The notes under the pieces: model-generated
Database searches by the model: none
The model's input: only the letters and a program-made list of their open reading frames with translations
What the model was told of the DNA's origin: nothing
Shown: positions 1-64,000 of the stretch, piece after piece
Layout of the letters: each line of letters begins with the position of its first letter
Position numbering within the stretch: the stretch's first letter is position 1
Translations under genes and position numbers: made by a program
Assembly (NCBI GenBank): GCA_963575745.1
Contig: CAUYUJ010000201.1
Location: forward strand, 1-64,000
DNA length: 64,000 nt
DNA from: Prorocentrum cordatum
Lineage: Eukaryota
Reading direction: 5' to 3'

Positions 1-29
1 TACTACTACTACTACTACTACACTACTAT

Positions 30-107
<78 letters not shown>

Positions 108-996
108 CACCACCACCACTCTGTGTCAATCCTCGCTCATCCGCACCCGCCCCCACACACACACACGCACAGCGTCGCCTGCCACACGCTTCCTTACTCT
201 CATTGTTCCTCGTTTCCCCATCATCCTCATCCTCTCCAACCCCGCTCCTAATTCGCTCCAGCCACACCACTGATGGTCGCCAGTCCCTTTCCTCATTCCG
301 AATCCTCCTCCACGACCGTAATCATTGGGGTTCAGGCATGTTGCAAAACCTTCGCCCGCGGCCGCTTGGCTGCTGCTGCCTGGTCCGGGATATGAGATGT
401 TGATCGGTTCCGCCTTCGCCGTGTGAGAATGCTGGCGCTGGGTTTCGTCGACCCCGCTTCTGAGACAGAGCCGCTAGCGGTCCCTCGTCGCTTGGCCTGT
501 TGTGTTCGGGCGATGCTGCAGTCCCTGGAGCTGCGCGACATCCACAGTCAGCAAGCAGCGATGCAAGCCTTCACGCTGGGCGTGGTCCTGACGCACTTCG
601 TGGCGCACTTCGACTCCATCGTGAAGCGAAGCGTGCCAAGTATCAGTGGCAGGGACGCGCTCTCGGGGTCCGTGCTGCCGTGGCGATCGTGCCGTTGAAT
701 CTGGCCGACCTCTTACCGCTTCCTGCGGGGGGGGGTCGGCTGCGGTGTATGAGTACTACCCGTATCATGCATCTTACCATGAGTAGTAACATTATGATTC
801 AATGATTCATAAGTTTGAAAACTAATATTGGTATACGTGTGCTTATAAAGATTGGTATGATTTGTACTACGAGTAGTATTAATAAAGGTATTATCATTAC
901 GAGTGTTGGCAGTATGTGTTGTTACGACTGGTACTATTAATGGCGCGTTCTATCCGCATGAGAGATAGCGATATTACGCTTCCCACGACGATTACA

Positions 997-2070
<1,074 letters not shown>

Positions 2071-3585
2071 CTATCTGCACTACTAGTCTTAATCTTTGTA
2101 CGAGGATCAATTTCGTAAACATGGTTCATATTGCAATATAATTACAAACGGGATTAATACTAGTATTCGTATTGTTGTTGGTGATCGTACTATGATTGTT
2201 GGGGTTCGTCCTGGTCCCGGGTGTCGTTCCCTCCTCTGCCCTCTGCTGCCGCTGCTTTTCCGGGTCGTCCACCTTGTAGGCCCCTTGGCGGGGTCGGGCA
2301 TGACCGATCAGATTTATACACAATCCCATCTGGAGCTGGAATGCGATTGTACATACACTCGATCTGCAACCGATGCGCCGTCTAGGCACAGTTCCTGACT
2401 GTCTGTACGATTCTCCATATTATTAATAGTATTCTGCAATGTTATTCGTAACGTTCTTTTTCCCAATACTACTACTATTATTCGGCGCCTTCAATCGGCC
2501 TCTGCACTGCCGCTTGGCTTCGCCAGGGAAGTGACGTTTCTGTTCGTGCTGAGTTCCCTCGGGAGCCGCTCCGCGCTGAGAGGCTTACCGGCCCCCCGCC
2601 CAGCGCTGGCGGCGCTTCTGGGGGGGGGGCGGGGCGGCGCCGCCCCTGGCCTTGCGGGGGTTGTTTACCATGTTCATCCTGCCTTTTCTCCAACCTGCGG
2701 CGCGGCGGGTCGTAACCTGGCCGCGCGGATGGAAGAGGGGCCGCCGCGGAGGAGGGTTTTGGCGGCGGAGAGACTGTGATCCGCGACGCGGGCCTGAAGC
2801 AGCGGGAAGCCGTCCTCGAGTCTGGCTGGCTCGATCCTGGCGATCCCGAGTGCGTTCTCTGCAGCGGCACCCTCGCCCGCGGATGCCGCGGCTGAGAGCG
2901 CCGCGCATGCAAATATTGCGGTGCTCCCATTTTGCGCGGCACGGAGGTTCACCGTCGCCCGCGCTGCTGCGGCACTCGGCGGCATTCGTGCATGGACCAT
3001 TTATTATTCGAGGAATGGGATAGCCAGGAGGACGAGCCTGGTGCGCGACGTTAGGCGGGTCGGGGGCGCCGTGGGCGGGCCCCCCATCATCTTCGCGATG
3101 CCTCGCATTGTTCAGCCAGGTGTGCGTCCAGTTCAGAGTTCTGTACATGTGCGTGGCGCTCTACGTTCCCTTTCCTCACAGCGGGCCACTCAGGCCCTGG
3201 ACAGCCTCGCCCACTGCCCGGGAGCCTGCCAGGGCTGCATGCGTTAATGTTGATCGTGCTTCTTACATGGCTTTTAAACAGAATGAGGGCTTGCACGAGG
3301 CCCCTCTGGGTCTGATCATCCCCCGGGTTGGCTAGCCTTCGCGCGGCGGGTCCGCGGAACGTCGCCCCGCGGCCTCCGCCGCCGTCGCCGCCCCCCAACG
3401 CCCGCGAACCCCAGGGACAGGCCGAGGGCGAGGAGAAGGCCCAGCACCGCCGCCGCGCCGATCACGTGGGGCAGGCACGGGCCGCCCAGCGGGAGGCCCG
3501 CCTGCAGCAGCGGTCAACCTCAAAATCGCGGATCATGTCGTACGGTCCATTCCTGGCGGTGCCGCCTGGCCCTGCTGCGCTGCCC

Positions 3586-4340
3586 TCAGCGGCCGAGCCA
3601 CTCCTGGAGGTCGCGAAAAAGGCCGCCGGGCGGAGCCGCTCTCGTCAGCCTCACGCCCTGCAGCTTCAGGATGCCCTCCGCCACCGTCTCGCGGTCGGCT
3701 TCGCTGGCCCATGCCATCTTGACTTTGACGCACTTCTGGTCGTAATTAGCACGGCTGGATCTTGAAGTGCTTGCACAGCTGCGACGCGGACTGGGCGTTG
3801 CCGCTCAAGCGAGCGCAGAGTTCCACCAGCTTTTCCCTCTTCGCCCTCTCGTCGTCGACCAGGGCCCAGATCCGCCTCCACGATGCACGGGAAGGGGGGC
3901 CCATGTTGTGGACCGAAGGGCTCTTGCCCTTGCAGGCCGCGCTGTAAGCCTGGCCCGCGTCGCGGGCTGCCGCCGCCATCGCGATCGCCGCCAGCATCTC
4001 GAAGGCGTAGAACGCCGCCGCCCCCAAGCCCCCCAGGGCGATGTCGCGCGCGGGAGCACGAGCCGCGCCAGGTGCTAAGCCGTCTCCTCGAGGTCCCCCT
4101 GCCGTCGGCGCGCAGCCGCCGCGCCCCGCCGAGGCTGGCGCGCCGCAGGCGGCGGCATGCACTCGCCCTCCTCGCCCCCGCCCTCGCCCTGCACCGCGCG
4201 GAGGCGGCGACGTTGCTGGCGAGGCTCACCCCCGCGACCGCGACCAGCTCCACCGGGGCTCCCCCGAACGCGGCGGGCCCGCCGCCAGGGGCCGCCGCGG
4301 CGGGGGCCGGCACTGCCCATGCGGGCGCTGCGACTGCCAT
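3586..4340 (-). pseudogene. Probable non-LTR retrotransposon ORF1 remnant (frameshifted)
   Basis: Pieces read ...GQAYSAACKGKSPSVHNMGPPS...CKHFKIQPC/YDQKCVKVKMAW...APPGGLFRDLQEWLGR*. This resembles dinoflagellate LINE ORF1 (H-x-x-GPP and APPG-x-L-x-R-x-LQ), from recall only. Confidence 0.42.
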
Positions 4341-4669
4341 GGCGGACGGCTGCAGAGCTTCGCCGAGGCTGGGTGCAGCGCAGGGATGGCCGGACGCCAG
4401 TGAAGTGCCGTTTGAAGAAATGGCTACATTGCGACTCCAACGTCAACGAAACGCACGCACACAGCGGGCACTCGATGGAAGCGGGCAAAGCCAAAACCGC
4501 CCCGCCGAACTACAAGCCAGCTCGACAGCATCCAAGTGCAAGGGCGAAGCGCGCGCGCTGGGTACTGCGAAGAACCGCCCCGCAGAAGCCGCACTGGCTC
4601 GTCAAACAGAACGCCCCCTCCACACTACGGTAGCTGCGATCGCGCACGCGATGCGCCGTGAGGACTCTT

Positions 4670-5165
4670 TCTGATGATAACACTGCCGGGCACTGGACCC
4701 CCTCGACCAACTCAGGGCACGCGCACGAGAACCAATCCAAGTCGACATACGCGGGAGGCGCACGCGCGGACCGAAACAAACCGTCAGGGCGGATCGTCCA
4801 CCAGCGGCGCTGCACCTGGGGGGCCACCGGCGCCTGCGGTGGGTAAGCCGCCGCCCAGCTCCAGACCCGCAGGATGCGGGGGTCCAGCGAGAGCACCCCC
4901 TGCACGAACTCCGAGTCCTCGAGAAGGAGCCCGAGGACGGCGGCCCCATTACTCCAGCAGCTCCTCCCGCTCCTCGCACACCACGAGAGCCTCAAGTCGC
5001 TGACGGAGAAGTGCGCCAGCGGGGGCGCATGCTGCGAAAGGAGCCCGTCCGCCCCGATGGCCTGGCCACGGGCGAGGGGCAGGGAGCCGAAGACGGCCGT
5101 CAGCGGCACCTCGTGCTCGCACGGCCGCCGCAGCATCCGGAAGAGGAGCCCGAGGCGCAATGCGC
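4670..5165 (-). pseudogene. Decayed coding fragment, possibly the C-terminus of a LINE ORF2
   Basis: Protein-like Trp-rich stretch (LDPRILRVWSW...RRWWTIRPDGLF...YVDLDWF) directly upstream of the ORF1 remnant. Confidence 0.28.
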
Positions 5166-5189
5166 AACGATGCTGTCCCCCCAGCAGCC

Positions 5190-5670
5190 CTCGAAAGTGA
5201 CGACGGCTTCGCAATCAGCAGCCCCACTGGGATGGCGAGGTCTAGTCTGAATCTGCGGCGGGTGCCCGCCATGCTGCTGCCACCCCCCCCCCCCAGGCAG
5301 CCCTTGAAAGTGGCGACAGATTCGCAAATCGAAGCTCCCAAGGAATGGCGAGGCCTACTCTGAAACTGCGGCGTGTCCCAACTATGCTGCCCCCCCGCAG
5401 CCCTCGAACGGGGCGACGGTTTCGCAGATCGCAGCCCCCCAGGGATGGCAAGGTCTAACGTTTTTTGTTATACGGCGAGTACCCACCATGCTGCCCCCAC
5501 CCCTCCCCGCAGCCATCGAACGTGGCGACAGTCTCGCAGATGACCGCCGCCCCCCATGGATGCCGAGGCCGAATCTGAATCTGCGGCGAGCACCTTCTAG
5601 GTTGCCCCCCCCCCCTCCCCGCGCCAGCCCTCGAAATTGGCGACAGCGTCGCAGTTCGCAGCCCACCGGC
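5190..5670. repeat. About 115-120-bp tandem repeat, about 4 copies
   Basis: ccctcgaaa..ggcgaca...tcgca...ggatggcgagg...tgaatctgcggcg recurs. Confidence 0.8.
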
Positions 5671-6269
5671 GACGGCGAGGAGGCGGGGCAGCAGGCAAGT
5701 GGGAGGCAGGGCAGAAGACGGGCAGGAGGCAGGGCAGGAAGCAGACAAGGTGGGAGGTGGGAGGAGGAGCGTGCAGCCGCAGTGCTCTGCTCAAAACGAA
5801 AGCCCAACGCAGGAGGGTTGGGAACGGATCGTGCTGCTCCACGTGCCCAGGAGCGTCCCCTGTTAGACAGCGCCTCTTCCCGTGCGCACGACTAGAATGC
5901 GCTGGTGCTAGGCGTGCCCGTCTCCTGCGCAGGCCAACTCTGCTGGCACAACACCCTCTATCAGACACCCCTTCCCCAAGCTGGCTTCCGCTAGTTCTGT
6001 GGTGCTAAACGTGCCCCTACCCCTGCAGCACCCTATGTGAACAAGAGAAGGAACGAGGAAGTGGAGGAGAAAAATGAGCGAGGATGAAGGGGAAGAGAGG
6101 AAGGGAGGAGAGTGGAAGGACCAAGCAAGGTCAGACCAAAGCTTGCACGCACTTCAAAGATCCTCAAAATTATGTAGGTTCCAATAGGGTTCCGAGAATA
6201 GGACCCAATAGGGTTCCCATAGGATCCCAACAGGATCCGAATAGGATCCCAAGTTGATTATTCAGACTT

Positions 6270-7470
6270 GTTCTTCAGTTCGGGTCGTCCTCGGTTTAGG
6301 TGATCCCTCGGTTAGGAGGGTTGTCTCGGATTGGGTGTGTTCATCGGGTTGCGTGTACTCCTAGGTTCTGGCTTTGTACCGCCGTCCCGGACATCGCCTG
6401 TTGCCGCCAGACCGTTGTCGCGCGGCCGCCGACCAAAAAGTGTATTCCTAGGTTCGGGTTGTGTACACTTCCTCGGTGTGTTTTTTCCTCGGCGTGCATT
6501 CGTGCACCTCGAACCTTCCAAACCCTGCAAGACCCCTAACGATTCCAACAGGAAGATACCAATAGGATCCAAATAGAATTCAAATAGGATTCCGAACGCT
6601 AATTCTTCAGTTTGAGTGTTCCTCGGTTTGGGTGGTTTCCTCGGTTCTTTATACTGTTCCTCGGTTTGGGATGTTTTCCCTCAGTTTGAGTGTTTCATCG
6701 GTTTGGGTTTGTTTCCTCGGCTTGCATGTTTCTGTGGTTTGGGTGGTTTCTTCAGTGTGGATGCGTTAATGGGTTTGGGTGTTCCTAAATGTGTTGTGTG
6801 TCAATATGTGTTTTGTTCCTCGGCGTGCCTTCGTTTCCTTCGAATTCCCCATACCCTTCAGGATCCCTAGCGATTCCAGTATTATGTTAGTATGATTCAA
6901 ACAGACATCCAGCGGGGCTATGTACGTTTGTTCTTCGATTGATGCTTCTTCGGTTTGGGTGTTTTCCGCTGTTCGTTTCGTATTGCCTCGGTGTTGCGTG
7001 CTCTTCCTCGGTGTAGGTTGTTCCTCGGTGCGGGTCGTTCTCCTCGGTTTGGGTTGTTTTCTTCGGTTTGGGTTGTTTTCCTCGGTTTGGGTTGTTCCTC
7101 GGTTTGGCTTGTTCCTCGGTTAAGGTGTTTCTTCGGTTTGGGCGATTCCTTGGCATGCTTTCGTCCCCCTCGAACCCTCAAAACCCTGCAAGACCACCAG
7201 CGATTCCAATAGGGTAATACGAACACCCAAACAGACTTCCAACAGGACTCCTTTGTTCTTCAGTTTAAATGTTCCTCGGTTTGGATGGTTTCTTCGATTC
7301 GTTTTGTTGTCCCTGGTTGGGGTTTGTGCTCATCGGTTTGAAAAGTTTATTCCTCGGTTTGGGTTGTTTTCCTCGGCGTGGGTGTTTTCCTCGGTTTGGG
7401 TGTTTTCCTCGGTATGGGTTGTTTCCCTCAGTTTGAGTTTTTCCTCGGTTTGTTGTCGACTTCCTCGGTT
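6270..7470. repeat. Degenerate about 18-bp minisatellite (ttcctcggtttgggttg) with higher-order units
   Basis: Seen directly. The spacer cgaacc..caaaccctgcaagacc...cgattcca recurs at about 6510, 6840 and 7170. Confidence 0.85.
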
Positions 7471-7602
7471 AAGGAGGAGCCACAAAGTGACGAGGGCAGG
7501 GAGGAGGGGGGCAGGGGAGGAAAGGAAGGGGGGGAGCAGGAGAAAGGGGAGGGGGGAGATGGAGAGGAGAACGCCCGCGGGGCCGGAGGAGGCGGGGAGC
7601 AC

Positions 7603-7685
7603 CGGGCAAGCGTGAAAGCAATCTCCGCGCGGTTGCCCAGCTGCTGCAGGCCGCTGACGTAGTTGATGAAGGACGCCTCGTTCAC
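7603..7685 (-). CDS. CHC: Clathrin heavy chain exon: VNEASFINYVSGLQQLGNRAEIAFTLAR
   Basis: 83 nt, acceptor GGCAG|GTG after a T-rich tract, donor CG|GT (phase 2). Matches the clathrin linker VNE-x-x-I-x-x-(V/I)...L-x-N-x-x-(L/I)A-x-x-LA-x-R. The next exon was not found in the window. Confidence 0.9.
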
Positions 7686-8273
7686 CTGCCACGAGGGCTG
7701 GGGAGAACAAAAAACAAAAACGGTGTCATGATGCGATCGGCTTAGGATACGACACAAGAATTCTGGACTACCCAGCGGCCCTCGAGGAACACACAGACGT
7801 CATGATATGATTGTCTCAGGATGCGCTCGAGGAACTCCTGCGTACCTAGCAGTTATCGTTTGTGGAGTCCGCAAGGACCGCTCGGAAATCCTGGAAATCC
7901 TGGAGCGTATCAATATCATGAGGTATTGCTCCTCTGAGGACAGGACAGGACAGCGGCCCGCGGGCTCCGCCTTCCCACGACAGAGCTCTGGGCCGAAACA
8001 ATGCTCAGCGCAGAGACACATCATGAGTGCGACGCTCGGCGTAGAATATTTCGGACGCTCTAGGAAACATCTGGCCCCTGCAACCTTGTCCTCATCATGA
8101 AACGCCTCCCTCCTCCTGCTCCTCCTCCTCTTGCTCCTCCTCCTCCTGCTCCTCATCCTCATCCTCCTCCTCCTCTCCTTCTCCTCCTCCTCCTCCTCCT
8201 CCTCCTCCTCCTCCTCCTCCTCCTCAATCTCATCCCTCCTTCTCCTCCCACTCCATTCCTCTTTCCTTCTAAA

Positions 8274-9295
8274 TCCGCCGACCCTGTCGGCGTGTGGAAG
8301 ACGCTCGTCTATTGGTCGCCGTCGTCATCGTCGTCGTCGTTTCGTCTCCGTCGTCTCCTCGTCGTCTCCGTCGTCGTCTCCGTCTCCGTCTTCTCCCCGT
8401 CATCTCTGTCAATCGTCGTCTCCATCGTCCCCCGTCTCCTTTCCGTGGGCCCTCCTCCTTAAACGCGCCAGCCAAACCGACATTGAGCAACGTCGTGACT
8501 GAGTCGAAAAGAAACCCCTTCCCTTTGGTCCCTTCCCCGCGGGGAGAGGGGTCCCGTGGATACCACCCGAGCGGTTCCAGGGCCCAGAAAAGCCCCAAGA
8601 CGCGGCAAGAGTGCCCCAAGAAGTCCCCAAGACGGACCTCGAAGGTCCTGAATCGCCGAATTGCCTCCAGACGGCTCAAGAGGTTTTCAAAACGCCCCAG
8701 GAAGTTTACACGAGCACTTCCACGAGGGCCCCGAGGGGCAAAAATCATAGATGTTCCTCAAGTGCTTGAAAGATGTTGGCGTTCTCATCTTGTCGGCTTC
8801 CAGACGCTCCAAGGCGGCCCCAAGAGACCCCCAAGATCGCCCCAAGGGACCTCCAAGAGGGCCCCAAAACGACCCAAGAGGGCCCCAAGACCGCCTAAGA
8901 GGCCTCCAAGACTGCCCAAGAAGCCCCCAAGACGGCCCCAGGGAGCCCAGACGGAGGAAGCGAACTGACATTACAAGCCCTCGGCCAGAGGCCCACAGAT
9001 GCCCCGAAGAAGCCCTCCAAGAGGCCCCCAGAGGCCCCCAAGAGACCCCAGGGAAGCCCGAAGAGGCCCCCACGAGGCTCCCATGAGGCCCCCAAGAGCC
9101 TCCCAAGAGGACCAAAACTATCCCCAAGAGGCCTCCGAGAGCGCTCGTCCTCGTAGTCGTCGTGGTCGTCGTCGTCATCGTTGTCGTCTTCTTCGCCGCC
9201 TCCGCCGCCGCCGCCGTCGGTGTCGTCCTTGTCGTCGTCGTCGTGGTCGTCGTTGTCGTCGTCGTCGCCGTCTCCGTCGTCGTCGTCGTCGTCCA

Positions 9296-9333
<38 letters not shown>

Positions 9334-9433
9334 GTGTCGTCGTCGTCATCGTCGTCGTCCTCGTCGTCGTCCTCGTCGTCGTCCTCGTCGTCGTTCAGGG
9401 TCGGCGGCACCGGCCGTACGGCCTCTCCGATAA
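8274..9433 (+). mobile_element. Helentron-like non-autonomous element, copy 1
   Basis: 5' subTIR ccgccgaccct (8275-8285) with adjacent IR gtcggcg. 3' subTIR agggtcggcgg (9397-9407) followed by palindrome ggccgtacggcc (9412-9423). The interior has ccccaaga-rich repeats and (GTC)n. Confidence 0.62.
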
Positions 9434-11159
9434 CTCCTCCCTGTCGCGCCTTGGGGCTGGTCGAAGGGGCGAGCCAGACGTGTCGCCTTAGGCCTCCTCA
9501 CCGTTTCTGATCCTGGAGCGTAGAATTTACAAGACTTTGGCGGGCGGGTCGTTTTCAAACTGTGGCTCTCGCCTTAGCGCCGCGCACACTCGTCTTAAAC
9601 GGCGTAAGAGCTTCACGAATGGAGGGCAAGTCGCTTTCAGAATGTGGCTCTCGCCTTGACGCCGCGCACATTCCGTCTTGATTATTTGCAAGAGGCGTCC
9701 GCAAGGTGTTCCCCTCCCACCGCTCCCCAACATCAATCCCACGCACCCCGATCCCTTCAAAGGCAAGGTTCCTCATCGAGGGCAGTTCATGCCCTTGCTG
9801 AGGGCAGCTAGTAAACAATCAAAATACTGGCATCCCTTTTTCTTCTCGTATTGCTGCTGAACAAGCGTGCGCCGCCTACGACGCGCCAAATGTGCGCCGG
9901 CATTGTCCTCTCCTCTTCCACCACCTCCACAACTGGTATGATTCGAGCGTAAGGCCGGCACAAGCATGGCTGGCCTGTATGTCATTGTACTCTAGCAGGG
10001 CTGCAGTCGGAGACAGGAGAATGGCGAGTGCAGACAGAACTTCAGCTCGCGCCCAACCCCCTCCAACATCACATCAACCCGACCCTCCCAAAGAGCACGT
10101 GTGGCCCTTAACGAAGGCCTATAGTCCACAGGCCCTGAGTTCTTGTGCCCTGAACTCGATTCGGGCCAATGTGCCGATGCCCGACGAGCTGGATTGAAAC
10201 GGTGCCGAAGCCGAGGGTCTCGGCGGTCAACACGCTCGCAGCGGTCGACATGCACGGTATGCTGCTGTCCACCTCCACCAACATCCGGTATTCTCATAAC
10301 AACCACCTCCACCTCTTCCACGCTGCCCTCACCGAGGGTCATGGGCATTGAAAATTATGCTTGTGTTAGTACTACAGAGTTGGCGGTCGACACGCCCAGT
10401 AATCCCTATCACAACGGCCTGGACTTGGGAACCAGTCGCTCCACTCTGCTTGCTCATCGAGTGGCGGCTCGAGCACGAGAGATTGGCGACCTACATGAAG
10501 TTGCGAGGTTGGCGGTCCGAGCTAAGGAGATTGGCGGCGTGATTTTCCTCCTAGAGCAGCACTCCTCCACCACAGCCTCACAACCTCCACAAAGGCCCTC
10601 ACCCCCCTCGCCCACACCGCCCCCTCTGCGCCTCGGGCGCCAGACTGGTGGCAGAAAAAAACGGCATCCCATACACGCAGAGCATCTGAGATATGCCGAC
10701 CAAGCCGACTCCATGGTCTGCAACCGGGGCCACGTGCCTCAAGGGCCCACCACCACGGCCAAGAATACGGAGGCGGAGGGGTCCGAGGAGTGGGCTACAC
10801 TCAGCCGCTGTTCGTCTCGGGAGCCGCTGCGCTCGAACATACGCCACAACGTCAAGGTGCTCGGCCCACAACAGGTTTCACAGGAAGCAACCGAACGCCC
10901 GCAATGACTGCCATCTTCTCCTCCTCCATCCTCCTCCCTTTTCATCATGCTCCTCTCCACCACCTCCCCATCCTCGGCAAGCGCCTTCCAGAGGTGTGAA
11001 CCTGGAGTCAGCGGGGTACGCGAACAGTGTAGGCCTGAAAATGCAGACTGGCCTTCTCCGAAGGCTTCCGACGACGCTGGACTCGCTACAGCCCCCCGCC
11101 CTACCCGCCACCCGCTCACGCACACAAGCCACGCACACACCGCACCACACACACACACA

Positions 11160-11250
<91 letters not shown>

Positions 11251-11504
11251 GCAGGCACATCCGTACCCGTCCCACAGCAGGGGGAGAGGAGAAGGGAGGC
11301 GAGAAGGGGAAATTATGTGCGGAGTGAAGAAGCGAAAATGAAAGAAAAAGAGAGAGTGTGTGTGTGTACATCAGAGTGAGGGGGCCGAACGGTCAATCAT
11401 TGTCCCTGGGTGTGTGGCTGAATAACGAATTCGTGGTGGGAATTCTGCTTGTTGCTTTGTTGTTGTTGTTGCTGGTGTTGTTGTTGTTGTTTGTTGTCGT
11501 CGTC

Positions 11505-12030
11505 CCACGCGCGACCCACCCGCGACCCACCCCGCGACCCACCCCGCGACCCACCCCGCGACCCACGCCGCGACCCACCCCGCGACCCACCCGCGACCCA
11601 CCCCGCGACCCACCCCGCGACCCATCCCGCGACCCACCCGCGACCCACCTGCGACCCACCCGCGACCCACCCCGCAACCTACCCGCAACCCACCCGCGAC
11701 CCATCTGCGACCCATCCGCGACCCACCCGCGACCCACCCCGCGACCCACCCGCTACCCACCCCGCGACCCACCCTCAAGGGAAGAAAAACCACCCGGACC
11801 CGACAATCGACGTTTACTAAACGACCCTCGGCGTTTACTAAATAGCACTGCCCTGTTCGATTCATTCCTTGCGTGCGTTTACTAGCCGGCTTCGCTTGCC
11901 AGGGTGATTATGATGGGGTGAATTGTCTGCCCTCTACACCCGCGACCCACCCGCGACCCAACAGCGACCCACCCGCGAACCACCCGCGACGCACCCGCGA
12001 CCCATTTGCGACCCACCCGCGACCTACCCA
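11505..12030. repeat. cgcgacccac minisatellite (reverse copy at 34125-34255)
   Basis: Seen directly. Confidence 0.9.
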
Positions 12031-12324
12031 CACTGGTTTAACGAAAAAATCGGCGCCTGCGGCGGGCTCGTTGCATGATTTGTGAAACTTTGGCGCCTGC
12101 GGCGGGCTTCTCCAGAGTCTCGCACACTGCCGACGTCCCCACCGCCCCCTCACTCTTATCCGCATCTGTACGCTGGGTACGGTCTCGTGTCCGCGGTCGG
12201 CCCACCTGAGGGCGACACGTTTGGCTCCAGGCCCGCTCAGGCTGTAAGCGTCCTACTCCTACTCCTGCTCACGTCCCTCCTCCTGGTTCCTGGTACCTTG
12301 TGTCATGAGTGTCTTCGGAGGTTG

Positions 12325-12613
12325 GCATCCTCCCTCCCTCCTCCTCCTCCTCTTCCTCCTCCTCCTCCTTCTCCTCCTCCTCCTCCTCCTCCTGTCACTC
12401 CTCCTCCTCCTCCTCCTCCTCTCCTCCTCCTCTCCTCCTCCTCCTCCTCCTCCTCCTCTCCTCCTCCTCCTACTCCTCTCACTCCTCCTCCTCCTCCTCC
12501 TCCTCCTCCTCCTCCTCCTCCTCCTCCTCCTCCTCCTCCACCCTCCGCCTCCTGCTCCTCTTCCTCCTCCTCCCTATTACTCGACCTTACCAGATAATGG
12601 TCATCACCACTAC

Positions 12614-12678
<65 letters not shown>

Positions 12679-12754
12679 GCATCATCATCATCAGCAGCAT
12701 CATCATCAGCAACATCATCATCATCAGCAGCAGCATCACCAGCATCAGCATCAG

Positions 12755-12800
<46 letters not shown>

Positions 12801-14286
12801 GTCATCACCATCTTCATCCTCACCATCATCACCACCACTACCAGCATGATCGTCATCATGATCCTCATCAGCAGCAGCAGCAGCAGCCTCGTCATACTCC
12901 TAAACACCATCACTATCATCATCATCATCATCATCACCACCACCATCATCATCATCATCATCGCCATCAGCATCATCATCCTCCTCATCATCACACATGC
13001 ACAGTAGCATCGTCAGCACTGGTATCACTTCACTCGCATCAGCACCAACATCGTCAATATCATCGTCCTGGTCATCATACTCCTCATCACCATCACCACC
13101 ACCACCACCATCATCAGCAGCAGCATCACCATCAGAATCATCATCATCCACATCATCATCATCACCACATACACAGCAGCATCGCCATCATTCATATGAT
13201 TACCACTCGCATTAGCACCATCAGGTCAGCCTCATCCCCGTACTCATCAGCATCGTCATAATCATCGACATCAGAATCAGCATCATCGTCATCGTTATCG
13301 TCATCGTCAACATCCTCAGCCTCAGCATCATCATCACCGGCAGCATCATCAGCATCATCATCATAGTTGACATAATCGTCCGCACATTCATTACCACCAA
13401 AACCATCGTAGCCGTCACCACACTAATCATCACCATCATCAGCAACATCATCACGATCACAGCATCGTTATTGTCATCATCATCGTCATCAGTATCAGCA
13501 TCATCACATTCAGCATCATCATCATCGGAATCCGAATCAGCATCGTAATCATCGTTATCGGTACCATGACCACTACCAATCGTCGTTCTCATCAGCATCA
13601 GCAGCAGCATCAGCATAAGCAGCATCATGGTCAGCAACTGCAACAGCATCATCACCATAATAACATCGCCCGCATCATCATCAGCATCAGCATCACCATC
13701 AACATCATAATCAACAGCAACGTCAGCATGACCACCACCATGAGCATCATGATACTCGTCAGCATCAGCATCAGCATCATCGTCAGCATCATCAACACCC
13801 TCATCAGCATCACCGTTCAGCATCATCATCAGCATCATCGCCACCAACATCACCATCATCATCATCAGCATCGACACCATCAGTGGAATCATCCAAATCC
13901 GCTCATCTCTCCTTGCCTTCGTTATTCCCCCTCCTCGCCCGCATCACCCTTCTCCGTCTTCTCCTTCGCCTCCTCCTCATCGTCATCGTCGTCGTCATCA
14001 CCATCAGCATCAGCATCAGCATCATTATCATAATCATCAGCATCATCATCAGAACCGCCGACGTCGTCGTCGTCATCATCACCAACAACAGCATCATCAT
14101 CAGAACCATCATCAGCATCATAATCATGACCATCACCATCACCATCACCATCACCATCAACATCACCATCATCATCATCATCATCATAATCATCATCATC
14201 ATCATCATCATCAGGATCATCACCTTCATCGGCATCGTCAACATCATCATCACCGCCAACACCATCACCAGCATCATCTCCACCGT

Positions 14287-14333
<47 letters not shown>

Positions 14334-14754
14334 GCACCACCATCATAATCACCATCATAGTCAGCATCCTCACCATCGTCAGCAGCAGCATTATGGTCAT
14401 CGTCATCGTCATCGTCAACATCCTCAGCCTCAGCATCATCTTCCTCAATCCTCACCATCGGCATCAACATCAGCAGCATCATCAGCAGCATCATTAGCAT
14501 CATCATCATCGAAATAAATGTCAACAGCATTGACATTATCATCGTCATCATCATCACCATCAACATCATCAGCATCAGCATCATCATAACAGTCATCATG
14601 ATCATCATAGTCATCATCATCACCATCAGCATCATAATAGTCATCATCAGCATCATACTCACCACCATCACAATCATCAGCAGCAGCAGCATCAGCAGCA
14701 TCATCATCATCATAGTCATCATCATCATCATCATCCTCCTCCTCCTCCTCCTCC

Positions 14755-14787
<33 letters not shown>

Positions 14788-15320
14788 GTATCATCATCAG
14801 TATCCGCCTCCCTCTCATGTCTTCATCCTTCCAACTCCTCCTCCTCCGTCTCCTCTTCCTCCTCCGTCTCCTCTTCCTCCTCATCCTCCTCCTCCTCCTG
14901 TTACTCCTCACCCTCATCCTAAGCCTCCTCCTCCTCCAACTCCTCCCCATCCTTTCTCCCCGCTCTTCTCCCCTCCCTTTTCTCCCCGCTCTTCTCCCAA
15001 AGGCCGCCGACGAGCGGCCACCCCTCCGCCCTCGCGACCGTGAGAACGAGGAGAAAGAGAGGGGGGAGGAGGGAGGAGGGAGGAGGAAGGGAGGGAGGGA
15101 GCGAGGGAGAGAAGGAGGGAGGGCGGAAGGGAGGGAGAGAGGGAGGGGAGGGAGGGAGGGAGGGAGGAGGATGAGGAGAAGGAGGAGGAGAACGAGGAGG
15201 AGGAGGGGGAAGAGGAGGAAGAGAAGGAGGAGGAGGAGGAGGAGGAGGAGGAGGAGAAGAACGAGGAGGAAGGAGGGAGAAGCGAGGGGGAAGGAAGGTG
15301 GAGGGAGAAAGAGGAAGTAG
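12325..15320. repeat. Compound microsatellite block: (CCT)n, about 2.2 kb degenerate (CAT)n, then (CCT)n/(GGA)n
   Basis: Seen directly. A similar (CAT)n block lies at 18265-19105. Confidence 0.95.
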
Positions 15321-15575
15321 CGGAGAGGAGGACGACAACGAAGACGAGACGAAGACGACGAGGACGGCGACGCTGGACCTCCGACACCGCGCTGCTTCAC
15401 AGCGTGGGCTCACCGTCCGTCCCCATGGACCAGTTCTTTGCCGCGGGCAGCTGTTTACAAGCCCAAGGAGGGGAGCCCGACCCCCTCCCCCCCCCCAACC
15501 CCAGAGACCGAAACCGCAAAGACGCGCCCTCCGTGTCGTTGTTGCGACGCCCAGAAGGTCAGGAAGATGACAGTA

Positions 15576-15692
<117 letters not shown>

Positions 15693-16345
15693 GCGGCGGC
15701 GGCGGCGGCGGCGGCGACGGCGATAGGCAACTACATGTCTGCAATCCTACCCTGCTGGTCCGACATCTGACTCACTGGTGGCGGTTCATAATTTGAAGGG
15801 TGCCTGCAGCCAGGGTCGATTGGACCCGCAGGAGTAGGTTTCACAAATCCCAGACGCCCCACGTCGCAATTTCTCTACAAAACGGGTCCCCGGAGGACTC
15901 GACCCCTTCTCCGGGACCACTTTGCATCCAGAGTCGTGCTGTTGACGGGCCAGAGGCCTGGCACGAGCCCCCAGACGACGAAGACGGCGAGAAACCTCCC
16001 GCCATGACTTTCTCCACTACGCGAGGGGCCCTGGTAGGCCACCACACGTGAACCCCACCCCTCAGCCAATGGAGCCTCAGCAGGGGCATCCGAGCGTCGA
16101 GTAGACCCGCAGGGGTAGGCCTCGCAATTGGTCGCAGATCTCGATTACACGCAAGAGTGACCCTTGGCAAGAGTGGCCTTCGGTACGCGGCTGCAGGGGA
16201 CCGCAGGGGGGCCAAATCCAAGCATGCAGGCCGCTGCCGGGGGGGACCCCTGTGGGCCCGCACCATATGGTCAACTCCGGCGAAGGGTCCCTCCAACCTG
16301 TAGCTGAAGATCTGGGGCGGCCGCAGCCGACGACGGCGCACCGGC

Positions 16346-16429
16346 CTTCACGGAGAGGGCCTGCCCCTTCCGGTTCACGAAGATGATGCCGCCAGACAGC
16401 GCGCTGCCAGCGGAGATGAAGACAGACTC
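16346..16429 (-). CDS. CHC: Clathrin heavy chain exon: ESVFISAGSALSGGIIFVNRKGQALSVK
   Basis: 84 nt, acceptor CTCAG|GAG, donor AAG|GC. Contains the conserved clathrin GII-x-VNRKGQ-x-LSV motif. Confidence 0.94.
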
Positions 16430-18865
16430 CTGAGGGCCGCCGCGCCCGCGTGGCCGAGGCGAGCGAGCGCTGGGGGGCGGGGGGTGAGGGGGAGAAGGAG
16501 AGGGGTGAGGAGGTTGCGGAGCGAGGGAAGGCAGGGAGGGAGAGAAGGTGGGAAGGAAGGAGAGGGGGGGGAGAGGGAAGGAGGTAGGCAGGTAGAGGGG
16601 TGGAGGCAGGACGAGAAGGGGAGATAGGGGCGGAGGGAGGAAGGAAGCGGAGCGCGGAGCGACGGAGGGGGGATCCAGGTTCGAGGATCAATGATCGATT
16701 CTTCTGGACGTTGATAGTAGGGAGGGGAGGAGAGAGGAGGGAGGAGGGATCTGGCTTCTGCACGTCTGAGGGGCCCTGTCTGGGCGCCCCGAGGCCTCTG
16801 AAGGCCTCCAGAGGGAGGAGAGGGGCACTGCTTCCACTTGTTTCAGGCCCAGGTCCACACATGCCTGGCTTCGTCTACCCGTCGTTCCAAATAGCCCGCC
16901 GACAACGTGCGTGCCCTGGCCTCTGGGACACCCCCCCCCCAAAGAAAAGGGCAGGGCACGGACCCTGGCCGCGAACAGACACTGGCCGCGTGGCGAGCTG
17001 ACTCGCTGACACCCCCCCTTGTCGTCCACCCCGAGAGAGGAGGAGGAGGAGGAGGAGGAGGAGGAGGAGGAGGAGGAGGAGGAGGAGGAGGAGGAGTAGG
17101 AGGAGGGGGAGGAGGAGAGGAGGAGGAGGAGGAGAAGGAGGAGGGAGGAGGGAGGAGGAGGAGGAGGAGGAGGAAGAGGAGGAGCCGACCTGAGACATCC
17201 CACGCGGACCTCCGAAGGCGAATGCTCACGCCGCGGGGCCCTCTTTGGGCCCTCCTGGAGCTCTACTGGGCCTTCCGCTGCACGGCCGCCTCCCCCGCTC
17301 CCCGCTCCCCCCGGGCCGCGACGGCCCGTCCCGAGGGCCAGCGCTGGGCGAGGGAGTCCGGGGGCATCGAGACTCGAGCATCGAGGATCGAAGCTTCGGG
17401 ACGTCTTTGTTGGCCCGTGCTGTTCCTCCGGAAGTCCCTCGGGGGACCACTGGAGACCGAGGAAGGAAGGGGGGTCGGGAAGGAGGGAGGGAGGGAGGGA
17501 GGAGAGGGAGAAGGGATGAGGTCGACAAGGAGGAAAGGGCGAGACGAAGAGAGGGATGGGGAGAACGAAGAGGGGAGGAGAGGAAGGGGGAGAATAAATC
17601 GGAAGACCATGTAGCAGAGAAGAAAGACATGACTGTGAGGAGAGGGAGGACAACAAGGGAAAGAAGAGAAGAAGGAGGATAAGGGGAAAAACGATGGAGA
17701 ACTGCGAAAGATGAGGAGGGAGAAGAGAAAGGAGGGATGAGGGAGAAATGTTATAAAGAGAAGAGAAGGAAGAGAGAGCGAGAGAGACGAAGGATGAGGA
17801 AGGAGGAAGGGGAATGGAGGGGCAGAGGGAGGGGTAGGGGTAAGCTGATTCAAGTCCTCATCCCCTGCCTTGCCTTCCTACTCCTAAGCCTCCGCCTCCT
17901 CCCCGTGCCCCTTCCCTACGACACGCTACTCCGATGTCTGGTTCGCTTGGTCCAAGACGTCTGCGGATGATGTCAACTGCGATCTGTTTGTTTATGATAC
18001 GGCTGCATATGATGACTGCCCTTGCATGGGAGTTCGAGGAACATCTGCGGTTGTTCTATTGCTCTACCCAAACAAAATCGTGATCCTCAGCCTACCAAGC
18101 GGGATCTCCTGGATGGGGCATATTCCAAGCGATTCGAGCCAGAGGAATGTACATGCCCACCTCCTCCTCCTCTTCCTCTTTTTCCTCCTCCTCCTCCTCC
18201 TCATCTTCCTCCTTCTCCCGATGTCAGGGTCCATGAGCCGTTCCCTCTTTCCTGCTCTTCTCCGTCCCATCATCCTCATCATCGTTATCGTCACCACCAT
18301 TACCATCATCATCACCACCACCAGCATCACCATCATCACCATCACCATCACCACCATCAGCATCATCAACATCAGCATCATCATCAGCAGCACCATCATC
18401 ATCATCACCACCACCATCATCATCATCATCATCATCATCACAACAATCATCATCATCACCATCATCAGCATCATCATCATCATCAGTATCACCATCATCA
18501 TCGTCGTCGCCATCGCGGTCGTCGCCGTCGTCGCCGTCAACGTCATGATCATCCTTCCACCCCCTCAACCTCCTCATCCTCATCCTCATCATCCTCTTCC
18601 TCCCTCCTTCTCAACTTTCCTCCCTCCCCCCGTCTCATCCACCACTTCCTCCTCATCGGCACCATCATCATCACCATCATCATCCACAACAGTAGCATCG
18701 TGATAATGATAATCATCATCATGGTCGTCATCGTCATCGTCATCGCCAGCAGCATCATCATCATCATCATCGTCATCATCATCACCATGATCATTTTCAT
18801 CATCATCAGCAGCATCATCGCTGCCATCATCAGCATCATCGTCATCAGCATTACCGTTATCCCAC

Positions 18866-18915
<50 letters not shown>

Positions 18916-19417
18916 GTCAGAATTACCATGATCAGTCTCATCATCATCACCAACATCAGCATCCGATCACTACCCATGACATTATCATCACCATCACCCC
19001 CATCAACATCATAATCAGCAGCATCAGCATCACCATCAGCAGCACTAACATCATCACCATCCTCATCACCACTATCGTCATCATCAGAATCAGCATCATC
19101 ATCGGATCAGATCGAATCGACTGAGCTCCGCGGGAGGCTAAGCGGGCCCAAGGGAGAAACAAACATCCTCGGTGCACCACCGTTCATTTTCGCCGCGGCC
19201 GTAGGCGAGCGCGCCAGCAGCGTCAGAGGTCGGGCGGGCTACGCGCGAACCGAATTGCCTAGCGCACGGAGACCGACGGCCGAACCTAAGCTGCCTAAGC
19301 TGCCGGGCTGCGCGAGGTGGTGCCAGGAAGCGGGGCGGGGCAGCACCTCCGTCTAGCGAAGGGAAGATCTAAACGAGGCCGCTTGGCCCCTCGGGCCCCG
19401 AGGCCCGCGCTGCCCCC

Positions 19418-21055
19418 GTGCTCTTCCCGGGGCTCGCATCCCGGCCCCCCGGCCTGCACCGACAACGGCTCTGGCCGGACATCTCCTCTCAGGCTATCGC
19501 AAAATCGCGCTCTCGCACGGGAGTGCCTTACAATTTGTCCAGGAATCTCGCGCTCGCGTGGGAATCCCTCACAATTCACTCAGACGCCGCGCCCTCGACA
19601 CTCAGGAATCACGCTCTCGCTGTGGCCTTTCTCACGATTGACTTGGGAATGGCCCGAGACTTCCTCGCGATTCATGCAGAACTCATGCTGCAGCAACCCG
19701 CCTTTTCGACCTGGCCGCCTAGGTCCGCCTTCCCGACCCGCCCGCTGGGTCTGCCCGCCGGACCTGTCCGCCTGCTTCTGCCCCGTGGGTTCCTGCTCCC
19801 AGCCCCCCTCCAGCTGATTTCTCTCGTGCTCCATCCTTCTCCCTCCCCCCTCCATCCTTCTCCCAGCCCCCCTCCAGCTGATTTCTCTCGTGCTCCATCC
19901 TTCTCCCTCCCCCCCTCCATCCGTCCTCTCTTCCCCTGTTTGGGGGCCTGCGCCAACTGCACGTTGCCGCTTGGGCCCGCCTTCCCGTTCCGCCCGTTCG
20001 GGTCTCCCCGCCCAGTCTGCCCGTCTGGTTCTGCCACGTGCTTTCTGCTCCTAACCCCCCTTCGTGCTACTCTCATTTGTGCTCAATCCTCCTCCCTTCC
20101 CCTCTTCCCGTCCTTTCATCCGTCCTCTCTTCCCCTGCCTTAAGGGCTGCACGAAATATACGTTGCAGGTAAGGAATACATACCCGCAAGGGGGGGGCAA
20201 TGGAAGACGAAGAGGGAGGGTATCGAGGGTTTGAGATATACGTGTTGAATGGCATGCGAACAAATAAGAGCGAACATGTTCAAAATGCTTATTGTTGCTG
20301 ATGGTGGTGCTCATATTGGTGTTGATGTTGTTATTGCTGTTAGTGGTGGTGGTGGTTTTGTTGTTGCTGCTATTGTTGTTGCTGAACTCTCAATACTTAC
20401 GAATAAATATGTTGATCCCCCCCGTCCAGGCATCTTGTGTTTGGAAGTGCTCTTCCCGGGGCTCGCACCCGGTTAATTTGTATGTGGAAAGTTCTGAGTC
20501 TCAGAACAGTGTCTTTGGCCCCCCTTTTACAACAACAACAACAACAACAGCAGCAGCAGCAGCAACAACAACAACACCAACATCAACAACAACAATCAGC
20601 TTGATATTGCTCGCTTCTATCTGCTCGCGGGCCATTCAACACGTATATCCCAAACCCTCGATACCCGCCCTCTTCGTCTTCGATCGCACCACCTTGGGGG
20701 TACATCTTTCTTACCTGCAACGTGTATTTCATGCTGCCCCTACGGCAGGGGAAGAGGGGACGGATGGAAGGGGGAGGGACAAAGGGGAGGGAGGAGGATA
20801 GAGCACGAGAGAGAAATTCACCGGAGGGGGGCTGGGAGCAGAAAACATGTGGCAGAGCAGACGGACAGATCGGCCGGGTAGACCCTAACAGGCGGATCGG
20901 AAAGGCTGGCCCAGGCGGCCAGGTCGAACAGGCGGGTAACTGAAGCGTGCGTTCTCCATGAACCGCGAGGAAGTCTCGAAAGATAGCGCGATTCCCAAGT
21001 AAATCGTGAGATAGGCCAATGCGAGAGCGTGATTCCTGAGTGTCGAGAGCGTGAT
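19418..21055. repeat. Inverted pair of family B copies (19418-20290 minus, 20595-21055 plus)
   Basis: 20140-20290 is the reverse complement of the family B 5' motif at 20595-20740, and similarity continues outwards. Confidence 0.75.
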
Positions 21056-21359
21056 TCCATCGCCATCATCAATGTCATCCCTCCCATCATTCTCGTTGTT
21101 CCCCCTCCTCCCTCTCCCTGCTCCCCCTCCTCCCTCTCATCCCCCTTGCCCCCATCCTGCATCTCATTTACCTCCTTGCTAGGCCAATCCGTTCTTGGCT
21201 TGCGGGGGGGAAGAAGGCGATGAGGAGGAGGACGAAAATGGAGGGCCCGCCCCTTGCATTCCCTTCCCTTCCCCTCCATGTCCTTCATCTCTCTTTCTCT
21301 TTCTCTCTCTCCCTCTCATTCTCTCTCTACCTCCATCCCTTTCCCTTCCCTCGGATGGC

Positions 21360-21425
21360 CTGCGAGACCTTGGTGCGCACGAGCAGGGAGGCAGTGGCGA
21401 CGTCAAAGAGGAAGAGGTAACCAGC
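21360..21425 (-). CDS. CHC: Clathrin heavy chain exon: AGYLFLFDVATASLLVRTKVSQ
   Basis: 66 nt, acceptor GGCAG|GCT, donor CAG|GC. Corresponds to clathrin GY-x-x-x-x-D-x-x-T segment and is collinear with the flanking exons. Confidence 0.93.
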
Positions 21426-21899
21426 CTGCCACGCTGCTGAGCCATGCCCCCTCATTATCCTTGAGCGCGTTTCCTGCAGTGCCCATGAGAAGAGGACGAT
21501 CCTGCGAAGAAGCAGAACCACCGCAGAGCGCACAGGGCCTAAAGATCACACAGGCAGAGGAGAAATACCGTCCTCCACTTCTCTGGCTCTCTGGCTCTCT
21601 GTCTCTCTGGCTCTCTGTCTCTCTGGCTCTCTGGCTCTCTGACTCTCTCGCTTTCTCTCTCTCTCTCTCTCGATGTTTACAGATTTCTCTTTCTATCTCT
21701 CTCACTTGTTTTCTCTCTCTCTCTATTGTTCCCTCTCTCTCTCTGTCTCTCTCTCTCTCTATATTACTGTATAAACGCTGAAACAGGGATATGTTCGTAT
21801 AGGTATATAATTTTGTCTTTCTCTCTCTCTCTCTCTCTCTCTTTCCCTGCTCGGTATACAACTAATACAGATACCTAGATATATAAAAATATGTGTCTA

Positions 21900-23225
21900 T
21901 CCGACGACCCTGTCGGCGTGTGTAAGAGTCTTAGCGAGAGCCTTGCAGAGTCCCGGAGTGCCCCCACGGTCACCAGCCCGGCCAGAGCGCTGCGAGGTCG
22001 CCAGGTCGAGCGCTTCAAAGTCGCCAGCCCGAGGGAAATCGCCAAGTCGTATTCAAATCGAAGGGTAGCCCCTTCCCTTGATCCAACCTCGCAAAGGGGG
22101 GGGAGAGTGTTGCCCCCCCCGCCGAGCAAACGCCCGCGGGAGCGGGTCCTGGGTGAGGGTCCTGGGTCAGAATGCGTTCCCACCCCCCTTCCCTCTGGCC
22201 AGGTTGGCCCTCTTCCCTGCAACGCAGGTCCAAGACGCCCAAGATGTCACCGAGACGACCCAAGGCCTCCAAGACGAAGGAGCCCCAAGAGGACCCCCGC
22301 GAGGGCCCCGAGAGGCGCTGCTTTTGCCAGATCTGAATTAGCGTTCTCGTCTTTCTGCCTTCCAACTCTCCAAGACAGCCCAAGAGAGGCCCCAAACAGT
22401 CCCCAAAAACGGCCCCAGGGGCCCCAAAGAGGGCCCCGAGACTGCCCAAGAGAGTCCGCAGATGGCCCAGGAGGCCCCCAAGACGGCCCAAGAGGACCAA
22501 GAAAAAAATACAGCTTAACGGCGCCTCTAAGACGCAGGACACACCCAAATGCACCAGGACGCACCAAGACGCACTGCAACGCACCAGGACGCACCGAGAC
22601 GCACTGGGACGCATGCACCGGGACGCAACGTGACGCACTGGGACGCACCAGGACGCACCAGGACGCACTGGGACGCAACGGGACGCAACGGGACACACCG
22701 GGACGCACCGGGACGCACCGGGACGCACGGATGAAGCACCAGGACGCAACTAGGACGCACTGGGACGCAACCGGGACGCACCCGGGACGCACCGGGATGC
22801 AGTCGTCCTTGGACGCATCAGAACGCACAAAAACGCAACGGGACACACCGGGACGCTGGGACGCACCGGGACGCGTCGGGACGCACAGGGACAGTCGGAG
22901 ACATAATTACCGGGATGCACTGGGTCGCACTGGGACGCACTGGGACGGGGACGCACCAGGACGCACACCGGGACGCATGCACCGGGACGAACTGCAACGC
23001 ACCAGGACGTACCGAGACGCAACAAAACGCATGCACCAGGACGCAACGTGACGCACTGGGACGCACCAGGACGCACCGTGACGCACTGGGACGCAACGGG
23101 ACGCAACGGAACGCACCAGGACGCACCAGGACGCACCGGGACGCACTGGAACGCACGGGGACGCACTGCGGGACGGGGACTCACCAGGACGCACCGGGAC
23201 GCACTGGCCGTATGGCCTTTCCAAT
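21900..23225 (+). mobile_element. Helentron-like non-autonomous element, copy 2 (same family as 8274)
   Basis: Starts tccgacgaccctgtcggcgtgt and ends gcactggccgtatggcctttccaat, matching both ends of copy 1. The 3' subTIR is lost. Confidence 0.58.
22530..23205. repeat. 10-bp minisatellite (ggacgcaccg/ggacgcacca)
   Basis: Seen directly, inside the Helentron-like copy 2. Confidence 0.92.
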
Positions 23226-23525
23226 CTAATGTATACTGTCACGCAAAATGGAACGGTGTATGCGTGCATGTATTGAGGTGCGCGGACGATTACATCTTGT
23301 TGGACCATTCAAAGGGGAAATGCGGGGAGCCAAACAAAAAAAACACCAACAGTCACAAAAATATAACTTCCAGAAATACTGCCAAATACCGGCAAATACC
23401 GGAGAAAAAAAAACATTATCCGAAGAAACGAAAATACCCAAGGTGAGAAACTACCAACATTCACACTGATCGTAATCTCACTAAAAAACGGGACACACCG
23501 CGGAGGAATGCATTATATTATTCAT

Positions 23526-24539
23526 TAATCCCACCAGCCCTTTGGGCGTGAGTGGTTTAGGGAGCTCTCTCTGTTCTCAACCCCCCTTCTTCCCCTTCGG
23601 GGAGGGGTTTACCCCTCCCACTACCCCCTCCCCCTGGGGGCCTGGAGAGGGCGTTTCGCGGGTCGTTGGAGGGGTCTTTTTCGACTCCTGGGAGGGCTAA
23701 AAAACGACACCCCTCACGAGGATTCTGGCCCCGACGGGGGGAGGGAGAAAAAATGCTCTCCTCTTCTTTGAAGCCAAAATCATTGATTTTACTACGGTGT
23801 TGGCCCCATTTTGGCCTTCTGAGGGGGCAGCGCTCATTACAGCTCTCCTCTTCTTTCAAGGCAAAACCATTGATTTTACGAAGGTTTTGGGCCCATTTTG
23901 CCCTTCTGAGGGGGCAGCGCTAATTAAAGCTCACTTCTTCTTTGATCGATTTCCTCCAAGATGGCCCCAAGAAGCGCCCAGGAGGCACCACGAGGCCCCA
24001 AGATGGCCCCAAGAGGCCCCCAGGAGGCCCCCCAAGATGGTCCCAAACGGCCCAAACAGGCTCCCCCGAGGCACCCAAGACGCCAAAAAGCCCATCAGGA
24101 CGACCCTCTACTCGCCTGGGCGTCGTTTCTGGACGGGCAGGAGGAGGGGCCCGAACGACTCACACCAGGACGAGGGGCCCGAACAACTCACACCACGAGA
24201 AGCCCGAACGACTCACACCAGGACGAAGAGCCCGAACGACTCACACCACGAAGAGCCCGAACGACTCACACCAGGAAGAAGGGCCCGAACGACTCACACC
24301 AGGACGAGAAGCCCGAACGACTCAAACCACGAGGAGCGCTTTCTCTCCCTCCTCCTCCGCCTCGTCCTTCTCCCGCTCCCACCACAAGGAGGATGTACAA
24401 GGAGGCGGGAGGAAGGAGGAACAGGGGAGATATGCGGGGGCAGGCGGAAACACGCCTGAAAAACACGACTGTCGGCATGCTTCGCTAGAGTTGCTGTTTT
24501 GAGATGGGCTGGTGGGGATACGCGAAGCGTGAAGAATTT
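23526..24539 (+). mobile_element. Helentron-like non-autonomous element, second family
   Basis: 5' tcccaccagccc (23529-23540) is inverted at gggctggtgggga (24506-24518), followed by hairpin acgc-gaa-gcgt (24520-24530) and agaattt. Confidence 0.62.
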
Positions 24540-25349
24540 GTTTATTTTGATGTTTATTTCGATTCGGAGCTGACAGAATCCAAGATTTGTAGGTGGTCCG
24601 CGCGGCTCAACGCATGTACCTCTCGCATCGCTCGCGGATTCCGAATATACCTGCTTCTCCCTTACTCTCGCTCCGTGACCCTCTCCCTCTGTCTCCCTTC
24701 CCCTTCTTTGTGTTGCTCTCTCTCTCTCTCTCTTTCTCTCTTTCTCTGTTTCTCATGTTACCTCGTCACCTCGTCAACTCAATGTTGGTGGGGTGCGGCT
24801 CTCGTTGGAAAAAGGGGGAGCCCCATCACGCGCTGTCAAGATGGCAGCAGCCACACATTTTTCGTAAAATCCTGCAGCAGCTCTGCGGATGGAGGGCGGG
24901 TCTGTTTCAAAATGGAGCTCTCGCCTGAAAGTCGTACAAAGTTGCCTTGAAACTTGTAAACTCTTACGAGGATGGAGGGTGGGTCCTTTTCAAAAAGGGA
25001 CACACGCCCTAGCGTAGCGCACATTCGTCTAAAAATCATGTAACAACTACAGGGATGGATGGACGCTCCTTCTCAAAATGCGGTTCTTGATTAAGACTTA
25101 CACACAGTTACAGACCAGAAGCTTACAGTATGCAGCAGCTGGACGGATGAAGGGCGGCTCCTTTTCAAACCAGGTTCCTGATTGAGACTTGTCCTGCACT
25201 CCAATGGCCAGACGTGAAGCTTGGCCAACGGCTACACGAATAGGAGGCGATTCATTTCCAGAACGGGGCTCCCGCTGGACATTTCGATGAACCGCCGATT
25301 ATACCGAGTCGGTTTCCGTATCATTGTTTGATGCATCCTCGGTTTAATA

Positions 25350-26030
25350 TGGTCCTCCTCCTCCTCCTTCTCTTCTTATTCTGCTTATTATTATTCTTAT
25401 TATTCATATTATTATTCTTATTATTATTATTCTGATATTGATATTATTATTATTATCGTTAGTATTAACATTATTATTTGTAGTACTGCTATTATTATTG
25501 TTAATATTACTCGTAGCACTATTATTCTTATTATTTGTAGTCTTCATATTCGTAGAATTCTTATTCATTTTAGCGTGATTATTATTATTACTCGTCTTAT
25601 TATTAGTGGTATTATTAGAAGTACTAGTATACTTATGTTTCTTCTTCGTAGTCGTCTTAATATTATTATTACAATGTGTCTTAGTATTCTTATTATGGTT
25701 ATTATTCTTCTTAGTCGTATAATTATTATCCATATTATTATTCTTCCCCTCAGTAATAGTATTATTCTTCTTATTATTGTTAGTATGGTTCGTCTTATTC
25801 GTCTTTTGTCTTATTACTCTTCCTCTTCTCTTCTCATTATTATTATTCGTCTTCTTCTTATTATTCGTATTATTATTATTATTCCTCCTCTTCCTCCTCC
25901 TCGTCCTCCTCCTCCTCCTCCTCGTCCTCCTCCTCCTCCTCCTCCTCCTCCACGTCCTCCTCCTCCTCCTCCTCCTCCGCCTCCTCCTCCTCCTCCTCCT
26001 CCTCCTCCTCTTCCTCCTCCTCCTCCTCCT
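25350..26030. repeat. Degenerate (ATT)n followed by (CCT)n microsatellite
   Basis: Seen directly. Confidence 0.93.
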
Positions 26031-26201
26031 CCCCCCATCAAGCTCGACGCCGACGACCTCTCCCAGGGTGCACTTCGACCACAAGTCCGAAGGGAAGCCG
26101 GCCGTGGAGACGCGACGCTTGCCAAAGGCCAAGGATAGCGAAGAGCGTCCAGAAAGCTCGATCGCCGGACATGCTGGCGGGCAGCAATGAGGGGGGCAAC
26201 T

Positions 26202-26629
26202 GAGGGGCCTGCAATCTTTTCTCTGGTCAGCATTGTGTCTCATCAACTCAGCCATCGTCTTCACGCACTGGCCCCAAACGGATGTGAGAACGCTAGTGAG
26301 CACATACCCATCACAATATAACAGTTGGTTTCCCTTGAAACGTGGAGTCGAGACGACACGGGAGAGGGGGGAGTCGAACGGGGGAACCTTGCGCAATAAT
26401 ATAGTGGAGATACGAAGAATGGTGAACGTGTCGCCGTCATTTGTCCCCTCAATCCCGTGCCCGTCCGCAAGCTCCCTTCGCACTAAACACGAGGGGCCTG
26501 CAATCCTCTTTCTGGTCAGAGTTGTGCCTCATCAACTCTGCCACCGTCTTCACGCACTGACCCCATACGGATGTGAGAACGCTAGTGAGCACATACCCAT
26601 CACAATATGATAGCTGGTTCCCAAAACGT
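26202..26629 (-). repeat. 3' split repeats B1 (26491-26629), A2 (26391-26490) and B2 (26202-26343) of element 1
   Basis: B1 and B2 are about 140-bp direct repeats (gaggggcctgcaatc...gatgtgagaacgctagtgagcacatacccatcacaatat). A2 abuts B1 and matches A1. Confidence 0.92.
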
Positions 26630-26689
26630 CCCGAAGAGGCAGTACGTTTATGATTTGGCGGTGTAGATAAGCCCGCTGGTAGACCGCGG

Positions 26690-27399
26690 TACTGCATAAG
26701 ATCTTGGCCAAGAGCTAAGAGAGCTTGGGTGGGTAAGTTTGGGCCTGGGAAGTCATTCGTTTTCCTTCGAGCTCAACATGGCGCTTTTCCCGAGAACTGG
26801 CAGACACCCCGCCCCTGGCATACGCGTTGATCGCATCATGAGACGTCAGCAGCATCACACTTTCCAAACATAAGCTGGGTCCGCTTTCGCCGAGGGGCTC
26901 CAAAAGAGCACTGGTCCAGAATAGTTACATGCACCTTGGGGTCCTTGGCGAGCTGCAAAAAGCCTGGGACCCACCAGCGGATACTTGTGGCAGGATTCTC
27001 GACGGCCCACGGGATGCCCAAAGCGTGGATAAACCTGATGAACTTGAGGATCCAACGAGCCTGGAGACTTCCGCTCTTGAGGGCTTCCTGGTCACTGTCC
27101 GAGAAGGGCTTGCGCGGGTTGGAAACTCCCCAGGGTTCAGCTCGCGATCGGATTGCGTTGGCCCTGTGGCGCGCTATACCCCAGGAGCGGCATTCAAAAG
27201 CTATCACGGCGGCCACGACGAGCTCATTCGCTTTGACCTCCGAGTAAAGAAGCTTGATATGGTTCAAATTCGTGAGATCCAAATTATCTGAATAGATTTG
27301 TCCCACAATCTAGTTCGGACGCCACGCGTGCCCGCCGCTCGGCCCACTCCGCCTGCCCCGCCAAAAGGGCCAGCCAGGTGCGGCGTCGATTCTTCGGGG
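26690..27399 (-). pseudogene. Element 1 C5-cytosine DNA methyltransferase-like domain, fused to the YR C-terminus
   Basis: Motif I LFGGAGGVGRA (recovered by a 1-nt frameshift from the YR frame), DLT, motif IV ECRSW (catalytic Cys), motif VI WAVENP, motif VIII DQCSFGAPRRKRT and C-terminal AQTYPPKL. Confidence 0.82.
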
Positions 27400-28529
27400 C
27401 CGAGATCGGGACGACGGGCTGCGCGATGACCGAGGGCGCGATCTGGCCGCACAAAGGGGCCCCGAGCCGGAGCTCGCACCATTGCACGTGCGACGCCGAG
27501 TAGCCAGGCAGCTCGTCGACGCTCTCTGCCATCTTGGCCGCGCTGTCGCAGCGCAACACTGACTTGTCCGTCTTCCATCCCCCTTGGCCCTCGACCTCGG
27601 CCCGGGCACAGCACCTCGCGGCGACGTCGACTGAGGCGCCCGAGTGCCTTGCCTGATAGGGGGCAGCGGCCACCCCCAGCTTCTTGCAGGGGGGCTCGAA
27701 CTGGCGCGCGCAGGCACTGCAGGGGAAGTCGAACGCAATGACCTTTGCATTCCATGTTCGTAGCGCCACAATCACCGTGCGAAGGAAAGGCACCCACCGG
27801 CGGCTGATGCCGATGCTCTCGCCCGTCGCGCACGTCTCCGAGGCCAGACCTCTCCCCTGCCTGGAAGCGAAGCAGATCCACGAGGCAAAGAGTTCGCGCG
27901 CGAACGCGAAAGGTCCTCTTCCAGGAACTTCAGCGGCTCGGACGGCCACAGGTACGTCACCGGCACAAACAACGCGCACATGGCCACGCGCCAGCAGTTG
28001 GCCCGGCAAAGCACAACAAAAAATGGCAGCCCAGATGCTGAAGGCCAGGGGGCGGCGCGATCGGGGCGGGCAACGGCGCCCCCGACCGTTGAGCGCGCGA
28101 TGACTGCGCGAGAGGCGAGGGCTGCAATGCCGCCCGAACTCGGGCAGGAAATGCTCCAGCCCGGCCACCAGCCTCTTGCTCACGTCCGCGCCCTCGTCGC
28201 AGAATCCTCTCCAGGCGCCGCGCCGCCGACGCGCCCGCCTCGGCTGCCACGCCGAGAGGCTCGCGAAGCTCGCGGGCCCGCTCCCCCCAGCCGATGACCA
28301 GCTCGCGATACTGATGCTCGATGTTCAACTGGACAGCGTTGGACTCCAGAAGGCGACCTGATTCGAGAGGTTGACGAGCCCGGCCCACTGCGGGAAGCGC
28401 AAGTCCCCGCGTCGCGCGCGCCGGCCGCACCAGGATCTTCACCGAGTCGGACATCGCGTCGCTTTCCTCGCCGTTCGACGCGGTCGAAGCATTGGTCACA
28501 TCGTCGAGAGGCATCAGGTCCATGCCCAC
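27400..28529 (-). pseudogene. Element 1 tyrosine recombinase (frameshifted, catalytic R->W and Y->C)
   Basis: YLWPSE (for YLRPSE), PYQARHSGAS (RHSGAS box) and GGWKTDKSVLRC (for G-x-W...SV-x-RY). Confidence 0.88.
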
Positions 28530-28819
28530 GGGTGTCCGTTTGAGCCGATGGCCCCAACTCGCCCCCCGGCTCCGAGCGACGGGCCCGGGTCAGCCGGGAG
28601 GCTGGCGGCGCCGGCACCGTGGCCACCAGGTTCCTCGAGGCGACCTGCTTCGCGGGAGCGGGGGCCGACCCCGCGGGCTGGCGATCTGCCCCAGCCCACG
28701 CCCGCGGCGCGGCCTGAGCCGCGCCCAAGCTGGGGCCGCCAGGCATCGCATCCTGGCGCAGGTAGGATCAGGCACGGGATTGCCAACGCAGCTGAGATCA
28801 GCAGGTGAGCCAACACGTT

Positions 28820-29276
28820 CTACGGAGAAACGTCGCAAGGTTCATCTGCCGCGTTCCACTCCGAAGGTATCCAGCGGGAACAGACGCGCAGCCCAAGAGA
28901 CAGACACCAGGCCCCCATACGTCTCAGTCAGACATACAAGAGATCTGAAATCTGCAGCACCCCCGGGCGAAGCCCAAGCACGCCCCATGTCATCCACCAA
29001 GAAGAGCACATGCGCATTCGCGATCTGGCGCTGACGCACCACACCCTGAACCCCAGGCCCTCGCCTCCCGAGCGAGAATGCCCTCGTCGAAATACTTCCG
29101 GGGCCTGGCCAGCAGGGGGACCTCAGAAAAGCTATCATCGACCCCATAAGGACGGCCAGGCTCATCGTCGCCCGCGTCGGACCCCAGCTCCTCCAAGCTT
29201 CCAAAAAAACCTTGGCCGAGCTGAAATTCCAGGAGGCCTCCGAAACGCCCTGTCTCCATGACCCCACACACACACG

Positions 29277-29308
<32 letters not shown>

Positions 29309-31134
29309 CACCACCCACACCTGCGCAACCTGCACGGGGTCCCAATCTGAGACCGCGGCCCCCAAGCTCTCCTCCAACGCACCTGTCGCCGCTACTGCGG
29401 GAGTCCAGGGCAGGGCCCACGAGGCACCCACGAGGATCAACAGGGAGGCCGCGGTCAACATGTCCTGACGAGCCGCAGTCCACAAAGGCACAGGCGTGGC
29501 ATAATACTTGTTAATGCAGGCGTAGATACTTCTGAAGACACTCATCATACTCCGATTGATCAAGGCACAGAACGTGGGGTGACCCAACAGCACCTCCCAC
29601 ACTCGACCAGGAAGCCTTCGACACGTCAGAGCATAGGACACCCCCTGCCGCACTTTCCAAAGGTGGGCGGGCGCGAGCGCAACTCCGAGTCTATCGAGAT
29701 CAAGATGAGTCCCCAAGGCCTTTGACGAGGTAACGCTCACTTCGTGCTCGAGGGTCATCACCCCCCACCTCCTCGAAACGGCCCGCGGCGTCCGACAGGA
29801 TGGGGGGCGCGAGGGGGGGGTCGCACGACGGGGCCCCGAGGTTGTCGACGTAAATATAATGACAAAGACCCGAGCCCTCCAAGACGGCCCCCTCCCCATC
29901 CGGCTTCACGCTCGACGAAGCGGAAGACGCTTGGCCTCCCACGATCTCGAAGTCAGGGCGATCCAGAAATGCCGGAAACCTCAGACACACGCCGCCCCCC
30001 CCCCGCCTGCCAACAAAAGCACAAGGACCAGGAGAAGCCCATGGAGAGAGAGGCACAGCAGACATCGACCTGGTCATCAATCTCCAAGACGGGTCCACTG
30101 AGGCTCCGGCCCACAGCGTTCAACTCCCCGGCGGTAGCGGCGCCCGACCCAAAGAAACTGGCCAGGCCCTCGGGAAGCCGAAAAAGATGGAACGCATCTT
30201 TAACATCCGCCAGCCCCGGAGACATCTGGGCGTTTCGAAGCTGATCGGGGGAGAGACTGGAGCAACCAAGCGGGAGAGCAACCTCGATGCTAGCGAGGCT
30301 CTCGGACGAGCAAAGATGGACTCCAGGGGGGCCTGCGATTCGCCTATTCGCACGACGGGCATCAATCATGAGCCCACTATTGCTTTTTCTGGTCTTCTTC
30401 ACGAAAATCATGCCGGCCCGCTCCTGGGACGACCTGGCAGGCAGAAACGTCGCCAGGCCGAATTATCCAGAGCAGGGAGCCCGCATCAGCCGCAGAAGCT
30501 TGCGGCGGCTGCGAGAAAGCACAGGGCCCCAATAAGGGCTCACAGGGGGCAGCGACTCCTGTCGCTCGAAAAAATCCACAGGATGCGCAGCATGCGCCCG
30601 TAGCTCAGCTCCAAAAACTGGCTCGCCTCCGGACCCACAACCTCGCGCACAGAAGGGGCGCCCTCGAGACTTTCTGGCAGGCTCGCAGAGGCCACATTGG
30701 AGAAACTGGCCAAGTTGTGTCCACCAGGCTCTGTATCGTACACAGCCCGGCCGCGCAGCAGCTCGAGATAGGCCGCTCGCCGACTAGGGATCGCGACGTC
30801 CGAAGTCAAAAGGGAGAGGATCCTATCTCGGATGCGCGAATGCCCACTAGCCTGCTCAGGGGTTCGGGGCGGCCCTTAAACGGGCTGCTGCCAGTCCCCT
30901 GCCATCCAATTCAAAACCTTCACGGTAGCGTTGACGTCAGCATTCAGACGACGCGAGTGACCCCGCAAGCCCGCGGCCCGGCGACCACGCCCGCTCGGAA
31001 CAGCCAGCGCTGGCGAGAGAGGGATAGGAAAAAAGGGGCAGCATCGCGACGCGCCTCACACGATCGTCGCCCGCCACCTGCTCTGGGCCCCCAGCACTGA
31101 GTCGACCACCGTCAGCGCTGGCCTGGCCCATCAC
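28820..31134 (-). pseudogene. Element 1 reverse transcriptase-RNase H (frameshifted)
   Basis: RT motifs: FVKK...IDARRAN, ADVKDAFH, LSMGFSWSL, YIYVDNLG. RNase H motifs: degenerate TDAS (ATGALE), EARA, LFLVDD, RWIPSEWNAADEP (about 28835-28878). Interrupted by an (AC)n tract at 29265-29320. Confidence 0.9.
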
Positions 31135-32113
31135 CCCGACTTCAGCGGGAGCTTCTCTCCGCTGTCGGCACCTGCGCCTTGGCGAGGCTGCCCGCGCCCA
31201 GCGCCCTTGTCGCCCTTGGCCGCGTCGCGGCCTCCCCCACCTCCAGCACTAGCAGCGCCTGCGGGCTGAGAGGCGTCGATGCCCCCGACCGGCAGCAGGC
31301 CACGCGCGCGCAGCCGCATGTTCTCGATCTCCGCCTTTCCTCGGCCCGGCAATTGGCGCGCGACCGGAGCTCGGGCGGCGCTACCGAAGCCGCCGTGGAG
31401 ACGGGAGCGAAGTGCTTCACCACCTCCCAGTTCGCACGCCCCAGGACGCCTGTCGAGTACGCCTCGATGATCTGGCACTCCCGCCTCGAGACCGACTCGT
31501 TGCAAGTCAGCGAGGGGCCGTTCACCGGGTCGTAGCAGCCGCTCAGAGACAGGATGTCCGGGAGCAACCTCATGTCGATGCTGATCCGCTCAGTGATGAG
31601 CCAGGTGACGTCCGACAGGACCTCGTCGGGCGTCGGCCCAGGCGGCGCCGCGCCGCCAGCCGCCACCGCGGCGGGCCCTCCGCCGGCGGCGCCACCGCCA
31701 GAGACACCAGCTGGGTTGCCGCCCGAGTCCGTCATCGCGCGGTACTCGACGTGGCTGCCGTGCCAGAGCACGTGAGCCTCCCGCTCATCCTGAGGGCACT
31801 GGGTGATGCCAAAGGCCTCGCCCTCCGCGAGCTCGATCGGCTTCCCCAGGTCGGCCGCCTCCAGCCCAGCACGAAGCCGATAGAACTGGCCACGCATCAT
31901 GCTCAGCACGTCGCGCGTGGGGTCCAGCAACACAGCCTACACCGCGCCCGAAGTGCCGCGGCAGCATCGAACATTCTCAGGATACCGATCACCATCTGAC
32001 ACCGTGTTGGTCCACACTCCAGGCCGCCCTCGTGCCAGAGCGACGCCCTCGTGCCAGTATGGGTTGTCCTCGCACCACAGAGCCAATCGCTAGCACGGCC
32101 GAGGCTCACGCAT
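31131..32113 (-). pseudogene. Element 1 gag-like ORF (frameshifted)
   Basis: Motifs PYWHEG-x-x-LA...WTNTVSDGDRYPE and GCYDPVNGPSL...RRECQIIEAY...NW...PELR resemble the gag-like ORF1 of dinoflagellate DIRS elements (from recall). It sits directly upstream of RT. Confidence 0.7.
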
Positions 32114-32717
32114 AAAGTCCGCCTCCCCCACGACGAGGCCGCTCGCCAAGAAGAGCTGGAACTTTCGACTTGACCACATTGCGCCGACGGCCAAAGAGGC
32201 CGAGGGCGCGACCCGTCACGTCGCGAGTGAAGCCGCCCACGAACACCCAGACCAGTGGCCAGAGATCCCAGGCCGCCTCGAGTGCCGCCTGCACCAGCGC
32301 GATCTCCTCCTCCAGGCGGACGGCGGCCAAGCGCATCTCGGCCAGCTCCTCGGGCACGGCGCCCAAGTCGAGAGCCGCAGAGCCTCCTGTCGGGTGTTGC
32401 TGGAAGTGCCCCTGGCCCAAGGTGCCCCCAGGATTTCCCAGGAGGCCCCCACGGCCTCCAGAGCACCTCTCGCGAGGCCCAGAGGGCCCCAGGGCCTCCC
32501 AAATGAAGCGACAAGCTGGGGGCACCCTGGGCCAGGGGTACCTCCAGCAACCCCCGATCCTGGCGGGTCCGGGTCCGGCGGCCCCGCCGCCGGCTCGGGC
32601 CGGCTCGGGGACGGGGCAGAAGGGAGCCGGGCACACCGGCCGCGGGCACACCGGCAGCGGGCAGCCGGGCTGGGGCGAAGACACCCGGAGCCCTCCTGCC
32701 AGCAGGCCATGGAGCAC
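32106..32717 (-). other. Possible extra ORF between A1 and gag in element 1 (coiled-coil then hydrophobic segment)
   Basis: ORF contains EELAEMRLAAVRLEEEIALVQAALEAAWDLWPLVWVFVGGF. No recognisable family. Confidence 0.3.
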
Positions 32718-32769
32718 GGCCAGCAGGGCCCGCGGGAGAGGCTCGTGCGAGCGAAGGCGTGAAAGCTTG

Positions 32770-32868
32770 AGCGATAATATACAGTGGAGATGCGAAGAAC
32801 GGTGAACGTGTCGCCGTGATTTGTCCCCTCAATCCCCTGCCCGTCCGCCAGCTCCCTTCGCACCAACA
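32770..32868 (-). repeat. Split direct repeat A1 of element 1
   Basis: Near-identical to 26391-26490 (agtggaga-x-cgaagaa-x-ggtgaacgtgtcgccgt...gctcccttcgcac). Confidence 0.9.
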
Positions 32869-33349
32869 GGGGGGGACTGGCTCGGGGGAAAAGCATCGAC
32901 CTGGCATCGGCGGCAAACCAGCGACAGACCGGCGACAGGTCCCCGATAGCGAGCCCGCACGTTCCCGGGCAGGGCGGGTCATCGGGCCACCCTCGGCGAT
33001 GCATGGGCGATCGAGGGTCGATGCCTTCCCGGTTCTCCTGGCCCACGGTGTCCACAGGATTCGCAAGAAGGCCCAGACTGAGGACAGCACATCCCATCCC
33101 CACCCCCCAAGCCAGGACCCCCCTTTTTCTTGCGCAGGCCGCTGGGCGCTCCACCCGTGTCGCAAGTGGCCCGCGGCGCGCCGCGGGCAAGCTGGGCAGG
33201 CACCTCGCCCTACCACCAAAAGCCCCTTGACACCCAGGCGGGCGGCGGACGAGGCGACAAACAGAGCACAAGCTGTCGAACTCGACCCTCGCCTCCCACT
33301 GAGCCTCCCCCCTGACGCCCAACGCTGCCCCTGGAGCAGAGGACGCAGC

Positions 33350-33442
33350 CTTGGTCACCATGTACACAACACCGTGCTTCGGGCTCACGTGCACCGCCAC
33401 GGCGAAGTCGCTCGGCGCCTCGGGTGCCATGGCGATCTCGGC
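33350..33442 (-). CDS. CHC: Clathrin heavy chain, exon (first visible): AEIAMAPEAPSDFAVAVHVSPKHGVVYMVTK
   Basis: 93 nt, phase 0, acceptor GCGCAG|GCC, donor AAG|GC. The peptide matches the clathrin N-terminal propeller segment (PEA-x-DF-x-V-x-x-x-S-x-K-H-x-V-x-x-x-TK) and joins in frame to the next exon. Confidence 0.93.
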
Positions 33443-33654
33443 CTGCGCCTCCGGAGGGCAGGGCGGTCGTCGCCGCCGGCGCCACCGCCGTGGCCGCCGC
33501 AGTCGCCGTCGTCGCCGGCGTCGCCGGCGTCGCCGCCGCCATTGTCGTCAAGGCTGGAAAGAGGTCGAGGTTCCAGATTCTGGATGTTTTGGGGCCCTCT
33601 TGGGCCTCCAGAAGCATCCGGAAACCTCCGCCGTCGTCGTCGCGGACGGCGGTG

Positions 33655-33688
<34 letters not shown>

Positions 33689-33868
33689 TCGGCGTCGTCG
33701 TCGTCGTGAGCGTCGTCGTGTGCGTAGTCGACGCCATTCAAGACCTGAAGGGAATCGAGGATCCAATTTTGCGGGACGTTCTTTGGCCCTTGTTGCGCCC
33801 CTGGATGCCTCCAGACACCTCCGTCGTCGTCGTCTTCCTCCTCTCCTCGTCGTCATCCTTGTCGCCGT

Positions 33869-33903
<35 letters not shown>

Positions 33904-34269
33904 CCCTCGTCCTCGTCGTCCTTGGCGGCGGCGCGAGCGGGACCTCCGAGGGGAGGCGAGGGACGCGGAGAAGGGCGAGACGGATCAGAGGGACTGAATG
34001 TTGCCGTCCACCAGCGGCTAGAGAGAGTACGATCCACTCTGCGACCAGGCCAGAGATCGATGAACAAAACATATGTGGCACCCCGCAGTTGCGAATAAGA
34101 GTGAGGGGGCTGGCGCGGAAAAGGTCGCGGCAGGTCGCGGGCGGGTCGCGGTCAGGTCGCGGGTGGGTCGCGGGCAGGTCGCGGGTGGGTCGCGGGGTGG
34201 ATCGCGGGGTGGGTCGCGGGTAGGTCGCGGGCGGGTCGCGGGCGGGTCGCGGGCGAGGACGACGACTAC

Positions 34270-34310
<41 letters not shown>

Positions 34311-34312
<2 letters not shown>

Positions 34313-35313
34313 CACTTTACCCGAACGCTCAGTGTTCTCACCAGTGCCAGGGTTTTCATACGACGCCCGCCAATACCCCCACTTTGTGGGGGGGCCGGTT
34401 CAAGCTCTACCACATTTCCAAACGACTCTTCGCCACCACCCACACCCAGCTTCCCGCCCTATGACGTTCGGACACTTCACTTCGTGGCCTGCGGACGACC
34501 GTGGCTACTACACTGGCGCATGGGTACAGTGACTTGTTGTGGTAACATTTTCTGGACGCTAGCTTAGTATACGACTTTTCCCCCTGTTCCAACACTGGAC
34601 ACCTATACTGGTTTTTGGAAAAACCATTGTTTTTTTTAGGATTCGGACAGCGCGCGCGGGTAGAAATTTTGAAAAGTCGTGCAGGTGTTTTTCGAGGACC
34701 TACGGTGCGATTCGTGTGATTTTATGATGCGCGGTGCTAAAATTCTTAAGAAGCCCAATGGTTTTTGGAGATTTCGGCGTGCGCGCGCGAAGAAAAAACG
34801 AATGTGTCCCGCATGGTATTATTTGACAGGGATGATGGCCCTGGCAGGTGCGCAACCGTTGTCGCAGAAGTTCGAAAAAGTTGCTCGCAAAAGCCCGTTT
34901 GACAGAAATGTTTAAAAAGTGTTGGGTTTCCTACGAATCCGCAAGAGCGCGCGGGATGAGATTTTGACATTTTTTTGTTGAAAAACCATTGGTTTTTTGA
35001 TGTTTTTATGTTAAAATCGCTGCGAACACTAAGCTTTTGGAAGGATTTCGTCTTGCGCGCGCGAATGTCCACTTTACCTTATTTTTTGCAAGGGATTCTT
35101 GAAATTTGATTATATTAGAACAAGAAATGTCATTTTATAGTGTTTTTTGCAAGGGAAAGCGGATTACAACAAAACAACCGGATCTGGATGACATCGTTTT
35201 ACCTGAGGCTTCCTCACGAAAATGATGAAAATGTAGCTGCGGCCTAGGCGGCGCAGGGGGGGCGCGCACCAGGGGGCCCAACAATAATTATTCTTTAGAA
35301 TTAATAATGTTCA
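34311..35313 (+). repeat. Family A element (long variant) between (AAC)n tracts
   Basis: Same sequence and termini as the units at 53885-57628. Confidence 0.9.
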
Positions 35314-35394
35314 ACAACAAGAACAACAACAACAACTACAACAACAACAACAACAACAATAACAACCACAACAACAACAACAACAACAACAACC

Positions 35395-35426
<32 letters not shown>

Positions 35427-35452
35427 AACAACCACAACAACAACAGCAACAG

Positions 35453-35505
<53 letters not shown>

Positions 35506-37597
35506 CCACCACCACCAACAACAACAACAACAGCAACAGCAACAGCAGCAGCAACAGCAGCAACAACAACAACAACAGTGTCGCCCGAATGCTCCATTAT
35601 TCGATATGAGCACACAAAACACCCATCATGATAACTCCTCCCATCATGAGGGATTTCTCTTTTGGCACAGGGGGTCCGATAATCCCGTACCCAGATATCC
35701 CGCCCAACGGGGTCTTGCGAGCACCTCTCCCGAGGAATTTCAACATCTGCGGCTCGGATGGAACTTCAACATCTGTGACACGTTGCCCATGCCCTGCTTC
35801 TCGGAGAAGGAAAAGGAGGATGACAGTGAGGAAAAGGAGGAGGAGGAGGAGGAGGAGGAGGAGAAGGAACAAGAGGGGAGGGAGGAGGGAGGAGGCAAGA
35901 TGACGGAGCACGAGGAGGATGACGAGGAGGAGGAGAAGGAGGAAGAGGAAGAGAAGGAGGACCAAGGAAGAAAGAGCCTGATATTCTATGTTCCTCGATA
36001 GCGGTCGTCACCGGCCCCGCCCCCCCACCCCACCCCCCACCCCCCACCCCCCGGGTGACGTCACGTTCCACGCCACCGGCATCCGGGAATGCCAAGGGTG
36101 ACCGAGGCCAAGTAGGAGCAGCATGTAGGTGGCAATCTGCACTACAGCGCCCGTGTACACCACAGTGCTCGCGTTTACCACAGCGCGCGTGCACACCACA
36201 GCGCCTGCGTACACCGCAACAGCCGTATGCAACGCAGCGCCTGTGTACACCAGAGTGCTCGCGTGCACCACAGCGCCTATGCACACCACCACAATAACAA
36301 AAAACAAGAACACAAACAAAAAACAAGAACAGCAACAACAACTACAACGGAAGCAACAACAACACCAACAACAACAGCAAGAGCAACCATGTCAAGAATG
36401 CTCGCTCTGACTTGCCCGCGTGCCATTCAACACGTATATCCCCAACACTCGATACCCGCCCTCTTCGTCTTCTATCGTACACCCTTGGAGGTATTTCTTC
36501 CTTACCTGCCAGGTGTGATTGGTGCAGCCCCTAAAGCAAGGGAAGAGAAGACGGAGGGAAGGGGAGGGAGAAGGATGGAGCACGGGAAAGATTAGCAGGA
36601 GAGGGGGGAGCTAGGAGCAGAAAGCACATGGCAAAACCAAACGGGCAGATCGGGCGGGCAGACCCTAACGGCCGGGTCGGGAAGGCGGGCCCAGGCGGCC
36701 AGGTCGAGCAGGCGGGTCGCTGAAGCGTGAGTCATGCATGAACCGCGAGGTCTCAAGGGATAGCGCGAGTTCCAAGTGAATCGCGAGAAAAAGCCAAAGC
36801 GAGAGCGCGATTTCTGAGCGTCGAGGGCGCGGCGTCTCAATAAATTGTGAGGAAGTCCCACGCGAGAGCGCGATTCCTGCGCACATTGTCAGGAAGCCCC
36901 GCGCGGGAGCACGAGTTTGAAACAAGTGGCACGTCTGCCATGACTCTTGCACAGAAGGGAGGGGAAGGAGGAGGAGGAGGAAGTGAAGGAGGAGGACGGC
37001 GAAGGGATATAGTGTGCGAGAACTCGGAGAAAGAGGACCCAACGAGGGCCGCAAGACGGGCTTGACAGGGCGAGCTCGAGGAGGCTCCAAGAGCCTTCCC
37101 CCGCGAGATGGCCTCCAAGACTTCCAACATGCTCCCAGGAGGCCTCCAACAAACACCCAAAAGGTCTACAGAGGATCCGAAGAACTCCCCAGGAGCCCGA
37201 AACGGAGGCGGAGGGGGCACGGGGCGGGCGGGGGGGGTTCGAGTAGGCCGCTGGGGAACGTTGGGGAAAGGGGGATGTGGGGCGGGGGCGGGGCGCGCCA
37301 TGCGACGCGAAAAAAAATGGTCGGGGCGGAAGGGAGCACTGAGCGGAGGTTCCACTGGGCCGCTGGGGGACGCTGGGGAGAGAAGGGATGGGGGGCGGGG
37401 AGGAGGGGCGCGGTGCGACGCTGAATAAAACTGTCGTCGCGGAGGCTGGGCCGCTGAGGAACGCTGGGGCGGGGGGGAGGGTGGCGGGGGGAGGGGGAGG
37501 GGTGCGGCGGGGCGGGGCGCAACAACAACAACAACAACAACAGCATCAGCAGCAACAACAACAGCAACAACAACAACAGCAACAACAACAACAACAT

Positions 37598-37641
<44 letters not shown>

Positions 37642-37659
37642 CCACAACAACAACAACAA

Positions 37660-38432
37660 TCATTTAAGACTGGGGACACCCCGTTCTCACCAGTGCCAGG
37701 GTTTTCATAGGAGGCGGGCAATACCCCCACTTTGTGGGGGGGCCGGTTCAAGCTCTACCAAATTTCCAAACGACTCTTCGCCACCACCCACACCCAGCTT
37801 CCCGCCCTATGACGTTCGGACACTTCACTTCGTGGCATGCGGACGACCGTGGCTACTATTCAGGGCCCCGCGGCCGACGACGACGGCGTGCGCGCGCGAA
37901 GAAAAAACGAATGTGTCCAATATGGTATTATTTGACAGGGATGATGGCCCTGACATGCGCGCAACCGTGGTTGCAGAAGTTCGAAGCACGTGAAAAAGTT
38001 GCTCGCAAGAGCCCGTTTGACAGAAATGTTGAAAAAAAATTGGGTTTCCTCAGAAATCCGCAAGAGCGCGCAAGATGAATTTTTGAATTTTTTTTTGAAA
38101 AAAAACCATTGGGTTTTTCATGTTTTTATGTTAAAATCGCTACGAAAACTAAGGTTTTGGAAGGATTTCATCTTGCGCGCGCGAGTGTGCACTTCGTGTC
38201 ATTTTTTTCAAAGGATTCTTGAAGTTTGGTTATGTTAGAACAAGAAATTCATTTTATAGTGTTTTTTTGCAAGGGAAAGCGGGCGTCAACAAAACAACCG
38301 GATCTGGATGACATCGTTTTACCTGAGACTTCCTCACGAAAATGATGAAAATGTGGCTGCGGCCTAGGCGCGGGGGGGGGGGCGTGCACCAGGGGGCCCA
38401 ACAATAATTATTCTTTAGAATTAATAATGTTC

Positions 38433-38433
<1 letters not shown>
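37660..38433 (+). repeat. Family A element between (AAC)n tracts
   Basis: Same sequence and termini as the other family A copies. Confidence 0.9.
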
Positions 38434-38466
<33 letters not shown>

Positions 38467-38491
38467 CCAACACCAACACCAACACCAACAC

Positions 38492-38522
<31 letters not shown>

Positions 38523-38531
38523 AACAACAAC

Positions 38532-38565
<34 letters not shown>

Positions 38566-38603
38566 ACAACAGCAACAACAACAACAGCAACAACAACAAC
38601 AAC

Positions 38604-39790
38604 TATCATTTTAAGACGGTTCGCTCTTACTTGCCCGCATGCCATGCAACGTGTATACCCACGCCCTCGATACCCGCCCCCTTCGTCTTCGAGCGCACCC
38701 CCTTCTGGGGGGATTATTTCTTTTTGCGGGGGCGGGCAGGCTTAGACAAGCGGGCGTGAACGGGCGGGGAATTATTCGGAGGATGGGGCACGCATCTCTT
38801 TGCCCACCATTGGAATTAGCGCGGGCCCTGCAAGAAGAGGAAGGGGGAGAACGAGGGAGAGTGGGAGGAAGGGAGGGGGAGGGACGAGGCTAAAGGGGAA
38901 CACGCCAGGAGAGAGGGGGCGAGGAGGGGGGGGGGGGAACGATTGGAGATAGAGAGACAGAGGAGGGAGGAAGGAGGAGGCTGGAGAGGGGAGGGCGAAG
39001 AGAGGAGGGAGGAGGGTTATGGGAGGAGGGTGAGGGGAGAGAGGAAGAGGGAGGAGGAGGGTGGATATGAGGGAGAGGGGAGGGAGGAGGGAGGTTGGAT
39101 GGGGAGGAAGGGGCAGGAGGGTAAGAGTGTGAACGTTCGAGGAAGTCCTAGGCGAGGGCGTATTCCTCAAGGAAGAGTTGGGCGGGAGCGGGGGTCCAGA
39201 GTACATTGTCGGACGTCTCAGACGGGAGCGCCGGTCGGGCGGGCGGACCCTGACGGGCGGGTCGGGCGGGCGGGACATTCAAACGGGATGTTTGCGTAAA
39301 TTGCGAGGAAGTATTAAGCGAGAGCGCGATTCCTAAGTAAATTGCGAAGGCGTCCTTGGCGCGAGCGTGGTTCCTGAGCGTCGAGAACGCGATGCTGCAA
39401 TAAATTGCGAGGAAGTCCTAAGCGCGAGCGCCATTCCTGAGTAAATGATGAGGAAGTCTCGGGCGGGAGCAGGGGTCCTGATTAAGGAAGCCTCAAGCGG
39501 GAGCGCCGCTTCTGAATAAAATGTGAAAAAGTCTGAAGCGGGAGCGCCATTCCGGAGTAAATTTTGAGGAAGTCTCAGGCGGGAGCGGGGGTCCTGAGTA
39601 AATTGTGAGGAAGTCTCAGGCGGGAGCCGTTGTTGTTGTAGTCCGGGGCCCAACAACGCAATCTGATCCGCAAGGCTTTCCCTGTCAAAAAACAGGGTGC
39701 GAGCCCCGGAGGAAGCACTTCAATTGAAAAAACAATGGGCACTGGACAGGGGGGATCAACAATAATTATTCTTCAGAAATGAGATTTCGC
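38604..39790 (+). repeat. Family B element between (AAC)n tracts
   Basis: 5' motif ...gttcgctcttacttgccc...ccctcgatacccgccc..ttcgtcttcga, an internal aaattgcgaggaagtctc minisatellite, and 3' gggatcaacaataattattcttcagaaatgaga. Related starts occur at 20595, 36386, 40830, 49820, 51381 and 57780. Confidence 0.85.
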
Positions 39791-39825
39791 CAACAACAAT
39801 AACAACAACAACAACAACAACAACA

Positions 39826-40598
39826 ATTATTAGCACGTGGGGACACTCCGTTCTCACCAGTGCCAGGGTTTTCATAGGAGGCGGGCAATACCCCCACTTT
39901 GTGGGGGGGCCGGTTCAAGCTCTACCAAATTTCCAAACGACTCTTCGCCACCACCCACACCCAGCTTCCCGCCCTATGACGTTCGGACACTTCACTTCGT
40001 GGCATGCGGACGACCGTGGCTACTATTCAGGGCCCCGCGGCCGACGACGACGGCGTGCGCGCGCGAAGAAAAAACGAATGTGTCCCGCATGGTATTATTT
40101 GACAGGGATGATGGCCCTGGCAGGTGCGCAACCGTTGTTGCAGAAGTTCGAAAAAGTTGCTAGCCAAAGCCCGTTTGACAGAAATGTTTAAAAAGTGTTG
40201 GGTTTCCTACGAATCCGCAAGAGCGCGCGGGATGAAATGTTGACAATTTTTTGAGAAAAAACAAAAAAAAACATTGGGTTTTTGATGTTTTTATGTTAAA
40301 AGCGTTACGAAAACTAAGGTTTTGGAAGGATTTCGTCTTGCGCGCACGAATGTCCACTTTACCTTATTTTGTGCAAGGGATTCTTGAAGTTTGGATATGT
40401 TAGAACAAGAAATGTCCACTTTAGCTTATTTTTTGCAAGGGAAAACCGATCGTAACAACACAACCGGATCTGGTACACATCGTTTTGCCTGAGACTTCCT
40501 CACGAAAATGATGAAAACGTGGCTGCGGCCTAGGCGCGGCGGGGGGGCCGCGCACCAGGGGTCCCAACAATAATTATTCTTAAGAAGAAATAATGTTC
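39826..40598 (+). repeat. Family A element between (AAC)n tracts
   Basis: Same sequence and termini as the other family A copies. Confidence 0.9.
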
Positions 40599-40644
<46 letters not shown>

Positions 40645-41653
40645 GCAGCAGCGGCAGCAGCAGCAGCAGCAACAGCAACAGCAACAATAACAACGACAAC
40701 AACAACAACAGCAACAACAACAACACCAACAACTGCAACTACAACTACAACTACAACTACAACTACAACTACAACTACAATTACAACAACAACAACAACA
40801 ACAACAGCAACAGCAACAACAACAATATCAATCAGTTTAAAACTGTTCGCCCTTATCTGATCGAGTGTCCAATGACGCGTATTCCCCAAACCCTCGATAC
40901 CCGCCCTCTTCGTCTTCGATCGAAACCCTTTTGGGGGGTAGACCTTTCTTCCCTGCTTGGCCCCGGCAATCGGCGGGGCGGCCGCGGACCGTCGGCATGG
41001 CCAGCGGCAGCGCTGATCGGCGGGGCGGCCGCGGACCGTCGACCCGACCCCAAGAGGGACGGACAGGGGACCGACCACGACCGACGACGTCGACGACGAC
41101 GGCGACGACGACGACGGCGACGACGACGACGAGCGAAAGCGAGAGCGAGAGAGAACGACAGCAGGGCCACAAGGACACGAAGTAGGCCACGAAGGGCGAC
41201 AGCGGGGACACGAAGCGAATCCGTACGGGGCCACGGAAAGCGCGAACGAGCGGAGGCCACGAAGGGCAGGTAATGCGGGGCCACAGAAGGCGACGATGGG
41301 GCCACTGAGGGTAGCAACTGGGCCACGTAGGACAGTGAGGAGGCCACAAACGGCGACAGCGGGGCCACGAAGGGCACGCGCATGGGGCCACAATGGGCGC
41401 GAACGAGCGGAGGCCATGCAGGGCATACGTATACTGGGCCGCGGAGAGCAAGGACGGGGCCACGAGGGCAGCAACGGGGCCACGAAAGGCAGCGAGGGGG
41501 GCCACGAAGGGCAACAGCGGGGCCACGAAGGGCATGCATATGGGGCCACCACGGACGCGAACGAGCGGGGGCCATGAAGGGCATACATATATGGGGCCAC
41601 GAAAACAGGCGAGGGGGCCACGAAAGGATGCAACGGGGCCACGAAGGGCAGCG
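40598..41653 (+). repeat. (AAC)n tract plus truncated family B copy, a direct duplicate of 49671-50648
   Basis: Same microsatellite interruptions (acc aac aac tgc aac tac...) and the same order of minisatellite variants as the copy on the other side of element 2. Confidence 0.85.
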
Positions 41654-43549
41654 GCCGGGTACCTGTGCGCCGCCAAGCGCCGCGCCCTCGCGACCCAGGC
41701 AGCGCGGCCGTGCCCCCTGCCGGAATGGAGTGCCCGAACGCGGCCACAGATCTCCAACCCCCTTCGAAGAACAGCGCTGCTGGCCCCCCGGTGCGGAGTG
41801 CCTGCGTGCGAGAGACACGAACTGCGCGCGGGCCCTGGGTAGGCAGGGGGCGGCAAGGGGAGCCCATGCCTGGTCGGCCCGGCCGCGCCTGAAGCAATGC
41901 GCCCCCCACTCCAATGCCCTATGGAGCCCGAGGTGGGCAGCGGCGAGCTCGACGCAAGCCAGCCCGTCCACGTAAGAGACGCCCGGCAGGAGCTGCTCGC
42001 CGGGCCGGAGCGAATGCCGAATGATGCAGACCGCACACAATCGTTTGCCCTGGAGCTGGCATACGCATACCCTCCAGACCTCGCGATGCGGGGAGCCCGG
42101 GGCGCGCCCCGCCGCGCGCGCGCGCTCGGCCCGCCGGGTCGGGGGCCACTCCCCCCTTCCGCTGGCGGAATTGCACCTGCACCTGGTGCTTTCCTTCGTC
42201 TACGTGGAGCGAGACGGCACTATGCCCAGGCGCATTCAGCCCCACTACTTCGGAGCCGAAGCGCAAGCAGAACTGCCAGCATATGACGAAAGCGTCGGCC
42301 ACATCGCCGCGTCCGATCTGCCAAACGCCAGGCCCGCGGGCCGGCACGCACGGCAGGCCGCTTAGTTCGAAGAGCGCGCGGCCGCGCCTCGCGCAGCCAA
42401 TCCGACATCGCGCGCACGTTTTCGGCCGTGGCGCGCGCACGAAATCTTTGCGCACCAGGCGGTTCCGCCTGCCGCCGATATCATGGGCTCGCGGCCGACG
42501 CGCGCGGCGGCCGTACCTTTCGGGCACCGAATACCAGGGTCCGCGTGTCCGCCAAAGACCCTGTGTCTGCGCGGAGCAGATGCAGGACTGAGCGAATGCC
42601 CTGCAAATAATGCGACAGGGTCCCCGGGCGGCGACAGAGCGCCACCATCATGTCCCGCGCGATGGCGCACGGCGGCCAGGGCGGGACGCCTGCCGCATCG
42701 CACGCCTGGCCGTACAACTCCACCGCCGAGGCATACGGGCATGCCGAGAGCTTCCACGCGTGGAATTCTCGCCACAGCGCGGCCATCTGGATGCGGCGCA
42801 TGCACTCCAGTCCTGCTCCTGACACCCGCAATTCCTCGGCGCGCCGACGAGGTGTTCCTGGCACCCGCCGCACGCCGATGTCCTGCCTCGCGCGCACCTC
42901 CCGCGGAATGCCGCCTTCGCTTATGAATATCGCGGGCGGAGCCTGGAGTTTCGTCAGCTGGCGGATTGCCTCTGCCAGCATCGGCGGCGCTGGTACCTCC
43001 GCGCCGCGCGCGGTGCACGAGGACGGTGGCGCCGCGCGGCGGTGCCTGCCGTGCCTGCCTTGCCGCTGAGAGCAACGCGAGGGCGTCTTGAGGCGTCAAA
43101 CCCCCGCCGGGCCGGCGTTTCGCGCGCAAGCCCGGTGCCGGTGCCGGGCACTTGGCCGCTTTCTCGAGTAACGTTTCCGCCGCCTTCGCGCCCACGGGTC
43201 AGCGGGCAGCGGCCGGCCTTGCTTGCTCCGCCGGATGGGGCGGAGTTGCGCGCGCGCGCTCGACCTGGGAGAGCGATGCCGCTGCATCGTCCTCCCGGGG
43301 CCGCTTTGCATTTTCGTGGGTCAGCTTACGCGCGTGAGTAATAAGCGTCACGGTGAAGCACTCTGACCACTCCCGGAGGCACGGGAACACTTCCCTCGCC
43401 TCCTTCGCCGTGAATCCGGACAGGTCGGGGGGATACGCCGCTCCTTCGGCTGCGAGCATGGATGTCAGACACTGCAGAGCTTCCGCGCCTACCGGATGCG
43501 AATCATTTTCGGGCGTCCACCGCGACGCGTGTGACAAGCACGCAAGCAT
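41654..43549 (-). pseudogene. Element 2 tyrosine recombinase, intron-containing, catalytic Tyr apparently replaced by His
   Basis: Candidate introns: 43184-43264, 42997-43054, 42835-42897, 42469-42516, 42318-42387, 42080-42134 and 41802-41869. Spliced motifs: FCLRFGSE (R), RQRKG (K), CVC-x7-CAVC, GAHCFRRG (HxxR), DQ|ALRTGG...GGWRSVAAFGH (expected Y at 41730-41732 is CAC). Confidence 0.86.
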
Positions 43550-43642
43550 GGCGCCCGCGGGCCCCCTCTCGCGGCGGGCCTGGTCGTCACGCGCTCGCCG
43601 CGCAAGCCTTTGCGCCCCCTACAAATTGCCCTGTGCTACTTG

Positions 43643-46631
43643 CTATGCATGCCCGCGCGAATGCCAGGGCGCCGCGCGGGGCCATGGCCACGCCACTCGG
43701 GTGAAGCCCTCGCGGTGCATGGCCGCAATCGCGGCCGCCTTCGTGGCGGGCCGCGTAGGGGCGTCTGCCACGTTGAGCGCGGATGGCACATACCACGCGC
43801 TCAGGAGGCACCGCGCGGTCGCTGCTGCGAACCAAATATCTGCCACGAGCGCGTTATAATCTGCCTGGCGCGAGGTCCCGCGTAGGAGCACCCCGAGCGC
43901 GGCCTGGCGCGGTCAGCGGAGCATCGCACGGGCAGCTCGGCGACCCGCGGCCGGCCGCGCCTTCGAATCGACAAACAACACGATTTCCGCATCGCGCAGC
44001 GTCGCGAGCAAATGATGCAAGGCGCAAACGGCCGCGACGAGTTCCCATGCCGCGACCTTTCGCAACACGGCGGGCTGTCCGCCAGGCTACGCGTGGCCGG
44101 GGCGCCCCCCGCCTGCGTCTTGCGGTGCTTCGTCCACCGCTTGATCGACGAAGGCACATCAGCCGCTGCATAGTGCTTACCGCTGGGCCCAATGATGACC
44201 CACGCGAGCCTGCGGAGGCGGGGCGGGCCGGGCAATGCGGGCGCCGTTCCAAACAGGCGCGCGCGCATGTCGCCTGCCGCCGCCCGTCGCGTCGGAATAG
44301 ACGAGGTAGCGTGGCCGCTCCGGGGGCACCCGCAGGGGCACCGCTCGTTCCGGCGCGCTCCGGAGGAAGCGCAGCCACCATTCCAATGCCCCGCGGAGCC
44401 GCGACTTCAACCTCCATCCCCGCTGCTGCGCGTGCCAGAACAGCGGGGCGAGGTATACCCGGGCACCTGCCGTCGCTCTCGCGCGCGCGCGTCGCTCGCG
44501 CGCGGGAGCTTGGGCGTGCCCTTGCCGAACACCGCAGAGGAGCCCCATCCGAGTCTGCCGGCAAGTTTTGATGCCGCCGCCGGCGACATTCTCCCTGCCT
44601 CCAGCACCCACTCGATCTCTTGGATCCATTTGTGGCGCTTGTCGCCACCGATCGCGAATACTAACGAGAGCTCATCGCCCGATCCGCGCACTTCCGCGTC
44701 GACGCCGAGCACAGTGGCCCTCGGCTCGGCAACAACGCGTTTGCCGGCGTCCAGGCGCCAGCCCAAAAGGTCTTCGACGACCGCCCTCAGGACATCTGCG
44801 GCATCGCGGGGGCCGCCCGTGCCGGGCCCCCTGTCCGCGTCGGCCCGGAACAGATCGTCCGCGAATCGGCCCGAAGCGAGCGAGAACAGCTTGGCAAGGA
44901 TGGCCTGCCGCGCTCGCGGGGCGCTCGCCGCGCCGCCGCGGCGCTCGCGCCTCGCGCCTGGAGCGCCGCCCCAACGCGGTCCCAAGCGTATCCGCTGCCC
45001 ACGGCGCCGAAGGGGCAGCTCAAGAGTTGCAGACAGTAGCCCTCGCGGGCTCACTTGGCCCATACCGAATGGGCCAACGGGAGGTCGGCGCCTCGCACGG
45101 GCAACGTTTTGCAAGCACCGATGAAATCTTCTTTGCTCAGCACCGGCGCGCCGGCCGCGGCCGCGATCCGCGCCAGCTCGACCAGAGCATCGAGAGAATC
45201 CACCCTACGCGCGGTCGCGGCGACACGGGAGAGCGGACAGCGCGCGCGAGGGGCGGGGGGTGGGGAAAGGGCCCGCCTGCACCTCTCGGCTGCGGCGGCG
45301 CAGTCATTGACGCCCGTGGCAGTGAAATCGTCGATCGCGCGTACCTGGACGCGTTGGCTCCCGGCGCGGCGCCCAGGGGAGGGGACGGTGCATGCCGCGG
45401 CGAATGCGCCATTCCTTGCGTATCCATTCTTCCAACTTCCAGCGCCATCCCTCGTCTACAGGGAATCGCGGGTTTAACACCGCCCGCGTGGCAGGTCGGA
45501 CAACCGGACCCACGCTGCCTGGCCCGCGGCCACCTGCACGCTCGCGGACGTCGCAGCATGGGCGACTGTCCCCGCTGGCTTGCGCGGCGCGCGCCTCTTC
45601 GTATGCTTTATCATGCAAAATCTGGGTGACTTCCACGTCGGCCCCCAGATCCCGAGACACGCGCTCGAGGGTGGCGGCGTTCAAAGTGTCCGCTCGGCTG
45701 CGCAACTCGGATGGGCATTCGGCTCCCTTGGGGGTCACGGGCGCGTTCATGCCCGAGCGCGGCAGGACCCCCACTAGCGGGAAGCCCCGCTCCAAGTCAC
45801 GCGTCCAATTCTCGTCGGACGCCTCAAGCACGGAGCCGCGCCCCGCTGTCGCGCGCGCGCGCTGCGTCGCCGGTCACCCCAGCAGCTTGCATCATTTCGG
45901 CCAAAAGCAACAAGTTCTTGTCAGGCCCAAGGACGGAGCGCACATGCCATGGTAACTTCGCATAGCGTGCCTCGCCCAACCGCGCTCTCCGCCGGTGCTT
46001 CGCGGTAGCGGCGTGCCGGGCGGCGCCTTCCATTCTGAAGCCGTCACACGTTTGCGCTCCCGCCAAAATTGCAACACCGCCTCGCGCCTCTCTTGCAAGA
46101 GTGCGTCGCTCGTCTGGCTCGCCGCCACCGCCGCATCGCGCTCAGGTCCCGCAAGCGGCGCTATCTCGCGGACTCGCGGCAAGTGTGCCGCCCAGGCGGC
46201 GTGGCGAAGAGGGCTCATGCCCGCCCTCTTGTCTTCGTCGTCGAGCAACGCATCCACGGCGGCTTTGATCTGCGCGCGCGCTTCGCGGCTCCGCCCCCGT
46301 AGAGTGGCGGGCAAGGGCCTCTTCAAATGCGCAGCCGGCATCGTGGATTTGCTGGGGGCAAAGGTCGCCGCCCCCGCCTTCGGCGCCGTCGTCGGAATCA
46401 ACATCCGCGTCCTGCGCTGCGCTCGCCGCGGGCGGGGCGGTCTCGCGCGCGGCGCACTGGCGGCGCCTCCGGCCCCTCGGGCGACGGCCCGCGCCACACT
46501 GCGCCCTCACCGCTGTCGGCAGGGTGCAATGGGGAGGCCCCGTCGTCTGCATCACTGGCTGGTGCGGCGTCCCCGCGGGGGGGCGCGCGCGCGCGCGCGG
46601 AGCGCGCCTCGGGCGGGCGAATAATTAGCAT
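43643..46631 (-). pseudogene. Element 2 reverse transcriptase-RNase H, intron-containing
   Basis: Candidate introns: 46412-46466, 46270-46318, 45971-46026, 45823-45877, 45534-45594, 45345-45414, 45205-45276, 44905-44957, 44467-44519, 44210-44273, 44057-44112 and 43904-43960. Spliced motifs: DLERGFPLVG, WIRK|VRAIDDFTATGVN, KEDF, CPFGA, AALQ|AILAKLF...RFADDLF, SKLAGRL, YSDATGGGR|LAWV, KTQ|VAAWELVAA, LFVDSK|AALG, YVPSALNVADAPTR. Residual lesions are a TGA at 45051-45053 and a 1-nt loss near 45483. Confidence 0.9.
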
Positions 46632-46653
46632 GCACAGCGCCGGCGCCCTGGCT

Positions 46654-48323
46654 TCACCACCGCCAGGACTCCTTTCGCTCAGGCTTGCGCCACGAGCTCC
46701 CCGCGTCCTTGGGAGCCCCTCCCTTGCCGGCCTTTCCGCCCCCCTTCTTGCTGAAGGTATCGCGGCGGGGGCTGCGCGAGCGCTGGCGGAGGACAGGGCT
46801 CACCGGGGTCCGTGGCTTCGCCGCCTCGCGCGCCGCGACGCGTGCTCGCGCACGCGGGGCGCGCGCGCGCGGGCTCGCGCCTGGTCGCGCCGGTCGTTGC
46901 CGCCTTTCTTGCCCCCGCCCTTGGCGAACGCCGCCTGGCGGTCCGACTGCTGGACTCTCTCCAACAGCGCGCAGCGCGATGCACGATGCCAGGGCGGCGG
47001 CCACTCAAAAGCGCTGCGCTCCTTGGCGGCGCGCAGAATGTCCCACGACAACGCAGTGAACGAGGCCGTCGCATCCTCGTCGCCGTGTTCCAGGTCTTTC
47101 GCCACTTTCTGGCGGAGAAGCAAATCGTACGTGTAGGAAACCTGGACGCGGCGCGGGCACCCGCGCGCGGCTCCCTGGGCATCGGGCCCGCCGCTCCGCG
47201 GACGCGCCTTGACGCCCCCGTGCTCCTCGCTCACGCGCGCGAGCTGGTACATGTATCCCAATAGCACGACGGGATCAAACACTTTGGACAGGATGCAGCG
47301 AAGCCCCCACTCCTTTACGTGGGCCTCGCGCCACGGGGCGCGCGTGGGCGCGCGCGCTGCGCTGCGTCGCGCGCGACCTGGAAGTGCGCATAACCGAGAA
47401 AATCCATTCGGTCCAGGGCCGCACCCGCGCGGTTCGCCGCGGCGACGGCCGACGCGCGATCGCGCCACGAGCCCGCCCCCGCTGGCACCGAGTCCAGCTT
47501 CGGCATTCGCGCCCATTGGGGCTTGCAGTGGTCCTGCGCGCGGAGCAATCGGCGAAACGGAAGCTTGTCATTGCACGTGCCGCCGAGCAGGGAGCCTGCA
47601 GGCTCTCGCCCTCGGCGCTCCCACTGCATGAGCGGCCATGGGACTGGGCCGTCCGGCCCGCGGCCGCGAATTTGCGCATCGACTCCTCGGCAATCCCTCA
47701 CGGGGGAACTTGCCGAGCCAGACCTTGCGCACACGGTCCTGCCGAGGCGCGTATCCCCGAACAATGCCGCCCGCGCATGCGAAAACGCGGCGCGCCTCCA
47801 TGGCAAACGCCAGCGGCTTCTCCCGCTTTTCTTCGAGCAATTCCTTGCTGGCCTACACGTATTCTTCCATTGCCGCCGCAATCCGCGTCGTCTCCTCCGC
47901 GGGCTTGGCGGCCGCCTCCGCCGGGGCCGATTGCTGACCCTCCTGGCGGCGCGCCGCGCGGCGGCCCGCGCCCTCGCGCACCAACGGGGCGGGGGCCTTC
48001 CGCCCGAAGGCTTCCATCGCTCGCGACTGTGTCCGCAGCGCCATATTGATGTGGCACGGCTTAATCGCGAAATCGCGCCACTCCGCGGAAGAATCGCCCG
48101 CAAACGGCTTCGCGCCTGGCTTCAGGGCCGCAATCAACCTATCGCGCATGGCCGCATCCGAGTAATCAATCGGGCGGACCGCCCCGATCGCTTCGGCCAT
48201 CAGGCGCGCGACCGTGGTGCACAGCACCAGCTCGGGAGCTGGCGATGCGTCCCCCTCCGCCGCGTTGGCCGCTGCGACGAAGAGGACCCAATCGGCCTTG
48301 CGCGCCGCTGCGAGTGGGCTCAT
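46654..48323 (-). pseudogene. Element 2 gag-like ORF, intron-containing
   Basis: Candidate introns: 47943-47996, 47739-47795, 47534-47595, 47325-47377, 47142-47207 and 46825-46880. The spliced product reads ...SAEGESLQ|DHCKPQWAR...GYAHFQ|AHVKEWG...EEHGGVK|VSYTYDLLLRQ... Residual lesions are a TAG at 47853-47855 and a frameshift near 47687. The start codon is uncertain. Confidence 0.72.
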
Positions 48324-48519
48324 GCCCGCGGTAGACGCACGGAGACGCGCGCGCGCGCCCTGATGGCATTTTTGTCGGTGCCGAATGCGCAGCAGGCAGA
48401 TCGCCAAGCAACTCAACGATGTCTGAGCGAGCCAGCGCCATGGATGCTGCGCGCGCGTCGGAAAGCGCCGTGCACGTATCCCCCTCGGCGTCCTAATCGC
48501 GCGCTGGCGGTTGCACATG

Positions 48520-49080
48520 ACATAACCCGCAGGCATCCAGCGCAAGAGGGCAGGCAAACGCACGCCGCAGGCATACTGCGCACCGGGGCTGACAGGCAGC
48601 ATCCGCAGGCATACTGCGCACTGGGCCGGCATACGGCAACCGCAGGCGCGCTGCGTACAAGGGCCGGCACACGGCACACACTTGCAGGCATACTGCAACG
48701 CACGCAGGCATACTGCGCTATGGGGGGGGGGCCGGCATACGGCACTCGCAGGCATACTGCGCTTAATGGCCGGCATGCGGCGCCCACTCGCAGGCATACA
48801 GCCGCGCGCGCAGGCATACTGCGGAGAGGGGCTGACAGGCGGCAATCGCAGGCATACTGCGTACAGGGCCGGCATTCGGCATTCGCAGGCATACTGCGCA
48901 CAATGGCCGGCGCACGGCACACACTGCAGGCATGCTGCACAGAGGAACGATTGCCGGCGTACGGCATCCGCAGGCATACTGCGCACAAGGGACCAGCATA
49001 CGGCGCGCACTTGCAGTACAGCGCAGGGGACAAGTGGCCGGCATACGGCATCCGCAGGCATACTGCGCACTGGGTCGGCA
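48520..49080. repeat. Minisatellite with core gcaggcatactgcgca, upstream of element 2 gag
   Basis: More than a dozen imperfect copies of cgcaggcatactgcg at roughly 35-45 bp spacing. Confidence 0.85.
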
Positions 49081-49179
49081 TTCGGCCCAGGATGACCCGT
49101 ACTCATGTGTGTCCTGACCTTCGAGCCGCAAAACCGACGAGGGACGCAGGTGCTCTCCACGAAGTAGACGCGCGGACCT

Positions 49180-49465
49180 GTGGGGGAGGAGGGGAGGGGA
49201 GGAACCTGCAACGGGAGAGAGAAGCGGCGGAGCGGCCAAGCGAACGCGCGCGCGGGAGGAGGGGCGAGGGGAGGAACCTGCGACGGGAGAGAGAGGCGGC
49301 GGAGCGGCCAAGCGAACGCGCGCGCGGGAGGAGGGGGGGGGGGAACCTGCGACGGGAGAGAGAGGCGGCGGAGCGGTCAAGCGACGCGCGCGCGGGAGGA
49401 GGGGGGGGGGGGAACCTGCGACGGGAGAAAGAGGCGGCGGAGCGGCCAAGCGAACGCGCGCGAAA
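49180..49465. repeat. About 70-bp tandem repeat, 4 copies
   Basis: ggaacctgcgacgggagagagaggcggcggagcggccaagcgaacgcgcgcgcgggagga repeated. Confidence 0.9.
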
Positions 49466-49686
49466 AACGCATCCCGCCAGCGGGACGGCCACGCGTGAGA
49501 CAAATCCCATTCACCTGCGACGAGAACGCGCTCGCGGGCGCGCAGGGTGGGGATCCGCCTCAGCCGGGAATAGCCGTCCCGCAGCATTAGAGACAAGCAA
49601 GAAGATAGCCAATAGGGGCCACGACGCTCGCGCGACTTCTCCCCGCGCTCAAATGCTGCCCAGAGCGCCCATAACAACAACAACAA

Positions 49687-49717
<31 letters not shown>

Positions 49718-49819
49718 AACAACAACACCAACAACTGCAACTACAACTACAACTACAACTACAACTACAACTACAACAACAACAACAACAACAACAGCAA
49801 CAGCAACAACAACAATATC

Positions 49820-51634
49820 AATCAGTTTAAAACTGTTCGCCCTTATCTGATCGAGTGTCCAATGACGCGTATTCCCCAAACCCTCGATACCCGCCCTCTT
49901 CGTCTTCGATCGAACCCCTTTTGGGGGGTAGACCTTTCTTCCCTGCTTGGCCCCGGCAATCGGCGGGGCGGCCGCGGACCGTCGGCATGGCCAGCGGCAG
50001 CGCTGATCGGCGGGGCGGCAGAGGACCGTCGACCCGACCCCAAGAGGGACGGACAGGGGACCGACCACGACGACGACGTCGACGACGACGGCGACGACGA
50101 CGACGGCGACGACGACGACGAGCGAAAGCGAGAGCGAGAGAGAACGACAGCAGGGCCACAAGGACACGAAGTAGGCCACGAAGGGCGACAGCGGGGACAC
50201 GAAGGGAATGCGTATGGGGCCACGAAGAGCGCGAACGAGCGGGGGCCACGAAGTGCAGATAATGCGGGGCCACAGAAGGCAACTATGGGGCCACTGAGTG
50301 TAGCAACTGGGCCACGTAGGACAGTGAGGGGGACACAAATGGCGACAGCGGGGCCACGAAGGGCATCCACATGGGGCCACAATGGGGCGAACGACGGGAG
50401 GCCACGAAGGGCATACGCTTGATACTGGGACGCGCGAGAGCAAGGACGGGGAGCACGAGCGGCAGCAAACGGGCCACGAAAGGCAGCGAGGGGGCAGAAG
50501 GGCAACCGCGAGGGCCACCGAAGGGCATGCATATGCGGGCCACCACCGGACGCGAACGAGCGCGGGCCATGAAGGGCATACATATATGGGGCCACGAAAA
50601 CAGGCGAGGGGGCCACGAAAGGATGCAACGGGGCCACGAAGGGCAGCGAGGGGACCACGAAGGGCTGCAACGGGGCCACGAAGGGCTGCGACGGGGCCAC
50701 GAAGGGCAGCGAAGGGGCCACGAAGGGCTGCAACGGGGCCACGAAACAAAGCGAGGGGACCACGAAGGGCAGCGAGGGGGCCACGAAGGGCAGCGAGAAT
50801 GTCACGAGGGGCTGCAACGGGGCCACGAAGGGCACAAAGGGCTGCAAGGGGGCCACGAAACAAAGCGAGGGGGCCACGAAGGGCTGCAACGGGCCCACGA
50901 AGGGCAGCGAGATCACGATTCATAGGTACTCTGTGAGGGAGTCCTAAGCGTGAGCGCGACTCCTGGGTGCATGGGTGTCGGGAGCGCGGCGCTTGAGAAA
51001 ATTGCAAGAGATTCCAACGCAAGGGCGCTATTCTTTAGTAGATTGCAAGGAAGCCTCCAATGAGAGCGCGATTCCAGCACCGGGAGAGCGATTCCTAAAT
51101 ACATTGTACGGAAGTCCCAAGCGAGAGCGCGATTCCTGAACAAAACACGAGGAAGTCTCGGGCGGGAGCGGGGGTCCTAGCTAAATTGTGAGGAAATCTC
51201 AAGCGGGAGCCGTTATTGTTGTAACCCGGGGGCCAGGGGCCCAGTTTGAGCCTCAAGACTTTCCCTGATTAAAAAAAAAACTGGGTGCGAGCGTCGAGGG
51301 GCACACTTTGATTAAGACAATATGATATGCACCGGTGGGGGGATCAGCAATAATTATTCTTCAGAAATGAAAATTCAACAACCATTTTAAGACTGTTCGC
51401 CCTTATCTGCTCGAGTATCCAATAACGCGTATTCCCCAAACCCTCGATACCCGCCCTCTTCGTCTTCGATCGAACCCCTTTTGGGGGGTAGACCTTTCTT
51501 CCCTGCAGGCCCGGCCCCGGCAAGCGGCGGGGCGGCCGCGGACCGTCGGCATGGCCAGCGGCAGCGCTGATCGGCGGGGCGGCCGCAGACCGTCGACCCT
51601 ACCCCCAGAGGGACGGACAGGGGACCGACGAGGA

Positions 51635-51687
<53 letters not shown>

Positions 51688-52373
51688 GCGGCGACGACGA
51701 GCAGAACGACAGCAGGGCCACGAAGGACACGAAGTAGGCCACGAAGGGCGACAGCGGGGACACGAAGCGAATGCGTATGGGGCCACGAAGAAGCGCGAAC
51801 GAGCGGGGGCCACGAAGGGCAGATAATGCGGGGCCACAGAAGGCAACGATGGGGCCATTGAGGGTAGCAACTGGGCCACGTAGGACAGTGAGGGGGTCAC
51901 AAACGGCGATAGCGGTGCCACGAAGGGCATGCACATGGGGCCACAACGGGCGCGACTCCTGGGTGCCTGGGTGTCGGGAGCGCGGCGCTTGAGCAAATTG
52001 CAAGAAATTCCCATGCACGGGCGCTACTCGTCAGTAAATTGCAGGCAAGTCTCCAGCGAGAGCGCGACTCCAAATCGCCGGGAGAGCGATTCTTAAATGC
52101 ATTGTAAGGAAGTCCCAAGCGAGAGCGCGATGCCTGAATACAATAATTACGAAGAGGTCTCGGGCGGGAGCGGGGGTCCTGTCTAAATTGCAAGGAAGTC
52201 TCAAGCGAGAGTCGTTATTGTTGTAACCCGAGGGCCAGGGGCCCAGTTTGAGCCTCAAGACGTTCCCTGATAAAAAACTGGGTGCGAGCGTCGAGGGGCA
52301 CACTTTGATTAAGAAAAATAATATGCACTGGTGGGAGGGATTAGCAATAATTATTCTTCAGACATAAGAACTC
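49820..52373 (+). repeat. Two tandem family B elements (49820-51377, 51381-52373) with an internal ggggccacgaag minisatellite
   Basis: Both carry the family B 5' motif and the shared 3' terminal motif. Confidence 0.85.
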
Positions 52374-52551
52374 AACAACAACAACAACAATAATAATATT
52401 AATAATAATAATAACAATACTAATATTAATAATGATGATAATAATAAAAATAATAGTAACAAAAATAATAACAAAAACAACAACCACCACAACAACAGCA
52501 GCAGCAGCAGCAACAACAACAACAACAACAACAACAACCACAACCACAACC

Positions 52552-52600
<49 letters not shown>

Positions 52601-52640
52601 CCACAACCACAACCACAACCACAACAACAACAACAGCAAC

Positions 52641-53810
52641 AATCAGTTTACCCTCATGCGCGATGATTCCACACGAAGCATGCGACCATCATGATAACCA
52701 TCCACATCATGGGGGACGCTCGTTCTATAGCGGGGTCCGTTATCCCCATTCCCAGATCTCCCGCCCAATGAAGTCTTGCAAACACACCTCCTCCGAGAAA
52801 TTTCAACATATCCCGCCTCGAAAACACATGCCCGCATCTTGCTGCTCCGATGCGAGACCGCCAGTGGAACCCCAGCGAAGGGTAACGCACAAGGAAGTAT
52901 CGAACGACAGGATTGCCTTCGTGGGGATGGGGGCTGTCGGCGGTGAGGCAAGGACCTGGCCCTGAATAGAAAGGGAGGAAGACTCGAGCAGGGCTGCTGT
53001 TGTTGCTTGGAGCGGCGCCAATGCTGAAGAGAGTAGGGCGCTAGTCCAGCGTAAAACACAACGAAGTCTCGAGCAAGAACGCTGGTTTTGCTAGGACGGC
53101 GGCTTTCGGCGGCGAGGAGGAACACCACCTTGGGCAAGAAAGGAGGAAGCATCGAGCGGGAGCCGTGGTTTTGTCTGGACGGGGGTTGTCGACGGCGAGG
53201 GACAGCACCGTCTTCAGGAAAAAAAGAAATCTCGAGCGGGAGCGTTGCTCTTGCTGGGACCGGCGCCAATTCAAAAGAGAGTAGGGCGCCAGTCCAGCGT
53301 AAAACGGAAGGAGGTCTCGGGCGGGAGCGCTGGTTTTGTCGGGGCGGCGGTTTTCGGCGGCGAGGAGGAACACCGCCTTGAGCAAAAATGGAGGAAGCTT
53401 CGAGCGGGCGCCGTGGTTTTCTCGGGACGAGGGTGTCGGCGGCGAGGAACAGCACAGTCTTCAGGAAAAAAAATAAAGCCTCGAGCGGGAGCGTTATTTT
53501 TGCCGGGAGCGGCGCCAACTCAAAAGAGAGTAGGGCGCCAGTCCAGCGTAAAACGGAAGGAAGTCTCGGGAGGGAGCGCTGGTTTTGTCGGGGCGGCGGT
53601 TTTCGGCGGCGAGGAGGAGCACCAGCCCTGAGTAAAAAAGGAGGAAGCCTCCAGCGGGAGCGTTGTTGTTGTCGGGGGGCGGTTTTGGCGGTCCCCCAAA
53701 CCGCTCGAGCGCGAGCCTCAATTTCAATGAAAATGTAGCCGGCGCCTCGGCGAGAGCGCCAGAGCGCCTTGAAGGTGCCCAACAATAATAAGTGTTTAGT
53801 AATTAACACT
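52641..53810 (+). repeat. Family C element between (AAC)n tracts, with about 250-bp internal tandem units
   Basis: 5' cagtttaccctcatgcgcgatg...catcatgataac (also at 57637, diverged at about 35577). It ends cccaacaataataagtgtttagtaattaacactc(aac)n. Confidence 0.75.
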
Positions 53811-53813
53811 CAA

Positions 53814-53884
<71 letters not shown>

Positions 53885-53886
<2 letters not shown>

Positions 53887-56800
53887 CATTTTACCCGAAC
53901 GCGTGGTGTTCTCCCCAGTGCCAGGGTTTTCATACGACACCAGGCAATACCCCCACTTCGTGGGGGGGCATTACAAGCTATACCAAATATCCAAACGACT
54001 CTTCGCGACCACCCAAACCCAGCTTCCCGCCCTATGACGTTGGGACACTTCACTTCGTGGCGTGCGGACGACCGTGGCTACTACACTGGCGCGGGGTACA
54101 CACCCACAGAACCCAATGGTTTTTGGAGATTTCGGCGTGCGCGCGCGAAGAAAAAACGAATGTGTCCGCATGGTATTATTTGACAGGGATGATGGCCCTG
54201 GCAGGTGCGCAACCGTTGTCGCAGAAGTTCGAAAAAGTTGCTCGCAAAAGCCCGTTTGACAGAAATGTTTAACAAGTGTTGGGTTTCCTACGAATCCGCA
54301 AGAGCGCGCGGGATGAGATTTTGACAATTTTTTGTTGAAAAACCATTGGTTTTTTTTGATGTTTTTATGTTAAAATCGCTGCGAACACTAAGGTTTTGGA
54401 AGGATTTCGTCTTGCGCGCGCGAATGTCCACTTTACCTTATTTTTTGCAAGGGATTCTTGAAATTTGATTATATTAGAACAAGAAATGTCATTTTATAGT
54501 GTTTTTGCAAGGGAAAACGGATTACAACAAAAAAACCGGATCTGGACCCCATCCACTTTTCTGAAGCTTTCGCGAAAAAATGATGAAAATGTAGCTGCGG
54601 CCTAGGCGCGGCGGGGGGGCCGTGCACCGGGGGCCAACAATATATTCTTAGAAATTAATATGTTTCAACAACAACAACAAACACTTTACCCGAACGCTCA
54701 GTGTTCTCACCCGTGCCAGGGTTTTCATGCGACGCCAGCCAATACCCCCACTTTGTGGGGGGGCAGTGCAAGCTCTACCAAATATCCACACGACTCTTCG
54801 CCACCACCCACACCCAGCTTCCCGCCCTATGACGTTCGGACACTTCACTTCGTGGCCTGCGGACGACCGTGGCTACTACACTGGCGTGGAGTAAACACCC
54901 ACAGAAGTTGTTAAGCCTACGTTCGTACACCCACAGAAGTTGTTAAGCCTTGTTAACCCACAGAAGTTGTTAAGCCTTCCACAGAACATCTGTTGCATAT
55001 GATGCATATGGTACATGATACACATGATACACATGATACGTACTCACAAGATAGTTGATCACATTTTTAGGGCAAATTCCTGAGGGATGTGGGAATACAC
55101 AAGAGAGAGAGGATATGGTTGTCCCGATGGTTGTCTCGATGGTTGTCCCGATGGTTGTCCTGATGGTTGTGGTTGTCCCGATCGTTGTCCCGATGATCGT
55201 TTTATTCTCGGCGGCCGAGGGCGCAACCTATGGCGCAACCGCAAGGGATTGTGGCCCCTGGCAGGCGCGCGAACCCCGTTGCAAGAGCGTGCGAAAGTAG
55301 CTCGCGCGAGCTCATGTAACATAACTGTTGGAAAACCATTGGTTTTTTTAGGATTCGGACAGCGCGCGCGGGTAGAAATTTTGAAAAGTCGTGCAGGTGT
55401 TTTTCGAGGACCTACGGTGCGATTCGTGTGATTTTATGATGCGCGGTGCTAAAATTCTTAAAAACCCAATGGTTTTTGGAGATTTCGGAGTGCGCGCGCG
55501 AAGAAAAAACGAATGTGTCCCGCATGGTATTATTTGACAGGGATGATGGCCCTGGCAGGTGCGCAACCGTTGTCGCAGAAGTTCGAAAAAGCTGCTCGCA
55601 AAAGCCCGTTTGACAGAAATGTTTAAAAAGTGTTGGGTTTCCTACGAATCCGCAAGAGCGCGCGGGATGAGATGTTGACAATTTTTTGTTGAAAAACCAT
55701 TGGTTTTTTGATGTTTTTATGTTAAAATCGCTGCGAACACTAAGGTTTTGGAAGGATTTCGTCTTGCGCGCGCGAATGTCCATTTTACCTTAAAAATAAA
55801 TATTATTATGATATTATTTAATATAATTTAATAAAATATAAAATAAAATAAATTTTAATTTTTTTGCAAGGGATTCTTGAAATTTGATTATATTAGAACA
55901 AGAAATGTCATTTTCTATTGTTTTTTGCAACGGAAAGCGGATTACAACAAAACAACCGGATCCTGTACACACCCTCTTTTCTGAGGCTTCCTCACGAAAA
56001 TGATGAAAATGTAGCTGCGGCCTAGGCGGCGCAGGGGGGCCGTGCACCAGGGGTCCCAACAATAATTATTCTTTAGAATTAATAATGTTCAACAACAATT
56101 ACTAGCACGTGGGGGCACTCCGTTCTCACCAGTGCCAGGGTTTTCATAGGAGGCGGGCAATACCCACTTTGTGGGGGGGCCGGTTCAAGCTCTACCAAAT
56201 TTCCAAACGACTCTTCGCCACCACCCACACCCAGCTTCCCGCCCTATGACGTTCGGACACTTCACTTCGTGGCATGCGGACGACCGTGGCTACTATTCAG
56301 GGCCCTGCGGCCGACGACGACGGCGTGCGCGCGCGAAGAAAAAACGAATGTGTCCAGCATGGTATTATTTGACAGGGATGATGGCCCTGGCAGGTGCGCA
56401 ACCGTTGTCGCAGAAGTTCGAAAAAGTTGCTCGCAAAAACCCGTTTGACAGAAATGTATAAAAAGTGTTGGGTTTCCTACGAATCCGCAAGAGCGCGCGG
56501 GATGAGATTTTGACAATTTTTTGTTGAAAAACCATTGGTTTTTGATGTTTTTATGTTAAAATCGCTGCGAACACCAAGGTTTTGGAAGGATTTCGTCTTG
56601 CGCGCGCGAATGTCCACTTTACCTTATTTTTTGCAAGGGATTCTTGAAATTTGATTATATTAGAACAAGAAATGTCATTTTTTATTGTTTTTTGCAAGGG
56701 AAAGCGGATTACAACAAAACAACCGGATCCTGTACACACCCTCTTTTCTGAGGCTTCCTCACGAAAATGATGAAAATGTAGCTGCGGCCTAGGCGGCGCA

Positions 56801-57628
56801 GGGGGGGCGCGCACCAGGGGGCCCAACAATAATTATTCTTTAGAATAAATAAATGTTCAACAACAATTACTAGCAAGTGGGGACACACCGTTCTCACCAG
56901 TGCCAGGGTTTTCATAGGAGGCGGGCAATACCCCCACTTTGTGGGGGGGCCGGTTCAAGCTCTACCAAGTTTCCAAACGACTCTTCGCCACCACACACAC
57001 CCAGCTTCCCGCCCTATGACGTTCGGACACTTCACTTCGTGGCCTGCGGACGACCGTGGCTACTATTCAGGGCCACGCGGCCGACGACGACGGCGTGCGC
57101 GCGCGAAGAAAAAACGAATGTGTCCCGCATGGTATTATTTGACAGGGATGATGGCCATGGCAGGTGCGCAACCGTTGTCGCAGAAGTTCGAAAAAGTTGC
57201 TCGCAAAAGCCCGTTTGACAGAAATGTTTAAAAAGTGTTGGGTTTCCTACGAATCCGCAAGAGCGCGCGGGATGCAATTTTGACAATTTGTTGTTGAAAA
57301 ACCATTTGTTTTTTTATGTTTTTATGTTAAAATCGCTGCGAACACTAAGGTTTTGGAAGGATTTCGTCTTGCGCGCGCGAATGTCCACTTTACCTTATTT
57401 TTTGCAAGGGATTCTTGAAATTTGATTATATTAGAACAAGAAATGTCATTTTTCTATTGTTTTTTGCAAGGGAAAGCGGATTACAACAAAACAACCGGAT
57501 CCTGTACACACCCTCTTTTCTGAGGCTTCCTCACGAAAATGATGAAAATGTAGCTGCGGCCTAGGCGGCGCAGGGGGGGCGCGCACCAGGGGGCCCAACA
57601 ATAATTATGCTTTAGAATAAATAATGTT
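53885..57628 (+). repeat. Head-to-tail array of about 770-bp family A elements separated by short (AAC)n
   Basis: Units at about 53885-54667, 54681-56090 (with an internal insertion), 56098-56858 and 56866-57628. Each begins near gttctcaccagtgccagggttttcata and ends caacaataattattctttagaattaataatgttc(aac)n. Confidence 0.92.
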
Positions 57629-57779
57629 CAACAACAATCAGTTTACCCTCATGCGCGATGTTTCCACACGGAGCATGCGACCATCATGATAACCATCCAC
57701 AGCATGGGGGACTCTTGTTCTATAGCGGGGTTCACTATTCCCATTCCCAGACCTCCCGCAACAACAACAACAACAACAA

Positions 57780-58740
57780 CCATTGTAAGGCTGTACGCTC
57801 TTACTTGCCCGCGAGTCATTCAACACGTATACCATACACCCTCGATACCCGCCCTCTTCGTCTTCGATCACACCCCTTTCGGGGGGATTATTTCTCTTTG
57901 CTGGGGCCGGCGGGCTTAGACGTACGGGCAAACCGGAACGGGCGGACAATCCTTCGGGGGCGTACATCTCTCTGCCCGCCATTGGAATTTGCGCGGGCCG
58001 TGCAAGAGGAGGAGGGGAAGAACGAGGGAGAGTGGGAGGAAGGGGAGGGGGAAGGACGAAGGAAGAGGGAAGATACCACGTTGTGAAGGCGTCCTTGGCG
58101 CGCGCGTGGTTCCTGAGCGCCGAAACGCAATTCCAGAAAAATTTGTGAGGACGTCGCACGCGAGAGCGCAGTCCTGAGTACATTGTGAGGAAATCTCGGG
58201 CGGGAGCGGGGGCCCTGACTAAGTTGCGAGGAAGTCTCAAGCGGGAGCGCCGTTCCTGAGCAAATTGCACGGAAGTCTCAGGCGGGAGCGGGGGTCCTCA
58301 ATAAATTGCGAGGAAGTCTCAGGCGGGAGCGCCGTTCCTGAGTCAATTGCGCGGAAATGTCAGGCAGGAGGCAGGCGGTCTTGATTACATGCGAGGAAGG
58401 TCTCCGACGGGCGGCCTTTCCTGAGTAAATTGCGCGGAAGTCTCAGGCGGGAGCGGGGGTCTTTGATTAAATGCGAGGAAGTCTCAGACGGGTAGCGCCT
58501 TTCCTGAGTAAATTGCGCGGAAGTCTCAGGCGGGAGCGGGGGTCCTGAGTAAAAATCGAGGAAGTCTCAGGCGGGAGCCGTTGTTGTTGTAGCCCGGGGG
58601 GCAGGGGCACAGTTTGAGCAGGAAGACTTTCCTTGAGAAAAAAGAAGGTGCGAGCCCCGGGGGTGGCACTTCAATCGAAAAAAACAATGTGCACCGGTGG
58701 GAGGGATCAACAATAATTATTCTTCAAGAATGAGAATTCA
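57780..58740 (+). repeat. Family B element between (AAC)n tracts
   Basis: Family B 5' motif, aaattgcgaggaagtctcaggcgggagcg tandem units at 58100-58580, and the shared 3' motif. Confidence 0.85.
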
Positions 58741-60995
58741 ACTACAACAACAACAACAACAGCAACAACAGCAGCAGCAGCAACAACAACAACAACAACA
58801 ACAACAGCAACAACAACAACAAGAACAACAGCAACAACAACAACAACAACAATCCGCACCGCAGAACCGCAGTTCAGTCACGCGCCCAGGGACAATGAAT
58901 GACTTATCGGTCCCCTCACTCTGAACATAAACATAACATTTCGACGGTCCGTGCGGATTTCTTGGATCGGCGCTGGGCCCCCCCTGGGAACGCCTCTGGC
59001 GCCGCCCTTGGCGCACTCCGTGCGCCAGGGAGGGGAATCCAGCGGCGATCCAAGAAATCAGCGCGGACCTCCGAAAGTTCATGGTTATGCCACTCTCTGC
59101 TCCTGGGAGAGATGCAGGCGGGCATGGAACGCGGAACGCCAGACAACTGGACGATGGCGAGGAAGACGGGGCACAAAGGTGGAGACGGAGGCGGACGGGC
59201 AAACAGAGACACTACTTTGGTCGCCGCAAGCCACGTTCACGAGCCGTGCGAGCGCTCCTGGCAGAAGTGAAGCGTTGCCGTCCAGCCGCACAGCAGGTGG
59301 CGGCATGACCACCGCAAAACAGGACGAATTCTGCGTGGCGCCCCAGACCCCACTCAAATCAGCGGCAACTTGCTTGTAGGTCAGGTCCGTGACCAGAGCA
59401 GGGAGGCTGCAAAGAATGGTATCATTCCCGTCACAATGGAGATAAAGAGAGAGAGAGGGTAGGGGTGGGAGGGTGAGGAGGGATGCGGAAAGAAGAGGGG
59501 AAAGAGAGGGAGGAAGGAGAGGAGGGTCCACTCGTCGAAGGCGGAGTGGGGTGCCACTCGGCTGCCCCCGGGCAGGATGGAGGGGATGAGATGGAAAGAG
59601 TGAGGAGGAGGAGTAGTGGGAATCGGGCTATCGTCAGTTTTGAGCAAAATCGAGGCCCGTGGGGGGGCAGCGCCCGAGACCCCCACGGGCGCCTCTAAGC
59701 ATCTGGGCGCTCACCGCGGCGGCAAATTGCGACTGACCCCATCAGCAATCCAAAGAGGCCAAGTGACAACGTGCCGCGAGCTCCCGATTCGGATTTCGAA
59801 ACACAGATGCACAACAAGATGCATCACGAGGACCCAAGAAACCTCCAAGAGCCCAAGGGCCTAAGGGCCCTCACCCTTGTCCCCATGCCCCGAAGAGCCT
59901 TCCAGGAGGCTCAACAGGGCCCAATACAACAATTCAGGCCCCCATGAGATTCCCGAACCAAGATCGGCGGCGGGTTGTTCCGAAGGCCATTAGATATGCA
60001 ACGCATGCGTAGCCTAGCCCTCATCCTCCTTCTCCTGCTCATCCTAATCGTACTCCTGATCATCCGTCGCTGTTTTCCCTCGCACCTACTATCCACCTCT
60101 GCTCCCCTGTCCTCTTGCGCTGCTCCTTTCCTGGATCGAGAGGGCCGACGCTCGGCCACGGGTTGTTCTGGCTCGCCAGCGGGCGGTCCCTGCCCGAGGC
60201 GCCCGCGCATCCCCGCGCAGGCACCGGGCCCAGAGGCAGGCCGCCAGGCAGGCCGCCAGGCAGGCCCCCAGGAGGCGTCCTCGCAGCCCTCACGCGAGGA
60301 TGTGCCTCATGGCCTATGGGGCGGCGGGGGGGAAGGTGCGGAGGCCAGATCGATTATCCTCAGGGCGTGTGTTAGCCCAAACGTGTGTCTACCCCGTTCG
60401 GCTCCGCCGATATTTAACCGCCCGCATCGTGTTGGAGTGCCTCAGTGGACAAACACACGTCGGTGCTGACGCACGTTCTGAGGATCATCGATCAGAAGAG
60501 GAACAGATACCGATGCCGCTACTTGTCCCTCGTGGTTTCGGCTGGATTCGCTTCGAAATCTCATCAGAACGCACCACTGGAAAGGTCCGCGGAGTTGCGG
60601 CATCGGCATCTGCTTTTCGGTTCCCCCAGGAGGCGGAGGGAAGGAGGGAGGCTGGAGGCAGGAACGAAGAGCGGGGAGAGATGCAGGATAGAAACAGGGA
60701 GGATGGGGGAAGGGCGTGGCGAGGTGGAGGGCTGAAGGAGGAGGGGAGGGGACGACGGAGGCATCGAGTGGATGAAGGAGGAGGATGGGCGGAGGGCTGG
60801 AGGCATAGAGTGGATGGAGGGGAGGAGGATGAGGTAATGGAGGGCTTCCATCCCCTCTTCCTTCTCTCTCCATCCTGGTGTCTCCTCCCTCCCTCCCTCC
60901 CTCCTCCACCTCCTCCCCCTCCTCCTCCTCCTCCTCCTCCTCCTCCTCCTCCTCCTCCTCCTCTTTCCACTCATCCCTCATCCTTCTTCTCACCC

Positions 60996-62534
60996 TCATC
61001 CTTCTCCCCACTCCCTCCCTCCCTCCCCTCGTCCTTCCACGATACTTTCTCCCGTTGCATTTGACATTGGTTGGCCCACCTTGCCAAGCGCCTTGCGGGC
61101 CTTCTCGTCCTCCTGGACCACGGCCTTGAACTCCCACGGGAACTTTGGCCTGGTCAGGGGCTCCAGCTCGAGCGGGGCGAACTCCCCGTCGGTGCCCGCA
61201 GCCGCCGCCGGGACCCCCTCCTCGCTCTTCCGCTGCTGAATCGCCAAGAGCTCCGCCCTCGGCCTGATCATCAAGAAGCTGCGGTCCAGCATCACGGCGC
61301 CGCCGTCCACCCCAGGCACGTCCTTGATCACCTGCGTGTACGTGCCCACCTTCACGGTCATGGTGTCCTCCTCATGCGCCTTGTCCGCCACGACTGGCAC
61401 GCTCCAGGCGGGGACGCTGATGGTGCTGCGGGGGTCCTTGAAGTTAACGTTCGGCACGATGAAGATGTTGAGCTCCTGCTGCTCAATGCGCACGCGGCCT
61501 GCTGCGACGCGAGCTCCATCTCCAACGAAGGCGCCAGGGTATATCACCACCCTGCCTGCGAAATGAAGCTTGAGCTTCTCCTCCATGGACCCGCATGCAT
61601 CACGCGTCCTGTCGAAGTAGAGCTTCACTCCGCCACCGGGCCTACCAGCTGACATCTGGGAGGACGGGCACACCAGGAAGTCAAGGCCCACATCGAGGAG
61701 AGAGATCGGCTTCGCGTGCTGCTCCTTCTCATCGTTCTCGTCGTTCTCGTCCTCGACGACCACCTCCACCTTCTCGGCCGCGGTCTCCACCGCGGCGTCC
61801 TCATCCCTCGCTGCAATCACCGCAGGCTCGGTCTTCCCTGCGACCCTCGTCTTGGGCTTCTTCGGCGTCGGCGGCACCGCGGCGGCATCGTCACCGCCGT
61901 TGGAGCCGCCCACTGGTTTGGTAATGGCAGGCCCGCAACCGAACAGCCACTCCTCCATGATGGCATGCGTCAGGTAGCGGCTCGCCTCGTCGCACTTCCA
62001 CAGGCGGCGCGACATGCCACAAGCCCCCATACCCTTGAAGAGGATGACGTATTCCTTGCCGTTGATCTCTACCTGAGTGCACTGTTCCAAGGCCACAACC
62101 ACTGTGTTCTGAGGCTGCGCGGACGTCGTCTCGGCCGTCTCGGCGCCAGCATTGTCGGCATTGTCACCGCGCGGGCTGGACTCAGCATCTGGAGCGGTCA
62201 GGGGCAGGGCCACGGCAGAGGCTTTCCCCCGAAGCGCGTCGGCGCCTTCCTCGAAACCCAGGCAGAGTAAGCTCTTCCATGTTTGCAGCGCCGCAAGCTC
62301 TTGGGCATCCATCCGTCGGAGCCGCTCCTGAAGCAATAACTGCATAACCATTGACTTGACCAAGGTATCAACACCTTCGGGCACTGCGCCAGGGAACTCA
62401 ACCTGCAGTGCCTTCACGATGTCGGCCTTCTTCATGCACTCGATCTTGGACTTGACCTGCGCTTCGCGGCTCCTTTGGGCGGTGGCGAAATCACTGCCTC
62501 TCGACCTCCAATCGTCCTTGTCGTCCCCCTCCAT
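60996..62534 (-). CDS. Unknown intact 512-aa ORF
   Basis: ATG start, uninterrupted, G/C-ending codons and protein-like composition. The last about 15 codons run into a purine-rich microsatellite, so the true end is uncertain. Confidence 0.65.
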   Translation of the reverse strand: MEGDDKDDWRSRGSDFATAQRSREAQVKSKIECMKKADIVKALQVEFPGAVPEGVDTLVKSMVMQLLLQERLRRMDAQELAALQTWKSLLCLGFEEGADALRGKASAVALPLTAPDAESSPRGDNADNAGAETAETTSAQPQNTVVVALEQCTQVEINGKEYVILFKGMGACGMSRRLWKCDEASRYLTHAIMEEWLFGCGPAITKPVGGSNGGDDAAAVPPTPKKPKTRVAGKTEPAVIAARDEDAAVETAAEKVEVVVEDENDENDEKEQHAKPISLLDVGLDFLVCPSSQMSAGRPGGGVKLYFDRTRDACGSMEEKLKLHFAGRVVIYPGAFVGDGARVAAGRVRIEQQELNIFIVPNVNFKDPRSTISVPAWSVPVVADKAHEEDTMTVKVGTYTQVIKDVPGVDGGAVMLDRSFLMIRPRAELLAIQQRKSEEGVPAAAAGTDGEFAPLELEPLTRPKFPWEFKAVVQEDEKARKALGKVGQPMSNATGESIVEGRGEGGREWGEG

Positions 62535-62634
62535 ATTCCTGCTCCCTCCTCTCCCTCCTCCGCATCATCATCTTCTCCTCCCCGGGCTCCTCCCCCTCCT
62601 TCTAATACTCCTCCTCCGCTCCCCCCCCTTGGGA

Positions 62635-64000
62635 TTAAAACGCCACCGCGGTCCGCAACATTGCAACGACGGGCTTCTTCACCACTCGGCCCTTCAAGAT
62701 TTCGGCAATCTCGAACACCCTGAGCCACAATGCCTCGCTGGAGGGGTTCCCGTTCTCTACGCTATCGTACCCGAAAATGTCGGCCTCCACGGCGGCCCCG
62801 AATTCGATCCCATTGATGATGTACTGCTTGATGGGCTCGCTGCCGAACTGCGCGTTCTCTGCAATCAGCTTCAATGCCTTCTGAATGTAGAGGAACCTCG
62901 TGCGGTGGGTAGCCACGACGTCGGATTGGTCAGCCCAGAGCTCAGCCACCCATTGGGCCAAGGAGGCGTCGACCGACTGGAGCCGGATGGTCAGCATGGT
63001 ACTTTCCTTGTCAACTTTGCGCTTCTCATCGACCCATGCATTTTTGTCCTCGGAGGGCGAAACCAAACACGACGGCCGACCCCCAAACACAAGACAACCG
63101 ACCAGGGGGGGCAGAAACGAAAGCACCCCAGGACCCAACACTTTCGAAAGGTGTTTAAGCTTAGAGGCGCCATGTTTGATGACGCCCAGTCCTTGTCATC
63201 ACTTATCTGATCGAGCAACGTCAGAATGTAACCAGAAATCCGATACAAGCAAGACGGCGCATGCATATCCAGAACTTTGAAAGCATCCGAGACAATAGTT
63301 CGACATGTTGCCTGCAGATCGTCTCCTGGGTACACCCTGCCCTTCGAGCGCAAGAGAGTCGAGCTGATCCTGGTCACGACAACGTGTGTCTGCTCGAGGT
63401 ACGTCAGGTTCTGCAAGGGAGGGTTGTCGGTGAGGAAGTCGGCGACCAGCTTCTTAGTCCTCGTCCGACTCTTGCCGTCGCTGCCGATTGCCATGTTGAG
63501 CGAGGCCAAACATGAAGCCATATCAACATCATCTTGATGTGTCGACGCCACGCCATCTTTTGCACAGTCGTTTATATCATCACCCTCGGGTTTGGGCTTC
63601 TCCACGAGCTCGCTGTGCACGTCGTAAATGTGATCCATGATGCGAGGGCGCAACATCTTCCACAGTGCGAAGTGTTCCTCCTCAGAGTCTCTGTCGCCGA
63701 ACTGGAACACAACCTTCCCCTTGTCCGACTGGAGCTTCATCCCCAAGCGAACTCCGAACCTCACCATCCGGCGGAGTTCACCAGTATTCCAATGTGAACG
63801 GTCAATTTTCCGCACTGGGTGGACAACAGCGTTCATCACGTCATCCAGGAACATGGTCGAGCGGACTGTTGATCCCGCTTGCGTGCAATGTGCCACGGCA
63901 TCTGGCGTGACGGCGGCCTTAGCAGACCCCTTCGGCTTAGCCTTGCCTTTTGCCTTCGGGTTCGCCACCGTCGTCAGCAGACGCTTGGCAGGGCTCGCGG
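62635..64000 (-). CDS. Unknown intact ORF, open past the window edge, with one 86-nt intron (63049-63134)
   Basis: The 325-aa ORF 62991-63968 has no upstream stop before base 64000. Splicing TGG|GTCCTG...CCGAG|GAC joins TFRKCW to DKNAWVDEKRKVD in ORF 62635-63141. Normal amino-acid composition, no recognisable domain. Confidence 0.6.

Follow-up and report, generated by a model that had tools for sequence, protein, structure and literature searches.

By the textbook account, retroelements and retrogenes are devoid of introns because they are reverse transcribed from RNA that has already been spliced. Penelope-like elements are retroelements known to keep introns through retrotransposition; these number one or a few and lie mostly in the 5' UTR (PMC8557442). 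Cryptons, including Glomhopper CryptonA, are reported with 1 to about 20 predicted introns, the intronised Glomhopper copies being interpreted as decaying or domesticated (PMC13465315, in the available portion of that paper). Ngaro elements (DIRS order), of which four types are described in Cafeteria burkhardae, have uninterrupted ORFs as that account presents them (PMC8547959). SymbioDIRS and other DIRS-like elements of Symbiodinium are described as intronless, in contrast to the exon-rich genes of their host; some carry a DNMT domain, and the SymbioDIRS RT is too divergent for Pfam seed alignments (PMC5890265, sections available).

The window analyzed here is a 64,000-nt stretch of Prorocentrum cordatum DNA (contig CAUYUJ010000201.1, positions 1 to 64,000). 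It holds a dead copy of what is, with somewhat better than even confidence, a multi-copy Ngaro-like (DIRS-order) retrotransposon with at least 26 predicted spliceosomal introns, the template of which would be unspliced RNA, while its proteins would come from spliced mRNA (Table 1). A preliminary description had placed the element at 41654..48323. An element is indeed there, but the true copy runs from 49672 to 41651, as breakpoints in L002 and in run contigs and the edge of repeat block R2 show: position 49672 is where 40 nt matching the end of L002 that is far from the shared segment set in and where the flanking R2 stops, and 41651 is the point at which L002 and contigs of runs X4 and X8 diverge from the window sequence. 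The 5' region contains tandem repeats of ~38-nt units (48527-49086) and four 69-nt units (49175-49462), and two 971-976 nt blocks, 94% identical, bracket the entire copy. An Rfam scan of the window found no hammerhead and no other family; a spliced-leader relic was also looked for, and none was found. After in-silico removal of 25 inserts the window copy is still broken by two stops, TAG 47855-47853 and TGA 45053-45051, and the frame shifts twice, near 47688 and near 45480. The TAG is a sense codon in the dominant copies of runs X4, X7 and X8 (47855 A>T), 4 nt are restored at 47686 in X4 and in one X7 contig, and run contigs occur without either pol defect (the TGA and a 1-nt deletion near 45482-45486).

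Table 1. Features of the window copy, including its predicted introns (window positions)
Feature	Positions	Strand	Remarks
Element, window copy	41651..49672	minus	8,022 nt; dead, 3'-truncated
5' non-coding region with tandem repeats	48324..49672	minus	run contigs extend past 48500
Gag-like ORF1	46654..48323	minus	7 exons; ATG 48323, TGA 46656-46654; TAG 47855-47853 and 4-nt deletion near 47686
pol ORF2 (RT-RNase H)	43643..46631	minus	13 exons; candidate ATG 46631 (or 46218), TAG 43645-43643; TGA 45053-45051 and 1-nt deletion near 45482-45486
ORF3, predicted tyrosine recombinase	41651..43549	minus	9 exons; ATG 43549, Tyr codon 41661-41659; ends 8 nt past Tyr codon at 41651
Intron 1 (gag), 54 nt, GC..AG	47943..47996	minus	signals and GC 0.91 only; 3n, no in-frame stop
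Intron 2 (gag), 57 nt, GC..AG	47739..47795	minus	signals only; 3n, no in-frame stop
Intron 3 (gag), 62 nt, GC..AG	47534..47595	minus	non-3n
Intron 4 (gag), 53 nt, GT..AG	47325..47377	minus	non-3n
Intron 5 (gag), 66 nt, GC..AG	47142..47207	minus	signals only; 3n, no in-frame stop
Intron 6 (gag), 56 nt, GC..AG	46825..46880	minus	non-3n
Intron 7 (pol N-terminal region), 55 nt, GC..AG	46412..46466	minus	non-3n; equal length in L002; weak, since few homologues extend this far upstream
Intron 8 (pol), 49 nt, GC..AG	46270..46318	minus	non-3n; L002 63 nt, flanking exons indel-free
Intron 9 (pol), 56 nt, GC..AG	45971..46026	minus	non-3n; not in continuous homologues; L004 insert in same alignment column
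Intron 10 (pol), 55 nt, GT..AG	45823..45877	minus	non-3n and in-frame stop; not in continuous homologues; L004 insert not here but 7 columns upstream
Intron 11 (pol), 61 nt, GC..AG	45534..45594	minus	non-3n; 65 nt in L001/L002; junction in variable alignment stretch
Intron 12 (pol), 70 nt, GA..AG in window, GT..AG in L001/L002	45345..45414	minus	non-3n; L001/L002 63 nt; 21-residue read-through in P0001, missing from 8 distant homologues
Intron 13 (pol), 72 nt, GC..AG	45205..45276	minus	presence varies by copy
Intron 14 (pol), 53 nt, GC..AG	44905..44957	minus	non-3n; 51 nt in L001/L002; 17-residue read-through in 10 proteins; not in homologues; L004 same column
Intron 15 (pol), 53 nt, GC..AG	44467..44519	minus	non-3n; L002 55 nt; not in homologues
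Intron 16 (pol, RNase H), 64 nt, GC..AG	44210..44273	minus	non-3n; not in homologues; L004 same column
Intron 17 (pol, RNase H), 56 nt, GC..AG	44057..44112	minus	non-3n; L001/L002 54 nt; not in homologues; L004 same column
Intron 18 (pol, RNase H), 57 nt, GC..AG	43904..43960	minus	in-frame stop; not in homologues; L004 same column
Intron 19 (ORF3), 81 nt, GT..AG	43184..43264	minus	in-frame stop; L002 77 nt
Intron 20 (ORF3), 58 nt, GC..AG	42997..43054	minus	non-3n; 70%-identical P0154 without insert there
Intron 21 (ORF3), 63 nt, GT..AG	42835..42897	minus	L002 65 nt with acceptor AA; P0154 and P0175 continuous, without insert
Intron 22 (ORF3), 48 nt, GT..AG	42469..42516	minus	in-frame stop; L002 49 nt; P0175 18-residue read-through
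Intron 23 (ORF3), 70 nt, GC..AG	42318..42387	minus	non-3n; L002 54 nt; P0175 without insert
Intron 24 (ORF3), 55 nt, GC..AG	42080..42134	minus	non-3n; P0175 21-residue read-through
Intron 25 (ORF3), 68 nt, GC..AG	41802..41869	minus	non-3n; L002 58 nt
Intron 26 (ORF3), 71 nt, GC..AG then G	41663..41733	minus	non-3n; L002 70 nt, same borders

Once a script has taken out the 25 inserts, three frames emerge (gag, pol and one more), in the order Gag-like, RT-RNase H, recombinase. The initial assignment to a retroelement with gag, RT-RNase H and tyrosine recombinase genes is supported by this ORF order, by the relatives of pol, by an RVT_1 match in one of them, and by the motifs and Atlas scores of ORF3. 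The label Gag for ORF1 is provisional, being taken solely from position; two gag exons searched against Pfam matched no family. The relatives of pol number 575 at E<=1e-3. RVT_1 is above cutoff in P0029 (36.6 bits; cutoff 29.6) and RVT_3 in P0040, with weaker RVT_1, RVT_3 and RT_RNaseH matches in other relatives; single window exons had no Pfam match. The spliced window pol aligns over its full length, retaining the RT Asp-Asp motif and the RNase H Asp/Glu/Asp columns, and stops directly after RNase H. With intron 26 removed, ORF3 presents Arg, His-x-x-Arg, Trp and Tyr in order. HMMER searches of the recombinase ORF3, including family member P0175 (the catalytic part), gave no sequence match in Pfam, PHROG, NCBIfam or PDB, and Foldseek with two low-confidence AlphaFold recombinase models (pLDDT 47.8 and 53.0) found nothing. 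The ESM Atlas features of P0175 score 0.96/0.96/0.95 to PF00589 clusters, which score 0.96 in 23 of 30 Atlas matches, and its structure gives a TM by query of 0.53-0.67 to tyrosine recombinase clusters.

All 25 of the inserts listed at the outset exist as written on the minus strand, at 48-81 nt and with GC contents of 0.66-0.91. Their donors are GC (19), GT (5) and GA (1), and the acceptor is invariably AG (25/25); the last exon base is G in 25/25, the base before it A in 22/25, and the first base after the acceptor G in 23/25. Lengths modulo 3 are distributed 8/9/8, the expectation for non-coding inserts, and the earlier count of 20 inserts out of 25 that are either non-3n (17) or contain an in-frame stop (3 more) is reproduced, as are the predominance of phase 0 (20 of the 25 introns with settable phase, the 26th included) and the quoted motifs that form at the junctions upon insert removal. 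Two points had to be amended. The figure of about 25 introns holds for all those listed but had missed a 26th (41663-41733), removal of which brings a Tyr to 8 residues past the conserved Trp, restoring the catalytic tyrosine; the same removal in L002 opens 55 more codons before a stop is reached. At 45414 the window has a GA donor, but two other copies (L001 and L002) have GT there. The donor usage fits the host type represented by Emiliania huxleyi, in which GC makes up 56-65%, GT 35-40% and GA about 4% of donors (PMC4028052, in the part available). The host clathrin introns to which the preliminary description had likened the inserts were looked for and did not come to light. An origin from introners, as copies of one mobile family, finds no counterpart here: apart from (GC)n runs of 12-29 nt the 26 introns have no sequence in common, and a search of the window found no intron copies elsewhere in it. 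Indirect support for the prediction that they are spliceosomal introns comes from their borders and lengths modulo 3, from where the indels fall, and from the one intron that some copies lack to the base. The comparative tests cover the introns of pol and ORF3; the six gag introns are predicted from signals, GC content and length, and for the three that are 3n and stop-free (47943-47996, 47739-47795 and 47142-47207) read-through is possible.

The contention that the inserts behave as introns has held in all comparative tests run: they are missing from intronless relatives, indels keep to them, their divergence resembles that of third codon positions, and one is precisely absent from some copies. 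The tblastn pieces of 11 relatives break at predicted intron borders. Where P0001 and P0002 read through, alignment A1 shows insertions that are missing from all 8 distant homologues, and script-spliced pol aligns with 8 continuous homologues with no junction gaps. The locus L003 is an intronless relative: a single 659-codon ORF there encodes P0005, and the next ORF is a homologue of the ORF3 N-terminus; the database proteins come from ORF calling, which favors such relatives. Comparison of the window with L002 over 4.8 kb lists 20 indel events: 15 are intronic, 2 lie in the pol-ORF3 spacer, 1 is in a coding exon and is the window's own frameshift, and the remaining 2 are one whole absent intron and an end-of-alignment artefact, leaving 18 informative. 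Substitutions number 370/3,601 outside introns and 191/1,099 inside (p 1e-9); codon positions 1, 2 and 3 differ by 7.1%, 5.3% and 18.4% (p 2e-28). By this measure the predicted spliced reading frames are under purifying selection, the RT-RNase H exons as much as the recombinase, and the putative introns are diverging like third codon positions. Donors of the 18 listed introns common to L002 are all GC or GT, and 17/18 acceptors are AG. Intron 13 (45205-45276) is exactly missing from L001, L002 and 7 database proteins; it is found in P0002 and P0003, and L004 has an insert in the same column.

The check for a multi-copy family with introns common to its copies has come out positively. Run X4 yields 393 contigs, which divide by likeness into 26 at 99% or more, 51 at 95-99%, 243 at 90-95% and 73 below 90%, and L001 and L002 carry the introns; there are several sub-families at 64-94% identity. 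Of 20 runs that contain the sequence, none is recorded as RNA, and one run presumed to be RNA gave 0 contigs. None of the four listed contig joints skips an intron (0/4); the listed contigs do not bridge the site of intron 13, where L001 and L002 show the 72-nt skip. Both L001 and L002 break off within the element, and the window copy is cut short at its 3' end. In L002 a stretch of 361 nt separates the element's 3' end from 40 nt identical with its 5' start, at which the contig ends; the window copy lacks this part, and no B2 segment is seen in L002. L004 represents a family of 50% identity; of its 10 inserts, 6 lie no more than one column away from a window intron. In the tree, the window element and L004 are mutually nearest rows (50% identity) within a starred 8-row clade, the other members of which are continuous ORFs; the tree gives no branching order inside the clade. 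Part of the positions shared with L004 could be parallel gains at AG|G sites. Since introns are common to diverged copies, and in part to this ~50%-identical sister family, they would appear to belong to the element itself and to have been carried through many rounds of transposition.

How this might be accomplished is suggested by retroviruses. The full-length transcript would have two fates: spliced molecules would serve as mRNA for Gag, Pol and recombinase, and unspliced molecules as the template for reverse transcription, with the recombinase inserting the DNA copy. Occasional copying of partly spliced RNA would generate exact intron deletions, which fits the absence of intron 45205-45276 from some copies. 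That splicing occurs in vivo, that the template is unspliced and in which direction introns were gained or lost are inferred from the DNA. The donor usage also matches that of a host type with pervasive intron retention, E. huxleyi, where reads cover 89% of 535 introns (PMC4028052, portion available).

The preliminary description had offered three mechanisms (an unspliced or antisense template distinct from the mRNA, movement as DNA through the recombinase, and intronisation in place), and the choice among them has narrowed. Multiplication of the family as DNA, through recombinase-driven excision and reintegration of circles as in Cryptons or through tandem or segmental amplification, would keep introns with no need of reverse transcription; we consider this unlikely. 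The order of segments at the end of L002 is as compatible with a head-to-tail tandem or a circle junction as it is with split direct repeats, the two blocks bracketing the window copy are what homologous insertion of a circle would give, and Cryptons are recombinase-only DNA transposons with introns (PMC13465315, part available). However, the shared purifying selection on the RT and RNase H exons argues that RT matters for propagation, and the base-exact absence of an intron from some copies is most simply made via spliced RNA; moreover, Glomhopper Crypton copies, as far as that source describes them, share no intron positions (PMC13465315), whereas here nearly all are common.

It is highly improbable that these are host genes derived from an old retroelement, later given ordinary host introns and then duplicated, with no live transposon family. 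Intron-rich reading frames under selection do resemble host genes, and Glomhopper-type intronised copies have been interpreted likewise (PMC13465315, part available), but three ORFs are kept together here in retroelement order with a 5' region, one run supplies hundreds of diverged contigs belonging to several sub-families, and dead, truncated copies like the window's are typical of a transposon family. Slightly more improbable again is that the inserts are not spliceosomal, and are either removed from DNA through their border AGG, like ciliate eliminated sequences, or never removed, the family being dead. The AG|G at both borders does create a flanking 3-nt direct repeat and one insert is missing in DNA copies; against this, the proportions of G[C/T/A]..AG are those published for spliceosomal introns of a GC-rich host (PMC4028052, part available), the listed contig joints never skip an insert, and the third-position bias shows that spliced frames were translated while copies diverged. 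Intronisation in place of a single dead insertion has the deadness of the window copy in its favor and nothing beyond, and it is excluded, to within the slightest doubt, by L001 and L002, which, wherever they cover the element, contain every one of these inserts except one, at identical borders, by several inserts visible in database read-through proteins, and by six positions that recur in L004.

The unspliced-template reading admits of an extension, held more tentatively and at somewhat under even chances: that the recombinase retrotransposons of an entire clade have taken on the character of genes, gathering dozens of spliceosomal introns at AG|G codon borders and handing them down through retrotransposition with unspliced RNA as the sole template (for instance, by means of an intronic packaging or priming signal). 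Its members would then resemble host genes to a surveillance that marks intronless transcripts as foreign, and their intronless sisters would be either the ancestral state or 'processed' escapees from fully spliced RNA. Silencing aimed at intronless transcripts is reportedly what HUSH provides. We have found no published description of a retrotransposon with this intron load. If the template reading is correct, ~4 introns per kb across all three genes, kept between copies and across families with the spliced frames under selection, would mean that a retrotransposon can separate template RNA from mRNA on a large scale, and that a retroelement can gain and spread introns, so that the gains and losses of one copy propagate genome-wide; the family would also be a natural system in which to ask whether introns shield mobile elements from silencing of this kind. 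Transposon annotation that starts from ORFs will overlook such families or break them up; the database proteins recovered for this one are read-through fragments.

The likeness to Ngaro (PMC8547959, as far as described there) consists in the order Gag-like, RT-RNase H, predicted tyrosine recombinase, the His-x-x-Arg and catalytic Tyr, the high GC content, the absence of a visible methyltransferase domain from the window element, and the recurrence of the 5' start after the 3' segment in L002, as an A1-[ORFs]-B1A2B2 layout would give; the differences are the at least 26 introns and a recombinase too divergent for PF00589 by HMMER. DIRS1-like elements are marked by inverted terminal repeats with an internal complementary region and often by a methyltransferase domain behind RT-RNase H; such an element is not indicated here, with no terminal inverted repeats in 41600-49700 (the copy being 3'-truncated) and pol ending after RNase H. 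SymbioDIRS are likewise recombinase retroelements of a marine alga with non-canonical intron donors, but the window family bears introns and shows no DNMT domain (PMC5890265, sections available). Penelope-like elements form another RT clade (PMC8557442): their nuclease, where there is one, is of the GIY-YIG type, they lack both RNase H and recombinase, and their introns are few, against ~4 per coding kb in this family. Their RT is telomerase-like; the RNase H domain and recombinase-like ORF3 exclude the window element from that group. Cryptons are similar as recombinase-encoding mobile elements whose genes can hold introns, but are DNA transposons without RT, with intron positions that are not common between the copies described (PMC13465315); an RT-RNase H under purifying selection sets the window element apart from them. 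The proposed economy comes closest to that of retroviruses and of LTR elements that export unspliced genomic RNA, such as Cer1 (PMC10309623), in which one transcript has spliced and template fates. There, Gag and Pol are translated from the unspliced RNA, with a single intron in the service of env or accessory genes, whereas the three genes of the window family would need some 26 splices to be read.

All 25 introns that the preliminary description had placed in the gag, pol and ORF3 frames of the element are present on the minus strand, with the borders it assigned to them. Their donors are GC (19), GT (5) and GA (1) and their acceptors AG (25 of 25); the last base of the exon is G in all 25 (AG in 22), and the next exon begins with G in 23. 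They are 48-81 nt long, with 8, 9 and 8 in the three length classes modulo 3, and the count of 20 that disrupt the frame is reproduced: 17 are not multiples of three and 3 others contain an in-frame stop. Phase 0 is found in 20 of the 25 introns of settable phase, and the AG/G phase-0 bias is consistent with introns entering at proto-splice sites or with selection for such sites. The AGG on both sides of every intron reflects phase-0 sites at which the preceding codon ends in AG and the following one opens with G. Removal of the introns in the script leaves three reading frames, in which the window copy retains two stops and two frameshifts (Table). The G+C content of the introns of the window element exceeds that of its exons (0.807 versus 0.662). 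Intron folding is not special (mean z -0.42, versus -0.36 for exon pieces) and the window introns resemble each other only in (GC)n runs; an introner origin was rejected on these two grounds.

Principal features of the element copy, its surroundings and related loci (window positions unless a locus is named)
Feature	Position	Remarks
Element copy	49672-41651	minus strand
25 introns of the preliminary description	47943-47996 to 41802-41869
Variable pol intron	45205-45276	72 nt
ORF3 intron	42997-43054	absent from P0154
ORF3 intron	42835-42897	absent from P0154 and P0175
ORF3 intron	42469-42516	insert at this place in P0154 (where its frame ends) and P0175
ORF3 intron	42318-42387	absent from P0175
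ORF3 introns	42080-42134, 41802-41869	inserts at these places in P0175
26th intron	41663-41733	GC..AG, 71 nt (70 nt in L002, same borders)
ORF3 exon with Arg	42135-42317
ORF3 exon with His-x-x-Arg	41870-42079
Stop TAG	47855-47853	47855 A>T in listed contigs of X4, X7, X8
Stop TGA	45053-45051	45053 A>C in listed contigs of X4, X7, X8
Frameshift	near 47688	+TCGG at 47686 in X4 and one X7 contig
Frameshift	near 45480	+C at 45482 in listed contigs of X4, X7, X8
Segment compared with L002 for indels	41651-46469
Flanking direct repeats	40683-41653, 49673-50648	971-976 nt, 94% identical, satellite-like
Third, partial block	51379-51955
21-nt satellite	41164-41653, 50345-50911	GGGGCCACGAAGGGCAGCGAC array
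5' non-coding array	48527-49086	~38-nt units around GCAGGCATACTGCGC
5' non-coding array	49175-49462	four 69-nt units
Repeat of ~0.8-1 kb around element	39791-40612, 37624-38605, 53853-54680, 56090-56866, 56858-57637	at least 5 copies, 83-92% identity
P0005 (pol) of L003	L003:342-2318	659 codons, uninterrupted
ORF homologous to ORF3 start	L003:2430-3164
pol of L004	L004:580-2955	~10 inserts

Because single exons are too short for Pfam (13 of them yielded only sub-threshold matches at chance level), relatives were gathered for comparison. A word search with a 128-residue RT exon returned three near-identical database proteins, P0001-P0003, ORF calls in which some of the inserts are read through; an exhaustive HMMER search with P0001 as query then yielded 575 relatives (E<=1e-3), many of them continuous ORFs of 450-900 residues. 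The preliminary description had expected HMMER to identify RT, RNase H and a phage integrase-like recombinase: RT was recovered (RVT_1 at 36.6 bits in the relative P0029, for a Pfam cutoff of 29.6; RVT_1, RVT_3 and RT_RNaseH are weaker in other relatives), and the recombinase was not found by sequence profiles. When 11 relatives are placed on the window by tblastn, the match pieces begin and end at the predicted intron borders, and when P0001 and P0002 are aligned with distant homologues, their read-through stretches are insertions without a counterpart in 8 of 8. The alignment of the in-script spliced pol with 8 continuous homologues has no gaps at the junctions, that is to say, the homologues skip the inserts; the RT Asp-Asp motif and the acidic residues of RNase H are in register. 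Locus L003, whose unbroken pol has behind it an ORF with homology to the ORF3 start, is by its reading frames an intronless relative. L003 and the intron-bearing copy L001 come from the same metagenome record series, and for that reason intron-free and intron-rich lineages may coexist.

The metagenome scan returned four loci (L001-L004); scans of the 64-kb window itself gave no second related element, and no related loci were found in prokaryote genomes or viral contigs. L001 (2.2 kb) and L002 (5.1 kb) represent further copies of the element, with 85-90% DNA identity. Copies have introns in common, a point that the preliminary description asked to test: 18 of its 25 listed introns are shared with L002. 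This, together with the recurrence of intron positions in the more distant L004, excludes intronization in place at one locus, which had been put forward as one possible origin. The donors of the 18 shared introns are all GC or GT and the acceptor is AG in 17; the lone GA donor of the window reads GT in L001 and L002. Twenty indel events are listed between the window and L002: 15 in introns, 2 in the pol-ORF3 spacer, 1 in a coding exon (the 1-nt frameshift that belongs to the window copy), 1 absence of a whole intron, and 1 artefact of the end of the alignment. Intron lengths differ (window/L002: 49/63, 61/65, 70/63, 53/51, 70/54 and 68/58 nt, for example), and substitutions are less frequent outside introns (10.3%, 370/3,601) than inside (17.4%, 191/1,099; Fisher p 1e-9). 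Exon differences at codon positions 1, 2 and 3 amount to 7.1%, 5.3% and 18.4% (chi-square p 2e-28). The existence of this codon-position bias implies that the spliced frames were under purifying selection while the window and L002 lineages diverged, and that the introns drifted like silent sites.

The stretch is present in 20 DNA runs from 14 studies, none of them on record as RNA; no RNA run appears among the 24 runs listed. Contigs were compared from three DNA runs (X4, X7 and X8) and one presumed RNA run (X21), which contained 0 matching contigs. X7 contributed 3,370 contigs and X4 393, of which 26, 51, 243 and 73 are 99%+, 95-99%, 90-95% and <90% alike, respectively. The contigs listed for these runs differ from the window copy where it is broken (Table), which makes the latter a degraded representative of a family whose frames are intact. 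None of the four joints listed is an intron skip; the 72-nt skip of L001 and L002 is not among them, its place being one that no listed contig spans. Contigs of this kind speak to presence, not to absence.

Not every intron is constant. L001 and L002 lack the variable pol intron to the base, as do 7 database proteins encoded on contigs of ENA, Logan and JGI; P0002 and P0003 begin inside a homologous copy of it. In ORF3, P0154 (70% identity) and P0175 (64% identity, 8 contigs) each lack two window introns and have inserts at the places of others (Table); the distant ORF3 sub-families that they represent are, as read from these proteins, without some window introns and have kept others. L004 (GC 0.69) belongs to a different family, and its pol inserts (49-79 nt) have the same style, AG/GC..AG/G: 6 of 10 lie no more than one alignment column away from an intron of the window element, the variable one included, for a chance expectation of ~0.5 (our own rough estimate), and 4 are at positions absent from the window family. 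A FastTree phylogeny (72 rows) makes the window element and L004 mutual nearest rows, at 50% identity over 573 columns, and places both in a starred clade of 8 rows, the other six members of which are continuous ORFs; the branching order within the clade is not resolved. On the simplest reading, introns would have arisen on the stem shared by the window family and L004, followed by lineage-specific gains and losses, and then by precise loss of the 72-nt intron in the L001/L002 lineage. Three clusters at 50% identity (P0018, P0023 and P0054) have Arg/Ala-rich insertions at most 2 residues from window intron positions, in a noisy alignment that makes them a lead only.

ORF3, if freed only of the introns of the preliminary description, has no Tyr before its end. 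A 26th intron was missing from that list: its removal puts a Tyr 8 residues after a conserved Trp, and the L002 frame continues for 55 more codons before its stop. The resulting motif order of ORF3 is Arg, His-x-x-Arg, Trp, Tyr. This is the order of the tyrosine recombinases. His-x-x-Arg and Tyr are also quoted for Ngaro (PMC8547959). HMMER searches of Pfam, PHROGs and NCBIfam for a recombinase gave no match for P0153, P0154, P0173, P0174, P0175 or the exons, nor did a PDB sequence search (phmmer) with P0175 and two exons; when P0175 was compared with phages by tblastn, there were 5 chance matches, under repressor genes. AlphaFold2 modelling reached a pLDDT of 47.8 for P0175 and 53.0 for the 106-residue N-domain exon, both too poor for a fold search, and Foldseek found nothing in the PDB at E<=0.001. 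A positive result came from the ESM Atlas alone: residues 140-325 of P0175 have feature scores of 0.96, 0.96 and 0.95 to PF00589 clusters, a value of 0.95 being attained by ~1 in 100 shuffled proteins; 23 of 30 hits are in that set, and the TM by query to tyrosine recombinase clusters is 0.53-0.67. The N-terminal part of P0154 gave weak leads only (Phage_int_SAM_1, 0.82). ORF3 is likely, although not proven, to encode a tyrosine recombinase.

The window copy stops 8 nt past the Tyr codon, and the flanking repeat block ends at the other extremity, the two boundaries setting its span. L002 goes on with 361 nt that are absent from the window and have the same letters as the loose end of the main X4 contig, and then with 40 nt identical to window 49672-49633, where its contig stops. 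In intact members the 5' start would be repeated behind the 3' segment, which fits the Ngaro arrangement A1-[ORFs]-B1A2B2 (PMC8547959) or head-to-tail copies; inverted terminal repeats are absent from the element region. The two tandem arrays of the 5' non-coding region (Table) might act as promoter, packaging signal or repeat A. The copy lies exactly between two direct repeats; these flanking blocks may reflect the periodicity of an array, insertion of a circle by homology, or a portion of the copy itself. The blocks are made of (CAA)n, (CGA)n and the 21-nt array, and related blocks lie elsewhere in the window without an element. In the runs the 21-nt satellite reaches an extreme abundance: the bin 41600-41830 has a summed word depth of 12,078 in X4 and 21,401 in X7, versus ~80-400 elsewhere in the element.

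Comparison of the copies establishes that the predicted introns are part of the family, that its spliced frames have been selected and that one intron is exactly absent from a sub-lineage. Reverse transcription would take the unspliced transcript as its template, with spliced RNA serving as mRNA; occasional copying of a partly spliced molecule would remove single introns, and a host with pervasive intron retention would supply such templates. Mobility at the level of DNA (a route that the preliminary description also entertained), or amplification at that level, is the best of the alternatives and an unlikely one. Single runs hold many diverged copies, and it is quite improbable that these constitute a domesticated gene family. 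That the inserts should not be spliceosomal introns is harder still to credit.

Nothing in these results marks the host as a dinoflagellate. A relic of the dinoflagellate spliced leader was looked for and not found (weak evidence), and the 64 kb contain neither a tRNA gene nor any Rfam match that reaches the gathering score. Pfam identified no host gene or clathrin in 16 long and 150 further ORFs outside the element, the latter having no domain at E<=1e-4 except one sub-cutoff TFIIA match. Clathrin heavy-chain motifs were not found, and neither the "element 1" nor the clathrin gene of the preliminary description could be located in the window. In the literature searched (subscription journals and Repbase lay outside its scope), no account was found of a recombinase retroelement rich in introns, or of any retrotransposon that carries so many; the novelty of such a family is conditional on transcript evidence. 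Published accounts describe uninterrupted ORFs for Ngaro and DIRS elements (PMC8547959), report Symbiodinium DIRS as intronless (PMC5890265), call Penelope-like elements highly unusual for keeping introns at all (PMC8557442), and state that intron positions are not common to intron-bearing Crypton copies (PMC13465315). For Emiliania huxleyi (genome 65% G+C), PMC4028052 gives donors of 56-65% GC, 35-40% GT and ~4% GA, with reads crossing 89% of 535 inspected introns; the donor mix of the element also fits these values.
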